Of a DNA stretch of 64,000 nucleotides, positions 1-64,000 are shown one piece after another (the stretch's first letter is position 1; the number at the start of each line of letters is the position of its first letter). The notes below the pieces were generated by a model that was not told the origin of the DNA, did not search any database, and saw only the letters and a list, made by a program, of their open reading frames with translations. The stretch is taken from positions 21,080 through 85,079 of the IMG/VR virus record IMGVR_UViG_3300031456_000001; one strand, written 5' to 3'. The DNA comes from a virus. The position numbers were made by a program, and so were the translations under genes.

Positions 1-653
1 TACGAATTTGTGACACACCGCCCGTCCTTCGACACGGTACGTGAGCGGGGCCGCGTCTGCGTCGGCTCACTGTCGGCCCGCAGCATCGCAGGCCCCTCAG
101 CGCCTCCAGGAGCCCCCGGGGTGTCCGTACCCCCCGCCGGGGCGCCCTGGGCGCTCTGCGTGGCGCTGGCGGCCGCCGCCGGGGCTGTTGCGTCCTGGCT
201 GACCACCGGGCAGCCGCACCGTTCGACGTCACCGGGGGTCGCCCATGCCCCCCGCTTCTCGGCGCAGACGTGCCGCCGCCACCCGGCCGTGTCCAGCTGG
301 GGGTCGAACGCGTTCTGGGCCTGCCGGCGCGCCTTCAGGAACCCCGGTGAGGCGTCTTTCAGCAGCTCGTCGGCCTTCGGGTGGTAGTACAGCGCCCAGA
401 ACAGCCGCGCCCCGGCTTTCGCCTGGGAGGCTACCGGGGCTACGGGTCGGCCGGCGGCCACGTAGGGCCGTGGCACGTCGATCCGGTCGGCTGCGGCCCG
501 CAGCGCCGCGGCGGCGGCCGCCGGGTCTTCGGTGATGACCCGCAGCACGGTCCGGCTCGTGCCGGCGGCGTCGTCGTGCCGGTGCAGTTCCGCAGCCCAG
601 CGCACCTGTGGCGTCTCTTCGTCGGCCTGCCCGTCCAGTTCATTCTCACTCAC
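1..653 (-). CDS. Hypothetical protein, runs off the left edge
   Basis: GTG at 653 with GGAGA RBS; reads MSENELDGQADEETPQVRW... and stays open to position 1; absent from the ORF track. Confidence 0.6.
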   Translation of the reverse strand, partial: MSENELDGQADEETPQVRWAAELHRHDDAAGTSRTVLRVITEDPAAAAAALRAAADRIDVPRPYVAAGRPVAPVASQAKAGARLFWALYYHPKADELLKDASPGFLKARRQAQNAFDPQLDTAGWRRHVCAEKRGAWATPGDVERCGCPVVSQDATAPAAAASATQSAQGAPAGGTDTPGAPGGAEGPAMLRADSEPTQTRPRSRTVSKDGRCVTNS

Positions 654-741
654 CGCGTTGTCTCCGTCACTCTCTGTTCGCCGATTCCATATGTCCAGAA
701 TGTCACTTATGTGGATCAATTCCGCTAAGCGGACCGACCGG

Positions 742-2265
742 TCACCATCCGAGAATCAGCTGTTCTGCAGGTAGGGCAGGTGCTGGGTATTCGTCAGGCA
801 ATGTCATGCCGGGAGACTGGGGTCCCACCTGACCGAGAAGGTTGGGTTTCAGGTGGACCTTGCATCCGGCCTCCCTGGCCTGGGCGACGATGCGCGCCAC
901 CCATTCGAAGGGTGGCGCGAACGCTGGGACCACGCCGTTCGGCTGCCGTGTCTCGGTCTGTGCGCCGATGACTACCCAGTCGAACATCGAGAGGTCAGTG
1001 AATTCGAGGGGTTCCCGCAGTGGCTCCAGGGACAGCCAGCGAACGGCGACCCCTTCAATCTGGCGGAAGGCGTCTTCGGCGATCCGCACCCGCTTCTGCT
1101 CGTCCACCGAGGTGCCGATCCACGCTGTGGCGGGCAGTTGGAGTCCGACATAGCGTGACGGAAACTTGGTGAGCATGAGGTACTGCCAGCGCAGCTCCCG
1201 TGCGCAGGCGGTCAGTACCTGGTCGATCCACTCGTCAGGCACCCAACGACCGAACAGATCGGCCATGGAGCAAACGAAAACCCGCTGAAGACTGGAATCT
1301 CGGGCGATGTCGGCCGGCGAGGGAACCGTGGTGTTGACGGGGGCGTCGAGCCGCTCATGGTGGAACAAGGGGGTGAATCCGACGGGATAGGCGGCGGCAT
1401 AGCTGGGCTTGACGGCCAGTTCGCGGGCGTAGCAGTAGTCGCAGCCGTGCAGGCAGCCGGTTACCGGGTTCCAGGACCAGCCCGCCCACGAGATGCCTTC
1501 GCCGGTGGTCCGGTTGAACGTCGCCTTGGCCTTGGGCTGCGGGTAGGGCACTTCGCGGCCGGCGTGGGTGCGAAGGGTGAGCATGACGGGTCCGGACCGG
1601 CCGGTCGGTGCCGGTGTGGTCGGTTCCGGTTTCGGCTCGGCACGCAGCCGCCGGGTGGCCTGTTTCGCGGCGGCGTCCAGGGACATGGCACCGGACCGTA
1701 CGGCGGGGATCAGGTCGGGCGCGGCGCGCTCGACCTTTTTGGCCTGCTGGACGGAACGGCCGGAGGCGCCTACCGCAGCGGCGGCGCGTTCACGAGACTC
1801 GCGCTCACGGCGAGCCGGCGGCTCCGACGATCCAGCTTCCGGCAGGTCTGCCGGAAGCTCCGTCCGTTTTGCCGGTTCCGGAAACTTCGACCTGGCCTGA
1901 CCTGCTTCGCGCTGCCGCTCCTTCGCCTGCGGCGCGTACCGGCGCTCATACGCGAGCGCGATCACAGCCCGCTGCCCCGGGTTCAGGTGCCGTCGCTCCA
2001 CATTGGTCGAGATGATGTAGTCGGCGATCATCTGATCCGTGTAGCGCTCCGGCAGGTGTTCGAACACCGGATCAAGATTCGCCGCGAGGCAGGCCCGGTA
2101 ACGATTCCGCCCGTCAACCAGGGTGTTGCCGTCGTAGGTGAGGACGATGGGGCGACGAAGCCCCTGTCGCCGGATGTCGACGACGAGCGCCCCGAACTCC
2201 CCGCCCTCGATGAGTGGGAACTCATCCGCGAAAGGGTGGACCGCGTAGGGCCCGAGTGTCGTCAC
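742..2265 (-). CDS. ParB/Srx-like N-terminal domain fused to DUF5131 (Gp37/Gp68-like, radical SAM-like) domain
   Basis: ParB motifs (DIRRQGLRRPI, LVDGRNRYRAC, NVERRHL); C-terminal WNPVTGCLHGCDYCYA, VFVCSMADLF, LTK, WLSLEPL, DWVVIG; GTG overlaps the upstream TGA. Confidence 0.85.
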   Translation of the reverse strand: MTTLGPYAVHPFADEFPLIEGGEFGALVVDIRRQGLRRPIVLTYDGNTLVDGRNRYRACLAANLDPVFEHLPERYTDQMIADYIISTNVERRHLNPGQRAVIALAYERRYAPQAKERQREAGQARSKFPEPAKRTELPADLPEAGSSEPPARRERESRERAAAAVGASGRSVQQAKKVERAAPDLIPAVRSGAMSLDAAAKQATRRLRAEPKPEPTTPAPTGRSGPVMLTLRTHAGREVPYPQPKAKATFNRTTGEGISWAGWSWNPVTGCLHGCDYCYARELAVKPSYAAAYPVGFTPLFHHERLDAPVNTTVPSPADIARDSSLQRVFVCSMADLFGRWVPDEWIDQVLTACARELRWQYLMLTKFPSRYVGLQLPATAWIGTSVDEQKRVRIAEDAFRQIEGVAVRWLSLEPLREPLEFTDLSMFDWVVIGAQTETRQPNGVVPAFAPPFEWVARIVAQAREAGCKVHLKPNLLGQVGPQSPGMTLPDEYPAPALPAEQLILGW

Positions 2266-3191
2266 ATCCGCTCCTTCTTCGTCAGGAACAGCTCGTCGAG
2301 CAGGGCGCGAAATCCTGCCGGATCGCGACGCAGCCACACCTTCCGCATCGTCATGCCGTGAGCGGTGAATGCTTTGTCGACATCGTCTTCAGCCCGCTCC
2401 CCCCAGGCGTTGGCCTCTTCCACCAGGTAGGCCCACTGCGAGTCGTCCCGCTCGATCGCCGCCAGCAGAAGATCGTGATGGGGGTACAGCCCGTCCGCCG
2501 CCTGCTGTACCAGTCCATACCACTGACCGCGCTCCTCGCGGTTGAGGCGCTTCAACCCTTTCGCGTTGCATCCCATCGTGGAGATCCCCCGGAACCAGGG
2601 GGTGCGCTCCCGGATCTCCGCCACAAAGGTGGGTCGCATGGCCCACGTGTTGATGGCGTTCGGGTCGTTGACCACGACGACGGCCGTACGTGCGGTGACA
2701 TCTTCGACGGAGGCTCCGGCGCCGTCCGCATTGAAACTCCTCACCTGCGAGTAGCCGCGCCACCAGTGGTCACCGTTCCAGCCGTAGGCCACCGACTCGC
2801 CCCGGCGACCCTCCAGGCGCGGCAGATGGTCGTGGAGATTCCCGTCGAGGCGGTCGAACGTGGCCGGCTGGATCTCATGCAGGCGAACCCTGATCCGCTT
2901 GTGTGCCGCCGTGGCATGGTAGGCCAGCAGGCCGGGTGAACAGTTCGACCACCATGGACCCTCGGCCAGGTACGGCACGCCGTCCCCCGCGGTCAGGTCA
3001 AGCCACAGATGCTCGTCGAACCCGCGGATATGCCTGCCCGCCCCCACCTCCCGACCGATCAGCCGGCCCATGAGCGCGTGCTTGGCCGGGGTCCGCACGC
3101 TGTGCCCGACATTCCGGCTTCCCCGCAGGGGTCGACGTTTCGACGTCACCCCTTCCCCCTCCCCGAAGGGCAGCTCGTCCTGCGGGGTCAT
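2262..3191 (-). CDS. Divergent three-Cys-motif partner (TcmP-like) protein, SAM-methyltransferase fold
   Basis: TPAKHALM, LWLDLTAGDG, SPGLL, HEI and VVNDPN parallel TcmP motifs; directly upstream of DUF5131; ATGA-coupled. Confidence 0.6.
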   Translation of the reverse strand: MTPQDELPFGEGEGVTSKRRPLRGSRNVGHSVRTPAKHALMGRLIGREVGAGRHIRGFDEHLWLDLTAGDGVPYLAEGPWWSNCSPGLLAYHATAAHKRIRVRLHEIQPATFDRLDGNLHDHLPRLEGRRGESVAYGWNGDHWWRGYSQVRSFNADGAGASVEDVTARTAVVVVNDPNAINTWAMRPTFVAEIRERTPWFRGISTMGCNAKGLKRLNREERGQWYGLVQQAADGLYPHHDLLLAAIERDDSQWAYLVEEANAWGERAEDDVDKAFTAHGMTMRKVWLRRDPAGFRALLDELFLTKKERM

Positions 3192-3346
3192 GTCGTCGTC
3201 ACCCGCTCGGCGTGCTCCTTCTCCCTGACGATCATCTGCTCGACGAACTCCGTCACCGACATCCGGCGCCGCAACGCCTCGATCTTCAACCACTCCAACG
3301 TGCTCAGCCGCAGCCGTAGCGACGTGGGCCTGCGTTCCTCATCCAT
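3188..3346 (-). CDS. Ribbon-helix-helix-like DNA-binding protein (52 aa)
   Basis: MDEERRPTSLRLRLSTLEWLKIEALRRRMSVTEFVEQMI; stop overlaps the next ATG; below the ORF-track cutoff. Confidence 0.65.
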   Translation of the reverse strand: MDEERRPTSLRLRLSTLEWLKIEALRRRMSVTEFVEQMIVREKEHAERVTTT

Positions 3347-3410
3347 GTCGCGAAACTATCACGTCGCGAGGGTGGTTCGAACGCCCCCCGAACGTATGGC
3401 CCCCACCCGG

Positions 3411-3698
3411 CCCGCACACGTTCACCACTTCTAAAGAGTGGTGAAACGTGTGTGCGGGTGTGTGCCGGCGTGTGTGAGGTGCCGTGTGCGTATCTGACCT
3501 GGGGAAATGAAGATCGCGTGTGAGGGCGTGTGACCCCTCGTATGCGGATCATGGGGTCACACGCGTGTGCGGAGTGTAGGCAGACTACGCATGAGGCTGA
3601 GTTTTACCTGGTCAGCATGCATGCTTGATCAACTAGCCGTTTCCACATGATGGGAAACGGTCATTTCGCTGTGATGCGTTATCCACAAGTGATCCACT
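3411..3698. other. Candidate replication origin
   Basis: AT-richer intergenic DNA after the helicase gene; TTATCCACA at 3679-3687; inverted repeats at 3411-3458 and 3639-3659. Confidence 0.45.
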
Positions 3699-5043
3699 AG
3701 AACAGCGTCCCCCCGAGCCCGTCCTCCTGCCGGCCGCCGTGCGGCTGCGGCGGCTGCATGCCGAGCACCACCCGCCAACGCTTCAGGTTGTCGGCCCGGT
3801 CTGGCGCCATCTCCAACACACCCTGCTTCATCCGCGTGTTGAGCTGATTACGGGCCGCATTCACGCTCAGGCCGACATACCGGGCATAGTCGCCTGCGGT
3901 GATCCCGCCCGCACCTGCCCCCTTGATCCAGGCGATCGGGTTGAGGTGGACGGAGGCGCCCATCGTGCCCTCCGTCTTGTCCACGGTCACCTCCTGCTCG
4001 GCGATGAACTCCCCCGGCGACTTCACCTGACGCACGTGCACCAACGTCGAGCCCTCCTCGTCGACCCACATCGACACCACCGACCCGGCCCCGGCCGTCA
4101 ACCAGCGCGAGCCGTACACGTCGTCGATGCCGTTGGTCCGCTGCTGCCCCTGCTGGATCTTCCGGTTGTGGTGATCCTCGACCCACTGCATGCCCCGGGC
4201 CACACACTCCTGCCTGGCCCGGTTGTAGCCGTTCGCCGACTCGTCGTCCGACGGCTTCGGGCAGTAGTCCTTCACGCTGTCCACGAACACGTCCGAACAC
4301 TTGTGCGGCTGCGCCTGCGCCATGTCCGCCAGGGCGTCCTTCTCCGTGGTCAGGTCGAACGGCAGCGGCCCGTCATGCACCAGCAGATGATCACGCAGCA
4401 CGTCGGCCATCCAGTCCCGCCGGTGCCGGCGCATCGCCCGCCGGATCTGCCGCGGCCGGTCCCCGGCCAGGTACAGCACCAGCCCGGCCAGGTCCATGGG
4501 CCGCACCGGCATGCCCAGCACCGCCCCCCAGTCGTCGGGGTGGTCGTCGGGGCCGACCCGCCGGTGGTCAGCGCGGGGCCGCCCGTCCGGCCCGAGGAGA
4601 CCCAGCCGGGCGAACACCAGCAGATGCGACAGCGTCGACTTGAACACGCCGTTGCCGCCGAACAGCATCAGCGGCTCCCCGGGCGCCCACACCACACCGC
4701 CGCCGGGCGCCCCCCACACCTGCTCGTCGCCGTCGGCGTCTTCGGCGAGGAACTCCCACCCGTCGAGGAGGCGCAGTTTCCGGGCCGCCCGCAGCGCCGC
4801 GAACTCTTCGGCGTCGATCTCCTTGCGGACCCTGCGCCGGTTGCGTTCCGATTTGCGCTGCCGGGCCAGCTCGCGTTGCTCCTCCGCGTCGGCGAGCTGC
4901 CTCCGGCGCTCCTCCTCCTCCTCGGCGGTGAGGCCCGACTCGGTATCCGGCGGCGGGCCGTTCGACGGGTTGTCGGGCTGACCACCGGGGGGCGTGTCGC
5001 CTTCAGCGGCCGACCAGTCGAACGGGGGGGCGTCGTCGGTCAC
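3697..5043 (-). CDS. RecA-fold (AAA_25/RepA-like) helicase with C-terminal wHTH
   Basis: Walker A GGNGVFKST, Walker B VFVDS, HHNRK, YGS; GTG coupled to the Prim-Pol stop. Confidence 0.8.
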   Translation of the reverse strand: MTDDAPPFDWSAAEGDTPPGGQPDNPSNGPPPDTESGLTAEEEEERRRQLADAEEQRELARQRKSERNRRRVRKEIDAEEFAALRAARKLRLLDGWEFLAEDADGDEQVWGAPGGGVVWAPGEPLMLFGGNGVFKSTLSHLLVFARLGLLGPDGRPRADHRRVGPDDHPDDWGAVLGMPVRPMDLAGLVLYLAGDRPRQIRRAMRRHRRDWMADVLRDHLLVHDGPLPFDLTTEKDALADMAQAQPHKCSDVFVDSVKDYCPKPSDDESANGYNRARQECVARGMQWVEDHHNRKIQQGQQRTNGIDDVYGSRWLTAGAGSVVSMWVDEEGSTLVHVRQVKSPGEFIAEQEVTVDKTEGTMGASVHLNPIAWIKGAGAGGITAGDYARYVGLSVNAARNQLNTRMKQGVLEMAPDRADNLKRWRVVLGMQPPQPHGGRQEDGLGGTLF

Positions 5044-5918
5044 ACGCCACCACCGAGGATCTTGCCGGTGGCCGATGCGATGGTCTTGCGGACCTCGGCG
5101 TCGCCGAGCCCGGACAGGATGGCCTCCGAGCGCAGGTCGCCGAGCCGGTCGGTGCCGTAGCCGGATTCGAGAATGCGGCACGCGGCCCAGTACAGCGACT
5201 CGTTGCGGTTGCCGGCGGTCTGCTGCGCGAACCAGCGGATGAGCGGTTCCGCATGGTCGGTGAAGGCCGTCTGTGTCAGGTCGCGCGGCGGCGGCGGCGG
5301 GTTCAGGAAGTCGCGCACGTCCAGCCAGGACAGCAGTCCGTCTTTAGCCAGGTCGAACCACGACCACCGGTAGAACAGCGGCCCAACCTGCGAGCAGGGC
5401 GCGGCCACATAGCCGCCGCAGGAACGGAAGTCGATGCCGTGTTTCTTCAGGCAGGCCGACTGCTGGCCGGTGCCGTCGTAGTAGAAGTGCCAGCCGCCGG
5501 ACGGGGTGACGACCGCGGCGAACGCCCCGGTGGTCAGCCCGACCTCACGGAGCCGCCCGAACGACACCTTGCCGGGGGCGCCGCCTTTGACGTCCACGTC
5601 GAGCACGTCCGGCGACGAGGTGCCCGGCCCGCCGGGGGAGCCGGTGGCGATGCCGATGTTGCACCGCGGGTCCCGCGCCCACCACCGGGCCACCCGTTCG
5701 ACGTCGGCGGTGGCGTCTTTGAAGCCGTGGCCGAGCCGGCCGCAGACCTGACCACCGGGGCAGGCGGCCTGTTCGGCGTCGTCGGCGTGGGCACGGCGGA
5801 ACCGGGGGACTTTGCCGCCGGGGACGAGGGGGAACACCCGCCAGCCGAGGACGGCGTATGCGGCGGCCGCCCCGGCGAGGGTCTCCGGCAGTTCGGTGGC
5901 GGTGCTGACGCTGCCCAT
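5040..5918 (-). CDS. Bifunctional DNA primase/polymerase (Prim-Pol)
   Basis: GWRVFPL..GGKVP, HGFKDAT, NIGIATG, VLDVD, TPSGGWHFYY, GIDFR..GGYVAAP, GNRNESL. Confidence 0.92.
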   Translation of the reverse strand: MGSVSTATELPETLAGAAAAYAVLGWRVFPLVPGGKVPRFRRAHADDAEQAACPGGQVCGRLGHGFKDATADVERVARWWARDPRCNIGIATGSPGGPGTSSPDVLDVDVKGGAPGKVSFGRLREVGLTTGAFAAVVTPSGGWHFYYDGTGQQSACLKKHGIDFRSCGGYVAAPCSQVGPLFYRWSWFDLAKDGLLSWLDVRDFLNPPPPPRDLTQTAFTDHAEPLIRWFAQQTAGNRNESLYWAACRILESGYGTDRLGDLRSEAILSGLGDAEVRKTIASATGKILGGGV

Positions 5919-5987
5919 CTATGCTCTCCCTGCTGGCTACGAATGGGTGTTCGGGGGCTGCCGCCTGGATCGCGGTGGCCCCCACTG

Positions 5988-6215
5988 CTACCGGCGGTAG
6001 AACGCCCCGACCTCCACCCCGTACAGCCCGGCGAGCACGCCGAGGATCGACGAGGGTACATCGATGAGGCCGGTCTCGTATTTGCCGACGGTCACCCAGT
6101 GCCGGTCGATGTGGGCGGCGACGTCGCGCAGGCTCATGCCGGCCCGGTCGCGCGCGGCGCGCAGGGCGTCACGGTCCAGGACGTGGACAGGGTGGAGTGC
6201 CGCCGGAGCGGTCAT
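5988..6215 (-). CDS. XRE-family HTH protein (Cro-like)
   Basis: LRAARDRAGMSLRDVAAHIDRHWVTVGKYETG. Confidence 0.85.
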   Translation of the reverse strand: MTAPAALHPVHVLDRDALRAARDRAGMSLRDVAAHIDRHWVTVGKYETGLIDVPSSILGVLAGLYGVEVGAFYRR

Positions 6216-6450
6216 GGGGGTGCCTTTCGGTCATCTCGCCAGGGGGCGATCACGTCGAGGGATGCGAGCCTAACCGAACCCCGCCCGTAAGGCCAGGGGC
6301 TACAGGGCCGTGTCGCCGGGGCCCGGCTGCCGGTCTGGCCGCTGGCCAGGATCGGCCTGACCCGGCTACCATCGGTCGTAGATCGGGTTGGTCTCCGCCC
6401 CGTTGATCGGTGTGTGTGACCTGCTGGTTCCTTTCTTGTGGTGGGAGAGG

Positions 6451-6495
6451 GAGAACCCCCGCCGTTCCCTTACGAGGGGCGCGACGGGGGTTCTC
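6451..6495. terminator. Hairpin or putative terminator
   Basis: GAGAACCCCCG...CGGGGGTTCTC, an 11-bp inverted repeat. Confidence 0.45.
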
Positions 6496-6660
6496 CGTGT
6501 CCGGGGCCGATGTGCCGCGGGTGGTGTCGGCAAGTCGATGTGCCGCGGGCGGCTGCTGACAGGGCATGTCGGGCCGGCGGGGACGGGGTAGCAACCAGGC
6601 AGGTCGGTTGAGACTGCAGCGGTCCGTCGGGTAAGGCCGGGGTGCCCGGGGGGAGGCTAG

Positions 6661-6879
6661 TCAGAGGGCGAGGAGCAGGCCGAGTACGGCGACGGCGGCG
6701 AGGATGACGACGACGGCGAAGTCGGCGTAGCCGGGCAGCGTCGCGGCGGCGGGTGTCGCAGCGGGCAGGGGCGGGAAGGGCGGGCATGTCGCGGGGGAAG
6801 GGGGTGGCGGGTCGGCGTTCACCGCGGGTCGGGTCGACGTGTCGGCGGAACCGTGGTGGATAGGTGAGTCGGTCGGCAT
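6661..6879 (-). CDS. Small membrane protein (start uncertain)
   Basis: C-terminal hydrophobic helix FAVVVILAAVAVLGLLLAL; AGGAG before the ATG at 6879. Confidence 0.4.
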   Translation of the reverse strand: MPTDSPIHHGSADTSTRPAVNADPPPPSPATCPPFPPLPAATPAAATLPGYADFAVVVILAAVAVLGLLLAL

Positions 6880-7250
6880 GTCGGCTCCTGGTTGGGACGT
6901 CCGGACGGGGGTGGTCGGTCGGGCCGGGGTGATGGGGTCGGATCGATGGCACGGTACGTCGGCGGGGTCGCGGGTCGGGGGTGTTCTTGCGGGGCCCGTC
7001 GTCGCGAGGTGGGCTCGGCAAGGCGTGTCGGATCGCAGAGAGTGGGTGCGGGTCGTCGGTGTGGGCTTGTGCGGGAAGGCGTGTCGGTGCGGGCCCGGGA
7101 TGGCATGTCGACCGGTGTGTATCGGCAAGGAATGTGACCGGAAAAGGCCGTCGGGGCATGTCGGGTGGATGTGTGGCGCCGGAAAGGTCGGGGGGCGGGG
7201 CGGGCCGGGAAGTCGAGCCGGGTACGGGGTGGGAAGGCTGGTCGGCACGT

Positions 7251-7595
7251 TCAGGCCGGCGGTGCGGGTTTCCAGTCGGGGTGGTGGTGGGTGCTGTAGC
7301 AGCCGACGGCGTGCAGCCAGGACCGGCACCGCGCGCACCACACCATCGGCGCCGCCACGGTGGCGATCTCCTGCACCGGCCGGGTGCCGTCGCGCCGCGG
7401 GTCGGGGGCGAACTGGGCCGGGTCGGGTATCCGCTGGTCGGGCATGCGGTGGTCGCGGCCGCCGCAGCCGGCACAGTCGGCGTCGGTGGCCGTCGAGGCG
7501 TCCGGGGTGGTGTCGCGTTCTGCGGTGAACGCGAGCCGCCCGACGAGCCGGGCCAGGTCGAGCCGCGGGAACGGCATGGGCAACGGGGACCGCAT
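7251..7595 (-). CDS. Hypothetical Cys-rich protein
   Basis: CAGC...CARC pairs; in series with neighbouring genes. Confidence 0.55.
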   Translation of the reverse strand: MRSPLPMPFPRLDLARLVGRLAFTAERDTTPDASTATDADCAGCGGRDHRMPDQRIPDPAQFAPDPRRDGTRPVQEIATVAAPMVWCARCRSWLHAVGCYSTHHHPDWKPAPPA

Positions 7596-7596
7596 T

Positions 7597-7833
7597 TCAG
7601 TCCTCTCTGGTGAACTGCTTGAACTCCAGCTCGTCGACCTGGTCGATGTCGAGGCTGAACCGGACCGGGTACTTGTTGAGGTGTGTGGTGTAGCCGGAGC
7701 ACTGGATGCAGAGGTCGGTGCCCGGCTCGTATTCGCCGTCGGCGAGCAGCGCGCGGGCCTCCTCCTCCGTGTCGGCGTGGATCTCGACGGATATCGATCC
7801 GGTGATCGGTAGGTCCAACTTCCAGACGGTCAT
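7597..7833 (-). CDS. Hypothetical protein
   Basis: First gene after a promoter cassette; AAGGAG RBS; VEIHADTEEEA motif. Confidence 0.7.
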   Translation of the reverse strand: MTVWKLDLPITGSISVEIHADTEEEARALLADGEYEPGTDLCIQCSGYTTHLNKYPVRFSLDIDQVDELEFKQFTRED

Positions 7834-7864
7834 CGCTTCCGCTCCTTCGCGTGGTGGAAACCCC

Positions 7865-7894
7865 ACAGTAGCAAAGTGTCATGCGGTGTGTCAA
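7865..7894 (-). promoter_or_regulatory. Repeated phage promoter/operator cassette
   Basis: TTGACA-N18-TACTGT. Confidence 0.75.
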
Positions 7895-7895
7895 T

Positions 7896-8408
7896 TCAGG
7901 GCTGGTGGACGGGCATCCAGGCGAACCAGCCGGCCATGATGCCGAAGGCGAGGACGGCGGCGGCGAGCACGAACCCGGCCAGCCCGAACAGGCAGAGGAT
8001 GCCGAGGTAGGCGCGGATCGCCTCCAGGACGTCCATGTGCCGCTGGTGGGCGTGCCGGCGGCGGGCTTCGGCGTCCGCGGCCCGCTGCCGGGCGGCGGCG
8101 ACCTCGGCGAGGGACGGTCCGGCGGTGGGCCGCCAGCCGAACAGTCCGCCGGGGCCGATCCGGCGGATCCGGTTGGTGGCCGCGGAGTCGGCGACCGCCT
8201 CGACCGCGGCGGTGGCCGGGCCGTATCTGCCGGGGGGCTGGACGCGCGGCGCGGGCGCGGTGCGTACCGGCTCCGGCGGCATCGGGGCGTTGCGCAGCGC
8301 GGGGCTGACGAGGACGGTGGGTGCGGCCAGGTCGCCGAGGCCGTCGAGGGCGAGCCGGGTGCGGCCGGCGCCGCGCACCCGGCGGTGTGTCTCGGTCTGA
8401 TGGTTCAT
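7896..8408 (-). CDS. Hypothetical membrane protein
   Basis: GGAGA RBS; C-terminal transmembrane segment. Confidence 0.6.
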   Translation of the reverse strand: MNHQTETHRRVRGAGRTRLALDGLGDLAAPTVLVSPALRNAPMPPEPVRTAPAPRVQPPGRYGPATAAVEAVADSAATNRIRRIGPGGLFGWRPTAGPSLAEVAAARQRAADAEARRRHAHQRHMDVLEAIRAYLGILCLFGLAGFVLAAAVLAFGIMAGWFAWMPVHQP

Positions 8409-8548
8409 GTCGGTGGTCTCCCGGGGCGGTGGTGGCTGCTGGGGCACGGGATCGGTTCGGCGATGCATAGTCGGCAGGGCTGTAGGCAGGGGTAGGCGTG
8501 TCGGCAGGGCGGGCGTGTGTGGGTGGGTGTGTCGGGACGGGACGGGTG

Positions 8549-9439
8549 CTAGTCGGTCGGCGTGTCCCCATGCTCGCCGAGTAGGTCGATGAATGTCGAG
8601 GGGCCGGTGCCGAGCAGCGCCGGCCACGTGCCGGTCGCCCGGCGGCACCGGTCGAGGAGTGTGCCGACCGCGACGGCGGTGTCGAGCGGTGGCGGCTCGT
8701 CGCCGATGACCGTGTCGACCCCGGCGAGCGCGCCGAGGCCGGGCAGCCGGTGGGCGTTGAGGACCGCAATCCAGATGCTGACACCGCCGTCGCCGGAACC
8801 GTCCCGTGGGCCGCCGTTGGCCTGCACCTGCGCACCGGCATCGACGAGCAGCCGCTCCAGAGCCTCCTCCGGGCCGGGTGCGGTGGTGGTGACGTCGAGG
8901 ACGACCCAGATGTCGAGCCGGCCGATGTACGCCGCCCACGGGGCGAGCCCGACGGTGTGCATGGCGTCCTGGGCGGTCTGCCCGTCGCCCGCCTCGATGA
9001 GGACCCGGCCGCCCATGCGGAGCACGCTGTCGCGGGCGGCGGCGGCGAGGTCGCCGATCTCGACAGGCGCCGGGATGATCAACCCAGCGCCGTAGTCCCC
9101 GCGGTGCTGGACGGTGACCCGGTGGCCGAGCCGGTTGAGCCGGCCGAGGTCGTCGGTCAGCCACCGCGGCTCGCCGGTGTAGGCGATGCCGAGGTTGGTG
9201 TCCGGGTGCTGCCACGCCGACGGCAGCACCGACAGCGCTACGGAGTCGGCCGGCGACCCGTACGGGTTGGGGCTGGCGTGCGCGACGTCGGACCCGTCGC
9301 TGACCACGGTGCGGATGGCGAGCCCGTCGCGCAGGCCGCGGCCGAGGCGCGCGGCGACCGGGCCGACGTCGACCCCGGGCGGACCGGTGACGACGGTGAC
9401 GGTGCCGGTGGCGCTGTTGCGGTTGCGATAGGTGCTCAT
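8549..9439 (-). CDS. Hypothetical protein
   Basis: 296-aa ORF coupled to the upstream stop. Confidence 0.65.
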   Translation of the reverse strand: MSTYRNRNSATGTVTVVTGPPGVDVGPVAARLGRGLRDGLAIRTVVSDGSDVAHASPNPYGSPADSVALSVLPSAWQHPDTNLGIAYTGEPRWLTDDLGRLNRLGHRVTVQHRGDYGAGLIIPAPVEIGDLAAAARDSVLRMGGRVLIEAGDGQTAQDAMHTVGLAPWAAYIGRLDIWVVLDVTTTAPGPEEALERLLVDAGAQVQANGGPRDGSGDGGVSIWIAVLNAHRLPGLGALAGVDTVIGDEPPPLDTAVAVGTLLDRCRRATGTWPALLGTGPSTFIDLLGEHGDTPTD

Positions 9440-9780
9440 CAGAGGACTTCCCCTCGTTCGATCCGGGCCGCCTCGGCGACGAGGTCGGCGGCCTGCTCGC
9501 GCAGCCGGTCAGCCCGCGCCTTGCGAGAGTTGCGATCATCGACATAGGCGTATACCTCGTCGAGTGTCCGCGCTGGACCGGGACCGTCCTTGCGGGCGAC
9601 GCCGTCGCCGCCGCGCAGGAAGTCGTCGGACTCGACGACGGTGACGCCGCACAATTCGCGGATGTGCTCGTCAGCCAGGTAGTGGTCGCCGATGACGTCC
9701 AGCTTGCCATCGACGTACAGCGCTGACCATTCGCCGGAGCCGATATGCAGCTCCAGCTTGGGCCGGTCGTCGGTAGGCAT
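9439..9780 (-). CDS. Hypothetical protein
   Basis: 113 aa; closely packed with neighbours; protein-like composition. Confidence 0.7.
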   Translation of the reverse strand: MPTDDRPKLELHIGSGEWSALYVDGKLDVIGDHYLADEHIRELCGVTVVESDDFLRGGDGVARKDGPGPARTLDEVYAYVDDRNSRKARADRLREQAADLVAEAARIERGEVL

Positions 9781-9781
9781 G

Positions 9782-10144
9782 TCAGCTTGCCGCGGGGGCG
9801 GGGCGGGGATCGGCCTGGGCGCCGGTGGCGGCCGGCATCCACTTCGACTCGACGCCGCCGCAGAAGGGCACGTCCCATTCCGGCACCCGGATCAGGTTGT
9901 TGCCCGCGTCGCGGCTCGTCGTCAGGAACGCGACCTTGCCGATGCAGAGCCGCACCATGTTCGGGTGGCCATCGACGTTGTTGTATGCCTCGATCTTGTC
10001 GGGCTTGACCGCGGGCACGCCCTTCAGGTCGCCGGAGGTGGCGTTGCCCTCGTTGAGGCTGCCGCAGCCGCCGAGCAGGGCGAGGGCGGTCAGGCCGGTG
10101 ACGGTCGCCGCGGCGGCCTTCTTGACGGGGGTCATGGTGCGCAT
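9782..10144 (-). CDS. Putative lipoprotein
   Basis: Signal peptide with lipobox LLGG-C; first gene after a promoter cassette. Confidence 0.7.
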   Translation of the reverse strand: MRTMTPVKKAAAATVTGLTALALLGGCGSLNEGNATSGDLKGVPAVKPDKIEAYNNVDGHPNMVRLCIGKVAFLTTSRDAGNNLIRVPEWDVPFCGGVESKWMPAATGAQADPRPAPAAS

Positions 10145-10180
10145 GGGGGTTCCTCTCGTGGACGGAAAGTGCACCCCGGC

Positions 10181-10210
10181 AGTCTGCCGGGGTGCCACAC
10201 GGTGTGTCAA
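10181..10210 (-). promoter_or_regulatory. Repeated promoter/operator cassette
   Basis: TTGACA-N18-CAGACT; upstream stop TGA lies inside TTGACA. Confidence 0.6.
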
Positions 10211-10506
10211 TTCTCTTCGGCGCATTCGGTGTGTACCCACGTGCCGGTGTGGTTGCCGGTGGTCTTGAACCGCTGCGGCCGGATCGTGTCGCCCGGCTCG
10301 TAGCGTTCCTGGCATTCGGGGCAGCGTCCGCCGTACCGGGCGATGATCGGCGCCCCGTAGCTGGGCTGGTCGCCGTTGCGTCGGGCGTACGGCTCGACCT
10401 CGGCGGTGAGGCCACGCGCCGTGGCGCCGGCAGCCCCGGCGTGCAGGCGGCAGCCGCACTGTTCGATGAGCAGCTCGGTCAGCTCGCAGCGGTCCTGCGC
10501 GGTCAC
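10207..10506 (-). CDS. Hypothetical Zn-binding protein
   Basis: ARYGGRCPEC...VHTECA; GTGA overlap with the upstream gene. Confidence 0.65.
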   Translation of the reverse strand: MTAQDRCELTELLIEQCGCRLHAGAAGATARGLTAEVEPYARRNGDQPSYGAPIIARYGGRCPECQERYEPGDTIRPQRFKTTGNHTGTWVHTECAEEN

Positions 10507-10736
10507 GGCGCACCGGTTGCGGCGAAGGCCGCAAGGGCTGTCTCGTACGCCTCGATCTCGCCGCGCGCGTGGTCGCCCAGGGCGACGGTGGCGGCGAGGT
10601 TGTGCCAGCCGGACCCGTCGCCCTGCTCGGCCTGCCGGGCGAACCGGGCGACCTCCTCGACGGCGATGCGGTATCGGTGTCGGGCCGATTTGAGGCGGCT
10701 TTCGATGTGCCTGCGCGCCCACTCTTCGCTCTTCAT
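10503..10736 (-). CDS. Hypothetical protein
   Basis: 77 aa; GGAG RBS. Confidence 0.6.
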   Translation of the reverse strand: MKSEEWARRHIESRLKSARHRYRIAVEEVARFARQAEQGDGSGWHNLAATVALGDHARGEIEAYETALAAFAATGAP

Positions 10737-10759
10737 GTGATGCTCCAGGTGATCGAAGG

Positions 10760-10785
10760 GGGCCGGGCGGTGGTCCGCCCGGCCC
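10760..10785 (-). terminator. Hairpin after the DUF6011-like gene
   Basis: GGGCCGGGCGG-tggt-CCGCCCGGCCC. Confidence 0.5.
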
Positions 10786-10794
10786 GGGGGCGAC

Positions 10795-11403
10795 CTACCA
10801 GGGCAGGCCGCGGTGCTTGGCGCAGGTCTCGCCGTAGCCGGCGGCCCGTGAGCGGGCGTTGGTCAGCGGGTGCGGGCCGAACGCGCAGATCCCCAACGTC
10901 CGGCCGAACAGCCCGGCGGCGGCGGCCACGTCCTCCAGGATGTGACTGGCGGCGAAGACCTGGTGCCGGGCGTGCAGCTTCTGCTGGCTGAGGCCGGTGC
11001 CGTTGGAGATGAGCTGGTACAGCCGGCGCGTGCCGTTGCGGAACTCGACGACCTCGAAGAAGGTGATGTCGTTCCCGGCGGCGGTCGGCGTGGTGCGCGG
11101 CAGGGCGTACCGGCCGGCGGGCAGCTTCGCGGCCATCCGGTTCGCCTCGGCGTACAGCTCGCCCAGGTTCGGCGTGGCGTACGTGATCGGCGTCTGCGGC
11201 TTCGGCTGCGCGTGCTGCGCCACGAACGTCTGCGCCCGCTCCCGGGCCGCCTGGCGCTGCGGGGTGCGGGCCGGGGTGCCGGTGCTGCCGCCGGTGATCT
11301 GGCGTAGCACCTGGCCCTGCTCGCGGGCGACCTCGGCCAGGGGGCGCAGGCCGTTGCGCTCACGCCAGGTGCTCAGCGATCCGAGGGTGGCGGACTGGGT
11401 CAT
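10795..11403 (-). CDS. Protein with C-terminal DUF6011-like motif
   Basis: CAFGPHPLTNARSRAAGYGETCA; GGAGG RBS. Confidence 0.7.
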   Translation of the reverse strand: MTQSATLGSLSTWRERNGLRPLAEVAREQGQVLRQITGGSTGTPARTPQRQAARERAQTFVAQHAQPKPQTPITYATPNLGELYAEANRMAAKLPAGRYALPRTTPTAAGNDITFFEVVEFRNGTRRLYQLISNGTGLSQQKLHARHQVFAASHILEDVAAAAGLFGRTLGICAFGPHPLTNARSRAAGYGETCAKHRGLPW

Positions 11404-11453
11404 GGCGGCTACCTCCGTGGTGGAAGGGGGCGGGCGTTTTCACCCGCCCCCCG

Positions 11454-11483
11454 AAGGTAGCAAACTGTCACACGGCGTGTCAA
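11454..11483 (-). promoter_or_regulatory. Repeated promoter/operator cassette
   Basis: TTGACA-CGCCGTGTGACAGTTTGC-TACCTT. Confidence 0.8.
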
Positions 11484-11499
11484 TCGAAAGTGTCAACCG

Positions 11500-11610
11500 T
11501 CAGCGGTTGGCGAAGATCTTCGCGTCGTGGGCGAGCAGGAAGATGACCAGCACCAGCAGGAAGACGATGAACACCTTCCATCCGCGGGCCGGGCCGTTGT
11601 CACCGCTCAT
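11500..11610 (-). CDS. Small membrane protein (36 aa)
   Basis: MSGDNGPARGWKVFIVFLLVLVIFLLAH; ATGA overlap. Confidence 0.55.
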   Translation of the reverse strand: MSGDNGPARGWKVFIVFLLVLVIFLLAHDAKIFANR

Positions 11611-12398
11611 CGGGCCGGGGCGTTGGTTGCGCCGACGACCCGGTCGCCTTCCCGGATGCACAGGCACCGGTCGGAGGCCCCCGGGTGGGCGAGGCGCATC
11701 GGGCAGGTGGACCAGTGCGCGGCGCGGGCCTGCAGCGTGGTCAGCTTCTTGCCGCCGGTCGGTAGGCCCTTGCGCAGCGCCCGCATCAGCGGCTGCTCGC
11801 GCAGCCATTCGAGCGGTTCGCGCAGAAGGCCGTCCATCTCCCGCTCGAAGGCGTCGGTCGCCATGTCGCCGGACGGGCCGAACGGGCTCGCCCCGATGGC
11901 GGCCATGTGCCAGTATTCGCGGTCGGCGAGCTGCGCGGCGCGCCGCTCGATGTACCGGAGGGTGTTGAACCGCCACGGCTTGTCCATCTCGGCGACCCGG
12001 ACGGCGGGGCGCCGGTGCGGATACCACCAGGTGTCCTGGCCGAGCAGCCACGTGTACGACGGCAGCAGCGGGCCGAGGACCGGCGGCGGGTCGACCTCGG
12101 CGACGGTGCGGATGGGCCCGCCCGCGGCGACCTCGTCGAGCAGCGCATTGAGCGCCTTGCGGTCGGTCCGGTGCTCGTGCCGGCCGGACCAGCAGCACAG
12201 CGCGTCCAACCCGGTCTGGCCGGCGCCGAGCACCTGGCAGGTCTTCTGGTCGGTGCCGCAGTCGACGCACTTCGCGGTGTCCTCGATGTGCTGGCGGCGG
12301 GCCGCGATGGTCGCGGCGGCCCGACCGCGCTGTTCCTCGATGACCTCGTTGAACTCGTCGTTGAAGTCGCGCTCGCGCTGGGTCTCGGCGTCCATCAC
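11607..12398 (-). CDS. Hypothetical protein
   Basis: 263 aa; coupled at both ends. Confidence 0.7.
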   Translation of the reverse strand: MMDAETQRERDFNDEFNEVIEEQRGRAAATIAARRQHIEDTAKCVDCGTDQKTCQVLGAGQTGLDALCCWSGRHEHRTDRKALNALLDEVAAGGPIRTVAEVDPPPVLGPLLPSYTWLLGQDTWWYPHRRPAVRVAEMDKPWRFNTLRYIERRAAQLADREYWHMAAIGASPFGPSGDMATDAFEREMDGLLREPLEWLREQPLMRALRKGLPTGGKKLTTLQARAAHWSTCPMRLAHPGASDRCLCIREGDRVVGATNAPAR

Positions 12399-12889
12399 AG
12401 GCCCTTCGCCTTCAGCTCGCGGTCCCGCAGGATGGCGCGCATGATGTCGTTCGCCGTCCAGGTGTCGCCGTAGCTGGCGTTGCCGGAGTCCTCCCCCGGA
12501 CGCGGGTTGCCATGGAACCGGTAGTCGTGCTCCGGCAGCGGCCGCCGGGCGATCTCTTCGGCACCTTCCCGGCCGTACAGGGCCAACGCCTGCGCGGCCA
12601 CGTCGATGATCTCGACCCGCGCGAGGGCGGGCGCCTCCAGCTCATGCCGGTCGGCGTCGAGGATGGCATGGGCGAGCGAACGCGCGTCGTCGGCGTTCAT
12701 CACCATCTCAGCCCAGAACGTGCCCGCGTCGGGCGCGACGATGAGCTGCCAGCGGCCGTCGCCGAGGTTTTTCAACGCAGCCTGCCCGCGCAGGTGATCG
12801 ACCTCCCGGGCTGCCCGGTCCTCGGCGGTGGCGAGATCCCCCGCCCCGGACGTCTTGCGCATCTCGGTCTTCCAGGTGAAGTCGGACAT
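12395..12889 (-). CDS. Hypothetical protein
   Basis: Starts MSDFTWKTEM after a CCACCACGAGGAG leader. Confidence 0.7.
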   Translation of the reverse strand: MSDFTWKTEMRKTSGAGDLATAEDRAAREVDHLRGQAALKNLGDGRWQLIVAPDAGTFWAEMVMNADDARSLAHAILDADRHELEAPALARVEIIDVAAQALALYGREGAEEIARRPLPEHDYRFHGNPRPGEDSGNASYGDTWTANDIMRAILRDRELKAKGL

Positions 12890-12924
12890 GATGGAACTCC
12901 TCGTGGTGGGGAGGGTGGGTGGGG

Positions 12925-13575
12925 TCAGACGGGCACGTCGGCGGCCAGCAGGGCCTCCAGCTCGGTCAGGCTGTACCCGCCGGTCATCGTCGCCTCGGCC
13001 TTCCTGACCATGAGACGGAACTCGTCGGAGACCTCGGCGACCGCCTCGGCGCAGTGCGCGCAGCGCGCCGTCGCGTCCTCGTGCAGGTAGTGCATCCACG
13101 TGTCGGCCCGCACGGTTCGCTCCCGGAAGCCGGCCAGGGCAACTTCCATGACCCGGTCGAAGCGGGCGAAGAAGTCGACGTCGGCACGCCGGGCGGCCTC
13201 GTCGTGGGCGGCGACCTCGGCGGCGGCCACCTCGGCCCGGGCGCGGGGGCCGCGCATCGTCGTGGGGGCGACCGCGTCGGCGACGCTGACCACGGAGCCG
13301 GCGCCCGGTGCGACGTGCTCGACGATCGCCTCCACGTCGGCGGCGTTCAGCGTCGGGTCGATGACCAGCTCGGCGGTGCGGTCGTCGAACACCGGCCACG
13401 GGGTCGTGGAGTGCTGCACGGCGGGCTGCCGGGCGATGCTGACGCCAACGACGATCCCGCCGACGGCGAACGTCGCCAGAAACGCCTGCCAGGCGACGGG
13501 CAGGGCCGCGGTGTAGTCGACCATCACGGCCAGCCAGGACAGGATCACGGCGGGCGTCTGCTGGATGAGCTGCAT
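12925..13575 (-). CDS. Hypothetical protein, possibly membrane-anchored
   Basis: Hydrophobic N-terminus; the actual start may be the ATG near 13576 or an internal one. Confidence 0.55.
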   Translation of the reverse strand: MQLIQQTPAVILSWLAVMVDYTAALPVAWQAFLATFAVGGIVVGVSIARQPAVQHSTTPWPVFDDRTAELVIDPTLNAADVEAIVEHVAPGAGSVVSVADAVAPTTMRGPRARAEVAAAEVAAHDEAARRADVDFFARFDRVMEVALAGFRERTVRADTWMHYLHEDATARCAHCAEAVAEVSDEFRLMVRKAEATMTGGYSLTELEALLAADVPV

Positions 13576-13651
13576 CGGTTCTCCTCGCGTCGGTGCTGGC
13601 GGTGTCGGTTCTCCGTCGGGTCCGGTGTTCAGGTACGTGTCTCGCAGTGTG

Positions 13652-13960
13652 TCACGTGGGGCTACGGGCGGCTGCCTGCCGGAGTTGCCGGCGGCGGGTC
13701 TGGTGGCTGCGGTGCGGGTCGAGAAGGTGCACGAAGCCCTCCCCGGGCGGCGGTCCGGCGAGGGCGTGCCGCACGGCGTCGGGGTGGCCGCGGGCGCGCG
13801 CCCGGCAGACGAACCGGTCGAGGGCGTCGCGGCTGATGCCGAGCTGGGCGGCGATCTCGGCGACGGGAATGCCCTGCTCGGCGCCCCGCCGCCAGATGAT
13901 GAGCCGATCGGCGGTGTCGGGGTCGGGGGTGTAGTCGCTGCCCCGGCGGCCGCGGGTCAC
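13652..13960 (-). CDS. HTH DNA-binding protein
   Basis: GIPVAEIAAQLGISRDALDRFV. Confidence 0.7.
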   Translation of the reverse strand: MTRGRRGSDYTPDPDTADRLIIWRRGAEQGIPVAEIAAQLGISRDALDRFVCRARARGHPDAVRHALAGPPPGEGFVHLLDPHRSHQTRRRQLRQAAARSPT

Positions 13961-14343
13961 GGCGCGTCGACCTCCTCACCGCCGTCACCGGGGCTGACCA
14001 CGGTGGTGCGGGCCTGCGGGTCGCGGACCGCCTCGTACCGGGCGATCGCGGCGAGCATCTCCCTGCCGTGCCCGGGATGGATGATGGCCCGCTTCACCTC
14101 GTCGAGGAACCCGGCCAACGTCTGAGCCATCGCCCCTCCCCCCGAATCCGGGTAGTTCGGGAAGACCGCGCTGACGGCGTCGGCCAGGTCGGCCGCCCCG
14201 AAGAGCGTGCCGATCGTCTCGAACATCCGGCGCACCGCGTCCGGGTCGGGCGTGCTCGTCGACCGGCCGGTGTTGCCACTCCAACGCAGCGTGCCGCCCT
14301 GCATCTCGTCGAGCGCCGCCTGAACGTGCCTGCCGTGTTCCAT
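13957..14343 (-). CDS. Hypothetical protein
   Basis: First gene of the leftward arm; GGAGG RBS. Confidence 0.65.
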   Translation of the reverse strand: MEHGRHVQAALDEMQGGTLRWSGNTGRSTSTPDPDAVRRMFETIGTLFGAADLADAVSAVFPNYPDSGGGAMAQTLAGFLDEVKRAIIHPGHGREMLAAIARYEAVRDPQARTTVVSPGDGGEEVDAP

Positions 14344-14382
14344 GCCAGCCTCCGGGGGTCTGGGGGAAGTTGTGTCACACCC

Positions 14383-14491
14383 AGTTCCTCATACTGTCAC
14401 GCGACTTGTCAAGTATGATGGGTGCCGGACGCTATGCGGACAAGATCATCCGCGGTTGACACGCGGTGTGCCATATTGAGAGGATCTGCAG
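14383..14491. promoter_or_regulatory. Divergent promoter region with two back-to-back cassette copies
   Basis: TTGACAAGTCGCGTGACAG on (-) from 14412 and TTGACACGCGGTGTGCCA on (+) from 14456; the ATG at 14492 looks leaderless. Confidence 0.7.
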
Positions 14492-15013
14492 ATGAGCACC
14501 ACACACGACCCACCCGCGCATCCCGGGGCGGCCACCATCCCGGCCGCCCTGCTCGCCGTGTTCGACGAGCAGGGCTTCGAGAAGTACCAGCTGCTGCGCG
14601 ACCGGCTCGACGAGGAGCCGATGGAGCGCATCCACCGGATGGTCACCGGCACGTACCGGATCAAGCGCCGCCGCAACGGCGACCCCGTACCCGATCAGAC
14701 CGATCCCACCGGCAACACCCCGACCCCCGACTACATGTCGTTCCGCAAGATCGCCGTCGAGCTGCAGGAGACGGCCGGTGTCGCCATCTCCTACGAGACG
14801 GTGCGCCGCTGGTGGTACCAGGTGTGGCCGGAGGACCGGGGCCGCGGCTTCGAGGACGGCACCCCGGAGGCTGCGGAACGCATTCAGGCCCGGCTCGCCC
14901 GGCTGCACACCGCGCAGGCCGAGGCGTCGGCCCGGCACACCAACGAGGCGGTGCCCCCGGCGGCGTTCCTCGCCCCCGACGACGCGCCGGCCGCCGCACA
15001 CCCGCTCGACTGA
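14492..15013 (+). CDS. HTH regulator (candidate repressor)
   Basis: MSFRKIAVELQETAGVAISYETVRRW; first gene of the rightward arm. Confidence 0.65.
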   Translation: MSTTHDPPAHPGAATIPAALLAVFDEQGFEKYQLLRDRLDEEPMERIHRMVTGTYRIKRRRNGDPVPDQTDPTGNTPTPDYMSFRKIAVELQETAGVAISYETVRRWWYQVWPEDRGRGFEDGTPEAAERIQARLARLHTAQAEASARHTNEAVPPAAFLAPDDAPAAAHPLD

Positions 15014-15038
15014 GCACCCCCACCACGAGGAGCAGGCC

Positions 15039-15233
15039 ATGGGCACCAACGACATGCACAAGGGCGCGGACGTCGGGAAGGGCATCGCGGTTGCCGGCAT
15101 CTGGGTCGGCTGGGCCACGACCACCCTCGGCGTCGCGATCGCCTGGGGTCCGACGGCGTCGGGCATGACGCTCGTCATCGCTATTTTCGGTGGGATGATG
15201 GCGTTCCTCGGCACGTTCGCGGTCTACAAGTGA
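15039..15233 (+). CDS. Small two-TM membrane protein
   Basis: GAGGAG RBS; two hydrophobic segments. Confidence 0.65.
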   Translation: MGTNDMHKGADVGKGIAVAGIWVGWATTTLGVAIAWGPTASGMTLVIAIFGGMMAFLGTFAVYK

Positions 15234-16459
15234 GCGACGGGCGGGAGCCGTACCAGCGGCGCACCAACGACGACGGCTCCAAGTTCTACGAGCACCCCAC
15301 CCGCACCGAGGAGGTGCCCGGCCCGGACGGGACCAGCACGATCGTCCGGCCGGCGCGCTACGTGTCGGTGACCACGGCGCTCGGCGTCGTCGACAAGCCG
15401 GCGTTGGTGTTCTGGTCGGCGAACCTGGCTGCGCGCCGGGCCATGCAGAACCTGCCCCGGCTCATCGCCGACGTGTTCAAGGACGACTGCGGCCGGGCCG
15501 CCGCCCGCACGGAGCCGCTCGGCTGCGGCACCTGCTCGGCGTGCACCGAGCGGTGGGTGGCGCTGTTCCACCACGGGGAGAAGGAGCGCCGCGCCCGGGA
15601 AGGCTCGGCCACCCACGACATCCTGGAGTGGTGGACGAAGACCGGCGAATGGGTGTACCGGCCGCGGGACTCGTGGGGGGAGTACGCGCCGACGCCGGAG
15701 GAGATCGCGCCGTACATGCGGTCCCTGCAGGCGTTCGTCGCCGATTTCGGGCTGACGCCGGAGTCGTGGCTGATCTGCGAGTGCACCGTCTTCCATCACG
15801 GTCTGAAGTACGGCGGCACTCTCGACGGCGTCGTCGTGATCTTTCCGCGGACGAAGGCGTCGGCCGAGTTCTGCGCCCGGATCGCGCACAGCCTCGACAT
15901 CCCCTGGTCGAAGGTCGTCGCCGAGGGGATCCGGGTGGTCGTCGACTGCAAGAGCCGGGAGGGCGAGAAGGCCGCGATCTACGTCGAGGCGGTGCTGCAG
16001 CTCACCGGGTACCGGTTCGCGGAGACGATGATCCCGGCGAAGGGCAGCCTCATCGAGATGGCGATGCTGGCCACCGACGGCGCCGTGGTGCTGCAGGTCC
16101 GGCCCGACGGCTACACGTTCCGGCCGGTGCTCGCCGACGGCCGGGCGATGGCTGCGTTCCGGGCGGTGCTGGATCTGCACCGCTGGCACAGCGAGTGGGG
16201 TGACTACTCGACGCAGGTGCAGGCGTTCCCGAAGCCGCCGGACTGGACGTGGGAGCCGCCGACCGTACCCGGGGCAGAGCCGGCGAAGAAGGCGGCGGCG
16301 AAGCGCGCGCCGCGCGGTGCGGCGAAGAAGGCCGCGAAGGCCGCCGCCGACGGCGCGACGGCGGGCCGGCAGCCGTCGGCGACGATCGCGAGCATGGCCG
16401 GCAAGATGAGCCAGCCCGGCGCCCGCCACAGCATCGACGACGGTGCCATTCCGTTCTGA
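15230..16459 (+). CDS. PD-(D/E)XK exonuclease (RecE/Cas4-like)
   Basis: SVTTAL, GSATH, E...YGGTLD, VVDCKS, QLTGY. Confidence 0.8.
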   Translation: MSDGREPYQRRTNDDGSKFYEHPTRTEEVPGPDGTSTIVRPARYVSVTTALGVVDKPALVFWSANLAARRAMQNLPRLIADVFKDDCGRAAARTEPLGCGTCSACTERWVALFHHGEKERRAREGSATHDILEWWTKTGEWVYRPRDSWGEYAPTPEEIAPYMRSLQAFVADFGLTPESWLICECTVFHHGLKYGGTLDGVVVIFPRTKASAEFCARIAHSLDIPWSKVVAEGIRVVVDCKSREGEKAAIYVEAVLQLTGYRFAETMIPAKGSLIEMAMLATDGAVVLQVRPDGYTFRPVLADGRAMAAFRAVLDLHRWHSEWGDYSTQVQAFPKPPDWTWEPPTVPGAEPAKKAAAKRAPRGAAKKAAKAAADGATAGRQPSATIASMAGKMSQPGARHSIDDGAIPF

Positions 16460-16507
16460 CACGCCCCATGACATTCTGATACCCTCCGGGCACCACCACG
16501 AGAGAGG

Positions 16508-18208
16508 ATGGCGCGTGTGGCCATCGTGCGCATGATCAGCAGGGACGTCGAGGAGTTCAGGGCGTTCCAGACCCGCAACACCGAAGTTGGCCGGATCCGG
16601 ATCGGGCAGTTCGTCACGCCGGAAGGCAAGCGCGGCCGCCCGGTGAAGCTCGACAGGTTCCGGCTGACCAGCCCGACGGAGAACCACATCCGGGTGGCCG
16701 CCACCAGGTACGGCGGCACGCCCCAGCTGTACCAGCCGCAGGGCGGCGGCGCACAGCAGTGGGAGGTGATCACCAAGGCGGACGCGCTGGACGTGTGGAT
16801 CGTCAACCGGCAGAACATCGACCCGGTCTACGAGATGTGGGGCGCGGGCCGCACCTGCACCCGCCGGTGCGACGGCGAGTGGAACACTGTGCTGCAGGAG
16901 CCGTGCCTGTGCAACGACCCGGAGCGCCGCCCGGCAGACCCCCGACAACTGTGCAAGATCACAACTCGGGTGAACGTGATGTTGCCGAAGGTGGCCGGGT
17001 TGCACTCGTGGCGTTTCGAGACGCACAGCGAGAACGCCGCCGTGGAGATGGCCGCCCCGTCGGTGGCCGGGGTGGTCCGGATTGCGCCGGTGCCGGTTCC
17101 GTCGACCCTGCGGCTGCGCCGGGAGCAGCGCCGGGAGCGCAACCACGAGAAGGGGACCTTCGAGTCGAAGGACTTCTACGTGCCGTGGTTCGACCTGTCC
17201 CAGATCGGCGCGCAGGCCCTCGCCGGGGGCGAGGAGGCGCTGATGGAGGCGCTCACCGGGGCGGGGGCGCCGGAGCTGCTGGCCGACCAGCGGGCGATCG
17301 GCACGGCGCCGGTGTCGGTCGTCCCAGCGCCGGGGCCGCAGCCGGGATCACCCACCGGGCAGCCGCCCCTCGCACCGGACCAGGGGATTGGCGACGAGCT
17401 GCGGGCGAAAATCCTGCAGGACATCGAAGGTCGCAGCACCGTCGAGGCGCTCATGGAGGTGAAGGCGAAACTGCAGGATCGTGGCATCACCGACGCCGCG
17501 GTCCGTGCGGCGTGGCGTTCGAAGCTCAACGCCATCGAGGCCGCCGCGAAGGCGGTGCTGGCCGACGCGGGCGAACCGGAGCCGGAATACGCGGTCGGCG
17601 ACACGGTCACCGTCGGCGGCGTCGAGTTCACGAAGATCTCCGACGACCCGTTCCCGCCGATGGATGACTCTCCACTCGCCCGGGCGATCCGCGGGGAAAC
17701 CCCGGACCCGGACGCGCTGGCCCGGGACATGGCGCTCACGGGCGGCCGGGCCTTCTTCGACGACGAGCTGCCCCAGTACGACGAGGCGGTCAGTCGTGGC
17801 GCCACGCACACCACGATCGTCGAGGCGGGTGGGCCGGTGCACTGGCTGGCCACCGACGACCAGGCCCGCGCAACGGCGCAGATCGAGGCCGAGATCGCCC
17901 ACGAGATGCAGCGCGCCGAGGACGAGGAACGCCAGGCCGCCGCGGCGCCGGTCGAAGACCCGTGGGCCGAGGCCGTCGAAGGCACCGTCGTCGGCGACGA
18001 CGGCCTGCCGGCGCTGCCGCCGGGCAGCTACACCTTCAACGACGAGTTGCCGAAGCTCATGGCCATCGCGGGCCGGCGCACCCCGCCGCTGACCACGGGC
18101 GGGGTCCGCGACGTCCTCATCGCCGCGTTCAGCCTGGCGAAGGCCAGTGACGCCACCGGCTACCAGGTCGCCCAGATCACGGAGGCCATGAAGCGCGGCA
18201 TCCTGTGA
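16508..18208 (+). CDS. Gp3-like (recombination directionality factor-like) protein with a long acidic C-terminus
   Basis: EVGRIRIG...RPVKLDRFRLTS, RRCDG, CLC, WRFETHSENA. Confidence 0.7.
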   Translation: MARVAIVRMISRDVEEFRAFQTRNTEVGRIRIGQFVTPEGKRGRPVKLDRFRLTSPTENHIRVAATRYGGTPQLYQPQGGGAQQWEVITKADALDVWIVNRQNIDPVYEMWGAGRTCTRRCDGEWNTVLQEPCLCNDPERRPADPRQLCKITTRVNVMLPKVAGLHSWRFETHSENAAVEMAAPSVAGVVRIAPVPVPSTLRLRREQRRERNHEKGTFESKDFYVPWFDLSQIGAQALAGGEEALMEALTGAGAPELLADQRAIGTAPVSVVPAPGPQPGSPTGQPPLAPDQGIGDELRAKILQDIEGRSTVEALMEVKAKLQDRGITDAAVRAAWRSKLNAIEAAAKAVLADAGEPEPEYAVGDTVTVGGVEFTKISDDPFPPMDDSPLARAIRGETPDPDALARDMALTGGRAFFDDELPQYDEAVSRGATHTTIVEAGGPVHWLATDDQARATAQIEAEIAHEMQRAEDEERQAAAAPVEDPWAEAVEGTVVGDDGLPALPPGSYTFNDELPKLMAIAGRRTPPLTTGGVRDVLIAAFSLAKASDATGYQVAQITEAMKRGIL

Positions 18209-18519
18209 GGCCGCAGGTGCCGGTGGTGCCGTGCGAGCACGGGCGCTGCCGCCGGAAGGTGTTCCCGGCCCGGATGCTCAAGGCCCGCGGCGCGCCGGTG
18301 GATGTGGTGCTCGACGCGACCCCGTCGACCTGGGCGGAGGGCGCCCGGATCAAGCTGGCCGGCGTCAACTCGATGGGCCAGCAACTCGCGGAGAAGCTGA
18401 CGCAGGCCCAGATCCACAAGGCGTTCGCCGTCAAGGAGATGTACGTGCCACATGAGCAGGTGTGCCAGGTGGCGCAGAAGCGGGCCGGCGCGAAGAAGAA
18501 GGACGGCACGCATGCCTAG
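18205..18519 (+). CDS. Hypothetical Zn-binding protein
   Basis: C...C and H...C ligands; coupled to neighbours. Confidence 0.65.
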   Translation: MRPQVPVVPCEHGRCRRKVFPARMLKARGAPVDVVLDATPSTWAEGARIKLAGVNSMGQQLAEKLTQAQIHKAFAVKEMYVPHEQVCQVAQKRAGAKKKDGTHA

Positions 18520-19294
18520 CGTCCCCTGGCATCTCGGCCCACTGTCCATGCTGGACTTCGAAACGACCGGGATCGATACCCGTGAGGCCCGGATCGTCAC
18601 CGGCCATTTCGGCACGGTGCTCGGTCGCGACGGCGGGCGCCGCCCCGCCTCCAGGCCCGTCGACCTGCTCGTCAACCCGGGCGTGCCCATCCCCGTGGGG
18701 GCAACCGAGGTGCACGGCATCACCAACGAGATGGCGCAGGTGAAAGGCGTGGATCCGCGTGATGCGGTCAACACCTACGCCAAGGAGATTTCCCGGTCCC
18801 TCATCGCCCGCATTCCAGTGACCGGCTTCAATATAGCATATGATCTGTCCCTCTTATACTGGGAGTGCCTGCGCTGGGACGTGCCGACGGTGGCGGAGCG
18901 GATGGGCCTGCCTCCCTCGTCGGCGTTCGGGCCGATCATCGACGCCTACGTGCTCGACATGCACGTCGACCAGTGGCGGAAGGGCTCCCGGAAGCTCGAC
19001 GACACCTTCTTGAAAGGTCCGGGGGTGGCCACCCACTACGGGGTGCCGCTCACCGCGGCGCACACCGCCGATGCCGACGCCATGGCTTCGGTGCGGGTGG
19101 CGGTGCGCATCGCCGAGAAGTACCCGGACGAGATCCCCACCGACGCTGTTGTCCTGCACCGGCTGCAGAAACTGTGGCGGGCCGACCAGGCGTCCAGCCT
19201 ACAGCGGTACTTCCGCACCAAGGGCCGCAAGCCAGACGCTTACGTCGATCCATGCTGGCCCCTGTGCACCGACCTCACACATCCGTCCGGTTGA
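18512..19294 (+). CDS. DnaQ-like (DEDDh) 3'-5' exonuclease
   Basis: LDFETTG, VHGIT, GFNIAYD, HTADADA. Confidence 0.92.
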   Translation: MPSVPWHLGPLSMLDFETTGIDTREARIVTGHFGTVLGRDGGRRPASRPVDLLVNPGVPIPVGATEVHGITNEMAQVKGVDPRDAVNTYAKEISRSLIARIPVTGFNIAYDLSLLYWECLRWDVPTVAERMGLPPSSAFGPIIDAYVLDMHVDQWRKGSRKLDDTFLKGPGVATHYGVPLTAAHTADADAMASVRVAVRIAEKYPDEIPTDAVVLHRLQKLWRADQASSLQRYFRTKGRKPDAYVDPCWPLCTDLTHPSG

Positions 19295-19505
19295 CGACCA
19301 TCCATCCCCTCCCACATCGGACCGGACCACACCGACGACCCATCCCGAGACCGGACCTCCCCCGCAGCCGACCGTTACGACGATCCTGGATAGCCCGATC
19401 CCAGCCCATCCGACAAACCCCGTCGACCCGCCTGCGGCACGGTGCACATCGACTTACCAATCCTTCCGCCGCCCGCATCGACTTACCACGGACAGGAGTT
19501 CCACC

Positions 19506-19859
19506 ATGAGCGGACCGAAGCCGGTCAAGCTGCTCGCCAAACTGCCGAAAGAGTCCAGGCTCAACGGCCTGGAGTCGGTACACGACCAGCTGGCCAGGTT
19601 CGGCACGGCGACGATCGTCATGACCGTGTCGACGAAGCTGGTCGAGCGGCACGCGGGCGACGTCCTGCAGCCGGTCATGCAGATCGAGCACGTCGAGGGC
19701 CTGCCGGCCGGCGCGCTCGCCAAGGCGGGCGAGCAGCTGATGACGCAGGCCCGCATCGCCCGCCTCGGCGGCGAGGAGGAGGCCCTGCCGCCGGAAGTCG
19801 TCGACTTCGGCCAGCCGGATGACGACAACGACGATCCTGAGCCATACCAGGTTGATTGA
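19506..19859 (+). CDS. Hypothetical protein
   Basis: AGGAG RBS; stop TGA lies inside the next TTGACA. Confidence 0.7.
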   Translation: MSGPKPVKLLAKLPKESRLNGLESVHDQLARFGTATIVMTVSTKLVERHAGDVLQPVMQIEHVEGLPAGALAKAGEQLMTQARIARLGGEEEALPPEVVDFGQPDDDNDDPEPYQVD

Positions 19860-19884
19860 CACGCTGCGTGACATCTGATGTGAT
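19856..19884 (+). promoter_or_regulatory. Repeated promoter/operator cassette
   Basis: TTGACACGCTGCGTGACATCTGA-TGTGAT. Confidence 0.65.
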
Positions 19885-20014
19885 GTCCGCCGACGGACCG
19901 GACCGTAACGGCAGCGCCCCCTACCCGACGACCCCGCACGCAACCGTCCCACCTGGACCAGAACGACGCACCATAACGCGCCATTCCCGGCCTCAAACGA
20001 CGAACCAAGCCTGA

Positions 20015-20050
20015 ACCTGCATCACCTGCACCACCTGCACCACCTGCACG
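20015..20050 (+). repeat. Four tandem 9-bp repeats (ACCTGCAYS)
   Basis: ACCTGCATC ACCTGCACC ACCTGCACC ACCTGCACG. Confidence 0.85.
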
Positions 20051-20080
20051 GACTGTAGAGCGAGTGAAGAGGAGCAGCAC

Positions 20081-20611
20081 GTGAACGAGCCCATCACCAC
20101 GGTTGTCGGCAACATCACCGAGGCGCCGGAGCTGCGGTTCACCCCGTCCGGGGTGGCCGTCGCCAAGTTCCGGATCCTGCAGACCCCCCGGCGCAAGAAC
20201 GCCGCGGGCGAGTACGAGGACGGCGATCCGTTCGGCGTCAACGTCACCGTGTGGCGCGAGCTGGCCGAGAACCTCGCGGCCTGCGAACTGCAGAAGGGCG
20301 CCCGGCTGATCGTGTTCGGCCGGCTCAGCATGCGCCAGTACGAAGACAAGGAAGGCAACAAGCGCACCAGCTTCGACATGGACGCCGATGCGGTCGGCCC
20401 CGACCTGCGCTTCGCCACCGTCGTGTTGACGAAGACCAGCAAGGGCGGCGGCGGTGGCGGCGTCGGCCGTGGTGACGAGGAGTGGGCCAGCGCCAGCAAG
20501 ACCCGCCCCGCCGGATCCCCGGCAGCGGCCGCAGCGGCCGGAGCGAACGTCACCGGCGGCGGGGGCACCCCGGCCGGGCAGGCGGCAACCCCGCCGTCCG
20601 ACGGCTGGTGA
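20081..20611 (+). CDS. ssb: Single-stranded DNA-binding protein
   Basis: TVVGNITEAPELRFTPSGVAVAKF...VWRELAEN...GPDLRFAT, typical of actinobacterial SSB. Confidence 0.95.
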   Translation: MNEPITTVVGNITEAPELRFTPSGVAVAKFRILQTPRRKNAAGEYEDGDPFGVNVTVWRELAENLAACELQKGARLIVFGRLSMRQYEDKEGNKRTSFDMDADAVGPDLRFATVVLTKTSKGGGGGGVGRGDEEWASASKTRPAGSPAAAAAAGANVTGGGGTPAGQAATPPSDGW

Positions 20612-20952
20612 TCCGCCACAACCCGCTCGGGCCGCGGTTCCCGGTCATCTGGGGCCGCACGGCCGACATGGGCGACCACCCGGATCGGCTGCACTGTTTC
20701 GCCTGCAGCCATGAACTGCCGGTCCGGGCCGCCGTCCAGTGCGGGGAATGCGCCCACGCCTGGCGGTGGGGGTGGCTGCTCAGCCTGCGTCACGTGTGGC
20801 TCGACGTGCGGCGCGGGCCGCACCTGAACGACGGGTGGGGCACCAGGGCGCCATGGTGGCGGCTCGACCGCTGGGTGGCGCTCCTGCCCTACGTCCACCC
20901 CAGGCGGCCGTCGCACATCTGGACGTGCCCCTGCTGCGCGCACGACCTTTGA
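20608..20952 (+). CDS. Hypothetical Cys-rich protein
   Basis: CFAC, CGECAH, CPCCAHDL; GTGA overlap. Confidence 0.6.
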   Translation: MIRHNPLGPRFPVIWGRTADMGDHPDRLHCFACSHELPVRAAVQCGECAHAWRWGWLLSLRHVWLDVRRGPHLNDGWGTRAPWWRLDRWVALLPYVHPRRPSHIWTCPCCAHDL

Positions 20953-21012
20953 GATCATGGCCCGGGATGCCGTCGGACGCATCCCGGGCCGCTCCGACCG
21001 GCTGGAGGACGC

Positions 21013-22191
21013 ATGACGACCGAGCTGACCACGGGGGCGCTCGTCGGGCAGGTGCGCGCCTCCGAATCCCCGGCCCGGCCGCTCAAGATCTTCATGTGGG
21101 CGGCGAGCATGGTCGACGGGACCTGGATATACCGCCTCGACATGCCGGCTCGGGAGCTGCGCCGGCTCGGCCACGAGGTGCAGATCTCCAGCACGATGAG
21201 CGCCTGGGCCCGCGACGAGGCCGACATCATCGTCGGGCAGCGGGTCTTCCAGGACCTGCCGTCGCGGATGTGGCAGCTGCTCTGCGAGGAGCGGCGGGCG
21301 TCCGGCCGTGGCGGCATGGTGTTCGAACTGGACGACGACCTGATCAACATCGACCCGAAGACCAACCCGCTCGCCCTGCGGTTCCGGCACCCACGGGTCC
21401 AGGAAAACCTGAAGATCAACCTGCGTGCCGCCAACGGGGTCACCGTCTCCACGGAGCCGCTGGCCGCGGTGGTCAGGAAGGTGCGCCGCGGCGATCCGGC
21501 GGAGGTGCACGTCGTGCCCAACGCGGTGCGCGCCGAGACGTTCGCCGTCACGAAGACCGCGGACCGCACCTACCTGACCATGTACGGCTGGCAGGGTTCC
21601 AGCACGCACGGTGCGGACTGGCGGGTGGCCCGTGACGCGGTGGCGTTGGTGCTCGCCGAGGATGCGATCCGGCTGCGGTTCCTCGGCACCGCCCACCTGG
21701 AGGGCCTGCCCCTGACCGCTGTGCAGCGGGGCCGGAGCCGGGTCGACGCCAAGCCGTGGACCACCGACATCGACGAGCACTACCGGCGGGTAGCCGAGTT
21801 CGACGTCAGCCTGGCCCCGCTGGCCAACACGCCGTTCAACCGGAGCAAGAGCGCCCTGCGAGCGCAGGAGAGCCTTGCTCTCGGTGTGCCGGTCGTCGCC
21901 TCCGACGTGCCCTCCTACCGCGGCTGGGTCACCGACGGCGTCACCGGCTTCATCGTGCCCGCCTCGACCGGTAAGTGGGTGCGGGCGATGCGGGCGCTGC
22001 AGGACCCGGCGTTGCGCGCCGAGATGGGCGCTGCGGGCCGGGAGGCCGCGAAAGCCTGGTCGATCGAAGTTCTCGTCCATCGCTGGCTCGACGTCTACTA
22101 CTCGCTGCTGCCCGACTTGTCAGCCCGGCTCAACACGCAACAGACCGACGCGCCTGACCATCCTGTATCCGGGCCGACGGCCCATGCCTGA
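21013..22191 (+). CDS. GT-B glycosyltransferase (GT4-like)
   Basis: YRL, FELDDD, VTVST, VVPNA, DVSLAPL..FNRSKS..ESLALGVPVVASD. Confidence 0.9.
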   Translation: MTTELTTGALVGQVRASESPARPLKIFMWAASMVDGTWIYRLDMPARELRRLGHEVQISSTMSAWARDEADIIVGQRVFQDLPSRMWQLLCEERRASGRGGMVFELDDDLINIDPKTNPLALRFRHPRVQENLKINLRAANGVTVSTEPLAAVVRKVRRGDPAEVHVVPNAVRAETFAVTKTADRTYLTMYGWQGSSTHGADWRVARDAVALVLAEDAIRLRFLGTAHLEGLPLTAVQRGRSRVDAKPWTTDIDEHYRRVAEFDVSLAPLANTPFNRSKSALRAQESLALGVPVVASDVPSYRGWVTDGVTGFIVPASTGKWVRAMRALQDPALRAEMGAAGREAAKAWSIEVLVHRWLDVYYSLLPDLSARLNTQQTDAPDHPVSGPTAHA

Positions 22192-22384
22192 ACGAATATC
22201 GCCACAGCTGTCCCGACCGCCCCCCGTACGACGGCCCACCGCTGGCCGCCGCCACGCCCTCCCCGACCTCTGGCCGACCTTCCTGCACGCGACCATCCCA
22301 CTCGGCTTGCCGACTGACCCGCCCGTGGCTGAGCTGTCCGACAGGCCAGTCCCCCACCATCCACCCCCCACCCCGAGGAGTCCG

Positions 22385-23116
22385 ATGATCGACATTCCGC
22401 GCCTGGCGGTGGTCAGCACGCACAACCGCCCGGCCGAGCTGGCCCGGCTGCTCACCGCGATCACACCGCAGTGCCACAAGGTGTTCGTGGTCGACAACGC
22501 CAGTGACCCGCCGGTGGTGTTCCCGTCGGGCCGGCTGTACGGCCCGGGGATGCCGGACCCGGAGGTGCCGGGCACCTGTCTGATCACGCGGGTCGAGGTG
22601 ATCCGGGACGAGGAGCAGCCGCCGAACCTGAGCAGGCTGTGGAACGTCGGTATCGACGCGGCCCGCGACTACGTGCGCGGCGGCGACTACATCGGCCACG
22701 ACGTGGCGATCCTCAACGACGACGCGGTGCCGCCGCCGGGCTGGTGGGATGCCGTGTCCGGGGCGATGCGCGGCGCCGGCGCGATGGCCGGGTCGTCCAG
22801 CCCGTTCGACACCGCACCGGGCGTGGTTCAGCACTGGGGCTCGGGGATACCGATGTCGGTGGCGACCCGGCTGACCGGTTGGGCGATGCTGCTGCGCGGC
22901 GAGTGGGAGGGCGCCCGGTTCGACGAGCGGCTGCGGTGGTGGTACGGCGAGGATGACCTTTCGTTCCGCGCCCGGCTGGCGGGGGGCATCGTGCACGTCG
23001 GCGGATTCCCGGTGCCGAACACCGGCGCGAACACCAGCACCGTCGGCGTGCTGGCCGAGCAGGCCGGGCGGGACCGGGCGATGTTCGTGCACATCCACGG
23101 ACGGCAGCCGTGGTGA
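22385..23116 (+). CDS. GT-A glycosyltransferase (GT2-like)
   Basis: THNRP, VVDNASD, WNVG, ILNDD, FDERLRWWYGEDD. Confidence 0.88.
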   Translation: MIDIPRLAVVSTHNRPAELARLLTAITPQCHKVFVVDNASDPPVVFPSGRLYGPGMPDPEVPGTCLITRVEVIRDEEQPPNLSRLWNVGIDAARDYVRGGDYIGHDVAILNDDAVPPPGWWDAVSGAMRGAGAMAGSSSPFDTAPGVVQHWGSGIPMSVATRLTGWAMLLRGEWEGARFDERLRWWYGEDDLSFRARLAGGIVHVGGFPVPNTGANTSTVGVLAEQAGRDRAMFVHIHGRQPW

Positions 23117-23442
23117 CCGAGGTGCCGGATCCGGCGGCGCGTAACGTGTTCAGGCTGCTAGCGCTGGACACCGCGGAACGGGGCACCGTCCGCAGCTACC
23201 TGACGGAGCTGCTGTGCGCGCTCTGGCTCTACGAGGCCGACGCCAAGTACGGCGTGACCGGCGAGTCCGACTGGCGGTACGACATCTACGAGCCGATGCA
23301 GCGGGCCGGGCTCATCCCGGCATGGCGCGACGGTTACGGGGTCGGCTATCGGATCGACGACAGTCGACATCCCGAGGATCGGCAGCACGCCGATGCGCTG
23401 ATCTGCGCGGCGATCCGGCACATGACAGGAGAACCCCGGTGA
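23110..23442 (+). CDS. Hypothetical protein
   Basis: 110 aa; coupled on both sides. Confidence 0.65.
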   Translation: MVTEVPDPAARNVFRLLALDTAERGTVRSYLTELLCALWLYEADAKYGVTGESDWRYDIYEPMQRAGLIPAWRDGYGVGYRIDDSRHPEDRQHADALICAAIRHMTGEPR

Positions 23443-24134
23443 ACTACGGTGCACGGCACGATTTTCTGCGCAGCCTGCACGAGCTGCTGCGCCCGGCCAC
23501 CTACCTGGAGATCGGCGTGCAGACCGGCCGGTCCCTGGCCCTGGCCATTCCGCCGACCAAGGCAATTGCCGTCGATCCGGAGCCGCAGATCTCGGTGCCG
23601 ATCACGGTGCCGTACGCGCTGTACCCGATGACCTCCGACAAATATTTCCACGTTGATGAGATCACCGGCATCACTCCATCCGCCCACGGCCCGATCGACC
23701 TGGCGTTCATCGACGGCATGCACCTGTTCGAATACGCCCTGCGCGACTTCATGGGCGTCGAGCGGCACGCCCGGCCCGACGGGCGCACCGTGGCCGTGTT
23801 CGACGACGTGCTGCCCTACTCCCCGGACATCGCCGGGCGCACCCCGCTGCCCGGCGACTGGGCCGGCGACGTGTGGAAGATCGTCAACGCGTTGCAGAGC
23901 ACCCGCGCCGACCTGCGGTTCATCCTGGTCGACGTCGACCCGACCGGCGTGCTCGTGGTGTTGAACCTCGACCCGGCCAGTACCACACTGTCCGCCGTGT
24001 ACGAGCACCTGCACGCCATCTACGCCAACGACCAGGAGCAGCTCCCGGCGCACCAGCTGAACCGCGACTACGCAGCACAGCCCGATCGGGCCCTCGACCT
24101 CATCCGCCAGCACCTGAACATCACGGAGGCATAG
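23439..24134 (+). CDS. Class I SAM-dependent methyltransferase (Methyltransf_24-like)
   Basis: YLEIGVQTGRS, VDP, DLAFIDGMH, FDDV, WAGDVWK. Confidence 0.88.
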   Translation: MNYGARHDFLRSLHELLRPATYLEIGVQTGRSLALAIPPTKAIAVDPEPQISVPITVPYALYPMTSDKYFHVDEITGITPSAHGPIDLAFIDGMHLFEYALRDFMGVERHARPDGRTVAVFDDVLPYSPDIAGRTPLPGDWAGDVWKIVNALQSTRADLRFILVDVDPTGVLVVLNLDPASTTLSAVYEHLHAIYANDQEQLPAHQLNRDYAAQPDRALDLIRQHLNITEA

Positions 24135-24138
24135 AAGC

Positions 24139-24990
24139 ATGCGCATTCTCGTAACCGGTGGTGGTGGCTTTCTCGGTGCCGCCACCGTGCAGGCGGGGGA
24201 GGCGATCGGCCACGAGATGTCGATCTTCGACCGCTCGACGGGGCTCGACATCACCAACCGGAAACTGATCTTCGACGCGTTCGAGGACATCGGGCCGCAC
24301 CGCGTCATCCACCTGGCCGGCGTGCTCGGCACGGCCGAGCTGTTCGACGACCCACACATCGCGGTCGACGTCAACATCCACGGCACGCTCAACGTGTTGG
24401 AGGCGTGCACCGCATTCGGCGCGAGCTACACCGCGATCACCATGCCACCCGTGTTCAACTCCGTCTACACGGCAACCAAGGTGTGTGCCGACCGGCTCGC
24501 CACGGCCTGGCACGAGTCGATGGGCCTGCACACGTCGAAAGTCGTCGCCTACAACGCCTACGGCGCCGGCCAGAAGCACGGCCCCGGCCACCCGCAGAAG
24601 ATCATCCCGACCTTCGCGACGGAGGCGTGGGCCGGACGGCCGATCCCCGTGTGGGGCGACGGTGAGCAGACCGTCGACCTGGTGCACGCCGACGACCTCG
24701 GCCGGATGCTGGTCGCGGCCACCGGGTTCAGCAACGACGAGGTCTTCGACGGCGGCGCCGGCTACGCGCTGACCGTCAACCAGGTCGCCGACTTCGTCAA
24801 CGAGGTCACCGGCAACACCGCGGGCATCGAGTATCTGTCGATGCGCCGCGGTGAGAAGCCGACCCGCATCGTCGCCAAAGGTCGCGGCTGGGACCTGCTC
24901 GGCTGGCGGCCGACGATGGAATGGGACCGGCTGTCCGCGGCGATCGAGGCGTACCGCCCGGCTGACCACGCAGGGGCGGGCGTCTCGTGA
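24139..24990 (+). CDS. NAD-dependent epimerase/dehydratase
   Basis: VTGGGGFLG, HLA, YTATK, WGDGEQTVDLVHADD. Confidence 0.92.
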   Translation: MRILVTGGGGFLGAATVQAGEAIGHEMSIFDRSTGLDITNRKLIFDAFEDIGPHRVIHLAGVLGTAELFDDPHIAVDVNIHGTLNVLEACTAFGASYTAITMPPVFNSVYTATKVCADRLATAWHESMGLHTSKVVAYNAYGAGQKHGPGHPQKIIPTFATEAWAGRPIPVWGDGEQTVDLVHADDLGRMLVAATGFSNDEVFDGGAGYALTVNQVADFVNEVTGNTAGIEYLSMRRGEKPTRIVAKGRGWDLLGWRPTMEWDRLSAAIEAYRPADHAGAGVS

Positions 24991-25733
24991 TCCGTGCGAC
25001 GGTGCTTACGTCCACAATGGACGATTACGACACGCTGAAGCCGGTGCTGGCGCAGGACGGCGCCCAGGTCAACTGGGTGTGCCTCACCGACAGCAAGCAG
25101 CTACTGGCCGAGGCCAAGGAGTGGGGGATCACGTTCGACCGTGGCCCGCACGGCGACCACATGACCGGATTCGCGCACCCGACCGGCTGGCGGATCGTCT
25201 ACTACGCGCGACCCGCCGACGAACACCCCAACCGGGCCGCCAAGAAGCCGAAGGTGGCGCCGCGGATGTTCACCGACGCCCCGTTCTCGGTGTGGCTCGA
25301 CGCCAGCTTCCGCGTGGTCAGCCCCCGGTTCGTCGTCGACACGGTGACCCTGGCCGCCGAGTCGGATTCCGGTGTCGCCCAGTTCAAGCACCCGTGGCGT
25401 GACGACTACCGGGACGAGGCGGACGCCTCGCTGGCGCTGGTGAAGTACACCCACCAGCAGGGCATGATCCGGCGCCAGGCGGACGCCTACGACCACGCGG
25501 GGATGCCCCGGCACTGGGGCCTGTGGGCCACCGGTGTCATCGCCCGGCGGCACAGCGCGCCGGTCGTCGACTGGGGCCACGTCTGGGGCCGGGAAATCCG
25601 CAACCACTCCTACCAGGATCAGATCAGCCACCCGTATGCGTGCTGGCGCAACGGCATCCGGCCGGTCGACCTGCCCGGCGACCACTTCCACAACAACTGG
25701 CTTGCCTACGAAGGAAGTGCCCGTCATGGCTGA
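24987..25733 (+). CDS. DUF616 (TOD1/MUCI70-like) glycosyltransferase-like protein
   Basis: YDTLK, CLTD, SVWLDAS, FKHPWR, DQIS. Confidence 0.75.
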   Translation: MIRATVLTSTMDDYDTLKPVLAQDGAQVNWVCLTDSKQLLAEAKEWGITFDRGPHGDHMTGFAHPTGWRIVYYARPADEHPNRAAKKPKVAPRMFTDAPFSVWLDASFRVVSPRFVVDTVTLAAESDSGVAQFKHPWRDDYRDEADASLALVKYTHQQGMIRRQADAYDHAGMPRHWGLWATGVIARRHSAPVVDWGHVWGREIRNHSYQDQISHPYACWRNGIRPVDLPGDHFHNNWLAYEGSARHG

Positions 25734-26733
25734 GCGCAAAGGAAAGCGGGTGCTCGTCTCCGGCGGTGGCGGTTTCATCGGCTCGCACCTGGTCGACGCC
25801 CTGCTGGCCGCGGGTCACGAGGTGTGGGTGTTCGACAACTGGTCGACCGGCCGCCCGTCCAACCTGGTCGATGCCTACGCTCACAAGCCCGGCGTGCACA
25901 CCCACGTCGGCTCGGTGTCCTGGTGGCACGACGTCAAACAGGCGTTCGGCGAGTCCCTGCCGGAGGTCGTGTTCCACCTGGCCGCGCAGACCGATGTGCG
26001 GATCTCGGTCACCGATCCGGTCCACGACATGGTGACCAACGTCGAGGGCACGCTGAACGTGCTGCGGGCCTGCGACGAGTTCGGGGTGCGCCGCTTCGTG
26101 CTGGCCTCCTCCGCGGCCGTGTACGGCCATCACACCGACCCGGTCGACCTGGGCACCCCGTACGCCCCGATCTCGCCGTACGGGGCGTCCAAGGCCGCCG
26201 CGGAGGGCTATGCGGCCATGTTCGACCGGCTGGCCACCTACCGGGGTGTGCTGACCATCGGCGAGGCGCCGAACTGCACGACGGTGATCATGTCGAACGT
26301 GTACGGCCCGCGGCAGCGGCCCGGCGCCGGCGCGGTCAACATCTTCGCGCGGGCGCTGCTGGCCGGGGAGCCGATGACGCTGTACGGCGACGGTCACAAC
26401 GTGCGCGACTACGTCTATGTCACCGACGCGGTGCGCACGCTGCAGTGGGCGGGGGGCTGCCTGCCGGCTGACTACCGGTCCTGGTGGCCGTCGCGGGTGC
26501 TGTGCGGCACCGGCGTCGGCACCACCGATGCCGATCTGCTGAGCGTGGTGGCCCGGGAGGTGGAGCGTCAGGCCGGCGCGCCGATGTGGGTGGAGGGCCT
26601 GACCGAAGCGAGGCCCACCCGGCCGGAGGACATCCGTTCGATGGTGTTCGCCGGTGAGCGGGTGGGGCGCATCCCGCTGGCCGAGGGCGTGCGGCTGACC
26701 GTCGAGGCGCTGCGGAAGGAGCTGGGGTTGTGA
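25726..26733 (+). CDS. NAD-dependent epimerase (UDP-glucose 4-epimerase-like)
   Basis: VSGGGGFIGSHLVD, HLAAQ, ASSAAVYG, SPYGASK, NVYGPRQ, RDYVYVTD. Confidence 0.92.
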   Translation: MAERKGKRVLVSGGGGFIGSHLVDALLAAGHEVWVFDNWSTGRPSNLVDAYAHKPGVHTHVGSVSWWHDVKQAFGESLPEVVFHLAAQTDVRISVTDPVHDMVTNVEGTLNVLRACDEFGVRRFVLASSAAVYGHHTDPVDLGTPYAPISPYGASKAAAEGYAAMFDRLATYRGVLTIGEAPNCTTVIMSNVYGPRQRPGAGAVNIFARALLAGEPMTLYGDGHNVRDYVYVTDAVRTLQWAGGCLPADYRSWWPSRVLCGTGVGTTDADLLSVVAREVERQAGAPMWVEGLTEARPTRPEDIRSMVFAGERVGRIPLAEGVRLTVEALRKELGL

Positions 26734-27380
26734 TCGACACGTACGGGGTACCGGTGCCGGGCCTACCGACGGTACCGGTCACCGTGGTCACGCCGACGCA
26801 TCCGGCGCGCGGCGCCGCGGAGCTGCCGGGCACACTGCTCGGCCGGGCGGTGGCCAGCGTGCGGGCGCAGATGCTGCAGCCGGCCGGCGGGATCTCGATC
26901 GTCTGCGACCTGAACGGCGACGGCGCGGCGACCACCCGGCAGCGCGCGCTCGACGGGGTCGAGACGGAGTGGGTCAGCTTCCTGGACAGCGACGACTACT
27001 GGTATCCGCAGCACCTGCGGGTGCACTGCGATCTGCTACATGAGCAGGGAGCGGATGTAGCGTATTCCTGGTTTGGGGGCAATCGTCCGTTTCCGGAGTC
27101 GACGCATCGGGGTATTCCGTTCGACCCGGCGCATCCGCACCACATCACGATGACGCTGACGGTGCGCACGAGCCTGGCGAAGGCTGCGGGGTTCGGCGAT
27201 CGGCCCCTCGACCCGGAGTGGGCCGGCGAGGACTGGATCTTCATCCTGCGCCTGTGCGAGCTGGGCGCGCGGTTCGTCGGCACCGGCGAGGAGACCTGGT
27301 TCTACGACGCCGGCCACGGCGGCAACACCTCGGGGCACCCGGGGCGCGGCGACGGCCCGTCGGCGGTGCCGATCCGATGA
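26730..27380 (+). CDS. GT-A glycosyltransferase (GT2-like)
   Basis: VTVVTPT, RAVASV, FLDSDD, EDW. Confidence 0.88.
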   Translation: MIDTYGVPVPGLPTVPVTVVTPTHPARGAAELPGTLLGRAVASVRAQMLQPAGGISIVCDLNGDGAATTRQRALDGVETEWVSFLDSDDYWYPQHLRVHCDLLHEQGADVAYSWFGGNRPFPESTHRGIPFDPAHPHHITMTLTVRTSLAKAAGFGDRPLDPEWAGEDWIFILRLCELGARFVGTGEETWFYDAGHGGNTSGHPGRGDGPSAVPIR

Positions 27381-27724
27381 GCAGGCCCGGCGCCCCCGGC
27401 ACGTGGAACCGCGAGCTGTGGTGCGCGTTCGCCTACGCCGGGTCGCGCCGGTTCGGCCTCATCCCGCCGTACCACAGCCGGGGCTTCCTGGTCACGGCGG
27501 CCGAACCGAACATGCCGTGGGGCCGCTCGACGCACGTCAGCGGCTACCTGTCGCACGCCGTCGGCATGCTCACCCTGGCGTGGCGGGGCGGCCGGTACGC
27601 GGGCGCTGCGGCGCGCTGGCGGTGCGGGGCGCAGACGGTCCACTTCCGCCTGGAAGCGGAACCGTCGGGGCCGCTGTGCCCGCTGTGCATGATCGAACGA
27701 CCGGCAGGACGGAGAGGGCATTGA
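27377..27724 (+). CDS. Hypothetical protein
   Basis: ATGA-coupled; WRCG...CPLC. Confidence 0.55.
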   Translation: MSRPGAPGTWNRELWCAFAYAGSRRFGLIPPYHSRGFLVTAAEPNMPWGRSTHVSGYLSHAVGMLTLAWRGGRYAGAAARWRCGAQTVHFRLEAEPSGPLCPLCMIERPAGRRGH

Positions 27725-28419
27725 TAGCGTTCGTCATCTTCAGGGACCGGGTCAGCTATGCCAGGCGGTGCATCGATGCCCTGTACGATGCCAGGCTCGA
27801 CGTCGTCATCGTCGACCACGACTCGGCGTGGCCGTCGGCGCTGGACCTGCTCGACCGGGCGCGGAGGCTGCCGGCGCTGCACGACGGCACACCGCGGCTG
27901 GTGCGGGATACGAACCGGCATCCCCGGGACCTGTGGCGGCTCGGCGGTCCGATCGGGGCGGCCGTCGGGCCGGGTGAGCGGTTCATCGTCACCGACTGCG
28001 ACGTGGTGCCGGACGAGGGCTGCCCGGGCGACTGGCCGGCGCTGCTCGGCGAGCTGCTCGACCGCTTCCCCAACGTCGCCAAGGCGGGCCTGGGCCTGCG
28101 CATCGACGACCTGCCCGACCACTTCGCCCACAAGGCGCGGGTGATCGAATGGGAGACCGGTGTGCTCGACGGCGTGTACGCGGAGGGCCGGGCGCGCCGC
28201 GGCGACATCGACACCACCCTGGCCATGTACCGGCGGTATGAGCCGTTCGCGCTGGGTCCGGCGCTGCGCACGGTGGCGCCGTACATGGCCCGGCATCTGC
28301 CCTGGTACGAGGACACCGCCAACCCGACACCCGAACAGGCGTTCTACCGCAAGTACGCGGAGTATGGCCACTGGCGTGATCCGGACGGGTACGCCGACAC
28401 GCACAACCTGGAGGCATAA
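27721..28419 (+). CDS. GT-A glycosyltransferase (GT2-like)
   Basis: TTG start; RDR, VIVDHDS, FIVTDCD, IDTT, RHLPWY. Confidence 0.8.
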   Translation: MIAFVIFRDRVSYARRCIDALYDARLDVVIVDHDSAWPSALDLLDRARRLPALHDGTPRLVRDTNRHPRDLWRLGGPIGAAVGPGERFIVTDCDVVPDEGCPGDWPALLGELLDRFPNVAKAGLGLRIDDLPDHFAHKARVIEWETGVLDGVYAEGRARRGDIDTTLAMYRRYEPFALGPALRTVAPYMARHLPWYEDTANPTPEQAFYRKYAEYGHWRDPDGYADTHNLEA

Positions 28420-30131
28420 TGGACGAACAGACGTTCGAATTCACGGAACGCCCTGGCGAGCCGCTCACCCTGGAAGGGGCGGTGTTCGAGGCGCTCGGCG
28501 CGGCCTCGATGTGCTGGACGGAGCCGCCCGCGGGCGTCTTCGACAGCACGCGGGCGATGGTCGTCGGCAACGCGCTGGTCGAGCGCATCCGCCGGGGTGA
28601 CCCTCGCATGACCGTCGAGGAGATCCCGGCCGCACCGGAGCCGGCGAAACTGACCGCGATCCGCTGGCTGCGTAACGGCGACCATCCCGCCGACGGCGAC
28701 ACGTACCCGCGCCTGGAAGGCGCCGTGGTGCGCTTCTTCCGGCACCCCGACTTCCCCGGCGACCAGAAGCACAACGGACCGGGCGGCTGCTGGGAGCGGT
28801 GGCACGACCACGGCTGGATCGACGACGTGCCGGCCGGCATCACCGTCTGCCCCGGCGACCTCGTCGTCGACCTGCCCGACGGCGGCCACGAGGTGCTGAA
28901 GCTGGGCCGGGGCGCCCACCGGGACCGCAACGACCACTACGTGCCAGCCGGACTGAGCTTGGACGGCAAGCCGCAGTTCGTCGAAGTGTCGGAACCGCGC
29001 GAGCTGAACCCGCAGTGGGCCATGGACATGCTGGAGAGCGCCGCGCGCCTCCTGCTGCAGGTGCGCCACGGTGGCCCGGACGTGCCGCCGGAACTACCCG
29101 CCCAGATTGGCCACTGGCTGGGCGAGCACGACCCAGAGGGGTTCAAGGGCTGGTCCGGTCTGCCGCGCCCGGCGAGGACGGCCCGGCTGGCCATGGCCAT
29201 GCCCGACGAGCTGAACCGCGACCAGAACCACTGGTGGTGGGCGGACCTGTCCGCCGACGGCGAAGACGCCGGCACGCACTGGTCGGTGTTCCGCGGCCAC
29301 CGGGTCCAGGTCGATGTGGAGCTGCACACCAGCAACCGGCGCGAGGTCAACGACTGGAAGGGCCGCGACGAGATCCGGGCCGGCGGCGAATGGTCGATCA
29401 AGCTGAACCGGCAGCAGGTCTACGACGGGTACATCGGACTGGACGTGCCGGCGACACTGCGGAAGATCGCCGACAAGGTCGAGGCGCTCATCGGCGACAA
29501 CACGGGCGGGGGCTGCCCCGGTTTCGACCTGGCCGACCCGACACCGTTCGAGGAGCAGCTGACGGGCCGGCGGGTCTACTACCGCGACACCCCCGCCGTG
29601 GTCAGCTCGGCGTCGGTGCTGCACCAGGGCTGCGTCATGCTGAAGCCGGTGGGCGGCTTCAGCGCGTTCCCCCGGCAGGGGTATGACCTGGACCGGGAAC
29701 CGGACGGCACCGGCCACGGCGAGCAGGACTCGTATGACGAGTTCGAGGCCCGTGAGGTGAAGGTCGAGATCGACAGCCCGCACATCTGGTGGTGGCGGGA
29801 CCGGCCGTACAGCGCGGACGAAACGGACGGGCGCTACCGCCCGAGACGGAACAGGGAGGCCAAGATGGAGGCGAAGGAGCAAGGCGAGCCGCAGGAGGCG
29901 CCGGAGTTCAACCCGGCGTCGGGTAACCCGGTGCCGGAGGATATGCGGCCCGGCCAGAAGTCGCCGTGGAAGCCGCTCACGGCTGGCGGATCGATGTACG
30001 TGGCGCCGCTCGGAACCGAGGTGCCGGACGTGGTCTTCCAACCGCTGCCGCCGGTCGACGACGAGCAGGCCGGGCAGGCGCGTGAGTCGGTACCGGTCGA
30101 GGCTGGCGACGACGAGGGCGACGACAGCTAG
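28419..30131 (+). CDS. Hypothetical multidomain protein
   Basis: 570 aa; GGAGG RBS; last gene of the rightward arm. Confidence 0.75.
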   Translation: MDEQTFEFTERPGEPLTLEGAVFEALGAASMCWTEPPAGVFDSTRAMVVGNALVERIRRGDPRMTVEEIPAAPEPAKLTAIRWLRNGDHPADGDTYPRLEGAVVRFFRHPDFPGDQKHNGPGGCWERWHDHGWIDDVPAGITVCPGDLVVDLPDGGHEVLKLGRGAHRDRNDHYVPAGLSLDGKPQFVEVSEPRELNPQWAMDMLESAARLLLQVRHGGPDVPPELPAQIGHWLGEHDPEGFKGWSGLPRPARTARLAMAMPDELNRDQNHWWWADLSADGEDAGTHWSVFRGHRVQVDVELHTSNRREVNDWKGRDEIRAGGEWSIKLNRQQVYDGYIGLDVPATLRKIADKVEALIGDNTGGGCPGFDLADPTPFEEQLTGRRVYYRDTPAVVSSASVLHQGCVMLKPVGGFSAFPRQGYDLDREPDGTGHGEQDSYDEFEAREVKVEIDSPHIWWWRDRPYSADETDGRYRPRRNREAKMEAKEQGEPQEAPEFNPASGNPVPEDMRPGQKSPWKPLTAGGSMYVAPLGTEVPDVVFQPLPPVDDEQAGQARESVPVEAGDDEGDDS

Positions 30132-30274
30132 GCAGCCCCGACGATGAGGCCGGCGACGGTGAAGGCGAGCCCCGCGGCGAGCAGGTTGAAGCGGGGCGCG
30201 CCGACACCCGGGGCGAACGTGGCGACGCCGAAGAGTACGACGGCGACGATCCAGAGCACGAGCTGCAGTGTCAT
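30128..30274 (-). CDS. Small two-TM membrane protein (48 aa)
   Basis: MTLQLVLWIVAVVLFGVATF...LLAAGLAFTVAGLIV; stop overlaps the convergent stop. Confidence 0.6.
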   Translation of the reverse strand: MTLQLVLWIVAVVLFGVATFAPGVGAPRFNLLAAGLAFTVAGLIVGAA

Positions 30275-30376
30275 GCCCTGGTGGTACCCCGCGGGCGGCC
30301 GGGCCTACCCGGCGACCGCGGCAACAGGGAACACCCCCACCGACGCCCGGCGGGGGTATTTGGCTGGTGGGGCCGC

Positions 30377-30784
30377 TCAGACGGCCTCGTACTGCCAGAT
30401 CGGGTGACGGACGATTTCGCCCCGCTCGGTCCGGCGACGGTCGTTGTCGTTCTGGTAGGCGGCACGCTCGGTGCGACGGTCGTCACCCCACCCGTTCAGC
30501 TCGACGTATTCGGCGGTGACGTAGAGGGCGCCGTGCGGCTGCCACGTAAACACATCGCTGGTGACCCGGATGATGTAGCCGCTCGACGCGTGCCGCAGGA
30601 GCGCGCCGACGCGGACGGCGGGAAGTACGGCCTGCTCCTTGGCAACTCGCTGCGCGTCCCAGTAGGCGAGGACCGCGGTCAGCAGCCGCTCACCGGTCAT
30701 CTTGGAGCGGAGCGGGATCTTGTATTCGGTGGCGTAGCGGCGAAGTTCGGTGATGCTGTAGTTGCCGAACAGCGTGCGGGCCAT
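30377..30784 (-). CDS. Protein with N-terminal Rho_N/HeH-like motif
   Basis: YSITELRRYATEYKIPLRSKMTGERLLTAV; GGAGG RBS; follows a promoter cassette. Confidence 0.65.
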   Translation of the reverse strand: MARTLFGNYSITELRRYATEYKIPLRSKMTGERLLTAVLAYWDAQRVAKEQAVLPAVRVGALLRHASSGYIIRVTSDVFTWQPHGALYVTAEYVELNGWGDDRRTERAAYQNDNDRRRTERGEIVRHPIWQYEAV

Positions 30785-30828
30785 GACTGCCTCCGGGTGT
30801 CCGGCGGGCCGTTCCCGCCAACAAGGCA

Positions 30829-30858
30829 AGAATAGCAAACTGTCACACGACGTGTCAA
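30829..30858 (-). promoter_or_regulatory. Repeated promoter/operator cassette
   Basis: TTGACA-CGTCGTGTGACAGTTTGC-TATTCT. Confidence 0.8.
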
Positions 30859-31068
30859 CTACCGGCGGCGGCCGCGGGCCTTGCGGGTGCGGGCGGCCTT
30901 GCGGGCCATGCGGACGCGCTGGCCGTGGAAGCGGCCGGCGTTCGAGATCCGGGCGGCCTTGCTCTTGCTGGCGCCCTTGCGGCGCAACGCCTTGTACACC
31001 CGCTGCCGGGAGGGATAGACGAATCCATATCTCCCGCCACGCGCACTGACCACGGTGACCACCTCCAC
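30859..31068 (-). CDS. Small, very basic protein
   Basis: VYKALRRKGASKSKAARISNA; actual start probably near 31053. Confidence 0.6.
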   Translation of the reverse strand: MEVVTVVSARGGRYGFVYPSRQRVYKALRRKGASKSKAARISNAGRFHGQRVRMARKAARTRKARGRRR

Positions 31069-31089
31069 CGTCGAGGGTACCCAGCAGGA

Positions 31090-31123
31090 AGCCCCCGGTC
31101 ACTCCCTTCGGAGGCCGGGGGCT
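31090..31123 (-). terminator. Putative intrinsic terminator
   Basis: AGCCCCCGG...CCGGGGGCT hairpin. Confidence 0.55.
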
Positions 31124-31133
31124 CACGTGCAGG

Positions 31134-31286
31134 TCAGAGGACGATGAACGACCCGCGCCACTCATCCCAGGAGATCGAGTCGACGATGCCGGACCCGGAG
31201 ATCACGATCCGGTCGCCGTCGAGGCCGATCACCTCGAAGTCGAGGCCGACCCAGATGCTGCGGATGATGCTGCCGATGCGGATCAT
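31134..31286 (-). CDS. Small hypothetical protein (50 aa)
   Basis: MIRIGSIIRSIWVGLDFEVIGLDGDRIVISG; sits between a promoter cassette and a terminator. Confidence 0.65.
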   Translation of the reverse strand: MIRIGSIIRSIWVGLDFEVIGLDGDRIVISGSGIVDSISWDEWRGSFIVL

Positions 31287-31315
31287 GTCCGGCCCCTCTC
31301 GTTGGTGGAGAACCC

Positions 31316-31345
31316 AACCTAGCAGACTGTCACGTCACGTGTCAA
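31316..31345 (-). promoter_or_regulatory. Repeated promoter/operator cassette
   Basis: TTGACA-CGTGACGTGACAGTCTGC-TAGGTT. Confidence 0.8.
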
Positions 31346-31712
31346 TTATGCACAGCCTGTCGACGCCTCGCAGGTCGAGGCTGTAGCACAGCTCCAGTTC
31401 CTTCAGGTCGTGGATGTCGACCTCCATCCAGGCCAGGCCGCCGTAGATCCGTAGCTGCTCGCCGTGGATCCGAACCTCGACCGGCTGGTCGGCGGCCGGG
31501 GCCAGGCCGGCGGCGATGAGCGCCTGCAGGCGTCGCATCTGCCGGGCGGTGCAGTGCGGTACCCGGATGCGCCAACTCCGATGCGGCACCGTCCAGACCG
31601 GACCGACGTCCCCGACGACCGACATTCCCTCAGGTTCGTCGATGTCGAGGGTGGCGACGAGGGGGCCGATGTCGTTGATCGAGACGAGGGCGTCGCCTTC
31701 CATCCGGCTCAC
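31335..31712 (-). CDS. Hypothetical protein
   Basis: GTGA-coupled to a 28-aa TM ORF at 31709-31795; stop lies inside the cassette. Confidence 0.55.
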   Translation of the reverse strand: MSRMEGDALVSINDIGPLVATLDIDEPEGMSVVGDVGPVWTVPHRSWRIRVPHCTARQMRRLQALIAAGLAPAADQPVEVRIHGEQLRIYGGLAWMEVDIHDLKELELCYSLDLRGVDRLCIIDT

Positions 31713-31794
31713 CAGGTGCCTGCCCGGTGCCCGACGACCGCCACGAACAGGGCGGCCAGGGCCAGGATGACCAGAACGGCCAGGATGCCGCGCA

Positions 31795-32475
31795 TCAGGC
31801 CCGCACCCCCGGCGGCAGCTCCAGCTTGTCGAGGGCCTTGCGGTGTTTCGCGGGCAGCTCGACGAGCGGCTCACCGAGCAGTTCGCAGCCCAGCGCCATC
31901 AGGGCGACCGCGTCGGCCTTGTTGTCGTCGTACGTGGTCAGCACCTTGCCGGCCTTGCTCGTCCTGTGGATCTCGAAGGCGGGGAACCACTCGGCGATCC
32001 CCGCGATGACCTCGCGCTTGTTGGCGTTGCCCATGCCGCAGGCGTAGAGCTTCACCACGGACGGCTGCACGACCAGTATCGGCACGCCGTGCACGGTAAG
32101 CAGGTGGACAACCCGCCACCACACGTGACAGCGCTCCGGGTCGACGCTGGTACGTGCCGACGGCAACGCCTCGACGAGCACCAGCCGGGGCGGGTCTGTG
32201 GCGCCGGGCGGGCCGCTGCCGACCCAGTTGGCCAGGGTGACCGCGAGGTCTTCGAGTCCTGCGGCGCGCTGTGCTTCGGCGATCCGGTCGTTGGTGAGTC
32301 CTGCCGCACCGCGGGTGCCGACGGTGCCGTCGGGCCAGGCGAGTGCGGTTGCGGTGAGGGACAGGTCGAGGCCGCCGACATCGGGCAGGGTGGTCGGGGG
32401 TGCGGTCACGGGTTGCCTCCTGGGTGGTACGGGAGCGGCCCGCCCGGCGGTTGCCGGGCGGGCATTGTCGATCAT
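31795..32475 (-). CDS. RuvC-like Holliday junction resolvase
   Basis: GLDLSLTAT, VLVE, PSVVKLYACGMGNANK, DDNKADA. Confidence 0.88.
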   Translation of the reverse strand: MIDNARPATAGRAAPVPPRRQPVTAPPTTLPDVGGLDLSLTATALAWPDGTVGTRGAAGLTNDRIAEAQRAAGLEDLAVTLANWVGSGPPGATDPPRLVLVEALPSARTSVDPERCHVWWRVVHLLTVHGVPILVVQPSVVKLYACGMGNANKREVIAGIAEWFPAFEIHRTSKAGKVLTTYDDNKADAVALMALGCELLGEPLVELPAKHRKALDKLELPPGVRA

Positions 32476-32711
32476 GCCTGGCCTACGTGCCAGAGCTGGC
32501 AGATGCCGCACCGATAGGCGTTCAGCGTGGTGTTTCCGGAGCGCATCTTGTCGGCGCCGGTGCGCAGGATCTGCCGGGCGTGGCCCCTGGCCTGCCACTC
32601 CGCGGCGTGGCCGATCTTGGGCTTGCCGCCCGTGGAGTAGTGCTGGCGCGGATCCTGCGGCAGCAGGCATTCCCTGCAGACGCATTTCGGTCCGTGTGGG
32701 TCTCGACTCAT
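32472..32711 (-). CDS. Small Zn-binding protein
   Basis: AYRCGICQLWHVG; ATGA-coupled. Confidence 0.65.
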   Translation of the reverse strand: MSRDPHGPKCVCRECLLPQDPRQHYSTGGKPKIGHAAEWQARGHARQILRTGADKMRSGNTTLNAYRCGICQLWHVGQA

Positions 32712-33904
32712 CGGCGTTCCCGCAGCGCCGCCTCGATGCGATCGAAGCTCTCCTCGGCCTCTCCCGGGGGAAAGCTCACGGGCAGCGAACGGCACATGCT
32801 GAGCATCCATCGGCGCAGCTTGTCCACGTCGGCCAGCGCGACGGCGGCGCGATCGCTGATGCCGTTGCGCGCCTCGGCGGGGGTGCCCGTGTGCTCGGCG
32901 GCGTTCTGGCCACAGCGCGGGCACAACTCGATCTCGGCGACCCACGGCCGCCCGCAGGTGCGCGCCTCGGCGGGGGTGGTGGGCTGGTCGTCGAGATCAC
33001 TATCGGGGGCGCCGGAGATGATGCTCGCGCCGTAGCCACCGCAGTCGTTCATCGTATCGGTGCCGAACGTGTCGATCACGTCCCGTCGATGCGCCGGAGT
33101 CATCGCGTTCCACTCGGTCCGCGGGATCTCCATGCGCTCGGTCGTCTCGATCATCTGCTCGACGTGCGCTTCGATGATCACCGGCTCGTTGTTCTCGGCG
33201 GGGGTGGTGGGCGGGTACGGGTAGGGCTCTTCGCCCTTGGCGAATTTGGCCAGCTCGGCGCGCAGTCCGGTCGCGTAGGCGTTGTACTCGGGAGTTCCTG
33301 GCGGGAACGTGGGCGCGGCGAGCATGCCATCCGGCTGGCCCCAACCCTGCTCCCCATCGTCCGGCCCGCCCCAGCGGCCATCGACGGCGCGGGCATGGGC
33401 CGCATCACGTTCGATGCGAGCGTCCCGCTCGTTGTATGCCTCGACCAGCGCCTTTGCCCTGTCGCGATCGGCCGTCTCACCGGAGGCGACCAGCTCGAAC
33501 GCCGGCACCGCGGCGGCCATATCCTGATCGCCCGCGGCCTTGACTGCCGCGCAGAGCCTGCGGTGCGTGTCGTTGATGACCTCGGTGCGCCGCGCGTCCA
33601 TGTCCAGCGCCTCGGCATACGCCCGGTCAATCTCACCGCTGCACGCCTCGTCCCACACCTGGGCGGGCGTCGTCGCTACCTGGTGGACGCCGTGACTGCG
33701 CTTCGCCTCACGCAGGATGCCGCGGTCCATCAGGGCGACCACGGTGTTGACGCCGGTGCCGCGCCCGCAATCGCGCACCGGATCGACGTTCCCGTGCTGG
33801 TTCAGCGCACGCACCAGGCGCTGCATCGCGGGGGACAGCTTCACCTCGCGGTCCAGGACGTGGGAGAAGGTGTAGCCACGATCGTCGATCGGGAAGTTCG
33901 GCAT
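32708..33904 (-). CDS. Hypothetical protein
   Basis: 398 aa; driven by a promoter and leader cassette. Confidence 0.75.
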   Translation of the reverse strand: MPNFPIDDRGYTFSHVLDREVKLSPAMQRLVRALNQHGNVDPVRDCGRGTGVNTVVALMDRGILREAKRSHGVHQVATTPAQVWDEACSGEIDRAYAEALDMDARRTEVINDTHRRLCAAVKAAGDQDMAAAVPAFELVASGETADRDRAKALVEAYNERDARIERDAAHARAVDGRWGGPDDGEQGWGQPDGMLAAPTFPPGTPEYNAYATGLRAELAKFAKGEEPYPYPPTTPAENNEPVIIEAHVEQMIETTERMEIPRTEWNAMTPAHRRDVIDTFGTDTMNDCGGYGASIISGAPDSDLDDQPTTPAEARTCGRPWVAEIELCPRCGQNAAEHTGTPAEARNGISDRAAVALADVDKLRRWMLSMCRSLPVSFPPGEAEESFDRIEAALRERR

Positions 33905-33964
33905 CTGGGGCCTCCTCGTTGGTGGAGACCCCAGACTAGCAAACTGTCACGCGACGTGTCAACT
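33900..33964 (-). promoter_or_regulatory. Promoter, leader and RBS cassette (direct repeat of 55122-55186)
   Basis: TTGACA-N18-TAGTCT...CCACCAACGAGGAGGCCCCAGATG; 2 mismatches in 65 bp. Confidence 0.88.
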
Positions 33965-34052
33965 GTCGTGGGCTGGTGCCGGGAAGGCGAGTCGATCCGG
34001 GTGGGCTGGACGGGAAAGTCGGCTCGGTCAGCAACGCGGTTGGGCCGGATAG

Positions 34053-34373
34053 TCAGCCGGTCGACGGCGGCAGTGGGCTGACCACGCCGGTCTCGGCGGC
34101 CTGTGCGGCCCGCTCGTCGGCAACATCCTTCGGCACCAGCGGCACGCCGCGGTCATCCTGCGGCGCCGCCGTCGGCGTCGTCACCGACTGCACGTAGAAC
34201 GCCCAGGCACCGCCGACGACCGCCCAGGCGAGGGCGACGATCGCGACCGCCTTCACCGGGATCAGGTCGACGGCGCCGGCACCGCCGAGGAATGCGAGCA
34301 CGGCGGTGTTGAGCACGCCGTAGAACAGCACCGGCCGCGGGCGGCTACCGGCCGGGGAAGGGGAGTTCGACAC
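34053..34373 (-). CDS. Putative holin
   Basis: Two TM helices followed by VTTP..AP; located in the lysis module. Confidence 0.6.
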   Translation of the reverse strand: MSNSPSPAGSRPRPVLFYGVLNTAVLAFLGGAGAVDLIPVKAVAIVALAWAVVGGAWAFYVQSVTTPTAAPQDDRGVPLVPKDVADERAAQAAETGVVSPLPPSTG

Positions 34374-34458
34374 GAGGGGCCTCCAGTGGTGGGGGTACTG
34401 CACGGTGGGGGTGGGCGGTGCTCGGGTAGTCGCCCAGGACAGGGATGTCGAGCCTAGA

Positions 34459-34911
34459 TCAGTCGGTTTCCGTGCGGTTGGCCTGGCGCTCCCCCAGCAC
34501 CTGCAGCCGGTACCGCCACCATACGATCCCGGCGAGTAGAACGGAACACAGGCAGAGCGTCTCCTCCAGGCCCGGCCAGGCACCGAACACCCGTCGCGAC
34601 AGCGCCAGGGTGAACAGCAGCTCCAGGCACACCATGAACGCCATCACGTGCCGGCCCCACGGATGCGCCCGCCAGTCGGTGCGCACGTAACGTGCCAGGA
34701 ATGCCAGGCCGCCTACGTCGGCGGCCACGTATGCGGCGAGCGTGATGGCCTCCAGCCACGGATGCAGCAGGTGTGCCACGGCCAGGCCGACCACGGCGAG
34801 GACGGCGGCCACCGCGGCGAGGCGCAGATCCCGCCCCCGCGAGGAGGCGCGGTGCCCGCGCGGCAGCACCGCCGGTGGATCGGCGGCCGTCGGTTCCGGG
34901 CCTGTGTTCAT
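34459..34911 (-). CDS. Multi-TM membrane protein (holin-like)
   Basis: About four TM segments; lysis module. Confidence 0.6.
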   Translation of the reverse strand: MNTGPEPTAADPPAVLPRGHRASSRGRDLRLAAVAAVLAVVGLAVAHLLHPWLEAITLAAYVAADVGGLAFLARYVRTDWRAHPWGRHVMAFMVCLELLFTLALSRRVFGAWPGLEETLCLCSVLLAGIVWWRYRLQVLGERQANRTETD

Positions 34912-34917
34912 GTGCGT

Positions 34918-35169
34918 CTATCCTTTGGGGTGGTGCGCGGACCGGGCCGGGCGGGTGGTGAACAGCTGTTCCATCGACTCCGAGAAGTGGTTGCGTCGGT
35001 ACGCCTCGCGCAGCGAGTCGGCGACCCTGGCGGTGCGCTGCACCGCTGTGCGCGCCTCCCCGAGGTCGACGGTAGCGCGCTCGATCGCGTCGAGGGCGCG
35101 CTGCCGGTCGGCCTGCACCCGCTCCGATTCCCACGGCGGCCAGCCCCAACGCCATGGCATCGCGGTCAC
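34918..35169 (-). CDS. Hypothetical lysis-module protein
   Basis: 83 aa; RRNHFSE motif; coupled. Confidence 0.65.
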   Translation of the reverse strand: MTAMPWRWGWPPWESERVQADRQRALDAIERATVDLGEARTAVQRTARVADSLREAYRRNHFSESMEQLFTTRPARSAHHPKG

Positions 35170-35468
35170 TCCCCGCCGGACTGGGCGGCGGCCGGGCGCC
35201 GGGGTGGCCGGCGCGGCGACTGCGGCAGGGCCTTGACGAACGCCTCGAAGGTCTCCATGGAGTCAGTCTGCCTTCCGAGCTGCTCCAGGGTGAGCCTGGA
35301 GCGCTCACGTTCGATGTCGAGCGCTTTCACGGTGGCCTCGTGGGTCCGCTGGGGGACGAGGCGTCCCGTGTACACCATGCGCGCCACGTAGAACGTGACC
35401 CAGAAGGCGACCGCCCAGCCGCTGCCGTCGAGCACCCCGCCGAGCGGCACCGCCGTCAGAAATTCCAC
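35166..35468 (-). CDS. Membrane protein with coiled coil
   Basis: One TM helix, then GRLVP; follows the lysin. Confidence 0.65.
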   Translation of the reverse strand: MEFLTAVPLGGVLDGSGWAVAFWVTFYVARMVYTGRLVPQRTHEATVKALDIERERSRLTLEQLGRQTDSMETFEAFVKALPQSPRRPPRRPAAAQSGGE

Positions 35469-35580
35469 GGAGCCCCCGCTCTTTGCCACCCTGCAACGAT
35501 TCCCGGATCTTGAGCCAGGGTACCGGCCGACCTGCCGGGTAACCAGCACAGCCGGACCGGAGCCCTTACTCAACCTCCGA

Positions 35581-36378
35581 TCAGGAATCCTCGGAGAGGT
35601 TGGCGCCCTTGTATGCCGCGTCGACCAGTACGGCGCGGACCGCCGGGGTCTGCAGGGCGGCCAGCACGGCGGTGTTGAGCGCATCCTGGGAGACCTGGCC
35701 CGCCTGGATGGCATCGACCTTGGCCGTCAACGCGCTGAGATCGATCAGCGCCTGCTGCACCCCCCGCATCAGGAGGTCGGCTCGCGAGCCGACCGGCGGC
35801 GGGTTCTTGGTCGTCGCACCGGGGGCGCCGTACCACCAGTCCCGCTCGTTGGAGACGTCGGCGAACACGTCACCCACCGTGTTGCCCTTGCTCTGGTTGC
35901 CCTTGACCTGCTCGGCCTGTTCCATGTCGCCTCCGATGGTCGGCCACGGCTGCGTGCCGTCGGCCCTGCTGTCCCCGACCACCGACAGGTGGCCGTGCGT
36001 GAAGTGCCTGTCGCTGCCGCCGTACGGCCGCCACGTCCAGGCTGGATACGTGTGGCCGTTCTCGGTGACCTGGTGGTTGCTGAAGATCTCCCCGTTGGAG
36101 ATCCCGTACTTCGCCCGCGCGTCCCGGGCCCGACGGATGTCGTCGAGCACCCGGTGTGCGTCGAGCCCGAGATCCGGCCGGTTCGGGAAGTCGGCCGCGG
36201 TGACGATGTCGTTGCCCCAGCCGGGGAAGTCGTGCGGGGTGTGGTCACTCATCGGATCGTGCGCGGCGTCGCCGAGCATGCCCCACGCGTCGACCGCTGT
36301 TGCCGGCGGCGCGGCGCGCGACCCGGCCTTGAGCTGTCTGTGCCACACCGGTAGGGATGCTGCCGGCCTCCATGCCAT
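35581..36378 (-). CDS. Endolysin, M15-like Zn peptidase
   Basis: GDAAH..SDH...AAD...Y.I...WRPYGG..RHFTHGHLS; lies between tail and holin genes. Confidence 0.75.
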   Translation of the reverse strand: MAWRPAASLPVWHRQLKAGSRAAPPATAVDAWGMLGDAAHDPMSDHTPHDFPGWGNDIVTAADFPNRPDLGLDAHRVLDDIRRARDARAKYGISNGEIFSNHQVTENGHTYPAWTWRPYGGSDRHFTHGHLSVVGDSRADGTQPWPTIGGDMEQAEQVKGNQSKGNTVGDVFADVSNERDWWYGAPGATTKNPPPVGSRADLLMRGVQQALIDLSALTAKVDAIQAGQVSQDALNTAVLAALQTPAVRAVLVDAAYKGANLSEDS

Positions 36379-36409
36379 GGGTTGCCTCCTGTTCGTGGTG
36401 GTGCTGCAG

Positions 36410-36940
36410 CTATTGTGCGCCGAACATGATGGTGATCTTGCGTCGGTTGAACGTCCCCGTCGATGCCGTGTTGACGCGATACACGATGCAGGCGTTGTAG
36501 GCACTGCCCGGGGTGAGGCCGGTGACCAGGTCGTGACCGCCGTGCTGGCCCTGCTGGCCGGCACTGTCGGACTGGAAGGTCGAGGCGATGTTCTCGTCCG
36601 AGGGCCGGAACACCGAGCCGGATCCGACAGTGCTGCCGGTCTTCACCTCGAATTCAATGATGGTGAATGCGCCAGCGGTGCCGTTGCGGCCGCTGGCCTG
36701 ATAGAGCACGACGACGCTGCCGGTCGCCGGGGCGACGAACGCGATGCCGCAGATCAACGTGGTGGTCAGCGAGTTGGTAAATGTCGTGCTCGTCGTCGTG
36801 CCGTCGGTGATCGCCGAGTCCTTCTGGCGGGTCGTCGTCGAGCTGGCCTGGTCGTTGACGGCCTCGGTGATGTCGGACACCCACTCGGGGCTGACCACTC
36901 CGCCCTCGCCGGGGCCGATGATCGGGAATGCCACGGTCAC
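36410..36940 (-). CDS. Minor tail protein
   Basis: Thr/Ser-rich beta protein at the end of the tail module. Confidence 0.7.
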   Translation of the reverse strand: MTVAFPIIGPGEGGVVSPEWVSDITEAVNDQASSTTTRQKDSAITDGTTTSTTFTNSLTTTLICGIAFVAPATGSVVVLYQASGRNGTAGAFTIIEFEVKTGSTVGSGSVFRPSDENIASTFQSDSAGQQGQHGGHDLVTGLTPGSAYNACIVYRVNTASTGTFNRRKITIMFGAQ

Positions 36941-36949
36941 GGCCGTCTC

Positions 36950-39376
36950 CTAGTCGCTGCTCGGCCCGACGAGGGACCGGCCGACGAGGCCCTCCCCGAC
37001 GATGCAGATGGGGTACGTGCGGCGCAACACGAGCTGCTGCGTGTAGTCGGCGCCCTTGCCGGCGTGTTTGACGCCCTGCAGCCGCCACAGGCCGCCGGTG
37101 GCGCCGGTCACCGCGTCCCGGGCCTCGACGAGGTCGCCGGGCTGCCGGCGCGGGTCGCCGGTGACGGTGACCCCGGTCGAGTCGTCGCCGACGGTGACGA
37201 CCGGCCGGCGCAGGTTGTCGAGCAGGTTCTGGGCGAACCGGCGGGCGGCGGCGTCCTGCTGCACCCCGGGCGCCGACGTCTCCAGGGCCCGCTCCCCGCG
37301 CGGGTTGATCACGTCGGTGGCGGTGACGTACATCGCGGTCTTCACCAGCGGGATGCCGGTCATGCACATGGCCGGCACGCTCTCGTCGTTGGCCAGGTAG
37401 AGCACGGCACCGGCGGTGTTGACGAACCGCACCGTGACCCCACCCGGGTCCCAGGCGGTCACGGTGACCGTCACGCCGGTGGTGTATTCGGTCCCGGTGC
37501 CGTCGGGCAGGGTGTTGAGGGTCACGTATGACGCCGAGGACGACAGCGCGTCGCCCGCGGCGAACACACCGCTGTCCAGGTTGATGGTGGGATACAGGTG
37601 CCCGACCGGGTTCGGGAAGGTGAACCGCACATCGGTGGTGCCGGGCGCGACGATCACGTCAACGCCGCTGGCCATCTCGAACGTCCGACGATATATCCCG
37701 GATTCCACCGAGTAGCTGGGGATCTCCAGCCTCGAATAACTGACCTTGATCGCGGTGCGGATCTTCGTGGGGTCGGCGTCGATGTCGAACTGGGCGGCGT
37801 TGAGGTCCGTGGCCAGCAGGTCGTCGATGACCTGCTGCGCATCCTGCACCCACCAGCCGAGCGGCAGGTATTCGAATGCGTCGCTCTCGTCGCAGCGCAT
37901 CATCGCCAGCTCGCTCTGCGCGTAGTCGGCGATGATCCTCCACGCCTCGCGGGGTTCCGTCTCGACGACCGCGTTCAGCTCGTTGCTGGACAGCTCGACC
38001 CGGGCCGTCGGCGCGAAGCTCGCGTCGTTCCTCCACAGTGGATAGTTGTCGACGTTGGCCTGTACGCCACTGGACAGGGTCAGTTCCGCGAAGGGCAGGT
38101 AGCTGAGCACGAACGGGCTGCCGTCGGTGCTGTACCACGAATCGTTGGGCGGGAACGCCGCCTGTGCCATCGTCAACGTCGTCGCTTCGACGGTGCCGTC
38201 GAGGTTGACCCAGAGCCGGTCGGTGACGCAGTCGTAGGCTGCGCCGACAAAATGCCAGCCGCCGTCGGTGGGCAGGGTGGCGGTCGACGTGAGGGTGCGG
38301 GTGTTCGCCCCGTCGTAGACGGTGACATACACCCGGCGGGCCGTATTGACACCGAGTTGTGCGTACGGGTTGCCGATGACCGTCGTGGTCAGCTGCATGC
38401 CGAACAGGCGGGAGACGGTGCCGGATCCGCCGGGGGCGTGGTTGACGTCGGCGCTGTCGCCTTTCACCCATGCTTCGAGCCGGGCGGCGCTGCCGGCCTG
38501 CGACAGTACGTCGGCCTCGCCGCCGCCGAGGGTACCCAACGGCAGCTCGGGCTGGTAGGCCCGCCGGGACAGGGTGGCGGTCAGCAGCAGGTCGGGCGCG
38601 GCCACGTAGGGTCCGTGGATCCAGTTCAGCTCGGTGGTGAAATCCCCGAGCGGCCCCCGGGTCGGGTCGATCTCCAGGACGCGCCACGTTTCGATGGCGC
38701 CGCTGAGGTTGTTGCCACCGGGGTAGCCGCCGTCGAGGAACCGCCACAGGCCGCCGTGCATCGGGCTGTACCAGACGGTGGCGCCCTCCCGAATGCCTGG
38801 GCCCGCGTTGATGCCGCACTGGAACAGGCACCAGGAGATGGGCCACGAGGCCCGCATCGCCGCCGCGTACGTCTGGACGACCGCGGGCGGCTGGACGAGC
38901 CGCATGAGGGCGAGCCGGGTGGCGGAGATCGTCTGCAGCTTCGCCGTCCCGCCCTTCACCGGCGTGTTGATCATCTGGCCGGTGAAGAGGCGGACGTACT
39001 CGGGGCCACTGGCGGTGACGAGACCCACATCGAGGGTGACCGGGGGCAGGTCCCGCTCGAAGCTGTAGACGGGGCTGTCGGTGCGCAGCGGCGACCAGTA
39101 GGCGGCGGCCGACATCGGCACCCCGCTGACCACGCGGCCGCCGAGATCGGCTTCGAGCTGCGGCACGCTGGCGCCGGAGACGAAACTGACCGTCCCCGGA
39201 TAGCCGTCGTCGAGGCTGTGCTCAACCGCCCAGGTTTCGCCGACCTGCGACGACAGGTCGTCGATGGTGCCGTCGCCGTCGTAGCCGTCGCCGGTCCAGT
39301 CGGTGCGCAGCCGGGGCGGCATCCAGGTGCGGTGGCTGACCGCGGCCGCGTCGAAGTCGCTGCTGGCGTCCTGCAT
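36950..39376 (-). CDS. Minor tail (hub-like) protein with LamG-like insert
   Basis: 808 aa; RLFTG; DGGWHFVGAAYD...LWVNLDG; DPRRQPGD. Confidence 0.8.
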   Translation of the reverse strand: MQDASSDFDAAAVSHRTWMPPRLRTDWTGDGYDGDGTIDDLSSQVGETWAVEHSLDDGYPGTVSFVSGASVPQLEADLGGRVVSGVPMSAAAYWSPLRTDSPVYSFERDLPPVTLDVGLVTASGPEYVRLFTGQMINTPVKGGTAKLQTISATRLALMRLVQPPAVVQTYAAAMRASWPISWCLFQCGINAGPGIREGATVWYSPMHGGLWRFLDGGYPGGNNLSGAIETWRVLEIDPTRGPLGDFTTELNWIHGPYVAAPDLLLTATLSRRAYQPELPLGTLGGGEADVLSQAGSAARLEAWVKGDSADVNHAPGGSGTVSRLFGMQLTTTVIGNPYAQLGVNTARRVYVTVYDGANTRTLTSTATLPTDGGWHFVGAAYDCVTDRLWVNLDGTVEATTLTMAQAAFPPNDSWYSTDGSPFVLSYLPFAELTLSSGVQANVDNYPLWRNDASFAPTARVELSSNELNAVVETEPREAWRIIADYAQSELAMMRCDESDAFEYLPLGWWVQDAQQVIDDLLATDLNAAQFDIDADPTKIRTAIKVSYSRLEIPSYSVESGIYRRTFEMASGVDVIVAPGTTDVRFTFPNPVGHLYPTINLDSGVFAAGDALSSSASYVTLNTLPDGTGTEYTTGVTVTVTAWDPGGVTVRFVNTAGAVLYLANDESVPAMCMTGIPLVKTAMYVTATDVINPRGERALETSAPGVQQDAAARRFAQNLLDNLRRPVVTVGDDSTGVTVTGDPRRQPGDLVEARDAVTGATGGLWRLQGVKHAGKGADYTQQLVLRRTYPICIVGEGLVGRSLVGPSSD

Positions 39377-39395
39377 CAGCCACCCCCGCCAATGA

Positions 39396-40931
39396 TCATG
39401 AGACGTCCTCCTGGAGAACGACGACCGGGCCGGCGCGCAGCTCCGGCGACAGGAACGGCCACGCCTCCGGCAGGCTCACCAGCCGGACCGGCCACACGCC
39501 GGTGCCGGGCGTCCACAGCGTGTCCGGGGCGCTGCCCTCGTTGAGCATGAACCGCCGGAAGTAGCCGATCGAGCCGATGGAGGCGCCGGAGGTGTAGTGC
39601 ACGTCCATGTCGGCGTACGCGGCCCCGACCGGCGCACTCGCGGTCGCGACGAGCTGCGTCCACGCGCCCGACGAGCTGGCCACCGGCGTGCCGGACGTCA
39701 CCGACCCGGTGAGCACCCCGGCGGCGTCCCGCCAGTACAGCCGGGGCGTGTAGGTGACGATCGCGTCGGTGCCGCCGCCGCGGACGTAGCAGGAGAAGCA
39801 CAGAGCCCGGCCGCTGACCACCGGGACGCCGGAGCCGAACGTGCTGCTCGGCCAGTCGACGGTGAGCGCGGAGGCGGCGATCGGGTCGGTGTTGTTGAAC
39901 GTCCAGGTGAGGCTGCGCGGCCCGGCGTCGCTGAACGTGCTGCTCGACCCGAGCCCCATGGCGGTGGGGGTGGCGCTGAAGTTGTCGACCAGGATGTTGA
40001 CGGTGCCGTTGCTGTTGCTCGTCTCCCGGCGGGCCCCGACGCCGGCCAGGTTCCCGGTGGTCAGCGACGCGTCGGTGCCGGTGCTCTGCCAGGTGAGGGG
40101 CGCCGTTCCCGTGGTGACGTTGTAGGCGTAGGCGCGCAGGGTCGTACCGGACAGGTCGAAGACGACCTGCCACGTGTCACCGGCGGCGTGCGCGGCGAGG
40201 GTGAAGTTCGCCCCCCCGGTGGTCAGCGCAAGGCTGCTGCCGGCCACCCGCTTGGTGATGCTGAGTGTGGTGCTGCCGCTGGCGGAGAAGTTCAGGGCGG
40301 CTTCGTAGTAGTTGCTGCTGTCGGTCCAGCGGCCGGGGACGCGCAGGATGATCGACGCGCCGGTCGCCACCACGGGCAGCGTGAACTGGGTGACGATCGT
40401 CTGGTTGGGGCATCCGGTGTCGACGGTGGCGTAATACAGGTTGTTGATGGTGACGGTGCTGATCTGGCCTGCGGTGCCGGTGGTGCTGTAGTGCGCGGCT
40501 GTCGACGTGATGGCCCAGGCGTGCCCGGATGTGGAGGTGCCGAAGCCGTTGGAGACGATGCCGCGGTTGAACGTGTCGGCCGGCGGCGTCTCGGTGACAG
40601 CAAACCCGGCAGCGTCGTTGGTGACGCTGGTTGCGCCGGACACGTTGGCGGGCAGCATGTTGCGCTGGCCGGGGTTGAGGAACGCGAACGGCCCGGGGCC
40701 TTCGTGGCCTTCGGCGAACGCCTGCATGATCGCGAAGTCCTCGCGGGTCAGCTGCTCGTAGTTGATCGTGTAGGTGCGGGCGCCGCCGACCATCTGGTCG
40801 ATGGCGTAGCCGCCGACGCCGAGTTCGAAGACGGAGATGCGCCGCTGCCGGGTGCCTTCGACGGTGCCTTTCGGGGACCGGATGGCGACGAGGCTGCCGG
40901 GGCGGCCCAGGTACATGCGGTTGTCGGTCAT
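39396..40931 (-). CDS. Distal tail-like protein with carbohydrate-binding inserts
   Basis: Coupled to the tape measure stop; CBM-like segment WTQLVATASAP.GAAYA. Confidence 0.72.
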   Translation of the reverse strand: MTDNRMYLGRPGSLVAIRSPKGTVEGTRQRRISVFELGVGGYAIDQMVGGARTYTINYEQLTREDFAIMQAFAEGHEGPGPFAFLNPGQRNMLPANVSGATSVTNDAAGFAVTETPPADTFNRGIVSNGFGTSTSGHAWAITSTAAHYSTTGTAGQISTVTINNLYYATVDTGCPNQTIVTQFTLPVVATGASIILRVPGRWTDSSNYYEAALNFSASGSTTLSITKRVAGSSLALTTGGANFTLAAHAAGDTWQVVFDLSGTTLRAYAYNVTTGTAPLTWQSTGTDASLTTGNLAGVGARRETSNSNGTVNILVDNFSATPTAMGLGSSSTFSDAGPRSLTWTFNNTDPIAASALTVDWPSSTFGSGVPVVSGRALCFSCYVRGGGTDAIVTYTPRLYWRDAAGVLTGSVTSGTPVASSSGAWTQLVATASAPVGAAYADMDVHYTSGASIGSIGYFRRFMLNEGSAPDTLWTPGTGVWPVRLVSLPEAWPFLSPELRAGPVVVLQEDVS

Positions 40932-43621
40932 CGCGTCGTCGTCCTCCCGGTGTTGACCCAGCCGTCGCGGGTGCGGCTGCCGACGGCGTTGGCGCTGGCC
41001 ACGGCGTCGGGGTTTTTGGCGATGTAGAGGGGGACGGCCTGGCGGATGCCTTCGCCGAGGTCGGCGACGAGGGTGGTGCCGCCGACGCTGACGTTGGGTG
41101 CGGCGACGTTGACGGTGGGGCTGAACCCGCCGGTGATCATGTTGGCGGTGGCGCCCAGGTACCGCTCGAAGCTCGGCTGGGTGTCCTGCATGCCCTTGAC
41201 GACGCCGGGCAGGATCCAGCGGCCCACCTCCATGCGCATCACCTTGGAGGGGCTGGAGATGCCGAGCGCACCGAGGAAGCCGTCTTTGATCTTCTGGGCG
41301 GCGCGTCGGGCCATGTCGACCGCCCACGACAGGGTGTCGGCAATGCCGTTGGCGAGGCCGTGCAGGACGTCCCGACCGGCGCCGTACAGCCACGAGCCGG
41401 CGCCGCTGAGCGCATTCTTCACCGCACCGGGGATACCGCGGATCCAGCCCATGACGGCGTTGAAGCCGTCGCTTGTGGCCCGCTTCGCCCAGTCCCACGC
41501 GGCGGAGATCTGCCCGCCGATGGCGGAACCGATCGACGACAGGGCGCCCCATGCCTGGCCGGGCAGCGCGCGCAGGTTGGCGACGCTGCGGGCGATGCTT
41601 TCCCTGGCGTAGTTGACGGCCCAGTCCCAGGCGCTGGAGATTGAGGTCATGATCGCCGAGCCGACCTGCGACATGAACGCCCACACCTGGCCGGGGAACG
41701 CCTGCAGGTTGGCGACGCTGCGGGCAATGCTCTCCTGGATGTAGCTGACCACCCAGTTCCAGCCGTCCCGGGCCCAGCCGGGGACGTCGGTGACGAAGAA
41801 TTTGTAGAGGAGGCCCCCGGCGTAGCCGACCATGTAGAAGAAGCTGTCGTAGATCCGCTGGGCCGCGGTGGAGATCATGCCGGGGATGCCCATGATGAAC
41901 GAGCCGATCCGGCCCGGCAGCGCACCCAGCCAGGCCAGGACGGCCCCGCCGCCGCTGACGATCGACGACCAGAGGCTGCTGAACCAGCCGCCGACTGCGG
42001 AGCCGACGTCGGAGAAGAAGCCGGCGATCGCTGACCACGCGGAGGCGACGGCGCCGGACACCGACCCCCACAGGTCGGCCGCCCACCGGCCGACGGCCCG
42101 GCCCATGTCGGCGATGTCGTGGCCCAGCTCCTTGAAGAAGGGGCCGATGCCGCGGACGAACGCGAACACGGCGTTGAGCGCCTTGTAGGCGCCGACGGTG
42201 GCGGCGATGAGGGCGACGAAGGCGTTGCCGGCCCAGTGCACCATCACGCCCAGGTTGTGCAGGGTTTCCTGACCCTCCTTGGACTTCAGGTACAGGTTGA
42301 CCTTGGCGATGGCGTCGGCCATGCCGTTGAGGGTGTCGGTGCCTTCGTCGCCGAACGAGCCGAGCAGGGTGACCGCGAACTCGCCGAGGCCGCGCAGGAC
42401 GGCCCACAGTTTCTTGCCGGTGTCCCAGGCGCGTTCCAGCCAGCCGTTGAGCTTGCCGTCGGATGAGATCTGGGTGAGCCAGCCGGCAAGGCTGGCGATG
42501 CCGTCACTCATGGCCCCGAAGAGTCGTTCAACCCACGGCAGGCTGGCCTGGACGAGATGGCCGATGCCGTCGAACAGCTGAATGAGCGTGGGGCCGAGCC
42601 GGTCGAGGATGCGCGCGGTTGCCGCGAACAGGTCGTTGATGCCCTGCACGGCCCGCGGTGTCGACAGCAGGCCCGCGAGTCCCGCCACGATGCGCCCGAG
42701 GGCGCCCGCCACGGTGGTCAGCCCCTTGCCAAGGGTGGGGATGAGCGCGGTGCCGAGCTTCGACAGCTGCCCGACGAGCGGCCCGAAAAAGGCGTCCTGC
42801 ACGGACGTCTTCAGGCCCTTGAACAGGGGTTTCAGGCCGACGATCTCCTTGGCGACCTTGCGCGCGTTGGGCGCCAGGCCCTTCAGGGCCTCGTTGAACT
42901 TGTCGACGTCGCCGGACAGGCCGGCGCCGACGGCCTCGCCGAAGCCTTTCAGGGCAATGACGAGGGGGGCGACCGCGGCGAGCAGAACTCCGATGGCACC
43001 GGGAATGAGGAGTAGCGCCGCGGAGAGCTGCAACAGTGCCCCGGCGAGGCCGAGGGCCAGGGGGATGAGCAGCGAGAAAGCGGCGATCGGCAGCACGCCG
43101 CCGATACCCCCGGCGACACTGCCGATCTGGGAGAACACGCTGGAAATGCTCTTGAACGCCTGCCCGGCCTGCTGCGCGCCGGTGCTGATCGCGTCGGCGA
43201 ACCCCGAAGCGAACGTGCTGAAGAATTTCGATGCGCTGGACATCAGGCCGGAGAACAGCCGGCCGGCGCCGCCACCGGAGCCGCCGGGGATGAGCGCACT
43301 CAGCAGGCCCTTGCCGCGCCCACGGCCGACGCTGCGGAACAGGTCCAGGAACCGACTGCTGATGCTGCGGCTGCCGGCGCGGACCTCCCGGTCGCCGTCC
43401 TCCATGAGCTGCTTGAACGGGTTGAGGGCCCGGAACTTGTCCATGAGGCCGGTGGAGAACTTGCGGCCGGACTCCTCGCCGGACTTGGCGAACGCCTTCT
43501 CCTCGGCGGCCAGCTCGCCGTCGACCTCTTTGAAGAAGCTCTTGACGTCTTTGAAGGCGCCGTCGGTGTCGGCCTCGATGTCGAGGTATCCCTGCGCGAT
43601 CTCGAAGCCCTTGCCGGCCAC
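40928..43621 (-). CDS. Tape measure protein
   Basis: 897 aa; Ala/Gly-rich with periodic W/F; LGISSPSKV; follows the chaperones. Confidence 0.93.
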   Translation of the reverse strand: MAGKGFEIAQGYLDIEADTDGAFKDVKSFFKEVDGELAAEEKAFAKSGEESGRKFSTGLMDKFRALNPFKQLMEDGDREVRAGSRSISSRFLDLFRSVGRGRGKGLLSALIPGGSGGGAGRLFSGLMSSASKFFSTFASGFADAISTGAQQAGQAFKSISSVFSQIGSVAGGIGGVLPIAAFSLLIPLALGLAGALLQLSAALLLIPGAIGVLLAAVAPLVIALKGFGEAVGAGLSGDVDKFNEALKGLAPNARKVAKEIVGLKPLFKGLKTSVQDAFFGPLVGQLSKLGTALIPTLGKGLTTVAGALGRIVAGLAGLLSTPRAVQGINDLFAATARILDRLGPTLIQLFDGIGHLVQASLPWVERLFGAMSDGIASLAGWLTQISSDGKLNGWLERAWDTGKKLWAVLRGLGEFAVTLLGSFGDEGTDTLNGMADAIAKVNLYLKSKEGQETLHNLGVMVHWAGNAFVALIAATVGAYKALNAVFAFVRGIGPFFKELGHDIADMGRAVGRWAADLWGSVSGAVASAWSAIAGFFSDVGSAVGGWFSSLWSSIVSGGGAVLAWLGALPGRIGSFIMGIPGMISTAAQRIYDSFFYMVGYAGGLLYKFFVTDVPGWARDGWNWVVSYIQESIARSVANLQAFPGQVWAFMSQVGSAIMTSISSAWDWAVNYARESIARSVANLRALPGQAWGALSSIGSAIGGQISAAWDWAKRATSDGFNAVMGWIRGIPGAVKNALSGAGSWLYGAGRDVLHGLANGIADTLSWAVDMARRAAQKIKDGFLGALGISSPSKVMRMEVGRWILPGVVKGMQDTQPSFERYLGATANMITGGFSPTVNVAAPNVSVGGTTLVADLGEGIRQAVPLYIAKNPDAVASANAVGSRTRDGWVNTGRTTTR

Positions 43622-43668
43622 CGGCGCCCCTCCCTTCGTTCACGTCGTGCTGCTCGCCTGCCCCGTGG

Positions 43669-43983
43669 TCAGCCGAACTCGATCATTCCTGCGGCCGCGG
43701 CCTCGGCGAAGCCGGGGATGGTGCCCAGTTCCCCCGCGGCGACCGGGATGATCTCCCGGCCGGTGAGGCCCTGCGCCTCCTTGCGTTGCTCCTTGTCGTA
43801 CAGCTCCCGTTCGGCGATGGCGCGGATGGCGCCGTGGTAGGCGGGGAGTCGGCGGGCGAAGCGGAAGAATTTCCCCGCCTCCATCTCCCACATGTTGTCG
43901 ATGCGGTGGACGGCCGACATGTCTGATTCAACGTCGTCGATGTAGTCGCGGACCCAGGCGATCTCCCCGATCCGCTCGGTCAG
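43669..43983 (-). CDS. Tail assembly chaperone, -1 frameshift extension (gpT-like)
   Basis: A AAA AAC at 43989-43983 leads into KLTERIGEIAWVRDY. Confidence 0.8.
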   Translation of the reverse strand: MTERIGEIAWVRDYIDDVESDMSAVHRIDNMWEMEAGKFFRFARRLPAYHGAIRAIAERELYDKEQRKEAQGLTGREIIPVAAGELGTIPGFAEAAAAGMIEFG

Positions 43984-44465
43984 TTTTTTGCAACCCCCTC
44001 CAACGCGCCCATGACCTTGACCATGACCTTGTTGAGCACGGCCTGGAGATCCTCGGGGCGGAGGCCCTTGAAGCCGACCAGGGCTTTCCAGCCGTCGTCG
44101 CCGATGACCGACTTGAGGAGGCGGCCGACGGCGACCCATTCGCTGTCGTGGGTGGCGGCGTCGAGGAACACCATGGCCAGGTGGGGGGTGAACTCGACCG
44201 GCACGCGGTATTCGACGCCGTCGAGGCTGAACAGCTTCTCCGTCTCGACCGGGTCGGCATCGCCGGTGTGGAAGTCGAGGTCCCCGTCGGGTGTCGGGGC
44301 CGCCTTGGCGGTCTCGTAGAAGTTGCGCAGCTCCGGCGGCACGTCGTCGAGGGCGGTGTGTCGCCGGGCGGGCGCCGCCTTCTTCACCGGCGCCCGCCTT
44401 GGCGTGGATGTGGTCTTCCCTGCGGTCTTCGCCGCGGCTTTCGTCGCGGTCCTGGCTGCCGGCAT
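43980..44465 (-). CDS. Tail assembly chaperone (gpG-like)
   Basis: Between major tail and tape measure genes; ends at a slippery site. Confidence 0.85.
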   Translation of the reverse strand: MPAARTATKAAAKTAGKTTSTPRRAPVKKAAPARRHTALDDVPPELRNFYETAKAAPTPDGDLDFHTGDADPVETEKLFSLDGVEYRVPVEFTPHLAMVFLDAATHDSEWVAVGRLLKSVIGDDGWKALVGFKGLRPEDLQAVLNKVMVKVMGALEGVAKN

Positions 44466-44531
44466 GGGGTTGCCTCCCTTTGGTGGAACGGTTTAGAGCT
44501 GCGTTACAGTAGCCATTCAGAGACCTGGATA

Positions 44532-45116
44532 TCAGGTCTCGTCGATGATCCTGAACGGGCTCACGGTGTCGCTCACGTAGTGGCTGGTGAATGTCGCCGG
44601 GACCAGGGTGAGCGAGTCCTTCTTGTAGGCCAGCTCGATGTTTTCCGTCGAGATCGCCTTACGCAGGATGATCCGGCGCCGCTTCGACACGCCCGCCGCG
44701 CTGGCCGGCGCGTAGCCGTCGAACAGCACCGCGAGGTAGACCGGCTGCAGCTCCGTGCCGTCGTACACCGGTTCGTAGTAGGAGTAGCCGGCGCCGGTGG
44801 TGATCGTGCCCGAGTTGAGGCCCAGCGTGAAGTTCTGCAGGGTCGCCTCAGCCAGGTTGGCCTGCACGCTGAGCTGCCGCTCGGTCATCTTCGTGCCGAC
44901 CCGGTCGGCGAGCTGGTCGACGCGCATCTCACTGAACGTCTGGTCGATGGTGACGGTGATGCCGTCGGAGGTGAAGCCGGTGTACGTCCACGCCGACGCC
45001 TGTGGCGCCGAGTTGACCGCGGCAAGGGCGGGCTCAAATGCTGCAGTAGCCGAGAAAAGGCCGGTATACATCCGACCCGCCCCCTGGATGACCTGGTAAG
45101 CCGCGCCGTTGGCCAT
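44532..45116 (-). CDS. Major tail protein
   Basis: VIQGAGRMY, W..TGFTSDGIT, LAEATLQN; position in module. Confidence 0.88.
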   Translation of the reverse strand: MANGAAYQVIQGAGRMYTGLFSATAAFEPALAAVNSAPQASAWTYTGFTSDGITVTIDQTFSEMRVDQLADRVGTKMTERQLSVQANLAEATLQNFTLGLNSGTITTGAGYSYYEPVYDGTELQPVYLAVLFDGYAPASAAGVSKRRRIILRKAISTENIELAYKKDSLTLVPATFTSHYVSDTVSPFRIIDET

Positions 45117-45177
45117 TAGTGTCCCCTTTCTCGGGGTGATTTATCTGCGCCAATGCGCAGCAATTCTTTTGACGCCA

Positions 45178-45681
45178 TCACGGCGTCACCGTCCAGGTGG
45201 TGCCGAGGCCGTGCCAGACGATCTCCACGTCGAAGCCCACGTGCGCGTAGTCGGCCGGATCGGCGGTGCGCCGGGCCGGGTCGGTGAGCGCCCGGAAGCC
45301 GGTGACGCGCACGTCCGGGTACCCGGTGGGCAGGCTGACCACGGCGTGCGTGTCGTGGGTCTCGGTGTCGAGGGTGGCGGCGATGATCAGCTCGGCGAGG
45401 TCGAAGGCTGCCGGCCACGGCGGGCGCTTGCTCTGGCCCTTCGAGGTGTAGATGTCGACGCTGGCCACGGAGGTGCGCAGCGGCACGTAGGGGCTGATCG
45501 TGCCGTCGATGCCGGACACCTGCACGAAGCCGGTGGTACCCCAGGTGAGCTTCCCGGTGTTCTCGTCGGGGCCCTGCAGGACCATGCCGACGGCGACGTC
45601 GTAGGCGGCGACCATGGCGCGCAGATATGCCGCGGCGACGATCTCGGGGTTGGCGCGTTTCGGCACCACGGGCGTGGTCAC
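45178..45681 (-). CDS. Tail terminator
   Basis: Upstream of the major tail gene; GTGA-coupled. Confidence 0.65.
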   Translation of the reverse strand: MTTPVVPKRANPEIVAAAYLRAMVAAYDVAVGMVLQGPDENTGKLTWGTTGFVQVSGIDGTISPYVPLRTSVASVDIYTSKGQSKRPPWPAAFDLAELIIAATLDTETHDTHAVVSLPTGYPDVRVTGFRALTDPARRTADPADYAHVGFDVEIVWHGLGTTWTVTP

Positions 45682-46070
45682 CGAACCGCCGCCCGGCCCA
45701 GCGCGCGCTTGCGGTACAGGGCGCGGCGCATGAAAAACGTGGGCCTGTTCCCCGGGTGCCAGACCTTGGGACCGAAGTACTCGCCGGTTTCGACATTGTG
45801 CAGTGACCAAGGGCCGTGGCTCTTGATCCAATGCGCTGGAGATCCATACTCTTGACTGTGCCAATGGTCCGTGCCGACGATGACGACGCCGTGCAGCCTG
45901 CCCGGATACCGGGTGCCGATGCTCTCGACGAGATCCCCGGAGTCGACCGGGCATTCGGAGATCGCATCCCGGGCGACCGCCTCGGTGATGATCTTGACCT
46001 GGGCGCCGACGTGGGCGAGGAACCAGGCGTCGAACTCCGGGTTGCGCCGGATGCGCGCCATCCTCACCAC
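45678..46070 (-). CDS. HK97 gp10-like neck protein
   Basis: CPVDSGDLVESI, EYGS..H, HPG..P.FFMRRAL. Confidence 0.8.
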   Translation of the reverse strand: MVRMARIRRNPEFDAWFLAHVGAQVKIITEAVARDAISECPVDSGDLVESIGTRYPGRLHGVVIVGTDHWHSQEYGSPAHWIKSHGPWSLHNVETGEYFGPKVWHPGNRPTFFMRRALYRKRALGRAAVR

Positions 46071-46113
46071 CCCCTCTGCGGGTTGCGGCCTACCCTGCCG
46101 CCGGTCTGCCCGG

Positions 46114-46154
46114 CGTCACACCGTATGTCAATATTCGAACGTATGTTCGGATAT
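46114..46154 (-). promoter_or_regulatory. LexA-like SOS box next to a cassette copy
   Basis: TCGAAC-GTAT-GTTCGG at 46135-46150; TTGACATACGGTGTGAC on (-) from 46131. Confidence 0.6.
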
Positions 46155-46161
46155 CTGGTGA

Positions 46162-46500
46162 TCAGGTTACACGCTGCAGGTCAGCGCGCGTAGAGGCCAA
46201 TCCGACGTGCCCGCGGGGCTTCACGTCGGTGGTGACGTAGAACAGCTCGCCGGTGCGCTCGTCGCGGAACCGGTCGCCCTTGCGCAGGTCCAGGACCCGC
46301 CACAGGCGCAGCGTGTACCGGCGGGGCGTGTCGCTGCGCCCCGAGGCGGGGCGGCCGCCGGTGGCCGGCAGCTCCAGGATCGAGGCGGGCACCCCGCTGG
46401 CGATCACCTCCTCGGTGTCGACGCCGTCGCCGTACTCCTCGTAGGCGTCCCGGGCGATGCCGCGTAGCTGGCTGACGGTAGTGGTGGCGGTGAAGCTCAC
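46162..46500 (-). CDS. Head-to-tail stopper
   Basis: EYGD, VPASI, DLRKGDRF; position in module. Confidence 0.65.
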   Translation of the reverse strand: MSFTATTTVSQLRGIARDAYEEYGDGVDTEEVIASGVPASILELPATGGRPASGRSDTPRRYTLRLWRVLDLRKGDRFRDERTGELFYVTTDVKPRGHVGLASTRADLQRVT

Positions 46501-46742
46501 GAGATCACCGGCCGTTCCACGGCGGCCGGGTGCGCCCGGTCTGCGCGGGCCTCGTCGCGGGCCTGCGTCAGGTGGTCGCACCTCGGGCAGGCGCACACCG
46601 CCGGGCAGTACTTGCAGTGCGGCGGGCCGAAATCGCCGCGGGCGAGCTGCTTGACGCCGCACTGCCGGTGCTGGCCGTGCTGGCAGGCCGTCGAAATGTA
46701 GGCGTGGGCCTCCCCGTCGGCCAGCAGGTGCGGGGCGGTCAC
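46497..46742 (-). CDS. Small Cys/His-rich protein
   Basis: YISTACQHGQHRQC...CKYC...CACPRCDH; coupled on both sides. Confidence 0.6.
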   Translation of the reverse strand: MTAPHLLADGEAHAYISTACQHGQHRQCGVKQLARGDFGPPHCKYCPAVCACPRCDHLTQARDEARADRAHPAAVERPVIS

Positions 46743-47209
46743 CGGGAGCCTGCCGGCGGCGAGGCGCCGAACGGCAGCGCACTCCACTCGTACTGGTCGT
46801 CACGGACCGCGGAGTCCCGGTTGCCGTTGTCTGGGACGCGCCGTCGCGACCAGTTGCCCCGGCCGACCCGGATCTGGTGCTTCCACGACAGCCGGGCCAG
46901 GCACCGCGCGGCCAAGGGGGCCAACAGGTGGGCGTTGGCGCTGGCGTACTGCGCGCTGAGCCCGTCCTGGGAGATGCCCTCGACGTCCATCGCGTCGAGG
47001 ACGTCGGGGTGGGAGTCCAGCCAGGCGCCCTGGAACGCGACGGCCTGCTGCAGCAGCCGCAGGTTCCGGCTGGACACCATCTCGTCCTCGGACGCGAACT
47101 CCGTCGTCCCGGCGAACAGCTCGATGATCACCTGCGCGAGGTTGAGCGCCCCCGGGGTGACCTCGCGCATGGTGATGTCGAATGCCTCTTCGACCGTTGC
47201 CCAGGCCAT
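46739..47209 (-). CDS. Head-to-tail adaptor
   Basis: MAWAT.EE, LQQAVAFQ, LAPLA..CL. Confidence 0.7.
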   Translation of the reverse strand: MAWATVEEAFDITMREVTPGALNLAQVIIELFAGTTEFASEDEMVSSRNLRLLQQAVAFQGAWLDSHPDVLDAMDVEGISQDGLSAQYASANAHLLAPLAARCLARLSWKHQIRVGRGNWSRRRVPDNGNRDSAVRDDQYEWSALPFGASPPAGSR

Positions 47210-47231
47210 CGCGGCCCCCGTCCTGTCGTGG

Positions 47232-47957
47232 TCAGCGCGTCCGGCGCAGCGGCACCTGGTAGATGACGGTGCGCCGGCCGTCGCTGTCGGCGCTGTAGCC
47301 GATCCGTTCGCCGACGGTCGGGCCGCCCTTCGGGTCGTGCCCGGCCGCCCGCGCGTGGTCGTGGGTTTCGGCGATGAAACGGAAGTGCATCTCGTCGGTC
47401 ACGTCGTGCGCGATCGCGTACTCGTGGCGGTAGGCGCGGACGTCCCTCCCGCCGTGGTCGGCGCCGACCTTCACGAGCCCTTCGGTCGTCGAGGGGTCCG
47501 GCCGCCCGCCCCGGGTTGTCGACGGCGGCAGCGCCGCGGGCGGACCGGCCGGCGGCGGAGCGGAGGCAACCCGTTCCCCGCCACCGGCCGGAGTCGGTGG
47601 GGCCGGATCCGCCGCGGGGGTGGGATTGCTTGGCTTGTCGGATCCGGGCGGGGAGGGTGGGGGTCCGTTCGGCTTGTCGGGCTGCGGCGGGAGGGGGGCG
47701 CTCCGGGCGGGTTCGTCGTCGTCGGCGAGCAGGTCGACCTCTTCCGGGTCGTCGGCCGGGACGACGGTGTCGACGTCCAGGCCGTGCTGCACGTCGTGCG
47801 CCTTCAACCGGGTGATCAGCTCGGCGGCGGTGCCGTCGCCGGGCAGGCCGCGGGCCTTGGCGAGCCGCTGCAGGTCACGGAAACCTACCCGCGAGTAGTC
47901 GGGTTTGACGCCTGCCGCGGCCTCGGCGACCGGGTCACGTTCCGGGGGTGCTGTCAT
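47232..47957 (-). CDS. SAP-domain protein with Pro-rich linker
   Basis: FRDLQRLAKARGLPGDGTAAELITRL. Confidence 0.7.
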   Translation of the reverse strand: MTAPPERDPVAEAAAGVKPDYSRVGFRDLQRLAKARGLPGDGTAAELITRLKAHDVQHGLDVDTVVPADDPEEVDLLADDDEPARSAPLPPQPDKPNGPPPSPPGSDKPSNPTPAADPAPPTPAGGGERVASAPPPAGPPAALPPSTTRGGRPDPSTTEGLVKVGADHGGRDVRAYRHEYAIAHDVTDEMHFRFIAETHDHARAAGHDPKGGPTVGERIGYSADSDGRRTVIYQVPLRRTR

Positions 47958-48053
47958 GGGGTGGTTGCCTCCTTCCCGGTGATCGTACCGAACGGGTGTG
48001 CGAAAGTCGCCGGTCACTCGCCGCCCATGATCATCAACCTTCCTGCATGTCGA

Positions 48054-49595
48054 TCACCCCTGGCTGACGTGCATGAGTGGCGATGCGACGACGTGAGTCA
48101 GCGGCCCCGGCGTCACGTGGGTCAGGTGTGGTACGCCAGCCGGTTCGGTCGACGCGGGCGGGGCGGTCGTCGTGACGTGGCTGACCACGCGGGTGGGGCC
48201 GCTGGCCGCCTTCGAGCCGCCCGTGGTCGTGCCGGCGCGGGCCTGGACCGCGGCAGCCCCGGTGGCCGCCCTGCGCCCACTGGCGACGGTGACCGGGTGC
48301 GCGTACACGGTCGCCACGCCGGTGCCCCGGTGTTGCCCGGTGGCCGTGGTTGCGACCCGGGCGGCCGGGGCCGCGGATGCGGTCGCGACCTTGAAGCCGG
48401 TGGCGACAACGGCGGCGTGCGCGCTGACCACGGCCGCGCCGAGGTGGCCGGTGGCCGCAACCGTCGAGGAGCGGGCGGGCACCACGGCCGCGCCGGCGCC
48501 GGTTTTCGACCCGGCCGCCGTCGAACCCGGGTGGGCCAGGGTGCTGCCGGCGCCGGCGGCCACTTTGAGGCCGGTGGCCGCGACGACGGCGTGCGCCGAC
48601 CCGCTACCGGCCCCGGTGGCGACCTTCCGGCCGGCGCCGGTGACAGCCGGGTGTGCGACCGCCGTGCCGGGCCCGGATGCCACCTTCTGCCCGGCGCTAC
48701 CGGTCGCCGGGCGCACCGAGGGCGTGCCGGCCGCGGACGTGGCCTTCTGGCCGGCGGCCGTGGTGGCCGGGCGTGCGAGCGGCGCCGCGGCGGCGCTGGC
48801 CGTCTTCTGCCCGGCCGCCCCGGTCGAAGTGTGGGTGATGGTGTCCGCACTGCCCGATGCGGTGATGGCGGCGGCCGCACCGGCGGTGAATGTCGCCTGT
48901 CGGGCGGCCGCGAACTGCTGCAGCAGGTGCAGCGGGATCGACACGTAGAAGGAGGCGGCCGGGGGTGTCGACGGGGTCGTGCCGATGAGCGCCCCGAGCC
49001 AGGCCGTGCGCTTGTCGCTGCCGACACAGGTGGCGGTGACGCTGCCCGAGTTTCCCTGTACCGCCTGCGCGAGATCGTCGGCGGTAATCACCTGGTCGCC
49101 GGTGTCGAGACGCTCGGTGAAGCTGGCCGGCGGGGTCCACGCGCCGCCGCCCCAGTTGGTGGCGTAGAAGGCCAACAGCCGGTCCGGGCCGAGAGTGTTC
49201 AGGCTGACGGCGGGGGTGACGGTGCCGCTGATGTTGTCGAACGCCGTGCCGACAGGGGAGTCCCACGGGGAACCGGTGGTGACGCAGCCGGCGTAGCGGA
49301 TCGCCGACCCGGCCCGGTAGGTGGACAGGTCGAGGGTGAAGTCGTAGGTTCCGGCGTCGGCGCCGCTGGCCCGCTTCCAGACGACGGCGAGCGAGTTGGA
49401 TGCGCCGACGATCGGCGAACCCTCGGCGTGCACGAATCCGGCGGCGAGAGCGCTCAGGGTCCGCGCAGCGACGTCGATGAAGATCGGGATGACGATGACG
49501 TCGTTGGCGGCGACACCGGCGGGCACCGCAAAGCTGGCCGACGCGGAACTGCCCAGGAGGTGGGTGCCGATCGACCCGAACGCCGGTGCAGCCAC
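48054..49595 (-). CDS. Putative virion fibre/decoration protein with ~20-aa Ala/Thr repeats
   Basis: N-terminal beta domain, then about 11 repeats such as RPATTAAGQKATSAAGTPSV. Confidence 0.7.
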   Translation of the reverse strand: MAAPAFGSIGTHLLGSSASASFAVPAGVAANDVIVIPIFIDVAARTLSALAAGFVHAEGSPIVGASNSLAVVWKRASGADAGTYDFTLDLSTYRAGSAIRYAGCVTTGSPWDSPVGTAFDNISGTVTPAVSLNTLGPDRLLAFYATNWGGGAWTPPASFTERLDTGDQVITADDLAQAVQGNSGSVTATCVGSDKRTAWLGALIGTTPSTPPAASFYVSIPLHLLQQFAAARQATFTAGAAAAITASGSADTITHTSTGAAGQKTASAAAAPLARPATTAAGQKATSAAGTPSVRPATGSAGQKVASGPGTAVAHPAVTGAGRKVATGAGSGSAHAVVAATGLKVAAGAGSTLAHPGSTAAGSKTGAGAAVVPARSSTVAATGHLGAAVVSAHAAVVATGFKVATASAAPAARVATTATGQHRGTGVATVYAHPVTVASGRRAATGAAAVQARAGTTTGGSKAASGPTRVVSHVTTTAPPASTEPAGVPHLTHVTPGPLTHVVASPLMHVSQG

Positions 49596-49652
49596 AACCC
49601 CCGCCCCCTGCTCCCTAGATGGTTACGGCGTCGGCGAGGCGTCGGCGACGGG

Positions 49653-49817
49653 TCAGCCCTGCAGCGCCTGCCAGTCGTGCAGCCGGGCCGGGTGGACGAC
49701 GAGGCCGCCCACTTCGGTCGGCAGGTCGTTGCCGTCGGAGTCGTGGCACGGGGTACCCGCCACGACACCGCACCGGCGGCAGTCGACGGTGGCGCGGGCC
49801 TGCTCTTCGTCGGTCAT
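49653..49817 (-). CDS. Small zinc-finger protein
   Basis: VDCRRCGVVAGTPC...HPAR; GAAGG RBS. Confidence 0.6.
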   Translation of the reverse strand: MTDEEQARATVDCRRCGVVAGTPCHDSDGNDLPTEVGGLVVHPARLHDWQALQG

Positions 49818-49834
49818 ACGGCGACCTTCCGTGG

Positions 49835-50380
49835 TCAGTTCAGGATGAGGGCGGCGAGGTTGTTGGTCTTCACCGTGTTCGAGGCGCTCGACGCGCTGTA
49901 GGTGCAGGAGACGCCGATCGCCCGGGCGATCGTGGTGTCCCAGGTGACCGTACGCAGCGCCTGCGTGATCGGGATGGGGGTGCTCGTCCAGGCGGTCAGG
50001 GACGTGCCCAGCTTCAGCTCGCCGGAGCCGACGACCGTGCACGTGGTGCCGATCGTGCCGGCGAACGTGCCGAGCCACTCCATCTCCCACGGCCAGGCGG
50101 CGGCACCTGAGCCGGTGGCGATGACCGACGACAGCGCGATGTCGGTCGTGATGCTGGCGGCCACGGTGCCGATGTACAAGCCCAGCGTGATATTCGGCGT
50201 GCCGGTCGTGGAGAACTCGCCGTTGGTCTTGATCCACAGCTTCTGCCCCAGGCGCGGCACGTAGGCGCCGAACACCGGCAGGGGCTGCGGGCTGACATCC
50301 TGCTTCGTGGTGAACGAGCCGAACGACGCGCCGGCCGCGGTGTGGAACGGGTCGAGCGCGGTGGCAAAGCTGAAGTTCAT
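49835..50380 (-). CDS. Putative virion structural protein
   Basis: Beta-rich 181 aa in the head accessory cluster. Confidence 0.65.
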   Translation of the reverse strand: MNFSFATALDPFHTAAGASFGSFTTKQDVSPQPLPVFGAYVPRLGQKLWIKTNGEFSTTGTPNITLGLYIGTVAASITTDIALSSVIATGSGAAAWPWEMEWLGTFAGTIGTTCTVVGSGELKLGTSLTAWTSTPIPITQALRTVTWDTTIARAIGVSCTYSASSASNTVKTNNLAALILN

Positions 50381-50387
50381 GGCGCTC

Positions 50388-51023
50388 CTAGCCCGGCAGG
50401 GAGACGGTGAAGGTCGGCACGGTGTACTGCCCCTGCCCGGCGAACACCTCAGGCGTGAACTTCTGCACGTCGCCGTCGCCGATGGCCGTGATGTCGACCG
50501 CGGAGCCGCCGAGCGTGGTGGACACGCGGAAGGCGTCCGTGGTCAGCCCGGCTGCGATGACGAAGTACTCGGTGTCCTCGGACAGGCCGGTCGGCAGGGA
50601 GGCGCCGATGGTCGCCCAGAACAGCACCGAGTTGCCGGAGGCGAGGCCGTGCGCGGGGCTGAAAATGTCGTTGGCGGTGACCCCGGCCGAGTCGACGGAG
50701 ACGGCCCGCCGGGCTGACGCGCCGGCCGGCGACCATGCCTTCTGGGTGCCCGCGGTGGATGCGTCGTAGTTGGCCACAGCCCGCACGGTGGTGGCTGCCG
50801 GCACGTCGAACGTCTTCGACGCGGACGACGCTTTGGCCCCGGCGGCCGCGGCGGAATACGTGAAGCTCTGCCGAGCGTAAGCCGGGGATCCGCCGGTCAC
50901 CTCGTTGCCACCCGCGGGCGGAAAGCCGGTGTGCAGGGACATGAATGGTGTCGTGGTGAGCCCCGCGGCGACGGCGGAATCAAGCAGGGCATTCTTAACC
51001 GTATCGGGCAAAGTGGCAGTCAT
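50388..51023 (-). CDS. Putative virion structural protein
   Basis: SLHTG, EVTGGSPAYARQ, HGL..G, LPTGL...TEYFV. Confidence 0.7.
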   Translation of the reverse strand: MTATLPDTVKNALLDSAVAAGLTTTPFMSLHTGFPPAGGNEVTGGSPAYARQSFTYSAAAAGAKASSASKTFDVPAATTVRAVANYDASTAGTQKAWSPAGASARRAVSVDSAGVTANDIFSPAHGLASGNSVLFWATIGASLPTGLSEDTEYFVIAAGLTTDAFRVSTTLGGSAVDITAIGDGDVQKFTPEVFAGQGQYTVPTFTVSLPG

Positions 51024-51044
51024 GCCGAAAATCCCTTCATTCCG

Positions 51045-51392
51045 CTATCTGGTGATGCTGCGCCGCAGCCGGGCGTCGCCTTCGGCGAGGCAGTCGGTTT
51101 CGGTGCCGTCGGTGATGATCAGGTCGTAGACCCCGGACCGCCAGGTCATGGTGTCCGTGTCGGTGTCCGGGATGGTGGCGGTGACGGTGCCCGTCGTCGT
51201 CTCGATGCTGACGTCGGCCTCGGCGAGCACCACGTCATCCTCGGCGCTGGCCCGCACCTGCATGGCGCCGGTCCAGCCGGCCAGGTCCCGCACCTCAAGC
51301 TGCAGGGTGTCGGGGTTCTCGACCTGGCAACGCACCGGCAGTTCGAAGGTGGAACCCTGCTTGACGACGATGTTGTGTGCGATCGCGACCAC
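51045..51392 (-). CDS. BppU_N/Ig-like small structural protein
   Basis: VKQGSTF, DLAG....MQVR, GVYDL. Confidence 0.65.
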   Translation of the reverse strand: MVAIAHNIVVKQGSTFELPVRCQVENPDTLQLEVRDLAGWTGAMQVRASAEDDVVLAEADVSIETTTGTVTATIPDTDTDTMTWRSGVYDLIITDGTETDCLAEGDARLRRSITR

Positions 51393-51509
51393 AGCCCACC
51401 TCCCCGGATGTGCGAAGACCGGCGGCAGCAGATGCCGCCGCCGGTCCTTTCCCCCGCCTGCGCTACAGGCGCGCCCGGGCCGCTGCCGGCCTCCGGGCGC
51501 CCTCGCGCG

Positions 51510-52580
51510 TTAGTCGGTGATGCGCTCCAGGACGGACGCGGCCTTCTCGTGCGTGAGCTTGAACGCGCGCCGGGTGCGGAACTTCATCGCGTAGTCGTCG
51601 GTGTCGTCCTGCGCGCGGGCGTCGTCGGTCAGGGTTTCCGGGCCGGACCGGTCGCCACGCGCGAGGTGCCGCTTGTTGGCGAAATACAGCAGGTCGTTGC
51701 CGGCCGGGCTGCCCGAGTTGGCCGCCGACGTCTTGCAGCCACGCGACCAGTAGATCGGCGTCTCGAAGAGGCTGTCCGGGGTGGCGTTGCCCGGCATCTT
51801 CGAGCCGCGCTGGAAGATCGGGCGGCCCTGGCCATCGACGCAGAGCCGCAGCGCGCTGCGCCAGCCGGGCGCCGCGATGACGATCATGTCGGCCTGGTTC
51901 CAGTACTTGCCGGTCTCGACGAGCTGGAACAGGTAGGAGAGCTTCTCGTACAGCGACGTCCCGAGCGGGGTCGTCGGCAGCGAGATGAGGTCGTCGTCCC
52001 ACGTGGTGTAGTTGGCGTCCGCGACGTACGAGGTGGCGGAGTTGGTCGTCCGCAGCGCCTTGTAGGCCGAGGTGAACGGCGCGATCGCGGTGCCGTCCTC
52101 GGTCGCGGTAACGCCGAGGCACGCGTTGTCGAACACGTCGGCGTACGAGATGGCCCAGTCGAGGGCCTTCGTACCGAGCACGTCGAGGCGGGTGTTGGCG
52201 TCGGCCAGGTCGTCCTCATCGACGGTCACGCGGGCGATGAACCGCCGGGCGGTAAGGATGACGTCGTCGTTGGTCGAGGTGTCCGACACGTACGTGGTGC
52301 CGGCCTGGACGGTGATGCCCGCCGACCGCGGGATCGACTTCGTCTTCGAGTTCATGATCACCCGTCGCGCCTGCGACTCGATCACGGACTCGGTGAGCAC
52401 CCGCTGAATGACGTTCGAGTCGTACTCGATCGGGATCCAGGTGGTGATGTTCATGTTGGCGCCACCGGCGGCGGCGTAGACCGGCTGACCACCGCGGGTG
52501 AAGCCGATGACGGTGCCGGAGACGGCCTCGTCGCGGTCGGTGGTGACGTCCCACTGCACGCGGGAGCTGGTGCGCTGCAT
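51510..52580 (-). CDS. Major capsid protein (HK97 fold)
   Basis: WIPIEY..NVI, IPR, LR..VDGQGRPIF, LFETPI; follows the scaffold. Confidence 0.9.
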   Translation of the reverse strand: MQRTSSRVQWDVTTDRDEAVSGTVIGFTRGGQPVYAAAGGANMNITTWIPIEYDSNVIQRVLTESVIESQARRVIMNSKTKSIPRSAGITVQAGTTYVSDTSTNDDVILTARRFIARVTVDEDDLADANTRLDVLGTKALDWAISYADVFDNACLGVTATEDGTAIAPFTSAYKALRTTNSATSYVADANYTTWDDDLISLPTTPLGTSLYEKLSYLFQLVETGKYWNQADMIVIAAPGWRSALRLCVDGQGRPIFQRGSKMPGNATPDSLFETPIYWSRGCKTSAANSGSPAGNDLLYFANKRHLARGDRSGPETLTDDARAQDDTDDYAMKFRTRRAFKLTHEKAASVLERITD

Positions 52581-52689
52581 GTCTTGTCCTCTCGCTCGCG
52601 CACATCGGGTGTCTTCGATGCTCGTCGCGAGCGAGGGAGGTAGCCAGGGCGGCCCGTCACGGGTAGCGCGGTGGTTTTCCTTACCTGAT

Positions 52690-52717
52690 CAATGAAAATA
52701 GCACAAGCGTTTCATTG
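52690..52717. promoter_or_regulatory. AT-rich inverted repeat upstream of the capsid gene
   Basis: CAATGAAA-N12-TTTCATTG. Confidence 0.5.
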
Positions 52718-52736
52718 GGCCAATAGCCGGACATGG

Positions 52737-52768
52737 CACAGCCCCCGGCCAGTGGACCGGGGGCTGTG
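52737..52768 (-). terminator. Putative terminator
   Basis: CACAGCCCCCGG...CCGGGGGCTGTG, 12-bp stem. Confidence 0.6.
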
Positions 52769-52792
52769 TTCGCCGGGGCGGGCGACGGCTTG

Positions 52793-53149
52793 TCAGAGAC
52801 CCGGCTCGGCCGGCGGGGGCGGGGTGTCGGAGCCGTCGGCGTCACCGACGGCCACGTCGAGGTCGGCGAGCGCCGCGGTGGCCGCATCGAGCTTCGCGTT
52901 GGCCTGGTCGACGGCGGCCTGGCCGGTGGCGGTGAGGTTCTCCCGTTCGGCGTTCATCGCCGTGGTCAGCGCGACGAAGTCGGCGTGGATGTCGGCGGTC
53001 GTCGCGGCGAGCGCGTCGACCTTCGTGGACAGGGCGTTGACCTGCTCGGCAGCGGTTGCCATGAGCGCTCCTAGGTTGTCGATCTTGGTTTCGATGCGCT
53101 CGATCGCCGCGATCGCGTCGAGCACCAGCTTTGCATCGGCCAGGCTCAC
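52793..53149 (-). CDS. Coiled-coil hypothetical protein
   Basis: Heptad-rich 118 aa; GAGG RBS. Confidence 0.7.
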   Translation of the reverse strand: MSLADAKLVLDAIAAIERIETKIDNLGALMATAAEQVNALSTKVDALAATTADIHADFVALTTAMNAERENLTATGQAAVDQANAKLDAATAALADLDVAVGDADGSDTPPPPAEPGL

Positions 53150-53218
53150 GGCGCACCTCTTCCGGCGTGATCGAACAGACGATGGAACGATACCGCGTCA
53201 CCCGTCCGGGCGCGCTTC

Positions 53219-54244
53219 CTACACCCGACCGCGTTCGAACATCTGTGCGGCGATCTTCTCTTCCCAGGTCTTCGGTGCGGCCTGCTGCCGGCCGCGGCCG
53301 CCGCCATCGACGTCGCGGGCGCCCCGGCTGGCCCGGGTTGCGGTCCGGGCCGTGGCGGCCGTCCGGCGTCGGGCCGGCTTGCGCTCCTCGAACAGGTTCG
53401 GGAAGTCCTCCTGGAGCTGCGTGATGGCCTCTTCGATGCCGAGCAGCTCGAAGCTGTCGCCGTCGAGGTCCAGGTCCAGCTCGTCGGGGTCGATGGTGCG
53501 CATGATCCGGCGCAGCTGCCGGTCGTCGCCGGTGAACCCGGCGTCGCGCAGGGCGAGGCGGGCGGCGTGCTCGGCGAGGATCGGCATCAGCTCTTCGCGG
53601 GCTTTCTGCTCGCCGCGGCGTTCCGCGGTCAGCACCGCGCGGGCGTGTTCCTTGTCCCGCTGCCGGCGGCTGCGTTCGTCGTCGCCGCGGCGCGGGTCGT
53701 CCTCGTACTGGTCGACGTCGGCGGTGTCGTCGCGCGGGTCGACGACGTCGTCGCCGTACGGGTGTCCGGTTTCGGGGTCGATGCCGCGTTCGGTGAGCCA
53801 GGTGCCGAAGTCGTCGATGCCGAGCTTGTCGGCGTACTTGCCGATGCGGCGGCGTTTGCCGGCTTCGGCGTTGGCCCGCTTCAGCGAGCCGGTGACCCGG
53901 TCCCAGGTGGCCCGGTCCGGCGGGGTCCAGTCGGCGTCTTCCCCGTCCTCGTCCTCGCCGTCGTCCTGCTGCTGGCGCCCCCGGCGGGCCTTCCGCGCGG
54001 CCGGCTCGTCCTCGTCGTCGTCATCGTCGTCCGCGTCGTCGTCGGCGTCCCGACCCGAATCGTCGTCGTCGTCGAACTCGGGATCGTCGCCTTCGTCGTC
54101 ACCGACCGCGAATTCGATTCTGCTGCCGCCGGAGCGGCCGCCCTGGGCGCTGTAGACGGGCACGCCGAGCACCGTGTAGGCGATCGGGGTGTAGGGCGAG
54201 GCAGAAGCCGCCCGTAGCCCAGGCTTGACTGCAGTGGTGGTCAT
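53219..54244 (-). CDS. Capsid scaffolding protein
   Basis: Acidic tract, helical core, ANAEA..RR, FPNLFE, DGG; upstream of the capsid gene. Confidence 0.8.
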   Translation of the reverse strand: MTTTAVKPGLRAASASPYTPIAYTVLGVPVYSAQGGRSGGSRIEFAVGDDEGDDPEFDDDDDSGRDADDDADDDDDDEDEPAARKARRGRQQQDDGEDEDGEDADWTPPDRATWDRVTGSLKRANAEAGKRRRIGKYADKLGIDDFGTWLTERGIDPETGHPYGDDVVDPRDDTADVDQYEDDPRRGDDERSRRQRDKEHARAVLTAERRGEQKAREELMPILAEHAARLALRDAGFTGDDRQLRRIMRTIDPDELDLDLDGDSFELLGIEEAITQLQEDFPNLFEERKPARRRTAATARTATRASRGARDVDGGGRGRQQAAPKTWEEKIAAQMFERGRV

Positions 54245-54334
54245 CTCGACCGGCCTCCCTGTTCGCGGTGCCCGTCGCGGGCGTGACGTCGCGTCGGTGA
54301 TCAGGGTAGCCGAACAGGCGTACGAACAACAGGA

Positions 54335-54358
54335 AGCCCCGCCCGGGTGGGCGGGGCT
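54335..54358 (-). terminator. Putative terminator
   Basis: AGCCCCGCCC-gggt-GGGCGGGGCT, followed by TCCTGTTGTT on (-). Confidence 0.6.
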
Positions 54359-54370
54359 GGTCCTGGATGG

Positions 54371-54721
54371 TCAGGTGTTGTCGCGCTCGTCGGCGAATTC
54401 GATGCCGTCGTTGGTGTCGGGGTTGTCCCACCGGTCCGCGGTGTCCTGCGGGGCGGGCTGCTCGTCGGCGTCGTCGCCGTACAGCGGTTCGGCGGTGCAG
54501 GTCCGGACGTGCTCGGCGGCCTGCTCGGCCTGTTCCGGCGTGAACTCCTCGCCGCACCGGTCGCACACCGCGTCTTCGCTTTCGGCGTCTTCCGGGTCCT
54601 CGTCGTAGTCATAGTCATCAAAGTCGTCGGGGTCCGGACCCTCGTCGTACTGGGGGTAGTCCCAGCCGGTCGGCTCGCCGGCCTCGTTCCGGTAGATCTG
54701 TGCGCCAACTCCGGGGAACAT
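54371..54721 (-). CDS. Acidic hypothetical protein with Zn-finger-like motif
   Basis: CDRC...H...C; AAGGAGGCCCCAGATG leader. Confidence 0.7.
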   Translation of the reverse strand: MFPGVGAQIYRNEAGEPTGWDYPQYDEGPDPDDFDDYDYDEDPEDAESEDAVCDRCGEEFTPEQAEQAAEHVRTCTAEPLYGDDADEQPAPQDTADRWDNPDTNDGIEFADERDNT

Positions 54722-54748
54722 CTGGGGCCTCCTTCGTGGTGGGATTGG

Positions 54749-55126
54749 TCAGTCGCCGATCGAGTACCAGTCGTTGCGATCGCAGCCGGGCGCCGAACAG
54801 GTGATGCGGTCGCCGTACGCCTCCTGCGTGGTGACCACCGTGTCGTAGCCCTTGCACTTGGGGCAGCGCGACACCGCGTACAGGTCAGGCTGACCACCAT
54901 GGTTTGGTGTGCCGTCGGCATGCCGCGCAACGGTGAACGCATCCTCGCCGAGTTCCCACGGGCCGGGCCGGTACGCCGGGTCGGTGATGCGGTGGTCCCA
55001 GGCGGCCTTCACGGTGACGATCGGCTTGCGGCACGTGCTGCACAGGTGACCGGCATCCACGTCGGCGAGAACGGCCAGAACGACCTCGCCGTCGCGGTGC
55101 CAGATAGTGGCAGTGTCGATGGGCAT
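54749..55126 (-). CDS. Hypothetical Cys-rich protein
   Basis: CSTC, CPKC; first gene after a promoter cassette. Confidence 0.7.
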   Translation of the reverse strand: MPIDTATIWHRDGEVVLAVLADVDAGHLCSTCRKPIVTVKAAWDHRITDPAYRPGPWELGEDAFTVARHADGTPNHGGQPDLYAVSRCPKCKGYDTVVTTQEAYGDRITCSAPGCDRNDWYSIGD

Positions 55127-55186
55127 CTGGGGCCTCCTCGTTAGTGGAGACCCCAGGCTAGCAAACTGTCACGCGACGTGTCAACT
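55122..55186 (-). promoter_or_regulatory. Promoter, leader and RBS cassette (direct repeat of 33900-33964)
   Basis: TTGACA-N18-TAGCCT; upstream stop TGA lies inside TTGACA. Confidence 0.88.
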
Positions 55187-55597
55187 TCCGGGGTTGACGA
55201 GGTCGGGGTGGGCCATGTTGGCCTTGCGACTTCCGGTGTCGCCCTCGATGGCCTTGGAGTCGAGGTAGCGCCGCCGCAGCGCCTCCAAGAGGCGTTTGAT
55301 GGTCTGCGGCTTCGACGCGCCGGCCTCGACGGTGACCTTGTTGTCCCGGGCGACGGCCCGCAGCGCGGGCGCGCTGTAGCCCTTGAGGATGTTCTCGGCG
55401 GCGAAGTCGGACGGGGCGTTGCGCAGGCTGTAGGCCAGGTCCGTCTCGCCTTCGATGCGGGGGCGGAGCCGGGCGCGGTCGGCGTCGGTGGCGCCGACGG
55501 GAATGGGCGTCGGGGTGGGCGCCCGCAGGGCGGCGGGCGCAGCCGCGCGGACGGCCGGAGCCGCCGTCTCGGTGCGCCCGCCCTGCGGGCTTACGCT
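55181..55597 (-). CDS. Segment C of the frameshifted polyprotein
   Basis: Reached by a -1 shift at G GGA AAA (55603-55597); HeH-like YSAPALRAVARDNKV...KPQTIKRLL. Confidence 0.65.
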   Translation of the reverse strand, partial: SVSPQGGRTETAAPAVRAAAPAALRAPTPTPIPVGATDADRARLRPRIEGETDLAYSLRNAPSDFAAENILKGYSAPALRAVARDNKVTVEAGASKPQTIKRLLEALRRRYLDSKAIEGDTGSRKANMAHPDLVNPGS

Positions 55598-58500
55598 TTT
55601 CCCAGGCTGGCCAGCCTGGCGACCGCGGCGACCGCGGCGGTGGCGCGGGCCGCGCGCTGCGGCCGCCCCTCCAACCTCCTGAGGCCGTCGAAGGTCCGTA
55701 GGCGCTGCTCGGCGGTGAACTTGGCCCAATCCTCGGCAGTCACCCGCTCGGCGCCGTTGAGTAGCCCGAACGGGCTGGAGTCGGTGCCGCGGGACGCGGC
55801 GATGAGGTCCACCCCGGCGCGGCTGACGCCGAGCCTGTCGGCCGTGTGGCGTTCGGCGGTGTTGTGGATGCCCTTGCGGATCTCGTCGAGGGGGGTGCGG
55901 GTCGGTGCGAGCATGCCGAGGTGCGCGGCGACCTTGCGCAGTTCGGGTGCATTCATGTCGGCGGCGAGCCGGTCGGCCTCGTCGGGGGTGACGGTGCGCA
56001 GCTTCGCCACGAACTCTTCCGGGGTGGCCTTCGGTGCCGCGCTGTGCACCTGCGGTCCGGCGGCTTGCTCGGCGCCGACCTTGCGCAGGATCTTCTCGTT
56101 AGGTCGGGTGGCGTGCATGACGCCCCGGCCGCCGGTCGGCGTGGTGTAGGCGACCTTGACGTTTTTGACGCCGACCTCCGTGACGATGCCCCGCCGATAG
56201 CGGCTGAACGTGTCGACCATGACCACGTCGCCGGCTTTGACCGGCTGGTCGGGTGCGGCGGCGAAGCCGAGCTGCCGGGCGTCGTCGTCGCCCCCGGCGA
56301 CGGCCATCAGCTTCAGGGCCTCCTGGTAGGTGACGTCCCGGCCGAGCTTGGAGGTTTCGTGCCGGGCGGCGATCTCGATCTTGGCGGTGGCGCCGGTGCG
56401 GCCGCCGCCTTTCGGGGTGGGTGCGGTGTCGGCGACGTGCCGGAGACCTTCGCCGGTGATGTAGCTGCCGTTGACCCGCTCGCCGTCCTGGGTGGCCTCG
56501 GCCAGGTAGTTGCCCCGGATCAGCTCGCCGGTGATGTGGCCGGACTCGTAGGGGTTTTTGGTGCCCAGCTCCTTGGCGATGGCGTTGGCGTCCCTGGACC
56601 ATTTGATGGCGGCGTTGACCTCGGTCTTGTCGGGGTCATCGACGGTGTATCCGGGCTGGGGACCGAGGCGTTCGTGGATGACGGCGGCGGTGCGGAGCAG
56701 GCTGTCACGGCCGTGGGACAGCTCGGAGCGGGGCCGGGTGTCGCCGCCGGGCTTCTTCGTCACGTTCGCCTCCGTGGCGGAGGTCGGTGCGACTCGGTCG
56801 GCCTTGATGTGGGTGGTGACCGTGCTGGCACCCTTCCCGGCGGTCCCGTCGGCGCGCAGCTTGGTGCCGCGCACCATGACGTTGCCGTTGCGGTCCGGTT
56901 CGCCCAGCACTTCGACGTCGGCCAGCTGGTAGGGCTGCTTGTACGTCAGGTCGGCCCCGGCCGGGACCGTGATGGTCGAGCCGTTCTGGATGCGGTTCAC
57001 GTTCGCCTCCGTGGTGGGTGCGTTGCTCACCCCACCAGTATGCGAACTGTCACGCCGTGTGTCAAGTTGGCCGCGGCGTTCCGTCTCCAGCTTCGCCAGG
57101 CTCGCCTCGTGGCGCGCCCGGATGCCCGGCGTCAGGTCCGGCTTCGCGAGCGCGTCGCGGTGCTGCCGGATCTCCCGGTCGAGGGCCTCGCGGTCCAGTT
57201 CGGCGACCGTCTTGTTGCGGCCCTCGTAGCGATGGAACATGCGTCCGCTGATGCGGCGCGCATCGAGGCTGCCGCCGGTGCTGGCCGCCGTCTCGCCGTT
57301 GGTGAGGACGTCGGCGGCGTGGGCGATGGTGTCGGCCCAGCCCTCCAGGCGCGTCTCGCCGCTACCGTTCTCCGAGTGCACGGCATAGACCTGCTCGCCG
57401 TCGCGTACGGTCGAGGTGACCCACCCGGCGGTCTGGCCGTTGCGGTCGGTGACCTTGAACTCTCCGAACGGGTTGTCGGGGGTGTGCCGGATGCGGCCCA
57501 CCTTGAGGTCGGACCGCTGCCCGGACGGCCCGGCCATGATCTTGCGGTACAGGTCGGCGTGGTCCATCCGGCCGTCGGCGATGGCCCGGATCTTGGCGCC
57601 ATTGTCCTTCGGGTCCTTCGACTCCTGCAGGTCACTGACACGCTTCTCGGTGGCTGCGGTGCGGGCCTTGGCCAGGTTGGCGGTGCGCTTCTCCGCGGTG
57701 GCCGCACTGACCACCGGTGGGGCAGCGCCACTCCCCCGCTGCCTGCTGTTGATCCGGGCTCGCATGGCGTCCCAGCCGACGCCGTTGATCGTGAAGTCGG
57801 GGTTGCGGGTCTCGCCCCGGTCGACAGCGGCGAGCGCATCCGCGTACCGCCCGTCCTTCATTGCCAGGCGCGCCTGCTCGGCCACGTCGGCAGAGGCAGC
57901 CTTGCGGGCGGCCTCCTTCGCCCTACCGCCGTCTTTCGGCCCGTCGAGTACCCGGGGGTTGGCGTCGATGTGGGCGCGCACCGCGTCTTGGACGGTACTG
58001 GTGCCGTACTTCTTCTCCAGGGCCTGCAGGTGCCCTTCCGTGACGTACCGGGCGGTGTCGTCACGGCTGAGGTTGAGTGCGCCGCCGTGGTTGGCTGCGG
58101 CGTAGTCCTCGGTGGCCGCCTGGATGCGCGCCCGGTCGAGGGGCGCGATGGCGTCGCCCTTGCCCGGGGCGGCGGCGAGCGCGCCGCGCTTCGCGGCCGG
58201 GTTGATCCGGGTGCGGACGGGAGCGGCGGGCGCCTTCGCAGCCTCCGGCTTGACGACGTCGTGCGGCTGGATCCGGGTCTCGATCGTCCGGCCGTTCTGA
58301 TCGACCCGGCTCACGTGCAGCGTCTCACCCGGTCCGGCGTCGCGGGTCACCGTGTACTCGCGCGGCTTCGCGCCGGGCGGCAGGGCGAAGGTGGACAGCA
58401 CCTTGTCGCCCTTCTTGTGGCCGACCTCCCCGGCGAACACCTCCTCGTGCAGGGCGTGCATGTCGGCGGCGATCTTGGCCAGACCGGACGGCCCGGATGC

Positions 58501-59403
58501 CGGCGCGGGCACCTTGGCGGGCTTGGCCGACTCGCCGCGCAGCCGGGCGGCGGCCCGCTCCGCGAGCGCGTTGCCGTCGCGACGCCCCAAGATGGTCAGC
58601 TCGGTCGCCTGCTCTTCGCTGATGCCGCCGCCGGAGCGCACCTCGAAGTCGTAGTTCTTTGCGCCGGGGTCTCCGTCACCGGCCGCTGCGCGGACCGCGT
58701 TCCAGACGGCGACCTTCTCGGCCACCTTCGCATCGGCCTTGTCGGCACCCTCCGTGGTGGCCATGCTCGGCAGACTGTCGTGCAGCTTCTGCACTTCGCT
58801 GCGGGTGCGCGGGGTAAGGTCGGTGCGGGCCAGCTCGCCGCGCAGTACCTCGCCACCACGGCGATTGTTCTCAGCGGCAGCCCGCACCCGGGCGGCATTT
58901 TTCGCATCGAAGATGATCGACTCGGCAAGGGCGCGCTGGCCGTCCGGCAGTTTCTTAACAGCGGTGTCGCCGGGGATGCCGTTGGCCTTCTTCAACGCCT
59001 TGACGTGGGCTTTCGCAGCCTCTTCGACATCGATCCGACCCAGCGCCTGCGCCGCCGCGCTGGCCCGCTTCCGGTGGGCGAGGAAGTCGTCTTTCAGGGC
59101 CTGGTTCTCGTCCCGGAACACCTGGACCTTGCGGGCGGCGGCATCGATACGCCACGTCTCCCAGGCGGGAGTGTTCTCGAACTCTTTGAGCGCCTGCCGC
59201 CATTCCTTCTTGCGTTCGACGTCGAGCAGGTTGGTACCGCCGTAGCCGTTGATCTCGTAGTCGACACCCTGGGCGAACTGGGTTTTACGGTCGCCGCTCC
59301 AGCGGTTCGGGTCGCTCATGTCGACGCCGATAACGGCGCGGCCTTCGCTGGCCTGCGTAGTGCGCTTCGTCTCGACCGGTATCCGGCCGCGCATGGGGGG
59401 CAT
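55591..59403 (-). CDS. Large mosaic protein, segment B (putative internal virion / polyvalent protein)
   Basis: 1270-aa ORF between portal and scaffold; the frame is open upstream to the slippery site at 59469. Confidence 0.8.
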   Translation of the reverse strand: MPPMRGRIPVETKRTTQASEGRAVIGVDMSDPNRWSGDRKTQFAQGVDYEINGYGGTNLLDVERKKEWRQALKEFENTPAWETWRIDAAARKVQVFRDENQALKDDFLAHRKRASAAAQALGRIDVEEAAKAHVKALKKANGIPGDTAVKKLPDGQRALAESIIFDAKNAARVRAAAENNRRGGEVLRGELARTDLTPRTRSEVQKLHDSLPSMATTEGADKADAKVAEKVAVWNAVRAAAGDGDPGAKNYDFEVRSGGGISEEQATELTILGRRDGNALAERAAARLRGESAKPAKVPAPASGPSGLAKIAADMHALHEEVFAGEVGHKKGDKVLSTFALPPGAKPREYTVTRDAGPGETLHVSRVDQNGRTIETRIQPHDVVKPEAAKAPAAPVRTRINPAAKRGALAAAPGKGDAIAPLDRARIQAATEDYAAANHGGALNLSRDDTARYVTEGHLQALEKKYGTSTVQDAVRAHIDANPRVLDGPKDGGRAKEAARKAASADVAEQARLAMKDGRYADALAAVDRGETRNPDFTINGVGWDAMRARINSRQRGSGAAPPVVSAATAEKRTANLAKARTAATEKRVSDLQESKDPKDNGAKIRAIADGRMDHADLYRKIMAGPSGQRSDLKVGRIRHTPDNPFGEFKVTDRNGQTAGWVTSTVRDGEQVYAVHSENGSGETRLEGWADTIAHAADVLTNGETAASTGGSLDARRISGRMFHRYEGRNKTVAELDREALDREIRQHRDALAKPDLTPGIRARHEASLAKLETERRGQLDTRRDSSHTGGVSNAPTTEANVNRIQNGSTITVPAGADLTYKQPYQLADVEVLGEPDRNGNVMVRGTKLRADGTAGKGASTVTTHIKADRVAPTSATEANVTKKPGGDTRPRSELSHGRDSLLRTAAVIHERLGPQPGYTVDDPDKTEVNAAIKWSRDANAIAKELGTKNPYESGHITGELIRGNYLAEATQDGERVNGSYITGEGLRHVADTAPTPKGGGRTGATAKIEIAARHETSKLGRDVTYQEALKLMAVAGGDDDARQLGFAAAPDQPVKAGDVVMVDTFSRYRRGIVTEVGVKNVKVAYTTPTGGRGVMHATRPNEKILRKVGAEQAAGPQVHSAAPKATPEEFVAKLRTVTPDEADRLAADMNAPELRKVAAHLGMLAPTRTPLDEIRKGIHNTAERHTADRLGVSRAGVDLIAASRGTDSSPFGLLNGAERVTAEDWAKFTAEQRLRTFDGLRRLEGRPQRAARATAAVAAVARLASLGKA
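57037..57065 (-). promoter_or_regulatory. Intragenic promoter cassette
   Basis: TTGACA-CACGGCGTGACAGTTCG-CATACT, 6 nt, then in-frame GTG at 57030. Confidence 0.7.
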
Positions 59404-59409
59404 GCCACC

Positions 59410-59438
59410 AGCCTGACCGCTGTCACGCGACGTGTCAA
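59410..59438 (-). promoter_or_regulatory. Promoter cassette before the ATG at 59403
   Basis: TTGACA-CGTCGCGTGACAGCGGT-CAGGCT, 6 nt, then ATG. Confidence 0.7.
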
Positions 59439-59456
59439 CATGCCCGCCCTGCGGGC

Positions 59457-60782
59457 CTACGCTTTTGGGCCTGCCCCCTTCGCGAACTCGAACCGGTCCA
59501 GATTGCCGCTACGACCCTCGGCGCTGAGCTGCTCATGGCCGTGGATCTTCGTCAAGCCCGCCATCTTGCGGTCGTTGGCGATCAGCGCATCGATCAGCTC
59601 GGCCTTCGACTTGCCCTTCGTGGAGACGCTGCGGCGGCCGTATTTCTGCAGCCACTCCAGATCCTGGGCCTCGTAGTAGGACCGCATTCCGGCCTCGTCG
59701 AAGTTGGCGATCTCCGCCGCATATCCGATCTCCGGTGCCGGCGCCGTCTTCGCGACGGCCCGCTCCGCGGCGGCCGCGGCCACCGGGGACACCTGCGGCC
59801 TCGCCGGGCCGGTTTCGTCGCGCTGGCCGACACCCTTCGGGTTCAGCCGCATCTTGCGGGCCTCGTCTTTGGCCTTCAGTGCGTCGGCGATCTGCGCGTT
59901 GGACTTGCCCCGCCCGGAGATGCCGGCGATCCGGGCCAGCGCGAGCAGCGTGGTGCGGTCCATGTCGGGGTAAGCGGTAGCGCCGTTTTTGCTGTCGGGT
60001 ACGGCCTTGATGGCATCGACGACGGCACGGATGTCGACGCCGGGCTTGTCGAGGATGTCGGCGCCGAGCTGGCCGCCCTCGCCGGGCCTGGTGGCCAAGA
60101 GCGCGTCGCGGGGGTCGGTGTAGCCGGCCGAGGCGGCGGACCTGCGCGCGGCGACGGCTTTCGCGGCACCGCCGTAGCGGTTGGCGAAGTCGGCGTCGGA
60201 GACCTTCGGCACGTCCATCGACAGGGGCGCTTCGACGATGCCGCCGCGCTGTTCGGCGGCCATCTGGTCGGCCTTCTTCAACGCCCGGTCGGACAGGCTG
60301 GTGCGGGTCTTGCGGTCGAGCGGCACTGCCACGCCGCCCAGGCCACGCTGTTCGGCGATCCGGTCGGAGACCTGCTGCAGGGCGGGCTTCGGCTCCGCCT
60401 TCCGCGCAGCAACCGCCTTCGACGCCTTGCCGTAACGGCTCTCGATGTCCTTCTCGGACGTCTGCACGTCGAGGTTGACCGCTTTGGCGTTGATCGCCTC
60501 CTGCGCGTCCTGGGCCACCGTCCTGCGGGCACCCGGGGCAGCCTTCTTCGGCGCCGCCGCTTTCGTCGGCGGCGCGGCCTTCTTCGGCGCGCTGAACGAG
60601 CTGAACGGCTGCATACGCTCCTGGCGTTCACCGCCGTGCGTCATCGAGAAGCCCTTGACCCCGGCCTCCTGGGCGGCCTTGAACGCCCGCGCAGCCCACG
60701 CGGGGCTGCCCTTCTTCGCGAACCGACCGTCACTGGCCCGCGGGTGCTGCCACTCGCGGAAGATCCTCTTCGTCGCAGCCAT
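59457..60782 (-). CDS. HPR-motif protein, segment A (441 aa)
   Basis: GGAGAGG RBS; FREWQHPRASDGRF; PKKAAP repeats; ends at C CCA AAA GCG TAG. Confidence 0.8.
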   Translation of the reverse strand: MAATKRIFREWQHPRASDGRFAKKGSPAWAARAFKAAQEAGVKGFSMTHGGERQERMQPFSSFSAPKKAAPPTKAAAPKKAAPGARRTVAQDAQEAINAKAVNLDVQTSEKDIESRYGKASKAVAARKAEPKPALQQVSDRIAEQRGLGGVAVPLDRKTRTSLSDRALKKADQMAAEQRGGIVEAPLSMDVPKVSDADFANRYGGAAKAVAARRSAASAGYTDPRDALLATRPGEGGQLGADILDKPGVDIRAVVDAIKAVPDSKNGATAYPDMDRTTLLALARIAGISGRGKSNAQIADALKAKDEARKMRLNPKGVGQRDETGPARPQVSPVAAAAAERAVAKTAPAPEIGYAAEIANFDEAGMRSYYEAQDLEWLQKYGRRSVSTKGKSKAELIDALIANDRKMAGLTKIHGHEQLSAEGRSGNLDRFEFAKGAGPKA

Positions 60783-60783
60783 G

Positions 60784-61719
60784 TCAGCCTCTCCCCGCCC
60801 GGCGCGCCAGCTGCGCGCTCGCCTGATCCATCCAGCCCTCGACCTGCGTGCCACGCAGCGTACGACGCTTCGGCGCCCGCGCATTCTCCTGCCGGCCACG
60901 GGCCTGCACCCGCTTCATCGCCGCCACAAACACATTCGCCCGCTGCAGGCCCTCATCGTCATGGAGGTCGGCGCGGGCGCCGTACCCGAAGCGCCCCTCC
61001 TCCCAATCCCGCCGGATCATGACGGTCCGGCCCGCGGACGTCGCCGGCCGGACCCGTCGGTACACGCGCTCCGCGTCGTCCGGGCTCGTCCGATACTCGC
61101 CGCGGCGGAAGCCCAGAACGTGCTCTTTCTCCCGCTGCGACCGGCTCTTCGGCTTGCGCAGCTCGCTGATGCCGTGCCCCATGTCGTTCAGGTAGTTCGG
61201 CTCGTGCCGGCTGCCTGGCCGGGCCGGGTTGATCCACAGGCCGCCCGCGTCCGGGTGGGTCGACGGGCTCCAGTAGATGTGTTCACCGTTGATCCGGCCG
61301 GCGCCCTGCGGGTGCTCGCCGACCCGACGGTAACCGAGCCGTGCGGCCAGTGGTCGGTCGTCGGACACGTTCCGCCCGAGATATTCACCGTACTCGTTGT
61401 ATTTGCCGCCCTGGCCGTCGTGGTACATGACGCCGCTGTCGTGCTGCAGGCCGAGGTGGTTCCGGTATGTGTCGAACGCCCCCTCAAGGGCGTTCAGCTC
61501 ATCCTGCTCGGCGTCGGTGCGTTCCGTCCGCCCAGGCAGGCCGGGCACCTTCCACAACTCCAGAGCGCGGCGCGCCGCCTCGGCGTGCCCGGCCGGCGGC
61601 GGCTCACTGCGGCGTCGGGCGATGTCGACGGACACCCGTCCGACCCACGCGTCGACCCCGGCCCGGGTGAACTGGCCTTCACCGTCGCGGGGGTGCAGCT
61701 TCTCGTTCCAGTCACCCAC
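60784..61719 (-). CDS. HPR-motif protein (311 aa)
   Basis: WNEKLHPRDGEGQF at the N-terminus; directly after the portal gene. Confidence 0.75.
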   Translation of the reverse strand: MGDWNEKLHPRDGEGQFTRAGVDAWVGRVSVDIARRRSEPPPAGHAEAARRALELWKVPGLPGRTERTDAEQDELNALEGAFDTYRNHLGLQHDSGVMYHDGQGGKYNEYGEYLGRNVSDDRPLAARLGYRRVGEHPQGAGRINGEHIYWSPSTHPDAGGLWINPARPGSRHEPNYLNDMGHGISELRKPKSRSQREKEHVLGFRRGEYRTSPDDAERVYRRVRPATSAGRTVMIRRDWEEGRFGYGARADLHDDEGLQRANVFVAAMKRVQARGRQENARAPKRRTLRGTQVEGWMDQASAQLARRAGRG

Positions 61720-61720
61720 G

Positions 61721-63904
61721 TCAGCCGCCCTGCGCCGGCCCGGCGGCCTTCACGGACGCTTTGGCAGGTGCGGCCTTCTTCGCCACGGGCCGCTGACCAC
61801 GGGCAGGCGCGCTACCCTGGGCCTTGCGTGCCCGGGTGGTGCCGGTCGCCATTCCGCCGCCACGTCGGGCGCCCGACGTGGCACCACCGGACGGGAGACG
61901 ACCACCCGGGGCGCCAGGCCCGCCAGCACCGAGCATGCCGCCGGGCGGCAGCACCGGCGGCGGGTCGCGGAACTGCGGCGCCGGCAACGGGTCGACCTGG
62001 TCGGCCGGGTCGGTGTCGGTGGTGCCGTCGGCGAGGTTGCCGATGATCCGGGCCACGAACGCCTGCGTCACGTTGTCCGGCACGACACCCGCGGTGACGC
62101 CCGCGGCGAGCGCCTGCACGGCGGTGCCCAGCTGCACCAGCAGGGCGACGCGCTGCTCCAGGGACAGGCCCTCCTGGCGCTTCAGCCAGGCGTCGACCTG
62201 GTCGTCGGGGTAGCCCATCTCGTTGAGCAGCACCTCCGACGGGACGCCCATGTCGCCCTTCGCCTTGAGCACCTGCACGCCGGTGAGGTCGTTGACCGCG
62301 GCGACCGGCATCCACCGGACATCGACGGCGATACCCTCGATGGCGAGCATGCGCAACGCAAGCTCGTAGGCGTCCTGCCATTCCGGGTCGTAGCGGGCCT
62401 GCCGGTCTGCGACCTTGGCGTTGTAGGGGGCGTCGATGGCTCGGACGGCCTCCCCGGACGGGATGTCCCCGGAGGACTTCGTGAATTTGTACTGGGGCAC
62501 GTCGGTCAGTTCGGCCATGGACTTGATGAACCGGTCGAGCGGTGTCATGAACGTCGCCGGGTCGGCCGCCGAGTACTGGCCGGTCAGTTTGCCGTACAGC
62601 TTCCACACGCTGTTCGGGTCGGCGCGCAGCCCGGACGTGCCGCCCAGGTTCTCGGGGTCGTCGTCGTCGTCCTCGGGGTGATCGGGGTCGACGAGGTTCA
62701 TCAGCGGGTCGTCGACCTTCGGGTCGGCGATGATGTACCGCTGCGGGAAGCCCTGGTATTCGATCACCCCGGCGTACGACCAGATCAACTTGTTGATCAT
62801 GGTCTGTGGGCCGTAGGCCGAGGCGTGCTCGGGCAGGCCGCACGGCACGCCGTTGCGGAAGTGGAACCAGGTCAGCCCGAACGGGCTGGGCATGTCGTCC
62901 TTGTCGAGCGGCTCATCGACGTCGCCGAACTCGTCGGCCGCGACGTGGTCGATGTCCTCGGCGTCGGTGTCCTGCATCTGGTGGACGCGGACCCACGAGT
63001 CGGGCCGGGAGGCCAGGGCGCCCGGATTGGTGACCCAGCGTTCGACCCGGCCGGCGCCCTGGGTGATCTGCCCGTCGCCGTCGATGGTCAGCGGCCCCGG
63101 GTAGTACAGGTTGGCCCGGGTGACGACCTTGCGCTCCTGCTCGGGGGCGCCGTCCTCGGCGAACTCGCTCGGCGTCAGCCACGACTTGATCACGTAGGCG
63201 GGCCGGAGCGGGTCTTCGGGGTCGTACACGAAGGCGACGTCGTGGGCGTTGTTGACCCGGAAGTCGACGCTGACCACGGTGCCAGCGGCGTCGGTGACCG
63301 GCCACAGGAAGAGGAATGCCTCGCCGTGCCGGGAGGCGTTGTGGTGCAACGTCTTCTCCCACACGTCGAGCCGGTTGTTGCGGCGCAACATCTTGATCGT
63401 CTTCTCGGCGCGCTTGACCGTCTTCGGGTCGGCGCTGGCCTCGCCGTCCTCCTCTTCGTCCTCGGACGTAGTGGGGGCGACCTTGACCGCGGCGATCTGC
63501 AGCCGGTCGGCGACAGCATCGACGGGGATCTTGGCGTAGTTGAAGTCGTGGATGTCGTCTTCGTTGACGCCCTGCTTGGCGAGCACCTTGCGGACCGCGG
63601 ACGAGGCGTAGACCATGCCCAGGTCGCCGTCGTACATGGCATCGGCCTCGGTGGCTTTGGCCCGCTGCTCTTCGAGCACCTTCAGGCCATCGACAAGGTG
63701 CCGGCGGGACTGCTGGTCGCGCTTGGCGCTGTCGGGGTTGGCAAGGCGCTTGATGAAGGGGTCGTTGGCGAACTCGCTGGCGGCGTCGGCGCGCGGCGCG
63801 GTGGCCCCGTTGGCGGGGGTGCCGGCGGCCCGGGTGCCGGTGCCGCGGGGGCTGGTCGGGGCGGTGTTGCTGCGGGGGCGGCGGGGGTTCGCGGTCACGG
63901 TCAC
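61721..63904 (-). CDS. Portal protein (SPP1 gp6-like) with basic terminal extensions
   Basis: YDGD, NYAKIPVDAVADRL, EYQGFPQRYI, SGEA, VRW, LNEMGY. Confidence 0.88.
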   Translation of the reverse strand: MTVTANPRRPRSNTAPTSPRGTGTRAAGTPANGATAPRADAASEFANDPFIKRLANPDSAKRDQQSRRHLVDGLKVLEEQRAKATEADAMYDGDLGMVYASSAVRKVLAKQGVNEDDIHDFNYAKIPVDAVADRLQIAAVKVAPTTSEDEEEDGEASADPKTVKRAEKTIKMLRRNNRLDVWEKTLHHNASRHGEAFLFLWPVTDAAGTVVSVDFRVNNAHDVAFVYDPEDPLRPAYVIKSWLTPSEFAEDGAPEQERKVVTRANLYYPGPLTIDGDGQITQGAGRVERWVTNPGALASRPDSWVRVHQMQDTDAEDIDHVAADEFGDVDEPLDKDDMPSPFGLTWFHFRNGVPCGLPEHASAYGPQTMINKLIWSYAGVIEYQGFPQRYIIADPKVDDPLMNLVDPDHPEDDDDDPENLGGTSGLRADPNSVWKLYGKLTGQYSAADPATFMTPLDRFIKSMAELTDVPQYKFTKSSGDIPSGEAVRAIDAPYNAKVADRQARYDPEWQDAYELALRMLAIEGIAVDVRWMPVAAVNDLTGVQVLKAKGDMGVPSEVLLNEMGYPDDQVDAWLKRQEGLSLEQRVALLVQLGTAVQALAAGVTAGVVPDNVTQAFVARIIGNLADGTTDTDPADQVDPLPAPQFRDPPPVLPPGGMLGAGGPGAPGGRLPSGGATSGARRGGGMATGTTRARKAQGSAPARGQRPVAKKAAPAKASVKAAGPAQGG

Positions 63905-64000
63905 GCTGAAACTCCCTCGCCGAAACCCTTGACGTATGGAGCCGCAAAGTGCTTACGGCGCTGCGGCCAGAGTACCGGTTGGCGATCACGGCGTACAGCG
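63901..64000 (-). CDS. 3' end of an upstream gene (partial)
   Basis: Open frame ...PYVKGFGEGVSA* whose TGA overlaps the portal GTG. Confidence 0.45.
   Translation of the reverse strand, partial: AVRRDRQPVLWPQRRKHFAAPYVKGFGEGVSA

Follow-up and report, generated by a model that had tools for sequence, protein, structure and literature searches.

Paired slippery-heptamer and hairpin cassettes as candidate -1 frameshift signals in a modular head-region gene of an uncultured soil phage

Within the 64,000-nucleotide stretch analyzed here (the window), part of the 85,079-bp virus record of an uncultured soil phage, two minus-strand open reading frames (ORFs A and B) end in the same short sequence and a third frame (C) follows without an evident start, each offset by -1 from the last. 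Are these separate genes, or parts of one? A preliminary description held that two tandem -1 frameshift signals link the three into a nested polyprotein between portal and scaffold genes. Its coordinates and strands for A, B, and C proved correct (Table 1), as did its portal assignment, whereas the scaffold call is weak. On balance, we lean towards reading A, B, and C as one modular head-region gene that lies between the portal gene and a scaffold-like gene and carries two -1 frameshift signals. Pfam searches detected no MuF or other domain in A, B, or C, and the neighboring 311-aa ORF matched nothing in Pfam or PHROG.

Table 1. Features of the locus, with positions given in the window.
Feature	Position	Strand	Remarks
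Portal protein gene, 727 aa	61721..63904	-	PF05133 E 7.7e-10; phrog_104 E 6.3e-39; upstream neighbor
311-aa ORF	60784..61719	-	N-terminus WNEKLHPRDGEGQF, the same HPR-type motif as ORF A
ORF A, 441 aa	59457..60782	-	N-terminal KRIFREWQHPRASDGRF motif; ends GPKA-TAG
Putative slippery heptamer 1, C_CCA_AAA	59463..59469	-	In the frame of ORF A
Site 1 spacer GCGTAG and hairpin	59442..59462	-	Stop 59459-59457; hairpin GCCCGC-AGG-GCGGGC 59456-59442, -12.1 kcal/mol
Promoter-like unit TTGACA, 17 nt, CAGGCT	59410..59438	-	ATG of B 7 nt downstream (possible leaderless start)
ORF B, 1270 aa, modular	55591..59403	-	Ends LGKA-TAA
Internal promoter-like unit TTGACA-17-CATACT	57037..57065	-	In frame in ORF B; translated as LDTRRDSSHTGG
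Putative slippery heptamer 2, G_GGA_AAA	55597..55603	-	In the frame of ORF B
Site 2 spacer GCGTAA and folds	55521..55596	-	Stop 55593-55591; local hairpin 55590-55576; long hairpin 55590-55521
Frame C, 138-aa -1 extension	55181..55597	-	Start-less; conserved C-terminal domain
Promoter-like motif right behind frame C	55166..55184	-	TTGACA gives the TGA stop of C; predicted to drive the next gene, ATG at 55126
Scaffold-like gene	53219-54244		PF06810 29.4 bits (cut-off 35); phrog_194 E 0.0075; weak call

ORF A ends in GGC CCA AAA GCG TAG and ORF B in CTG GGA AAA GCG TAA. At both junctions, as previously described, an X_XXA_AAA heptamer is followed by a 6-nt spacer with the stop inside and then by the hairpin GCCCGC-AGG-GCGGGC. 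The shared 25-mer, AAAAGCGTAR plus GCCCGCAGGGCGGGC, occurs exactly twice in the window with no mismatches (59466-59442 and 55600-55576), in 0 of 100 shuffled sequences, and exactly twice in the full virus record even with two mismatches allowed; its hairpin is present nowhere else in that record or in the genomes of relatives. The triplets that precede AAAA (CCC versus GGG) both lie outside the identical 25-mer, and slipperiness is retained in both. Counted over six reading frames (five head genes and frame C), the heptamer codons are rare: CCA makes up 2.6% of Pro, GGA 4.7% of Gly, and AAA 18% of Lys codons. Across A, B, the portal gene, the 311-aa ORF, and the scaffold-like gene, the in-frame X_XXY_YYZ heptamers (Y = A or T) number just two, one lying two codons ahead of the stop of A and the other two codons ahead of that of B. 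The GC3 signal leaves frame A for frame B at 59460-59400; at 55600 it passes from B to C. By itself, the local 6-bp hairpin is ordinary for its composition (z of -1.0 and -1.2), and a four-sequence alignment, in which the local stem showed no variation and the long stem was unalignable, contained no compensatory base changes for any stem. The cassette was also considered as a general terminator and rejected as such, given that it occurs once per relative genome, in this gene only, and is absent from a relative with a single ORF; it also lacks a T-run, and a terminator scan did not flag it.

Judged from sequence, site 2 makes a strong case for a -1 frameshift signal. Its -1 frame reads GK-SVSPQGGRTETAAP into frame C, as had been claimed. 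A long hairpin that begins 6 nt past heptamer 2 has a predicted energy of -67 kcal/mol (z -4.33; 0 of 200 shuffles equal or better), and two relatives (L130 and L030) have long hairpins of the same design with a different inner sequence. Frame C contains no ATG, GTG, or TTG from 55729 to 55288 (103 codons), in keeping with the earlier remark that it lacks a convincing start, and a search for an SD or promoter motif found none. In this frame, GC3 is 0.87-1.00 from 55600 on versus 0.53-0.63 upstream, where the frame is non-coding. The frame C domain (motif PRIEGETD...GLRAVARD...RRRYLDS) is held by 41 representative proteins; eight homologues carry it in frame, and four loci, one of them in the window, carry it after the cassette in the -1 frame. 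In one contig from an independent soil run (X2), 56760 is joined to 55535 with one letter between, which by arithmetic brings frames B and C directly into one register.

In L003/L004, a portal 63% identical to that of the window is followed by a 259-aa ORF and then by a single 1843-aa ORF that starts with VARTKRIFREWQHPRASNGRF like A and ends like C. Residues 1-236 of this protein align with residues 1-232 of ORF A (29% identity, E 2e-17), and its residues 1730-1839 with residues 11-118 of the C extension (39% identity, E 3e-16). Modules of ORF B are common to homologues P0007, P0008, P0011, P0013-16, and P0019. Among 19 database homologues, 16 (all but P0014, P0020, and P0022) have the HPR-type N-terminal module joined in frame with later modules, which makes A-B fusion the family norm. 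Nine of the 19 end in GKA and two in PKA; none of the nine GKA-enders has a C-type domain in frame, which is in frame in six others by motif and in L003 and P0008 by alignment.

When the signal was looked for in homologous loci, as the preliminary description had envisaged, seven further sites were found in seven related contigs, giving nine sites in eight contigs of the family (the window twice, L005, L008, L009, L130, L030, L064, and L090). The first three relatives were found via protein homology and the other four via the pattern, followed by a homology filter. The nine sites are related by descent and do not count as independent trials. Each has GGGAAAA or CCCAAAA, next a GCG or GCC codon with TAG, TAA, or TGA behind it, and then arms GCCCG...CGGGC, the loops of which differ; in all nine, the -1 frame is open past the cassette for 82 to 1290 aa. 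In L009, the source of P0020, the -1 frame encodes a diverged C-like domain without any start codon. P0018 has the in-frame junction HLGK-NVS-TEA, and the 80%-identical L130 has the cassette with the -1 reading GK-SVSPQGGR-TEA; P0011 and P0021 read GGR(R)PKAEAA in frame, as against GGRGKA-stop in L005. Both P0008 and P0010 have an ADP-ribosyltransferase domain (PF03496), as do the -1 extensions of L130 and L008. An SD-like stretch lies upstream of the cassette at some sites only.

Site 1 is the weaker candidate for a frameshift signal. Its -1 frame was correctly described as reading PK-SVGPQGGHVDTSRDSGQAGG-MPPMR into B, and slippage there would create the junction peptide GAGPK-SVGPQGGHVDTSR. 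Frame B is open from 59509; the gap of 18 open codons is unremarkable given 70% GC, and a longer alternative fold that extends to the AUG of B has a z of only -2.05. A promoter-like unit begins 3 nt past hairpin 1, with no mismatches to the 19-mer TTGACACGTCGCGTGACAG, of which the window holds nine copies at up to three mismatches versus 0.06 expected. With this motif and its own ATG, B could be expressed without any frameshift, which makes the fusion of A to B less certain. L005 has the same layout, with a GTG led by an SD. A gap-free X2 contig spans 59420-59604, site 1 included; it has the end of A, the cassette, and the promoter in common with the window and diverges at 59420. The hairpin, the promoter-like motif, and an ATG 7 nt past its -10, likewise arranged in L005, would explain site 1 without recoding, as a plain gene boundary (stop, terminator or insulator hairpin, promoter, leaderless ATG) with the cassette copied by gene conversion. 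Only site 2 would then frameshift, A and B would be separate proteins, and only B and B-C would be nested. The 25-nt identity of the sites suggests recent copying, and the divergence of the X2 contig after the promoter points to module exchange at the A-B boundary. We nevertheless consider this account unlikely, since the CCC ahead of AAAA lies outside the copied 25-mer and forms the rarest Pro codon, the -1 offset and open gap recur in L005, and in-frame fusion of the A-B type prevails among homologues.

It is less likely still that neither site recodes. The cassettes would then mark conserved ends of genes, with a GKA or PKA C-terminus and a hairpin resembling a terminator, and the genes downstream would be independent, starting from their own promoters, an overlapping GTG, or unusual start codons. 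B does have its own start, gene callers place the start of the extension inside the cassette or right after it in some relatives (P0024 VSPQGG..., P0038 MSPQGG..., and P0047), and actinobacterial terminators often have no T-runs. Against this stand the start-less 103 codons of frame C, with neither SD nor promoter motif, the absence of any start codon from the L009 extension, a C coding signal that begins at the heptamer, the -1 offset at nine of nine sites, the retained rare codons, the in-frame homologues, and a hairpin absent from the rest of these genomes. Another recoding route at the same place, for example termination-reinitiation at the stop, seems very improbable. The stop does lie two codons past the heptamer, and in GCG-TGA variants a GTG overlaps it (L090 and presumably P0024 and P0038, whose proteins gene callers start there), so this route could serve in those loci; however, the window stops are TAG and TAA, making the overlapping codon GTA, which is not a start, and the heptamer would be left unexplained. 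We give almost no weight to assembly or sequencing indels at the A-runs, or to a decaying gene. A homopolymer does adjoin a GC hairpin, but the same four-A cassette with its in-frame stop is present in seven other contigs from other samples and assemblers and, at site 1, in the independent soil run. Two identical errors in one gene, each making a stop, are implausible, and the coding signal is strong in both flanking frames.

The reading of one gene with two frameshift signals draws on what is observed here, namely the anatomy, its conservation, the codon bias, the frame switch of the coding signal, and the in-frame homologues. Both cassettes would be programmed -1 ribosomal frameshift signals, each made up of an X_XXA_AAA heptamer, a 6-nt spacer in which the 0-frame stop lies, and a GC hairpin, which at site 2 extends to a 70-nt stem-loop. 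The hairpin would hold the ribosome on the heptamer, with two possible fates: either GCG is read and then the stop, yielding the short form, or both tRNAs shift backwards by one base (CCA to CCC or GGA to GGG; AAA to AAA) and reading continues. From the start of A, the predicted products are A (441 aa), A-B (1730 aa), and A-B-C (1867 aa), sizes that follow from the coordinates as proposed earlier; from the promoter-like motif and ATG of B, they are B (1270 aa) and B-C (about 1407 aa). Frame C would be made only through slippage at site 2. That ribosomes slip here, and in what ratio the products arise, we infer from sequence. The set is probably nested from the N-terminal side too, via in-frame internal promoter and start units: the unit inside ORF B is followed by a GTG and two GGAGG-N5-GTG units, and L003 has the same promoter-like unit at the matching place. 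Short and long proteins in a nested set are thus the most likely output of this one gene. The single-ORF relative, the conserved cassette, and the conserved C domain support the linked, nested gene first described, with site 1 the less certain link; the term polyprotein, which implies cleavage, is unsupported.

Literature searches turned up no published description of this arrangement. Among known systems, the tail assembly chaperones G/GT of long-tailed phages (lambda type) arise by -1 frameshifting, as do the head gene products 10A/10B of T3/T7 and gp5A/gp5B, the major head protein of Lactobacillus phage A2; in E. coli dnaX (tau/gamma) and IS3/IS911-type signals, the heptamer ends in Lys codons and a stem-loop follows it after about 6 nt. 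The chaperones are alike in that slipping by -1 on an X_XXY_YYZ close to where the short form ends produces a minor form with a C-terminal extension, but they are a pair of ~100-aa proteins, whereas here a head-module gene of ~1.9k aa would have two sites. The window has its own chaperone candidate (A_AAA_AAC plus TGA at 43989), and an unrelated phage, L159, has the same cassette type at a tail-assembly-chaperone junction (phrog_344 upstream, phrog_337 in the -1 frame). As the preliminary description noted for actinophages, GGGAAAA is the chaperone slippery sequence in Microbacterium phage Bush and mycobacteriophage TM4, according to the passages on them in PMC11749239 and PMC4626039. In A2 and T3/T7, as is proposed for this locus, a head-module gene has a C-terminally extended second product that comes from -1 slippage; they have a single site in the major capsid protein, often with an Ig-like extension, unlike the non-capsid gene, two sites, and whole-module extensions (ADP-ribosyltransferase in relatives) seen here. 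For the major head gene of A2-like phages, a passage of PMC6950654 names CCCAAAA as the slippery sequence, and a section of the review PMC5009743 places A2 and T3 among phages with -1 frameshifts.

Certain retroviruses use two -1 events, the first more efficient, according to a passage of that review (PMC5009743). Retroviral gag-pro-pol resembles the arrangement proposed here in having two serial -1 sites, through which a single start yields a nested series of three products, each less abundant than the last; it is found in eukaryotic RNA viruses, is stimulated by pseudoknots, and has its products cut by a viral protease, and serves as a working analogy only, without homology. The dnaX and IS3/IS911-type signals share the heptamer with Lys codons and the stem-loop about 6 nt 3' of it, but slippage in dnaX gives the shorter product and has an upstream SD-like stimulator, whereas here it would give the longer one. 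Polyvalent proteins packaged in virions and MuF-fused polymorphic toxins (Iyer et al., 2017, PMC5512222; Jamet et al., 2017, PMC5576092) differ in that the window ORFs have no detected MuF domain, and the word 'frameshift' has no occurrence in either paper. They are alike as huge mosaic, multi-module proteins beside the portal with swappable effectors, ADP-ribosyltransferases among them. The head-module position of the A-B-C protein and the ADP-ribosyltransferase modules in relatives suggest that it, too, may be carried in the virion and delivered to the host.

The whole virus record comprises 85,079 bp with direct terminal repeats, and the window has a G+C content of 70%. Three minus-strand reading frames of the head region lie there in successive offsets: ORF B occupies the -1 frame of ORF A, and frame C the -1 frame of ORF B. 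The preliminary description had reported that two tandem -1 signals join these frames, and this observation was confirmed; the trans-frame peptides and product sizes it gave (441, 1730, and 1867 aa) are correct against the frames and coordinates. Its placement of the locus between portal and scaffold holds for the portal, which has both Pfam and PHROGs matches (PF05133, phrog_104), but the scaffold call is only weak.

Coordinates of the giant head-region gene, its neighbors, and its slippery heptamers in the window
Feature	Position	Strand	Details
Portal	63904-61721	minus	PF05133, E = 7.7e-10; phrog_104, E = 6e-39
311-aa ORF (orf311)	61719-60784	minus	
ORF A, 441 aa	60782-59457	minus	ends GGC CCA AAA GCG TAG
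Slippery heptamer 1, C_CCA_AAA	59469-59463	minus	in frame of ORF A
ORF B, 1270 aa	59403-55591	minus	ends CTG GGA AAA GCG TAA
Slippery heptamer 2, G_GGA_AAA	55603-55597	minus	in frame of ORF B
Frame C, 138 aa	to 55181	minus	
Scaffold-like ORF (weak call)	54244-53219	minus	separated from frame C by a 125-aa ORF

Both junctions carry the same cassette, i.e., a slippery heptamer, a 6-nt spacer that holds the stop, and a GC hairpin. The repeat claimed at the ends of ORFs A and B is exact: a 25-mer, AAAAGCGTAR-GCCCGCAGGGCGGGC, occurs precisely twice in the window, with matches in none of 100 shuffles, and precisely twice in the whole genome, even when two mismatches are allowed. The triplets preceding AAAA differ (CCC vs GGG) and lie outside the identical 25-mer, with the slippery pattern kept in both. 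Throughout A, B, the portal, orf311, and the scaffold-like ORF, the only in-frame heptamers of the form X_XXY_YYZ (Y = A or T) are those ending A and B. In six reading frames (five head genes plus frame C), AAA accounts for 30 of 170 Lys codons, GGA for 14 of 298 Gly codons, and CCA for 5 of 194 Pro codons.

Codon use follows both changes of frame. In 30-codon windows, the GC3 of frame A is 0.87-0.97 up to site 1 (the A-B junction) and then drops while that of frame B climbs to 0.87; frame B stays at 0.87-0.97 until 55600, from where frame C has values of 0.87, 0.93, 0.97, and 1.00. Upstream of site 2 (the B-C junction), the GC3 of frame C is 0.53-0.63, and TTG at 55729 was therefore rejected as its start. 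Both -1 offsets and the scarcity of starts in frame C had been claimed beforehand; the offsets are as described, and no ATG, GTG, or TTG is present in the C frame between 55729 and 55288. At site 2, the -1 frame is thus open and coding without an initiation signal of its own. The -1 frame at site 1 is likewise open (from 59509) and coding, but B owns a promoter-like motif and an ATG.

The four-A cassette with its in-frame stop also occurs in contigs from other samples and assemblers. Transcriptional slippage at the two sites was rejected, since a run of only four A's is too short for this process. One sequencing run contains all sampled words of the stretch and is probably its source; 9% of these words are present in X2, a soil run from a different study. 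No RNA run was found among those matching the stretch. A 259-nt record of X2 spans 59420-59604 with three differences and no gap, and diverges beyond 59420. In a 324-nt record, a single contig of low depth (3.2), one letter separates 56760 from 55535, such that 1224 nt, site 2 included, are missing; by arithmetic, B then runs directly in frame into C, which would make this a naturally occurring fusion of the two.

Two viral contigs (L003 and L004), the portal of which is 63% identical to that of the window, encode behind the portal a 259-aa ORF and then an uninterrupted 1843-aa ORF. This ORF begins VARTKRIFREWQHPRASNGRF, as does A; it has a 36-residue landmark in common with the middle of B (56% identity); and its C-terminal end is the domain encoded by frame C, with residues 1730-1839 matching residues 11-118 of the C extension (39% identity, E = 3e-16). 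Sequence comparison supports the conclusion that ORFs A, B, and C are one gene. No cassette was found when the record of this single-ORF relative was scanned.

The 1843-aa ORF, used as a query, retrieved 20 proteins of 1094-2081 aa that are mosaics of common modules. A (W)QHPRD..GRF motif opens 16 of 19 homologues (query excluded; exceptions P0014, P0020, and P0022), and two of the family proteins contain the ADP-ribosyltransferase domain PF03496. C-terminal ends of ...GKA (nine of the 19) and ...PKA (two) are those of B and A, respectively. The family BLAST database excluded P0022, which has another N-terminus and was matched in its middle region only, and P0002, a raw translation of frame C; the motif table of homologues excluded both of these and P0001. 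Against 50,697 phage records, distant-mode blastn of the locus and tblastn of ORF A gave no match, and tblastn of the homologue P0016 gave only a 7% stretch in four Gordonia phages. The best cultured relatives of the portal are Streptomyces phages at 25-28% identity, and no cultured relative with a higher portal identity was found. A word-indexed protein search returned no homologue of ORF A but itself, a search of viral contigs returned none of ORF B, and a scan of genome contigs with an alignment of the family returned no relative, hence neither a prophage nor a host.

The same signal is present in homologous loci, at seven sites in seven relatives beyond the window. DNA of relatives came from protein homology and from pattern scans, the matches of which were then filtered by BLAST against the family. 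The pattern used for metagenomes was permissive, family homology being seen at only six of 120 pattern sites, two of the six being duplicates of one contig. Altogether there are nine cassette sites in eight contigs: the window (two sites), L005, L008, L009, L130, L030, L064, and L090, the family membership of the last resting on a 58-aa match only. All nine have GGGAAAA or CCCAAAA in frame, then GCG or GCC and a stop (TAG, TAA, and TGA are all represented), arms GCCCG...CGGGC after the stop, and a -1 frame that runs on for 82 to 1290 aa. Six sites have a hairpin loop of 3 nt. The loop of L008 has 8 nt, L090 combines a 5-nt loop with a seventh pair, and in L009 an inserted inner stem takes the place of the loop. 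Four relatives' records contain the cassette once each, restricted to this giant gene. While the signal is kept among these relatives, other members have single-ORF or in-frame forms (L003, P0006, P0011, and P0018). As a control for whether an open -1 frame is to be expected in any case, we considered 97 metagenome sites outside the family that match the GGG pattern and have a stop: the upstream frame reaches at least 100 codons in 24, of which 19 stay on the contig, and the -1 frame reaches at least 100 aa in 13 of these 19, mostly a ~293-aa cluster resembling one unrelated gene family. A CCC-type pattern scan of viral contigs yielded 40 loci, none of them in the family (BLAST, 1e-5).

Frame C encodes a conserved domain of ~100 aa (PRIEGETD..AY..R.AP...AA..L.GY...GLRA.ARD......K..L...L...R..DS.AI). 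This domain aligns with in-frame copies in P0006, P0008, P0010, P0011, P0013, P0014, P0018, and L003, with the -1 extensions of L130 and L064, and more loosely with that of L009. By exhaustive HMMER search, it occurs in 41 representative proteins, some of them giant ORFs and others short called "genes"; two of the latter start inside the cassette (P0024, VSPQGGH; P0038, MSPQGGRTE), and P0047 is the called version of the extension of L030, from its first GTG. All nine GKA-ending homologues lack the domain in frame. Searched as a profile against the PDB, the alignment of this domain returned a single match, at chance level (E = 0.44). The -1 extensions of L130 (10811-12388) and L008 (13855-15927) end in PF03496 (E = 1e-20 and 9e-10, respectively), and slippage in these two would set the number of copies bearing the ADP-ribosyltransferase.

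In-frame homologues show what stands in place of the cassette. Protein P0018 reads HLGK-NVS-TEA where the 80%-identical L130 has the cassette and a -1 frame of GK-SVSPQGGR-TEA; codons overlapping the 0-frame stop therefore have residue counterparts in an in-frame homologue. Similarly, P0011 and P0021 read GGR(R)PKAEAA... in frame where L005 reads GGRGKA-stop, and P0008 reads GVTKAPKAEAAREAAP where P0017 terminates GVTKSPKA, such that the cassette sits where the common in-frame linker PKA(E/D)AA sits. In L003 (17416-17430), ccG GGA AAA GCG is kept at the homologous module end and reads on in frame, without stop or hairpin. The interpretation of the junctions as programmed -1 frameshifting, as initially proposed, is thus supported by sequence comparison.

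Locally, the 6-nt spacer is followed by a 6-bp GC hairpin of -12 to -14 kcal/mol, which is unexceptional in its G+C-rich context (z = -1.0 and -1.2). The 5' arm at site 2 has an alternative predicted partner in 55535-55521, and the resulting 70-nt stem-loop starts 6 nt after the heptamer, with a predicted energy of -67 kcal/mol (z = -4.33; equalled or beaten by 0 of 200 shuffles). Long hairpins of like design and other inner sequence are predicted for L130 and L030 (-72.6 and -75.3 kcal/mol; z = -5.0 and -5.3, mononucleotide shuffle), and no clear fold of this kind emerged for L064, L008, L009, or L090. In the longer fold at site 1, sequence surrounding the AUG of B pairs with the 3' half of the hairpin (z = -2.05). 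No compensatory changes were found in any stem, variation being confined to the loops between invariant arms. RNAalifold of four site-2-type cassettes recovered only the invariant local stem (covariation term -0.06). The modeled structures are consistent with a frameshift stimulator. The sequences after hairpins 1 and 2 are ATGTTGACAC and GCACCGAGAC, respectively, neither of which provides the T-run of an intrinsic terminator, and neither hairpin is among the six terminator-like sites of a terminator scan. The two hairpins may nevertheless be T-less terminators of the actinobacterial type.

A promoter-like motif bears on site 1 in particular. A 19-mer, TTGACACGTCGCGTGACAG, has nine copies in the window at up to three mismatches (0.06 expected), six of them outside the giant gene; a GGAG-type Shine-Dalgarno sequence (SD) and an ATG lie within ~70 nt of five of these six, the copy at 19856 being the exception. 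We read the motif, from these surroundings, as a putative promoter. One copy (unit 59410-59438, minus strand) begins 3 nt after hairpin 1, and the ATG of B lies 7 nt after its -10-like element (CAGGCT), a layout of the leaderless type. Production of B therefore need not depend on recoding, and site 1 might be merely a stop, a hairpin, and a promoter. Against this simpler arrangement, the heptamer is made of rare codons, the -1 offset with an open gap is found in both the window and L005, and the N-terminal module is fused in frame in most homologues. Weighing these points, we favor recoding at site 1, if with some reserve, and regard it as quite likely at site 2.

Similar units recur within the gene and its relatives. 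A copy inside B (57065-57047; unit 57037-57065, minus strand) is in frame, is flagged by a generic scan as TTGACA-17-CATACT, and is followed by a GTG and then two GGAGG-N5-GTG units; another lies directly after frame C (55166-55184, minus strand). In homologues, the motif appears in translation as (V/L)DT(P/S)R..S..GG at module boundaries, with zero to two copies per protein. L003 has a promoter-like unit at the matching internal place (16351) and again after the giant ORF (18513), and in L005 a TTGACA unit and a GTG led by an SD come after the cassette. These in-frame promoter-like units and in-frame starts suggest that N-terminally nested products may be made.

Pfam searches of A, B, C, and orf311 at E values up to 0.01 returned no family, MuF included, and the Phage_Mu_F domain that marks MuF toxins and the MuF head protein was not detected in the window's ORFs. 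When the threshold was relaxed to E = 5, orf311 and A(1-120) still matched no Pfam family, and Pfam and PHROGs gave no match for A, B, C, orf311, or the 125-aa ORF. The Atlas model of A is of low confidence (pLDDT 0.48) with no usable neighbor. Recognizable domains are PF03496 in relatives and weak Rho_N/SAP matches, with none in the window's own ORFs. A W.E..HPRD..G.F motif opens both orf311 and ORF A, as well as the 259-aa ORF of L003 and a 277-aa ORF of L130 at the corresponding place, and may be a common head-targeting or portal-binding peptide. The position of the gene between the portal gene and a scaffold-like gene, its very large size and mosaic modules, the same N-terminal motif in orf311 upstream, and the ADP-ribosyltransferase modules of relatives suggest a multi-module protein of the polyvalent kind that would be associated with the virion and delivered to the host. 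Polyvalent proteins combine many effector or enzymatic domains and are encoded with virion genes (Iyer et al., 2017), with which the head-module position agrees.

We tentatively propose a joint reading, in which a portable recoding linker joins the modules of a giant, probably virion-delivered effector. In this uncultured actinophage lineage, the linker X_XXA_AAA-GCG-stop-hairpin would be evolutionarily interchangeable with the in-frame linker PKA(E/D)AA. Cassettes, together with in-frame promoter and start units, would let one locus encode isoforms in many combinations, nested at their N- as well as C-terminal ends, and slippage would set the dose, i.e., the copies bearing the C-terminal domain or, in relatives, the ADP-ribosyltransferase. 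If the recoding is real, phages would gain a means of dosing effector-bearing isoforms, and the family would offer a natural case of in-frame and frameshift linkers substituting for each other. Such giant genes would also be truncated or divided systematically by gene callers: 11 of the 19 database homologues terminate at a cassette, and several called "proteins" would start inside one. The cassette provides a compact, testable 28-nt signal for high-GC hosts.

Other candidate junctions were observed outside this gene. Within the window, positions 43672-44492 (minus strand) hold a separate probable chaperone pair, in which a 170-codon frame ends GCA AAA AAC TGA, with A_AAA_AAC directly before the stop, and the -1 frame runs for 104 aa with a GC3 of 0.90; it is a further candidate for -1 frameshifting in this phage, of a type other than the cassette. 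The CCC-pattern scan also revealed a like cassette at a recognizable chaperone junction in an unrelated phage (L159). [quoted passage not shown] Two loci of 66-67% G+C, L156:788-3996 (minus strand) and L171:24-3262 (plus strand), have CCCAAAAGCGTAA and a hairpin GCCCGG..CGGGCC at an ORF end. A 523-aa ORF is linked to a 548-aa -1 frame in L156, with a weak match of the latter to "minor head protein and DNA pilot" (phrog_4529, E = 4e-5), and a 794-aa ORF to at least 287 aa in L171, where the frame reaches the locus end. Their layout is analogous to the cassette junctions and falls outside the giant-gene family.

Programmed -1 frameshifting is a textbook feature of phage tail chaperones and is known for a few capsid proteins. 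The tail assembly chaperones G/GT are encoded by two small ORFs upstream of the tape measure gene, whereas the ORFs here comprise 441, 1270, and 138 aa and lie between the portal and a scaffold-like gene. GGGAAAA is described as the -1 slippery sequence of the tail assembly chaperones of Microbacterium phage Bush, with a site in mycobacteriophage TM4 (PMC11749239, PMC4626039), and CCCAAAA is named for A2-like phages of Lactobacillus, in their major head gene (PMC6950654). One review describes -1 frameshifting in T3 and A2 head genes, as well as two -1 events, the first more efficient, in certain retroviruses (PMC5009743). The word "frameshift" is absent from key papers on polyvalent proteins and MuF toxins (PMC5512222, PMC5576092). 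Our literature search found no frameshift in a polyvalent or giant head-module gene, no report of two -1 sites in series within one phage gene, and none of a frameshift cassette recurring as a module connector across a gene family. The proposed recoding is of a known kind, set apart by two serial sites and by the recurrence of its cassette as a connector of modules in a family of uncultured actinophages; if the joint reading is correct, the two serial cassettes of the window would be the first parallel among phages to the double frameshift of retroviral gag-pro-pol.

Follow-up and report, generated by a model that had tools for sequence, protein, structure and literature searches.

Does a frameshift site that can fold two hairpins from one 5′ arm make use of the longer of them? 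We have studied this at two putative −1 frameshift sites in an uncultured phage. The window, by which we mean the whole stretch of 64,000 nucleotides that was analyzed, takes in the greater part of the 85-kb, high-GC genome of an uncultured siphophage; the two sites are found on its minus strand, in the region between the genes for portal and capsid. In tailed phages, programmed −1 frameshifting is a textbook feature of the tail chaperone; elsewhere in phage genomes, little of it is known. The original prediction was that each site can fold a longer hairpin with a different 3′ arm, pointing to selection for a stimulatory or switchable RNA structure. The sequences and positions given for both complementarities are all correct on the minus strand (Table 1).

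Table 1. Features of the two sites and their surroundings, in window coordinates
Feature	Position	Strand	Description
ORF A, N-terminal module of giant protein	59460..60782	−	441 aa, ATG 60782, C terminus ...GPKA, then TAG 59459-59457 (translation)
ORF B	55594..59403	−	1270 aa from ATG 59403; a −1 shift at site 1 would also lead into it from ORF A
ORF C, −1 frame extension	55181..55603	−	140 codons; conserved SAP-like C-terminal domain
Site 1 slippery heptamer C_CCA_AAA	59463..59469	−	0 frame of ORF A
Site 1 0-frame stop TAG	59457..59459	−	within 6-nt spacer
Site 1 invariant 15-nt hairpin GCCCGC-AGG-GCGGGC	59442..59456	−	6 bp, −10.4 kcal/mol; also 5′ arm of long hairpin
Promoter cassette at site 1	59405..59438	−	−35 TTGACA 59438-59433, 17-nt spacer, −10 CAGGCT 59415-59410
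Site 1 proposed 3′ arm	59385..59404	−	includes ATG 59403, codons MPPMRGR; pairing marginal
Promoter cassette in-frame within ORF B	56998..57065	−	TTGACA-17 nt-CATACT, 5′UTR hairpin, GGAGG 57010-57006, GTG 57000-56998
Site 2 slippery heptamer G_GGA_AAA	55597..55603	−	0 frame of ORF B
Site 2 0-frame stop TAA	55591..55593	−	
Site 2 invariant 15-nt hairpin	55576..55590	−	also start of long 5′ arm
Site 2 long hairpin	55521..55590	−	70 nt, 29 bp, 3-nt bulge on 3′ side; 3′ arm 55541-55521

Results

The Giant Protein and Its Relatives

The three reading frames at the locus correspond to modules that are joined in related phages. The N terminus of ORF A, RIFREWQHPRASDGRFAKKGS, matches the N termini of seven of ten giant homologues and that of the single ORF of contig L003; the A and B modules are fused in the giant homologues, and the ending ...GKA is found in four of the ten. 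The closest relative encodes the same modules as one ORF of ~1,845 aa. In L003 the A, B-type and C modules lie in a single ORF, with G_GGA_AAA GCG at the homologous spot, where both the stop and the hairpin are absent. ORF C is 42-58% identical to in-frame parts of the relatives' giant ORFs (tblastn and alignment). The first ATG, GTG or TTG in its frame comes only 302 nt past the 0-frame stop, an overlapping TTG at 55729 being a possible start in principle, and its own stop TGA (55183-55181) lies inside the TTGACA of the next promoter. Giant genes of this kind are miscalled in annotation as two or three unrelated ORFs.

Searching the 5.9-kb region against cultured phages and plasmids by blastn gave no match, as did tblastn of ORF B against cultured phages, and a single-protein locus search with ORF B returned no relatives. 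The best cultured matches to the portal are from Streptomyces phages, at 25-28% identity. For A, B and C there was nothing in Pfam even at E values up to 5, and nothing in PHROGs; ten homologues gave one sub-threshold Pfam match, to SAP (20.3 bits, against a cutoff of 23.9). A profile of the C domain found one chance-level match among PDB sequences (E = 0.12), and a protein atlas search gave no usable match. Rfam returned no matches at E up to 1 in positions 54000-61500 and none at gathering score in the whole window, and a tRNA scan found none.

A Shared 28-Nucleotide Cassette

Both sites contain one 28-nt cassette, consisting of a heptamer (C_CCA_AAA or G_GGA_AAA), GCG, a stop codon and a 6-bp hairpin. 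The 6-nt spacer is thus GCG plus the 0-frame stop, and the hairpin is GCCCGC-AGG-GCGGGC. A spacer of this length sets the first pair of the stem at the mRNA entrance of the ribosome. The stem-loop starts within the required 5-9 nt past the heptamer, with −10.4 kcal/mol for the local hairpin and about −60 kcal/mol for the long hairpin of site 2. At 6 bp and −10.4 kcal/mol the local hairpin is a weak stimulator.

Counting those in related contigs, we found 12 cassette sites. A pattern for the hairpin of site 2 (type A) matched 41 loci in viral contigs, of which one, G001, was relevant; the pattern GGGAAAAGCGTARGCC matched 30 loci, mostly chance or unrelated, from which L057/L066 and L062 were kept. 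A looser hairpin scan gave 16 loci, 10 of them ordinary low-GC terminators with T-runs, and a DNA pattern scan of genome contigs gave no matches.

A slippery heptamer X_XXY_YYZ lies in the correct 0 frame at all 12 sites (for the definition of X_XXZ_ZZN heptamers, with examples from IS elements, see PMC4066793). Its first base, which falls in the third position of the variable codon before it, equals X in all 11 of the independent contexts upstream (p about 2.6e-5, using genomic third-position frequencies of 0.351 for G and 0.566 for C). Downstream, an ORF in the −1 frame is present at 12 of 12 sites: in all of the 10 found first it has 84-1292 aa and a GC3 of 0.77-0.94, and it extends for 731 codons at L110 and for 138 or more at L062. 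G006 has the 15-mer a second time, in-frame and with no heptamer.

Programmed −1 frameshifting at the cassette sites is well supported by these sequence features. Both places in the window are very probably −1 frameshift signals, as had been proposed, to judge from their in-frame heptamers, the −1 ORFs and the fused relatives. We also weighed transcriptional slippage on the A4 run, which seems unlikely on so short a run; an intrinsic (rho-independent) terminator was rejected, since the hairpins are GC-rich but neither has a T/U run behind it.

Among 10 distinct sequences of the short hairpin, five of the six pairs are invariant, with one change of C-G to G·U and one unpaired cell; this conservation could reflect transfer of the cassette, not selection for structure. 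In 5 of the 12 sites the short hairpin is dominant and there is no distal arm, so that the core common to the sites is the short hairpin, and a long arm is a property of the module downstream. The earlier view of long arms as a general property of such sites is thus not borne out. At three further sites the distal pairing involves the 3′ half of the element only, and the hairpin is destroyed, not extended.

The Long Hairpin at Site 2

At site 2, GCCCGCAGGGCGGGCGCA (55590-55573) pairs with 55541-55521 through 10 bp, a 3-nt CCG bulge and a further 8 bp. A repeat search recovered this as 13 nt at 100% (55521-55533 with 55578-55590) plus 10 nt at 100% (55532-55541 with 55573-55582). The long hairpin begins at the first base of the short one, 6 nt past the heptamer.

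This hairpin ranks first by stability among 10,654 sliding 80-nt windows. In a 96-nt fold it is the minimum free energy structure (−63.5 kcal/mol, z = −3.17), and one of 200 GC-matched shuffles was equally good. The duplex formed by its 5′ arm is outdone by just 1 of about 1,065 genomic 120-nt windows, and its advantage over the short hairpin, −11.6 kcal/mol, was equalled in none of 400 random contexts. A codon-shuffle null gave 0/150 and a synonymous-codon null 5/150; under the latter the corresponding hairpins of L029 and G001 gave 10/150 and 1/150, so that hairpins of this type pass the synonymous-codon null only moderately.

Is the structure maintained in other phages? Long hairpins of the site 2 type are also present in G001 and L029, where the apical sequences and helices are different and the linker peptides have diverged, and 21-22 of the 23 bases of the 5′ arm stay paired. 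The GCGGGC that ends the 3′ arm falls in one reading frame in the window and in another in G001 and L029. That the hairpin is retained while its apical sequence and the frame of its 3′ arm vary points to selection at the RNA level, although the comparison is of three sequences only, which share descent. A MAFFT alignment of the three was ungapped and structurally meaningless, and was not used for a covariation count. A close relative, X2 (about 97% identical), lacks the 5′ arm together with the entire last module, yet retains part of the 3′ arm. Of the two long hairpins in the window, that of site 2 is the one that looks to be under selection as an RNA structure.

The Long Pairing at Site 1

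The region 59457-59439 pairs imperfectly with 59404-59385 (15 nt at 87% in the repeat search), and the pairing does, as described originally, place the promoter cassette in the loop and cover ATG 59403 with the stem. Read in the −1 frame, this loop encodes VDTSRDSGQAGG, a peptide that is also embedded in homologues. We counted 13 copies of the promoter cassette across the window, where 0.6 would be expected. No Shine-Dalgarno sequence precedes ATG 59403, which has the appearance of a leaderless start for the promoter-derived transcript. Since ORF B is provided with a promoter and an ATG of its own, its expression does not need the shift at site 1.

The long hairpin at site 1 is marginal, and at most suggestive, by the same measures. 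Its z value is −1.42, with 17 of 200 shuffles equally good, so that the expectation of a stability beyond that of GC-matched sequence held for site 2 and failed for site 1. The site ranks 77 among the 10,654 sliding windows, and the figure for its 5′-arm duplex is 11 of about 1,065 genomic windows. The long form is favored over the short by −6.1 kcal/mol, which was equalled in 8 of 400 random contexts. The codon-shuffle null gave 0/150; the synonymous-codon null, at 21/150, is not significant.

G002, the sole site-1-like relative, lacks the long hairpin, its gain over the short one being −0.2 kcal/mol. Selection for a stimulatory structure, proposed for both sites, is supported at site 2, where the hairpin is kept in G001 and L029, and not at site 1. 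Part of the site-1 3′ arm encodes an RGR motif that is conserved at the protein level, and a G-rich stretch on the upstream side of the heptamer offers this C-rich arm a second partner. The long pairing at site 1 is probably incidental or of small effect.

Could either RNA act as a switch? With the long form favored by 6.1 kcal/mol at site 1 and 11.6 kcal/mol at site 2, the short form has an equilibrium probability of 4.9e-5 and 6.5e-9, respectively. Neither RNA is bistable at equilibrium, and in thermodynamic terms the suggestion of a switchable structure is not supported.

Discussion

The sequence anatomy, the energies, the conservation across relatives, the frame relations and the fused homologues are observations; from here on we infer the occurrence of frameshifting, its efficiency and the fold that the ribosome would meet. 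The reading that we favor, with slightly better than even confidence, is that both sites are programmed −1 frameshift signals from one portable cassette, and that the long hairpin of site 2 is likely a real stimulator. Without slipping, ribosomes would terminate two codons on, the product being A (441 aa) or B (1270 aa); with slipping, they would read on into A-B, of about 1,730 aa, and A-B-C, of about 1,867 aa, the full-length form that the closest relative encodes as one ORF. The stimulator common to the sites would be the 6-bp local hairpin. The Ala/Pro-rich linker downstream of site 2 bears an inverted copy of the first 21-23 nt of the cassette, so the RNA is predicted to fold into the 70-nt, 29-bp hairpin from the same base. 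This is most likely the real stimulator there, and would set a frameshift rate that is specific to the module and probably higher.

The long complementarities might have no function as RNA, being by-products of the recombination history of the cassette and of G/C-rich Ala/Pro/Gly linkers, with only the cassette of importance. We consider this unlikely, although such linkers do pair readily with the G-rich 15-mer, and 50 of 400 random genomic contexts (12.5%) beat the short hairpin by at least 3 kcal/mol. Site 1 fits such an origin, given its synonymous-codon result, the lack of its hairpin in G002 and the alternative partner of its 3′ arm upstream of the heptamer, as do the 5 of 12 sites that have no distal arm and the partnerless 3′-arm remnant in X2. 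It sits poorly with the hairpin of site 2, which stands first in the stability ranking, was unequalled in random contexts, and is found in three phages with diverged apical parts and linkers and its 3′ arm in two frames. The hairpins might instead be gene-end elements (terminators lacking a U-tract, transcript insulators, or RNase III or stability hairpins), with A, B and C separate genes and the long forms simply stronger. At every site the hairpin does begin directly after a stop codon, a promoter follows 3-12 nt beyond at site 1 and in G002, and the 29-bp duplex of site 2 would be a plausible substrate for RNase III. Yet neither hairpin is followed by a T-run or was flagged as a terminator, and separate genes would leave unexplained the constraint on the first base of the heptamer in all 11 contexts, the −1 frame of the downstream ORF at all 12 sites, the lack of a start codon for ORF C and the fused single-ORF versions in relatives; we regard this reading as very unlikely.

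That the distal arms are regulatory switches seems to us highly improbable. Each downstream module would then carry an arm that extends the stimulator (site 2 type) or competes with it (L033, L037 and G006a type), the rate would respond to ribosome spacing or the form of the transcript, and the site-1 arm would hide ATG 59403 on read-through transcripts. Three of nine independent types of downstream module have distal pairing equalled in at most 9 of 400 random contexts (null fraction at most 0.0225), where about 0.2 of nine is expected; L033 and L037 keep the distal arm with a G-C to G·U change; and hairpins that refold during translation are described as able to modulate frameshifting (PMC3639245). 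These points are offset by the one-sided equilibrium at both sites of the window, by the lack of conservation of the site-1 arm in relatives, and by ATG 59403 having no Shine-Dalgarno sequence that would need to be hidden.

If the cassette is a portable frameshift signal, as we favor, its location bears on the evolution of these proteins. It lies at 12 junctions in uncultured actinophages, exactly at mosaic breakpoints, linking recoding to the modular evolution of phage proteins. As a tentative extension, which we put forward as possible, the cassette might have a dual role in soil actinophages, as RNA splitting a giant head-region protein into nested products and as DNA providing a patch of homology for module swaps. 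The downstream modules might bring distal 3′ arms that extend or compete, setting the frameshift rate of each junction, and the in-frame cassettes of promoter, UTR, Shine-Dalgarno sequence and start might add a second layer of nested products. If module-specific distal arms do tune efficiency, the sites would form a natural series of frameshift signals with the same heptamer, spacer and base of the stem, differing in stem extension. With such a series one could ask which part of a stimulator is important.

Comparison with Known Systems

E. coli dnaX and the IS3/IS911 family provide −1 frameshift signals of bacteria and IS elements. They share with the present sites a heptamer, a short spacer, a downstream stem-loop, a nearby 0-frame stop and two products per mRNA. 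Here, by contrast, an invariant cassette serves many junctions that are not homologous, and a single gene has it twice; there is no evident upstream Shine-Dalgarno-like enhancer; and the cassette joins modules of a giant protein of the structural region, not a polymerase or transposase. The phage tail assembly chaperone G/GT is a known case of −1 frameshifting, for which the annotation of Streptomyces phage KimJongPhill has a joined CDS, and the window has its signal as A_AAA_AAC with TGA at 43989. It too involves a −1 slip in a phage structural operon beside a 0-frame stop, and a fixed ratio of short to long protein. The gene and heptamer are different, however, the cassette described here is portable and belongs to the head module, and at the tail site we saw no conserved hairpin.

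The polyvalent and MuF-associated phage proteins described in PMC5512222 and PMC5576092 resemble the giant protein in being very large, mosaic, multi-module and encoded beside portal or head genes. No MuF or effector domain was detected here, and the analogy is one of position and mosaicism, not of membership.

Tuning of frameshifting by extra or long-distance pairings has been described for the upstream attenuator hairpin of SARS-CoV (PMC3639245) and for umbravirus-like RNAs (PMC10602861). Those systems share with ours the notion that the efficiency of a frameshift site is tuned by alternative pairings in its surroundings; as described there they are experimentally tested, in eukaryotic RNA viruses, whereas the phage structures are predictions with a one-sided equilibrium. 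In shape the site-2 structure is most like the gag-pol signal of HIV-1 as presented in PMC2794165 and PMC3561942, a likeness that implies no relatedness: each is a long hairpin and not a pseudoknot, with a 3-nt bulge, lying a few nucleotides past the heptamer. Unlike the HIV-1 structure as given in PMC2794165, both parts of the phage stem are GC-rich, and its lower 10 bp are the conserved cassette.

Results

Genome setting

The window takes in bases 21080-85079 of the 85,079-bp virus record, which carries direct terminal repeats, and its G+C content is 70%. By PHROGs profiles, the minus-strand genes are arranged as in a siphophage, and the cultured portals closest to that of the window are those of Streptomyces phages, with only 25-28% identity. 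A chain of three minus-strand ORFs (A, B and C) is situated between the portal and capsid genes; no family could be assigned to any of them using Pfam or PHROGs.

Features of the region and its putative frameshift sites
Feature	Coordinates	Strand	Description
Portal	61724-63952	minus	PHROGs profile
ORF A	from ATG 60782	minus	441 aa
Site 1 heptamer	59469-59463	minus	C_CCA_AAA
ORF B		minus	1270 aa
Site 2 heptamer	55603-55597	minus	G_GGA_AAA
Site 2 long hairpin	55590-55521	minus	29 bp, 3-nt bulge; MFE
ORF C		minus	140 codons
Major head protein	51513-52688	minus	PHROGs profile
Tape measure	40931-43639	minus	PHROGs profile

Two other features of the genome were observed. Immediately 3' of the gene for the major head protein, the fold at 51496-51417 (minus strand, -56.0 kcal/mol) ranks third in stability among the 80-nt folds of the strand, and is probably a transcript-end hairpin. 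PHROGs matches also reveal a cluster of glycosyltransferase and nucleotide-sugar epimerase genes on the plus strand (20953-28416); the distant Streptomyces phage KimJongPhill too has sugar-modifying genes near its terminase.

A shared cassette and probable -1 frameshifting

The ORF A/ORF B junction (site 1) and the ORF B/ORF C junction (site 2) have in common an identical 25-mer that occurs just twice in the genome. Each site presents a 28-nt element comprising, in order, a heptamer, GCG, the 0-frame stop and the 15-mer GCCCGC-AGG-GCGGGC, which forms a short hairpin of -10.4 kcal/mol alone. The strings and coordinates given for both sites in the original prediction were all correct when checked against the sequence.

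Relatives were collected from viral and metagenome contigs with DNA patterns and a single protein profile as queries. Loci L031, L032, L034 and L035 lie on the same contigs as G006, G002, G007 and G005 respectively, leaving 12 distinct slippery sites: W1 and W2 (sites 1 and 2 of the window), G001, G002, G005/G006 site a, G007, L029, L030, L033, L037, L110 (=L111) and L062. At every one of the 12, X_XXA_AAA stands in the correct frame, followed by one codon, the stop and a GC hairpin directly behind it, and a long -1 frame ORF lies downstream. These ORFs are 84-1292 aa long with GC3 of 0.77-0.94 at the first ten sites, 731 codons at L110 and at least 138 codons at L062. The first base of the heptamer sits in the preceding, otherwise variable codon, and is G in 9/9 independent GGA contexts and C in both CCA contexts (p ~2.6e-5, using third-position frequencies of 0.351 for G and 0.566 for C).

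Judged by its sequence, ORF C is a real domain, with 58%, 42% and 47% identity to stretches of the related loci L008, L007 and L003, and its earliest ATG, GTG or TTG lies 302 nt past the stop. In the closest relative, L003 (portal 63% identical), all three parts are encoded by one ORF of ~1,845 aa: module A at the N-terminus, modules of the B type, and the C domain. Its size agrees with that of the predicted A-B-C product of the window, ~1,867 aa. The position in L003 homologous to site 2 keeps G_GGA_AAA GCG and lacks the stop and hairpin. Ten giant homologues (981-2109 aa) have fused A and B modules, four of them ending in ...GKA, and a second copy of the 15-mer in G006 is in frame and without a heptamer. 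Frameshifting by -1 at these sites is well supported, though unproven.

A stand-alone C domain was also found (P0016, 166 aa, on a 69-kb contig). It ends in ...RPKA, as would be expected of a protein terminated at a C_CCA_AAA GCG stop cassette; elsewhere, too, a C module may therefore be followed by the cassette.

The cassette at mosaic junctions

Between slippery sites the 28-nt element is 86-100% identical, while the 60-nt flanks are just 12-47% identical. G006 site a and G007 are 98% identical in the upstream flank and 30% downstream; for the second G006 copy (G006b) against G007, the downstream flank is 100% identical and the upstream 23%. An in-frame module of 807 nt (269 codons) present in G005/G006 is missing from G007 (L027 4709-5530 versus L028 9702), and is exactly the segment between the two 15-nt hairpin copies of G006. 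L033 and L037 are 90% identical downstream and share no upstream flank, their heptamers beginning GGG and CCC respectively. Because the cassette is so invariant, the short stem (5/6 pairs unchanged) yields almost no covariation.

Distal pairing

For 110 nt from the hairpin start, we set the free ensemble against an ensemble constrained to contain the short hairpin. The whole 15-mer pairs distally at W2 (-11.6 kcal/mol), G001 (-12.2), L029 (-5.6) and W1 (-6.1). Only its 3' half does so at L033 (-6.8 kcal/mol), L037 (-8.9) and G006 site a (-4.2), where the pairing abolishes the short hairpin and a 13-nt spacer remains. The short hairpin is dominant at G002, G007, L030, L110 and L062 (0 to -0.2). 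Values of -3 or lower were reached in 50/400 random contexts, and three of nine independent downstream-module types had a null fraction of at most 0.0225. Distal pairing exceeds expectation among module types, but is not a rule. The synonymous-codon and codon-shuffle nulls were calculated with G006b and G007 left out.

The original prediction held that each frameshift site can fold a longer hairpin with a different 3' arm. At site 2 this withstood every control. The 96-nt fold has z = -3.17, with 1/200 dinucleotide shuffles as stable; the 5'-arm duplex is equalled in one of ~1,065 genomic windows; the gain over the short hairpin was matched in none of 400 random contexts; the synonymous-codon and codon-shuffle nulls gave 5/150 and 0/150; and the site ranks first of 10,654 sliding 80-nt windows on the minus strand.

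W2, G001 and L029 have a common downstream module, and in each 21-22 of the 23 bases of the 5' arm stay paired. The apical helices are very unlike each other and the linker peptides also differ. The GCGGGC at the end of the 3' arm is translated in the window in a frame other than that used in G001 and L029. Retention of the pairing despite these differences argues for selection at the RNA level, and this conservation in three phages (n = 3 sequences) is the best evidence that the long hairpin may be so selected.

In record 9 of run X2, a contig ~97% identical to the window, 56760 is joined to 55535 with one letter between. In this contig ORF B loses its final module, site 2 is gone together with the greater part of the long hairpin, and the C domain thereby comes in frame directly behind an internal GTG start.

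At site 1 some controls were passed, but the longer hairpin did not stand out from GC-matched controls (96-nt fold, z = -1.42; 17/200 dinucleotide shuffles as stable). It comprises 18-19 bp with three single-base interruptions, enclosing a promoter cassette whose transcript is predicted to have a leaderless start at 59403. Its 5'-arm duplex is equalled in 11 of ~1,065 genomic windows and its gain in 8/400 random contexts; the synonymous-codon null gave 21/150 and the codon shuffle 0/150, and it ranks 77 of 10,654 sliding windows on the strand. Among the sites of relatives, only G002 has a promoter after the hairpin, and the long arm is absent there in the 110-nt fold. A run X2 contig with ~97% identity to the window aligns over 59604-59420 and then diverges, so that the 3'-arm region is not common to it. 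Part of this arm codes for RGR, conserved in homologues. The C-rich arm also has a second potential partner: over 11 nt, 59396-59406 shows 91% complementarity to 59468-59478, a G-rich stretch immediately upstream of the heptamer.

Embedded promoter cassettes

The promoter-like cassette TTGACAC-N3-GCGTGACAG...TAGNCT has 13 copies on both strands (7876-59438), where 0.6 are expected by chance, usually followed by a short 5'UTR that carries GGAGG, and by an ATG. A full promoter/5'UTR-hairpin/SD/GTG unit lies in frame within ORF B (57065-56998, minus), read as LDTRRDSSHTGG...TEANV, and a second in-frame SD and GTG is at 56773-56761 (minus). These same cassette peptides occur in one to several copies in L003 and each of the ten giant homologues. 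The in-frame cassettes suggest nested, N-terminally truncated products. ORF C stops at a TGA that is itself part of a TTGACA, the -35 box of the cassette that follows (55184-55181), and the giant ORF of L003 has a TAG stop directly before the same cassette.

Discussion

The most likely reading, which we hold somewhat better than even, is that the cassette would act as a frameshift-or-stop signal, with the local short hairpin as the stimulator common to all sites. The site-2 module would supply an inverted copy, creating a very stable hairpin from the same starting base, and the long pairing at site 1 would be incidental or minor. At that site alone, a non-functional by-product is the more probable explanation. 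Extending this to both sites together seems unlikely, the site-2 pairing having been kept in three phages.

It is distinctly improbable that the hairpins serve at gene ends as terminators or processing signals. They stand directly behind stops, but a T-run is absent behind either, and the heptamer and frame evidence would be left unexplained. The distal arms might instead be regulatory switches; we regard this as very unlikely, as the predicted equilibrium is one-sided.

We found no description of this cassette in the open-access literature text. The giant protein resembles polyvalent and MuF-associated proteins in position and mosaicism only, and the bulged long hairpin of site 2 is like the HIV-1 signal (PMC2794165) in shape only. 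The cassette has the same anatomy as bacterial or IS-type -1 signals and as the phage tail-chaperone shift. The latter is found in the window itself, as A_AAA_AAC with TGA directly after (43989-43983, minus), the -1 frame running on as KKLTERIGE... to the tape measure gene.

Follow-up and report, generated by a model that had tools for sequence, protein, structure and literature searches.

Several described systems make more than one protein from a single stretch of phage or bacterial coding sequence. Phage tail chaperone genes of the lambda G/GT type use programmed -1 frameshifting, and in lambda C/Nu3 and similar cases nested in-frame head genes with a common C-terminus are expressed through an internal ribosome-binding site (RBS) on one mRNA. 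To our knowledge, cases of the C/Nu3 type occur without a dedicated internal promoter, a repeated cassette or module shuffling. Short motifs that recur many times per genome at actinophage gene starts, overlapping the -35 element or the RBS, include the stoperators of mycobacteriophage L5 and, in cluster K, the start-associated sequences; both are known from positions between genes. In Shigella, an intragenic promoter in the gene for VirF30 produces a leaderless mRNA and from it a shorter in-frame isoform, VirF21 (PMC5101355). Polyvalent or MuF-type virion cargo proteins are very large and multi-module, are encoded beside portal and head genes, and have a shuffled module order (Iyer et al. 2017, PMC5512222). 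In that article, the words "promoter" and "frameshift" have 0 occurrences each, and domain release is discussed in terms of proteolytic processing, not of internal promoters or starts. Here we describe a phage locus in which a single gene probably encodes a nested set of products and exchanges its modules at cassette linkers.

A giant ORF beside the portal gene

The window analysed, a stretch of 64,000 nt, belongs to the 85-kb genome (70% GC) of an uncultured soil phage. It contains a 1270-aa ORF (55591..59403, minus strand), which sits between the portal (61721-63904) and scaffold (53219-54244) genes, with the capsid gene at 51510-52580. The GC pattern of this ORF is coding throughout (GC1/2/3 = 0.70/0.52/0.90). 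A giant ORF also lies directly behind the portal gene in the relative G001, and the head-module position beside the portal gene was confirmed. The 1270-aa ORF had no match in Pfam, PHROG, NCBIfam or PDB, and a word-index search found no shorter homologues of the ORF as a whole. Among 11 homologues, P0007 contains an ADP-ribosyltransferase domain (ADPrib_exo_Tox, E = 5.6e-9); neither this nor another effector or enzyme domain was found in the other 10 or in the 1270-aa ORF itself. Module 2 (57067..57708, minus strand; aa 566-779) is common to P0002, P0004, P0005, P0007, P0009, G001 and L015, and its position in all seven differs from that in the 1270-aa ORF.

The preceding gene encodes a 441-aa HPR-tagged protein beginning MAATKRIFREWQHPRASDGRF (59457..60782, minus strand) and ends at TAG 59459-59457. 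In relatives its homologue forms the N-terminal module of the giant proteins, as seen in BLASTP matches to residues 1-118 of P0006, residues 1-43 of P0007 and the N-termini of P0002, P0003, P0008 and P0010. At its end lies a candidate -1 frameshift element (59442..59469, minus strand) consisting of C CCA AAA (59469-59463), GCG, TAG and the hairpin GCCCGC-AGG-GCGGGC (59456-59442), from which the -1 frame opens into the frame of the 1270-aa ORF. A second candidate (55576..55603, minus strand) is found at the end of the 1270-aa ORF, with G GGA AAA (55603-55597), GCG, TAA (55593-55591) and the same hairpin. In both, the zero-frame heptamer is of the X XXY YYZ type and the stem-loop begins 6 nt further on, within the 5-9 nt expected for programmed frameshift sites. 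The 25-nt element occurs twice in the window against 0.00 expected; the short hairpin alone folds no better than shuffled sequence (z = -0.35 and -0.07). The -1 frame at the second element contains module D (55181..55600, minus strand; about 139 codons), which ends at a TGA within the next TTGACA and is homologous to in-frame parts of P0006 (1720-1831), P0007 (1877-1962), P0004 and P0013. Related phages have the same frameshift design, with the -1 frame of L006/L008/L010, L014 and L015 open for 527-1152 codons at a GC3 of 0.69-0.91. That TTGACA belongs to a further unit (55124..55184, minus strand) heading the scaffold/capsid operon, in which a promoter cassette is followed by a 5'-UTR hairpin that pairs with the Shine-Dalgarno (SD) sequence (fold -23.5 kcal/mol, z = -4.95) and then by ATG 55126.

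Promoter and start cassettes within the reading frame

The cassettes take two forms. In one, a sigma-A-type promoter (TTGACA, 17 nt, NANNNT) is followed after 6 nt by ATG or GTG, which is a leaderless-type start, and in the other the same promoter is followed by a leader of about 30 nt, GGAGG and a start codon (SD-type). All positions in the initial annotation were confirmed, beginning with the internal cassette (57028..57065, minus strand), whose -35 TTGACA (57065-57060), 17-nt spacer and -10 CATACT (57042-57037) are followed 6 nt later by the in-frame GTG 57030-57028. Translated in the ORF frame it gives LDTRRDSSHTGGV (aa 780-792), and it lies at a homology boundary within the ORF. A generic sigma-70 scan of 54500-61500 returned this cassette as its one promoter-like site (10/12 matches; shuffle mean 0.2). 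Its GC3 of 0.46, against an ORF mean of 0.90, marks the low point of the ORF (rank 4 of 1258 windows). A second frame of this copy is closed by a TGA overlapping GTG 57030, and the leader has a weak hairpin (z = -1.82) at 57032-57016.

The upstream cassette (59401..59438, minus strand) has TTGACA at 59438-59433, a 17-nt spacer, CAGGCT at 59415-59410 and, after 6 nt, ATG 59403-59401 as a leaderless-type start. It reads VDTSRDSGQAGG-M in the ORF register, and the peptide that it would encode, VDTSRDSGQAGGM, recurs unchanged at aa 285-297 of giant protein P0002. Its position before ATG 59403 and its register were as proposed, but it lies upstream of the first start codon and is therefore translated only if ribosomes enter the frame from the preceding gene. 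Promoter and start together span 38 nt and are open in one frame. Because the TGA within TTGACA closes one frame in every copy, the shared register is a precondition for an open frame and not independent evidence.

The core of the cassette, TTGACACNNNGCGTGACAG, has 13 copies in the window at <=3 mismatches (0.60 expected; 13 reached in 0/100 shuffles), with 0 mismatches in those at 57065 and 59438, and the 85-kb genome holds 22 cassette-family copies. Other copies precede ordinary genes with an SD sequence and ATG, and the same motif is found at clearly non-coding positions. The family is present before the scaffold/capsid operon (55184) and upstream of the ssb region (19856), and there is accordingly no sign of the suggested split in which the domains are made late as fusions and early as free proteins. 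In-frame -10 hexamers never start with T (CATACT, CAGGCT and others), unlike the intergenic TAGNCT, and the in-frame copies may thus be weaker promoters. We scanned this genome (G000) and six related loci for the strict pattern TTGACA-N17-NANNNT-N6-RTG. Ten of the 11 matches are in frame inside ORFs with coding GC3 upstream, the eleventh being that at 59438, directly behind the frameshift element. The 6-nt gap from the -10 to the start codon is seen in 11/11 and in 4 further high-GC loci. In IMG/VR, a motif scan that ignored reading frame returned 13 matches at 10 loci; 12 of these, in nine contigs of 69-71% GC, are all in frame inside giant ORFs. The thirteenth, in a contig of 34% GC, is unrelated.

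Behind the internal cassette, the 18-bp repeat CCACGGAGGCGAACGTGA occurs in exactly two copies (0.13 expected at <=3 mismatches; two reached in 0/100 shuffles). The first copy, an RBS-start unit (56997..57014, minus strand), has GGAGG at 57010-57006, a 5-nt spacer and GTG 57000-56998 (aa 802), and the second, likewise an RBS-start unit (56760..56777, minus strand), has GGAGG at 56773-56769 and GTG 56763-56761 (aa 881). Across the whole ORF in three frames, these are the only ATG or GTG codons with GGAG 5-14 nt upstream, and both are in frame. Module B (56764..57000, minus strand; aa 802-880, 79 aa) has the direct repeat on both sides, and module C (55594..56763, minus strand; aa 881-1270) follows. 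The initial annotation had called for a search for stand-alone homologues of the segments starting at 57000 and 56763, and each segment has one that begins at the predicted start. P0015, of 78 aa and present on 20 contigs, corresponds to module B, its residue 4 aligning to aa 803. P0011, of 250 aa, begins MTETKPKSKL and aligns to the start of module C. Module C lies behind a leaderless cassette in P0008, P0009, P0010 and P0012 and behind an SD-type cassette in P0006, and forms the protein's start in P0011. The L015 locus has a -10/leader/RBS/GTG stretch identical to the internal unit at 40/46 nt, yet before a different module. Since there are no stops between modules, internal starts would give nested products with a common C-terminus (B-C, or C), and not the free, untagged single domains originally suggested.

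GTG 57030 probably marks where transcription begins and is not itself the start codon. The residues found there in six SD-type cassettes of relatives are V, V, V, S, V and G (the last encoded by GGA, in L015), whereas the SD-led start (TTEAxM/V) is kept in 6/6.

Conservation across relatives points to the DNA. There are 17 [VL]DTxR junction peptides in 11 homologous giant proteins. At residue 13, the leaderless start position, 11 of them have M, 5 have V and 1 has S; behind the S and four of the V residues, a TTEAxM/V-type SD start follows after 9-10 codons. The codon for residue 9 is of the form xAx, which supplies the A of the -10 hexamer, in 16/17. In eight aligned DNA cassettes, conservation at codon positions 1, 2 and 3 is 0.77, 0.80 and 0.78, and rare T-ending codons (NTT, CGT) are invariant. 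This equal conservation indicates a constraint on DNA, not on the peptide. All eight keep the -35, the 17-nt spacer, the -10 A and T, the 6-nt gap and the start codon as a set. These comparisons support the view that the embedded units are genuine promoter and RBS-start cassettes, which related phages preserve as DNA.

Proposed nested expression and module exchange, and alternative roles

This anatomy, with its conserved cassettes, module boundaries, stand-alone homologues and constraint on DNA, is observed; promoter firing, internal initiation, frameshifting, packaging, putatively through the HPR tag, and module functions are inferred from it. None of the RNA runs compared contained the stretch. 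Our preferred reading, to which we give a probability of roughly 0.6, is that cassette-linked, expression-ready modules yield a nested set of proteins with a common C-terminus and that the cassettes serve as exchange sites. Upstream transcripts would provide the whole 1270-aa protein from ATG 59403, and in a minority of this product -1 frameshifting would add the preceding HPR-tagged protein at one end and module D at the other. From the internal promoter at 57065, a transcript would start near 57030, with translation from GTG 57000 producing B-C (469 aa), and the second RBS-start unit would produce C (390 aa) from GTG 56763. The stand-alone homologues that begin at these two codons lend indirect support to such internal products. 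Many junctions would be a compact DNA cassette through which the ribosome reads in the single open frame, and the cassettes would supply short homology for module exchange between phages, a reading favoured by the homology breakpoints and soil-metagenome contigs described below. The 1270-aa ORF probably belongs with other mosaic phage ORFs that are giant, lie beside the portal gene and consist of expression-ready modules.

The homology breakpoints also fit a reading of the cassettes as recombination linkers or scars, in which modules were acquired as promoter-led gene cassettes via shared promoter/RBS sequence and the cassettes are renewed by recombination, with no selected role in internal expression. 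Cassettes coincide with BLAST homology breakpoints in 25/28 cases (random positions 14.6 +/- 2.6; 25 reached in 0/2000 draws), as would be expected if the ORF grew by absorbing promoter-gene cassettes, the alternative in the initial annotation. In independent soil metagenomes, an X2 contig (about 97% identical) has B and the second RBS-GTG unit joined directly in frame to module D without C, while a second X2 contig has 0 differences over 56946-57068 and diverges 3 nt beyond the -35. The match of an X3 contig is confined to 56997-57068, the cassette itself, and soil-metagenome homology stops at 59420/59421, inside the 59438 cassette. The direct repeat flanking module B, a module swap right behind the hairpin-coded peptide between P0009 and P0018 (one 90% cluster), and the fossil-like frameshift-hairpin peptide (TPQGG) read in frame in L015 are in keeping with this explanation. 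Cassette-free plain fusions also occur (module 1 in P0002 and P0003; module 2 in L015), so the cassette is dispensable at junctions. Recombination within an in-frame cassette preserves frame, and repeated in-frame copies are thus not independent events; frequent recombination without selection for internal expression could keep cassettes intact. A pure recombination substrate, however, needs no start codon at a fixed distance, and M or V stands at +13 in 16/17 peptides, with promoter parts and start kept together in the eight DNA copies and in every strict-pattern giant-ORF match. We consider this explanation on its own rather unlikely, but it is compatible with nested expression and both can be true.

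It is improbable that the in-ORF copies mainly bind a phage regulator as operators or roadblocks, in the manner of the L5 stoperators, that shut off or gate transcription running through the cargo locus. Such a role would suit the palindrome-like core overlapping the -35, which in L014 is the perfect 8-bp inverted repeat TTGACACG-TCG-CGTGTCAA, as well as the several genome copies that match both strands 18 nt apart and the abundance of 22 copies in 85 kb. An operator alone does not account for the conservation of the -10 or for a start codon 6 nt further on, and no regulator was identified. Conservation of the peptide among the giant proteins could also reflect a cleavage or linker motif (VDTxRDxxQxGGM), or the layout could be an assembly chimera joined at repeated cassettes, given that the source metagenome X1 also contains related phages, with many pieces at 85-95% identity. 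Third codon positions conserved like the first and second, fixed T-ending codons and the non-coding copies of the motif argue against the former. Against the latter, sampled 31-mers of the stretch are all present in X1 (share 1.00), the second X2 contig is independent and spans 56946-57068 unchanged, and the fused layout recurs in separate IMG/VR contigs; we regard both as very improbable.

If the internal cassettes fire as nested expression predicts, what looks like one giant phage gene is several overlapping genes stacked together, with products set jointly by read-through, by internal promoters whose starts are leaderless or SD-led, and by -1 frameshifting. Annotation would change accordingly, as gene callers now give a single hypothetical protein of 1000-2100 aa. 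Extreme virion-cargo mosaicism would also gain a concrete mechanism, recombination at short regulatory linkers that are conserved and translatable. As a compact design taken from nature, the cassette is a possible tool for nested products in high-GC actinobacteria. A more tentative extension is a stop-less cargo-cassette system, in which each module has its own translatable promoter, start codon or frameshift linker, modules in any order form one open frame, every module is made as a head-targeted fusion and as a shorter form from its own promoter, and exchange occurs at the linkers. Such a system would correspond, in phages and within a single reading frame, to the cassette exchange of integrons or polymorphic toxins.

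Comparison with described systems

The giant, multi-module, portal-adjacent ORF with shuffled module order resembles the polyvalent proteins. Where those proteins combine several effector or enzyme domains in one polypeptide, a single such domain was seen here, the ADP-ribosyltransferase domain of the relative P0007. The locus differs from MuF-type proteins in that searches of the HPR genes and the 1270-aa ORF against Pfam, PHROG and NCBIfam gave no hit, whether to MuF (SPP1 gp7-like) or to another domain. The candidate frameshift elements are like those of lambda G/GT in their X XXY YYZ heptamer, spacer, stem-loop and conserved -1 extension. Unlike G/GT, two identical 25-nt elements lie in a head-proximal cargo locus, would add whole modules of 139 to >1000 codons, and adjoin or are fused with promoter cassettes. 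The short conserved motif present many times per genome at gene starts recalls the L5 stoperators and cluster K sequences, but here motifs are translated in frame inside an ORF. The predicted products sharing a C-terminus, from internal in-frame starts in the head-gene region, are like those of lambda C/Nu3, and the dedicated internal promoter, repeated cassette and module shuffling set this locus apart.

The closest likeness in expression is to VirF21, as described for Shigella, where a promoter within the coding sequence and a leaderless in-frame start lead to an N-terminally shortened product with the same C-terminus, which is predicted here. VirF is a single, experimentally proven case in a cellular regulator, whereas the phage cassette, of predicted function, is portable, repeated at the module junctions of giant ORFs, conserved across phages and coincident with recombination breakpoints.

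Setting and relatives of the 1270-aa ORF

The source contig is 85,079 bp long with a GC content of ~70%, and the window corresponds to its bases 21080-85079. Its ends share a 127-bp overlap, which indicates that the assembly is circular. The portal gene (61721-63904) is followed on the same minus strand by a 311-aa gene (61719-60784), a 441-aa gene (60782-59457), and then the 1270-aa ORF (55591-59403), which precedes the genes for the scaffold (53219-54244) and major capsid protein (51510-52580), also on the minus strand. A coding GC pattern is maintained along the entire ORF (GC1/2/3 = 0.70/0.52/0.90). Both intervening genes encode an HPRxxxGxF motif near the N-terminus. Almost all giant homologues, including P0002, P0003, P0005-P0008, and P0010 as well as the giant ORFs in L001, L008/L010, and L015, likewise carry this motif in their first ~45 residues, and it matches no known family.

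The ORF had no match among 50,697 phage records by megablast or tblastn, and neither the ORF nor its modules matched Pfam, PHROGs, NCBIfam, or PDB sequences, whether queried singly or with profiles. Relaxing the Pfam search for module function to E values up to 1 returned sub-threshold noise only. A word-index search identified six giant homologues (P0002-P0007) with lengths of 981-2109 aa and no shorter homologue of the whole ORF among 8000 scored candidates; short stand-alone forms did turn up when aa 802-1270 were used as query in an exhaustive HMMER search, which recovered nine proteins and the query itself. Related-locus searches returned nothing from IMG/VR with the whole ORF, P0003, or P0015 as query, and nothing from genome contigs with alignment A2, while metagenome contigs scanned with A2 gave three short loci only (L002-L004). 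None of the RNA-type sequencing runs looked up for the stretch contains it. Related DNA was available from the 81.7-kb IMG/VR phage G001 (L001/L012) and from contigs L006, L008, L010, L014-L016, and L018-L020.

Promoter cassettes read in frame

The initial annotation described two promoter cassettes read in the register of the ORF, and both were confirmed. The internal cassette (57065-57028) consists of TTGACA, 17 nt, CATACT, 6 nt, and GTG, and is translated in frame as LDTRRDSSHTGGV; the other (59438-59401) consists of TTGACA, 17 nt, CAGGCT, 6 nt, and ATG. Both contain the core TTGACACNNNGCGTGACAG with zero mismatches. At up to 3 mismatches this core occurs 13 times in the window versus 0.60 expected, and 22 times in the genome. 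The strict leaderless form is confined to 59438 and 57065 across the whole 85 kb. A generic sigma-70 scan of 54500-61500 returned a single site, the internal cassette. This cassette stands out from the rest of the ORF in composition: GC3 over its 13 codons is 0.46, whereas the ORF averages 0.90 (rank 4 of 1258 windows). All of the eight 23-codon windows with the lowest GC3 lie at 57069-57102. The -10 hexamers of in-frame cassettes never begin with T. Since a TAG -10 of the intergenic type at 17-nt spacing would place a stop in the open frame, a trade-off between -10 strength and the open frame is worth testing.

Other copies of the core precede ordinary genes with a leader, a Shine-Dalgarno (SD) sequence, and an ATG (e.g., 55184, 33962, and 11483), and their leaders contain strong hairpins (z = -4.4 to -5.6). 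The cassettes at 55184-55124 and 33962-33900 have a 72-nt repeat in common (93% identical), and their leader hairpins pair with the GAGGAGG SD sequence (-23.5 and -25.7 kcal/mol, z ~ -5), which may provide translational control of the head operon and the gene at 33904. The core itself is palindrome-like and overlaps the -35, with a perfect form, TTGACACG-TCG-CGTGTCAA, in L014 (L014:3293), and in several genome copies the matches on the two strands lie 18 nt apart; these features are suggestive of an operator bound by a putative dimeric regulator. At another cassette (31345-31327) the upstream gene enters in the open register and terminates within the spacer, at TGA (ATT GAC ACG TGA), which illustrates an unfused junction.

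Among the stored proteins, 17 junction peptides of the form [VL]DTxR were present in 11 proteins; four "DK" matches to the regular expression (P0002 126 and 2091, P0006 1439, and P0009 23) are not cassette-like and lie outside this set. At position 13, 11 of the peptides have M, five have V, and one has S. The A of the -10 falls on the middle base of codon 9, which is of the form xAx in 16 of the 17 peptides. In five, a TTEAxM/V-type SD start follows 9-10 codons downstream. Such peptides lie exactly at module ends in P0004 (VDTSRVKAQTEGM), P0007 (VDTPRDSS...TTEANM), and P0006 (VDTRRDKSQNGGVSNAPTTEATM), and VDTSRDSGQAGGM in P0002 (aa 285-297) is exactly what the 59438 cassette would encode. In phage G001, a 1504-codon ORF immediately after the portal gene starts with the HPR motif and contains two in-frame cassettes, each TTGACA-17-NANNNT-6-ATG. 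The strict pattern occurred 11 times in the source genome (G000) and six loci; apart from 59438, all 10 are embedded in frame and have coding GC3 upstream of them. A frame-blind scan of IMG/VR with the motif only gave 13 matches in 10 loci, 12 of them on nine contigs of 69-71% GC and all 12 embedded in frame; the remaining match, on a contig of 34% GC, is unrelated to these. Some contigs are near-duplicates (L006/L008/L010 and L016/L019), and by our reading there are eight distinct cassettes.

A motif selected at the peptide level was considered and rejected. In the eight aligned DNA cassettes, third codon positions are as conserved as the others (0.77, 0.80, and 0.78 for positions 1, 2, and 3), and neither the rare T-ending codons (NTT and CGT) nor the final T of the -10 vary among them. 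This pattern argues for a DNA element. An in-frame TTGACA in L006/L010 (VDKMGRPV), with neither -10 nor start, serves as an example of a chance occurrence. An assembly chimera was likewise rejected, because a contig from another soil metagenome (X2) matches 56946-57068 without difference before it diverges.

The exact 18-bp repeat proposed to carry two further starts is present in exactly two copies. Apart from the GTGs within it (57000 and 56763), no ATG or GTG in any frame of the ORF is preceded by GGAG at 5-14 nt. In contrast, the proposed start at GTG 57030 was not retained as the main start codon. In six SD-type cassettes, position +13 encodes V, V, V, S, V or G, whereas the SD-led start is present in 6/6. 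In L015, the unit from the -10 to the GTG is the same as that of the window at 40/46 nt by our own count, including CCACCACGGAGGCGAACGTGA, with GGA in place of GTG 57030 and another module following. Given the variable +13 and the retained SD-led start, we place the transcription start region at 57030 and take GTG 57000 to be the start codon.

Cassettes at module boundaries

The ORF is a mosaic by BLAST. Residues 3-296 recur at P0002 531-823 and P0003 414-709, residues 566-816 recur at quite different positions in P0002, P0004, P0005, P0007, P0009, and G001, and residues 843-1129 recur in P0006 and others. Both segments beginning at the repeat GTGs have stand-alone homologues, a possibility the initial annotation had raised. 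For the segment from 57000, P0015 (78 aa; on 20 contigs, the longest 66.8 kb) is module B (aa 802-880) with its own stop; for that from 56763, P0011 (250 aa; on an 11.6-kb contig) starts MTETKPKSKL, aligned with the start of module C (aa 881-1270). Module C follows a leaderless cassette in P0008, P0009, P0010, and P0012 and an SD-type cassette in P0006. The layout in the window resembles that of P0006 after insertion of module B and duplication of the RBS-start unit, and the 18-bp direct repeat around B would stem from these two events.

Cassettes coincided with the start or end of an HSP in 25 of 28 cases, compared to 14.6 +/- 2.6 (maximum 22) for random positions in the same proteins (2000 draws), in a set without P0016 and P0017, with HSPs of at least 98% identity ignored and a false match at P0009 position 23 (LDKARAAK) removed. 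Contigs from X2 and X3, soil metagenomes of another study, gave breakpoints at nucleotide resolution, although they are short and low-depth and each single joint is weak evidence. In a 324-nt X2 contig (~97% identical), a single base separates 56956-56760 from 55535-55410, a joint that in our reading would put GTG 56763 in frame with module D (-1 frame, 55181-55600) and leave out module C. The match of an X3 contig is confined to 56997-57068, and homology stops at 59420/59421, within the 59438 cassette. At the level of structure and evolution, it is well supported that the in-frame promoter/start cassettes are conserved at the junctions of this family of mosaic giant ORFs next to the portal gene.

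Two observations concern module content. P0009 and P0018, members of one 90% cluster, are near-identical, and the whole N-terminal module differs right after the hairpin-coded VSPQGGQ, which we read as a recent module swap at a candidate frameshift element. Residues 1176-1318 of P0007 form an ADP-ribosyltransferase exoenzyme-type domain (PF03496, E = 5.6e-9), which fits the idea of host-directed cargo in giant ORFs.

Candidate frameshifting, predicted products, and known systems

A 25-nt element, AAAAGCGTRRGCCCGCAGGGCGGGC, occurs twice versus 0.00 expected, once where the 441-aa HPR gene ends (59469-59442, C CCA AAA GCG TAG) and once where the 1270-aa ORF ends (55603-55576, G GGA AAA GCG TAA). 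Each of these candidate -1 frameshift elements combines X XXA AAA GCG stop with a GCCCGCAGGGCGGGC hairpin. In the first copy, the -1 frame reads KSVGPQGGHVDTSRDSGQAGG, reaching ATG 59403; in the second, it (module D) spans ~139 codons homologous to in-frame parts of P0006, P0007, P0004, and P0013. The same design is present in L006/L008/L010, L014, and L015, with -1 frames open for 527-1152 codons, and in G001 (L012), where the frame stays open through the 69 codons left in the locus and, read further, for ~100 codons to a TAG. Hairpin-coded SPQGGQ is the N-terminus of P0009, P0012, and P0013. At about residues 715-735 of the L015 -1 ORF product, hairpin-coded TVTPQGGP joins module D in frame to module 2 (aa 566-779 of the ORF), and looks like a former frameshift site turned plain fusion. 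The shared -1 design and homologous -1 extensions make the earlier term "polyprotein" reasonable, given putative frameshifting.

From their conserved geometry we infer that the cassettes fire, giving nested products with predicted lengths of 1270 aa, 469 aa (B-C), and 390 aa (C), each of which might be lengthened by frameshifting. These would not be the free single domains originally envisaged, since no stops separate the modules. Nor is there any sign of the suggested early/late division, because the same promoter family heads the operon with the scaffold and capsid genes (55184) and another core copy is located at 19856, upstream of a putative ssb region.

Large, shuffled virion and conjugation proteins are described in a survey of polyvalent proteins (PMC5512222), in whose main text "promoter" and "frameshift" each occur 0 times. 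Searches of the main text of open-access papers returned no translated promoter cassettes in phage ORFs, and accounts of them may exist elsewhere. The nearest mechanistic precedent is the account of VirF (PMC5101355), in which an intragenic promoter gives rise to a leaderless in-frame isoform.
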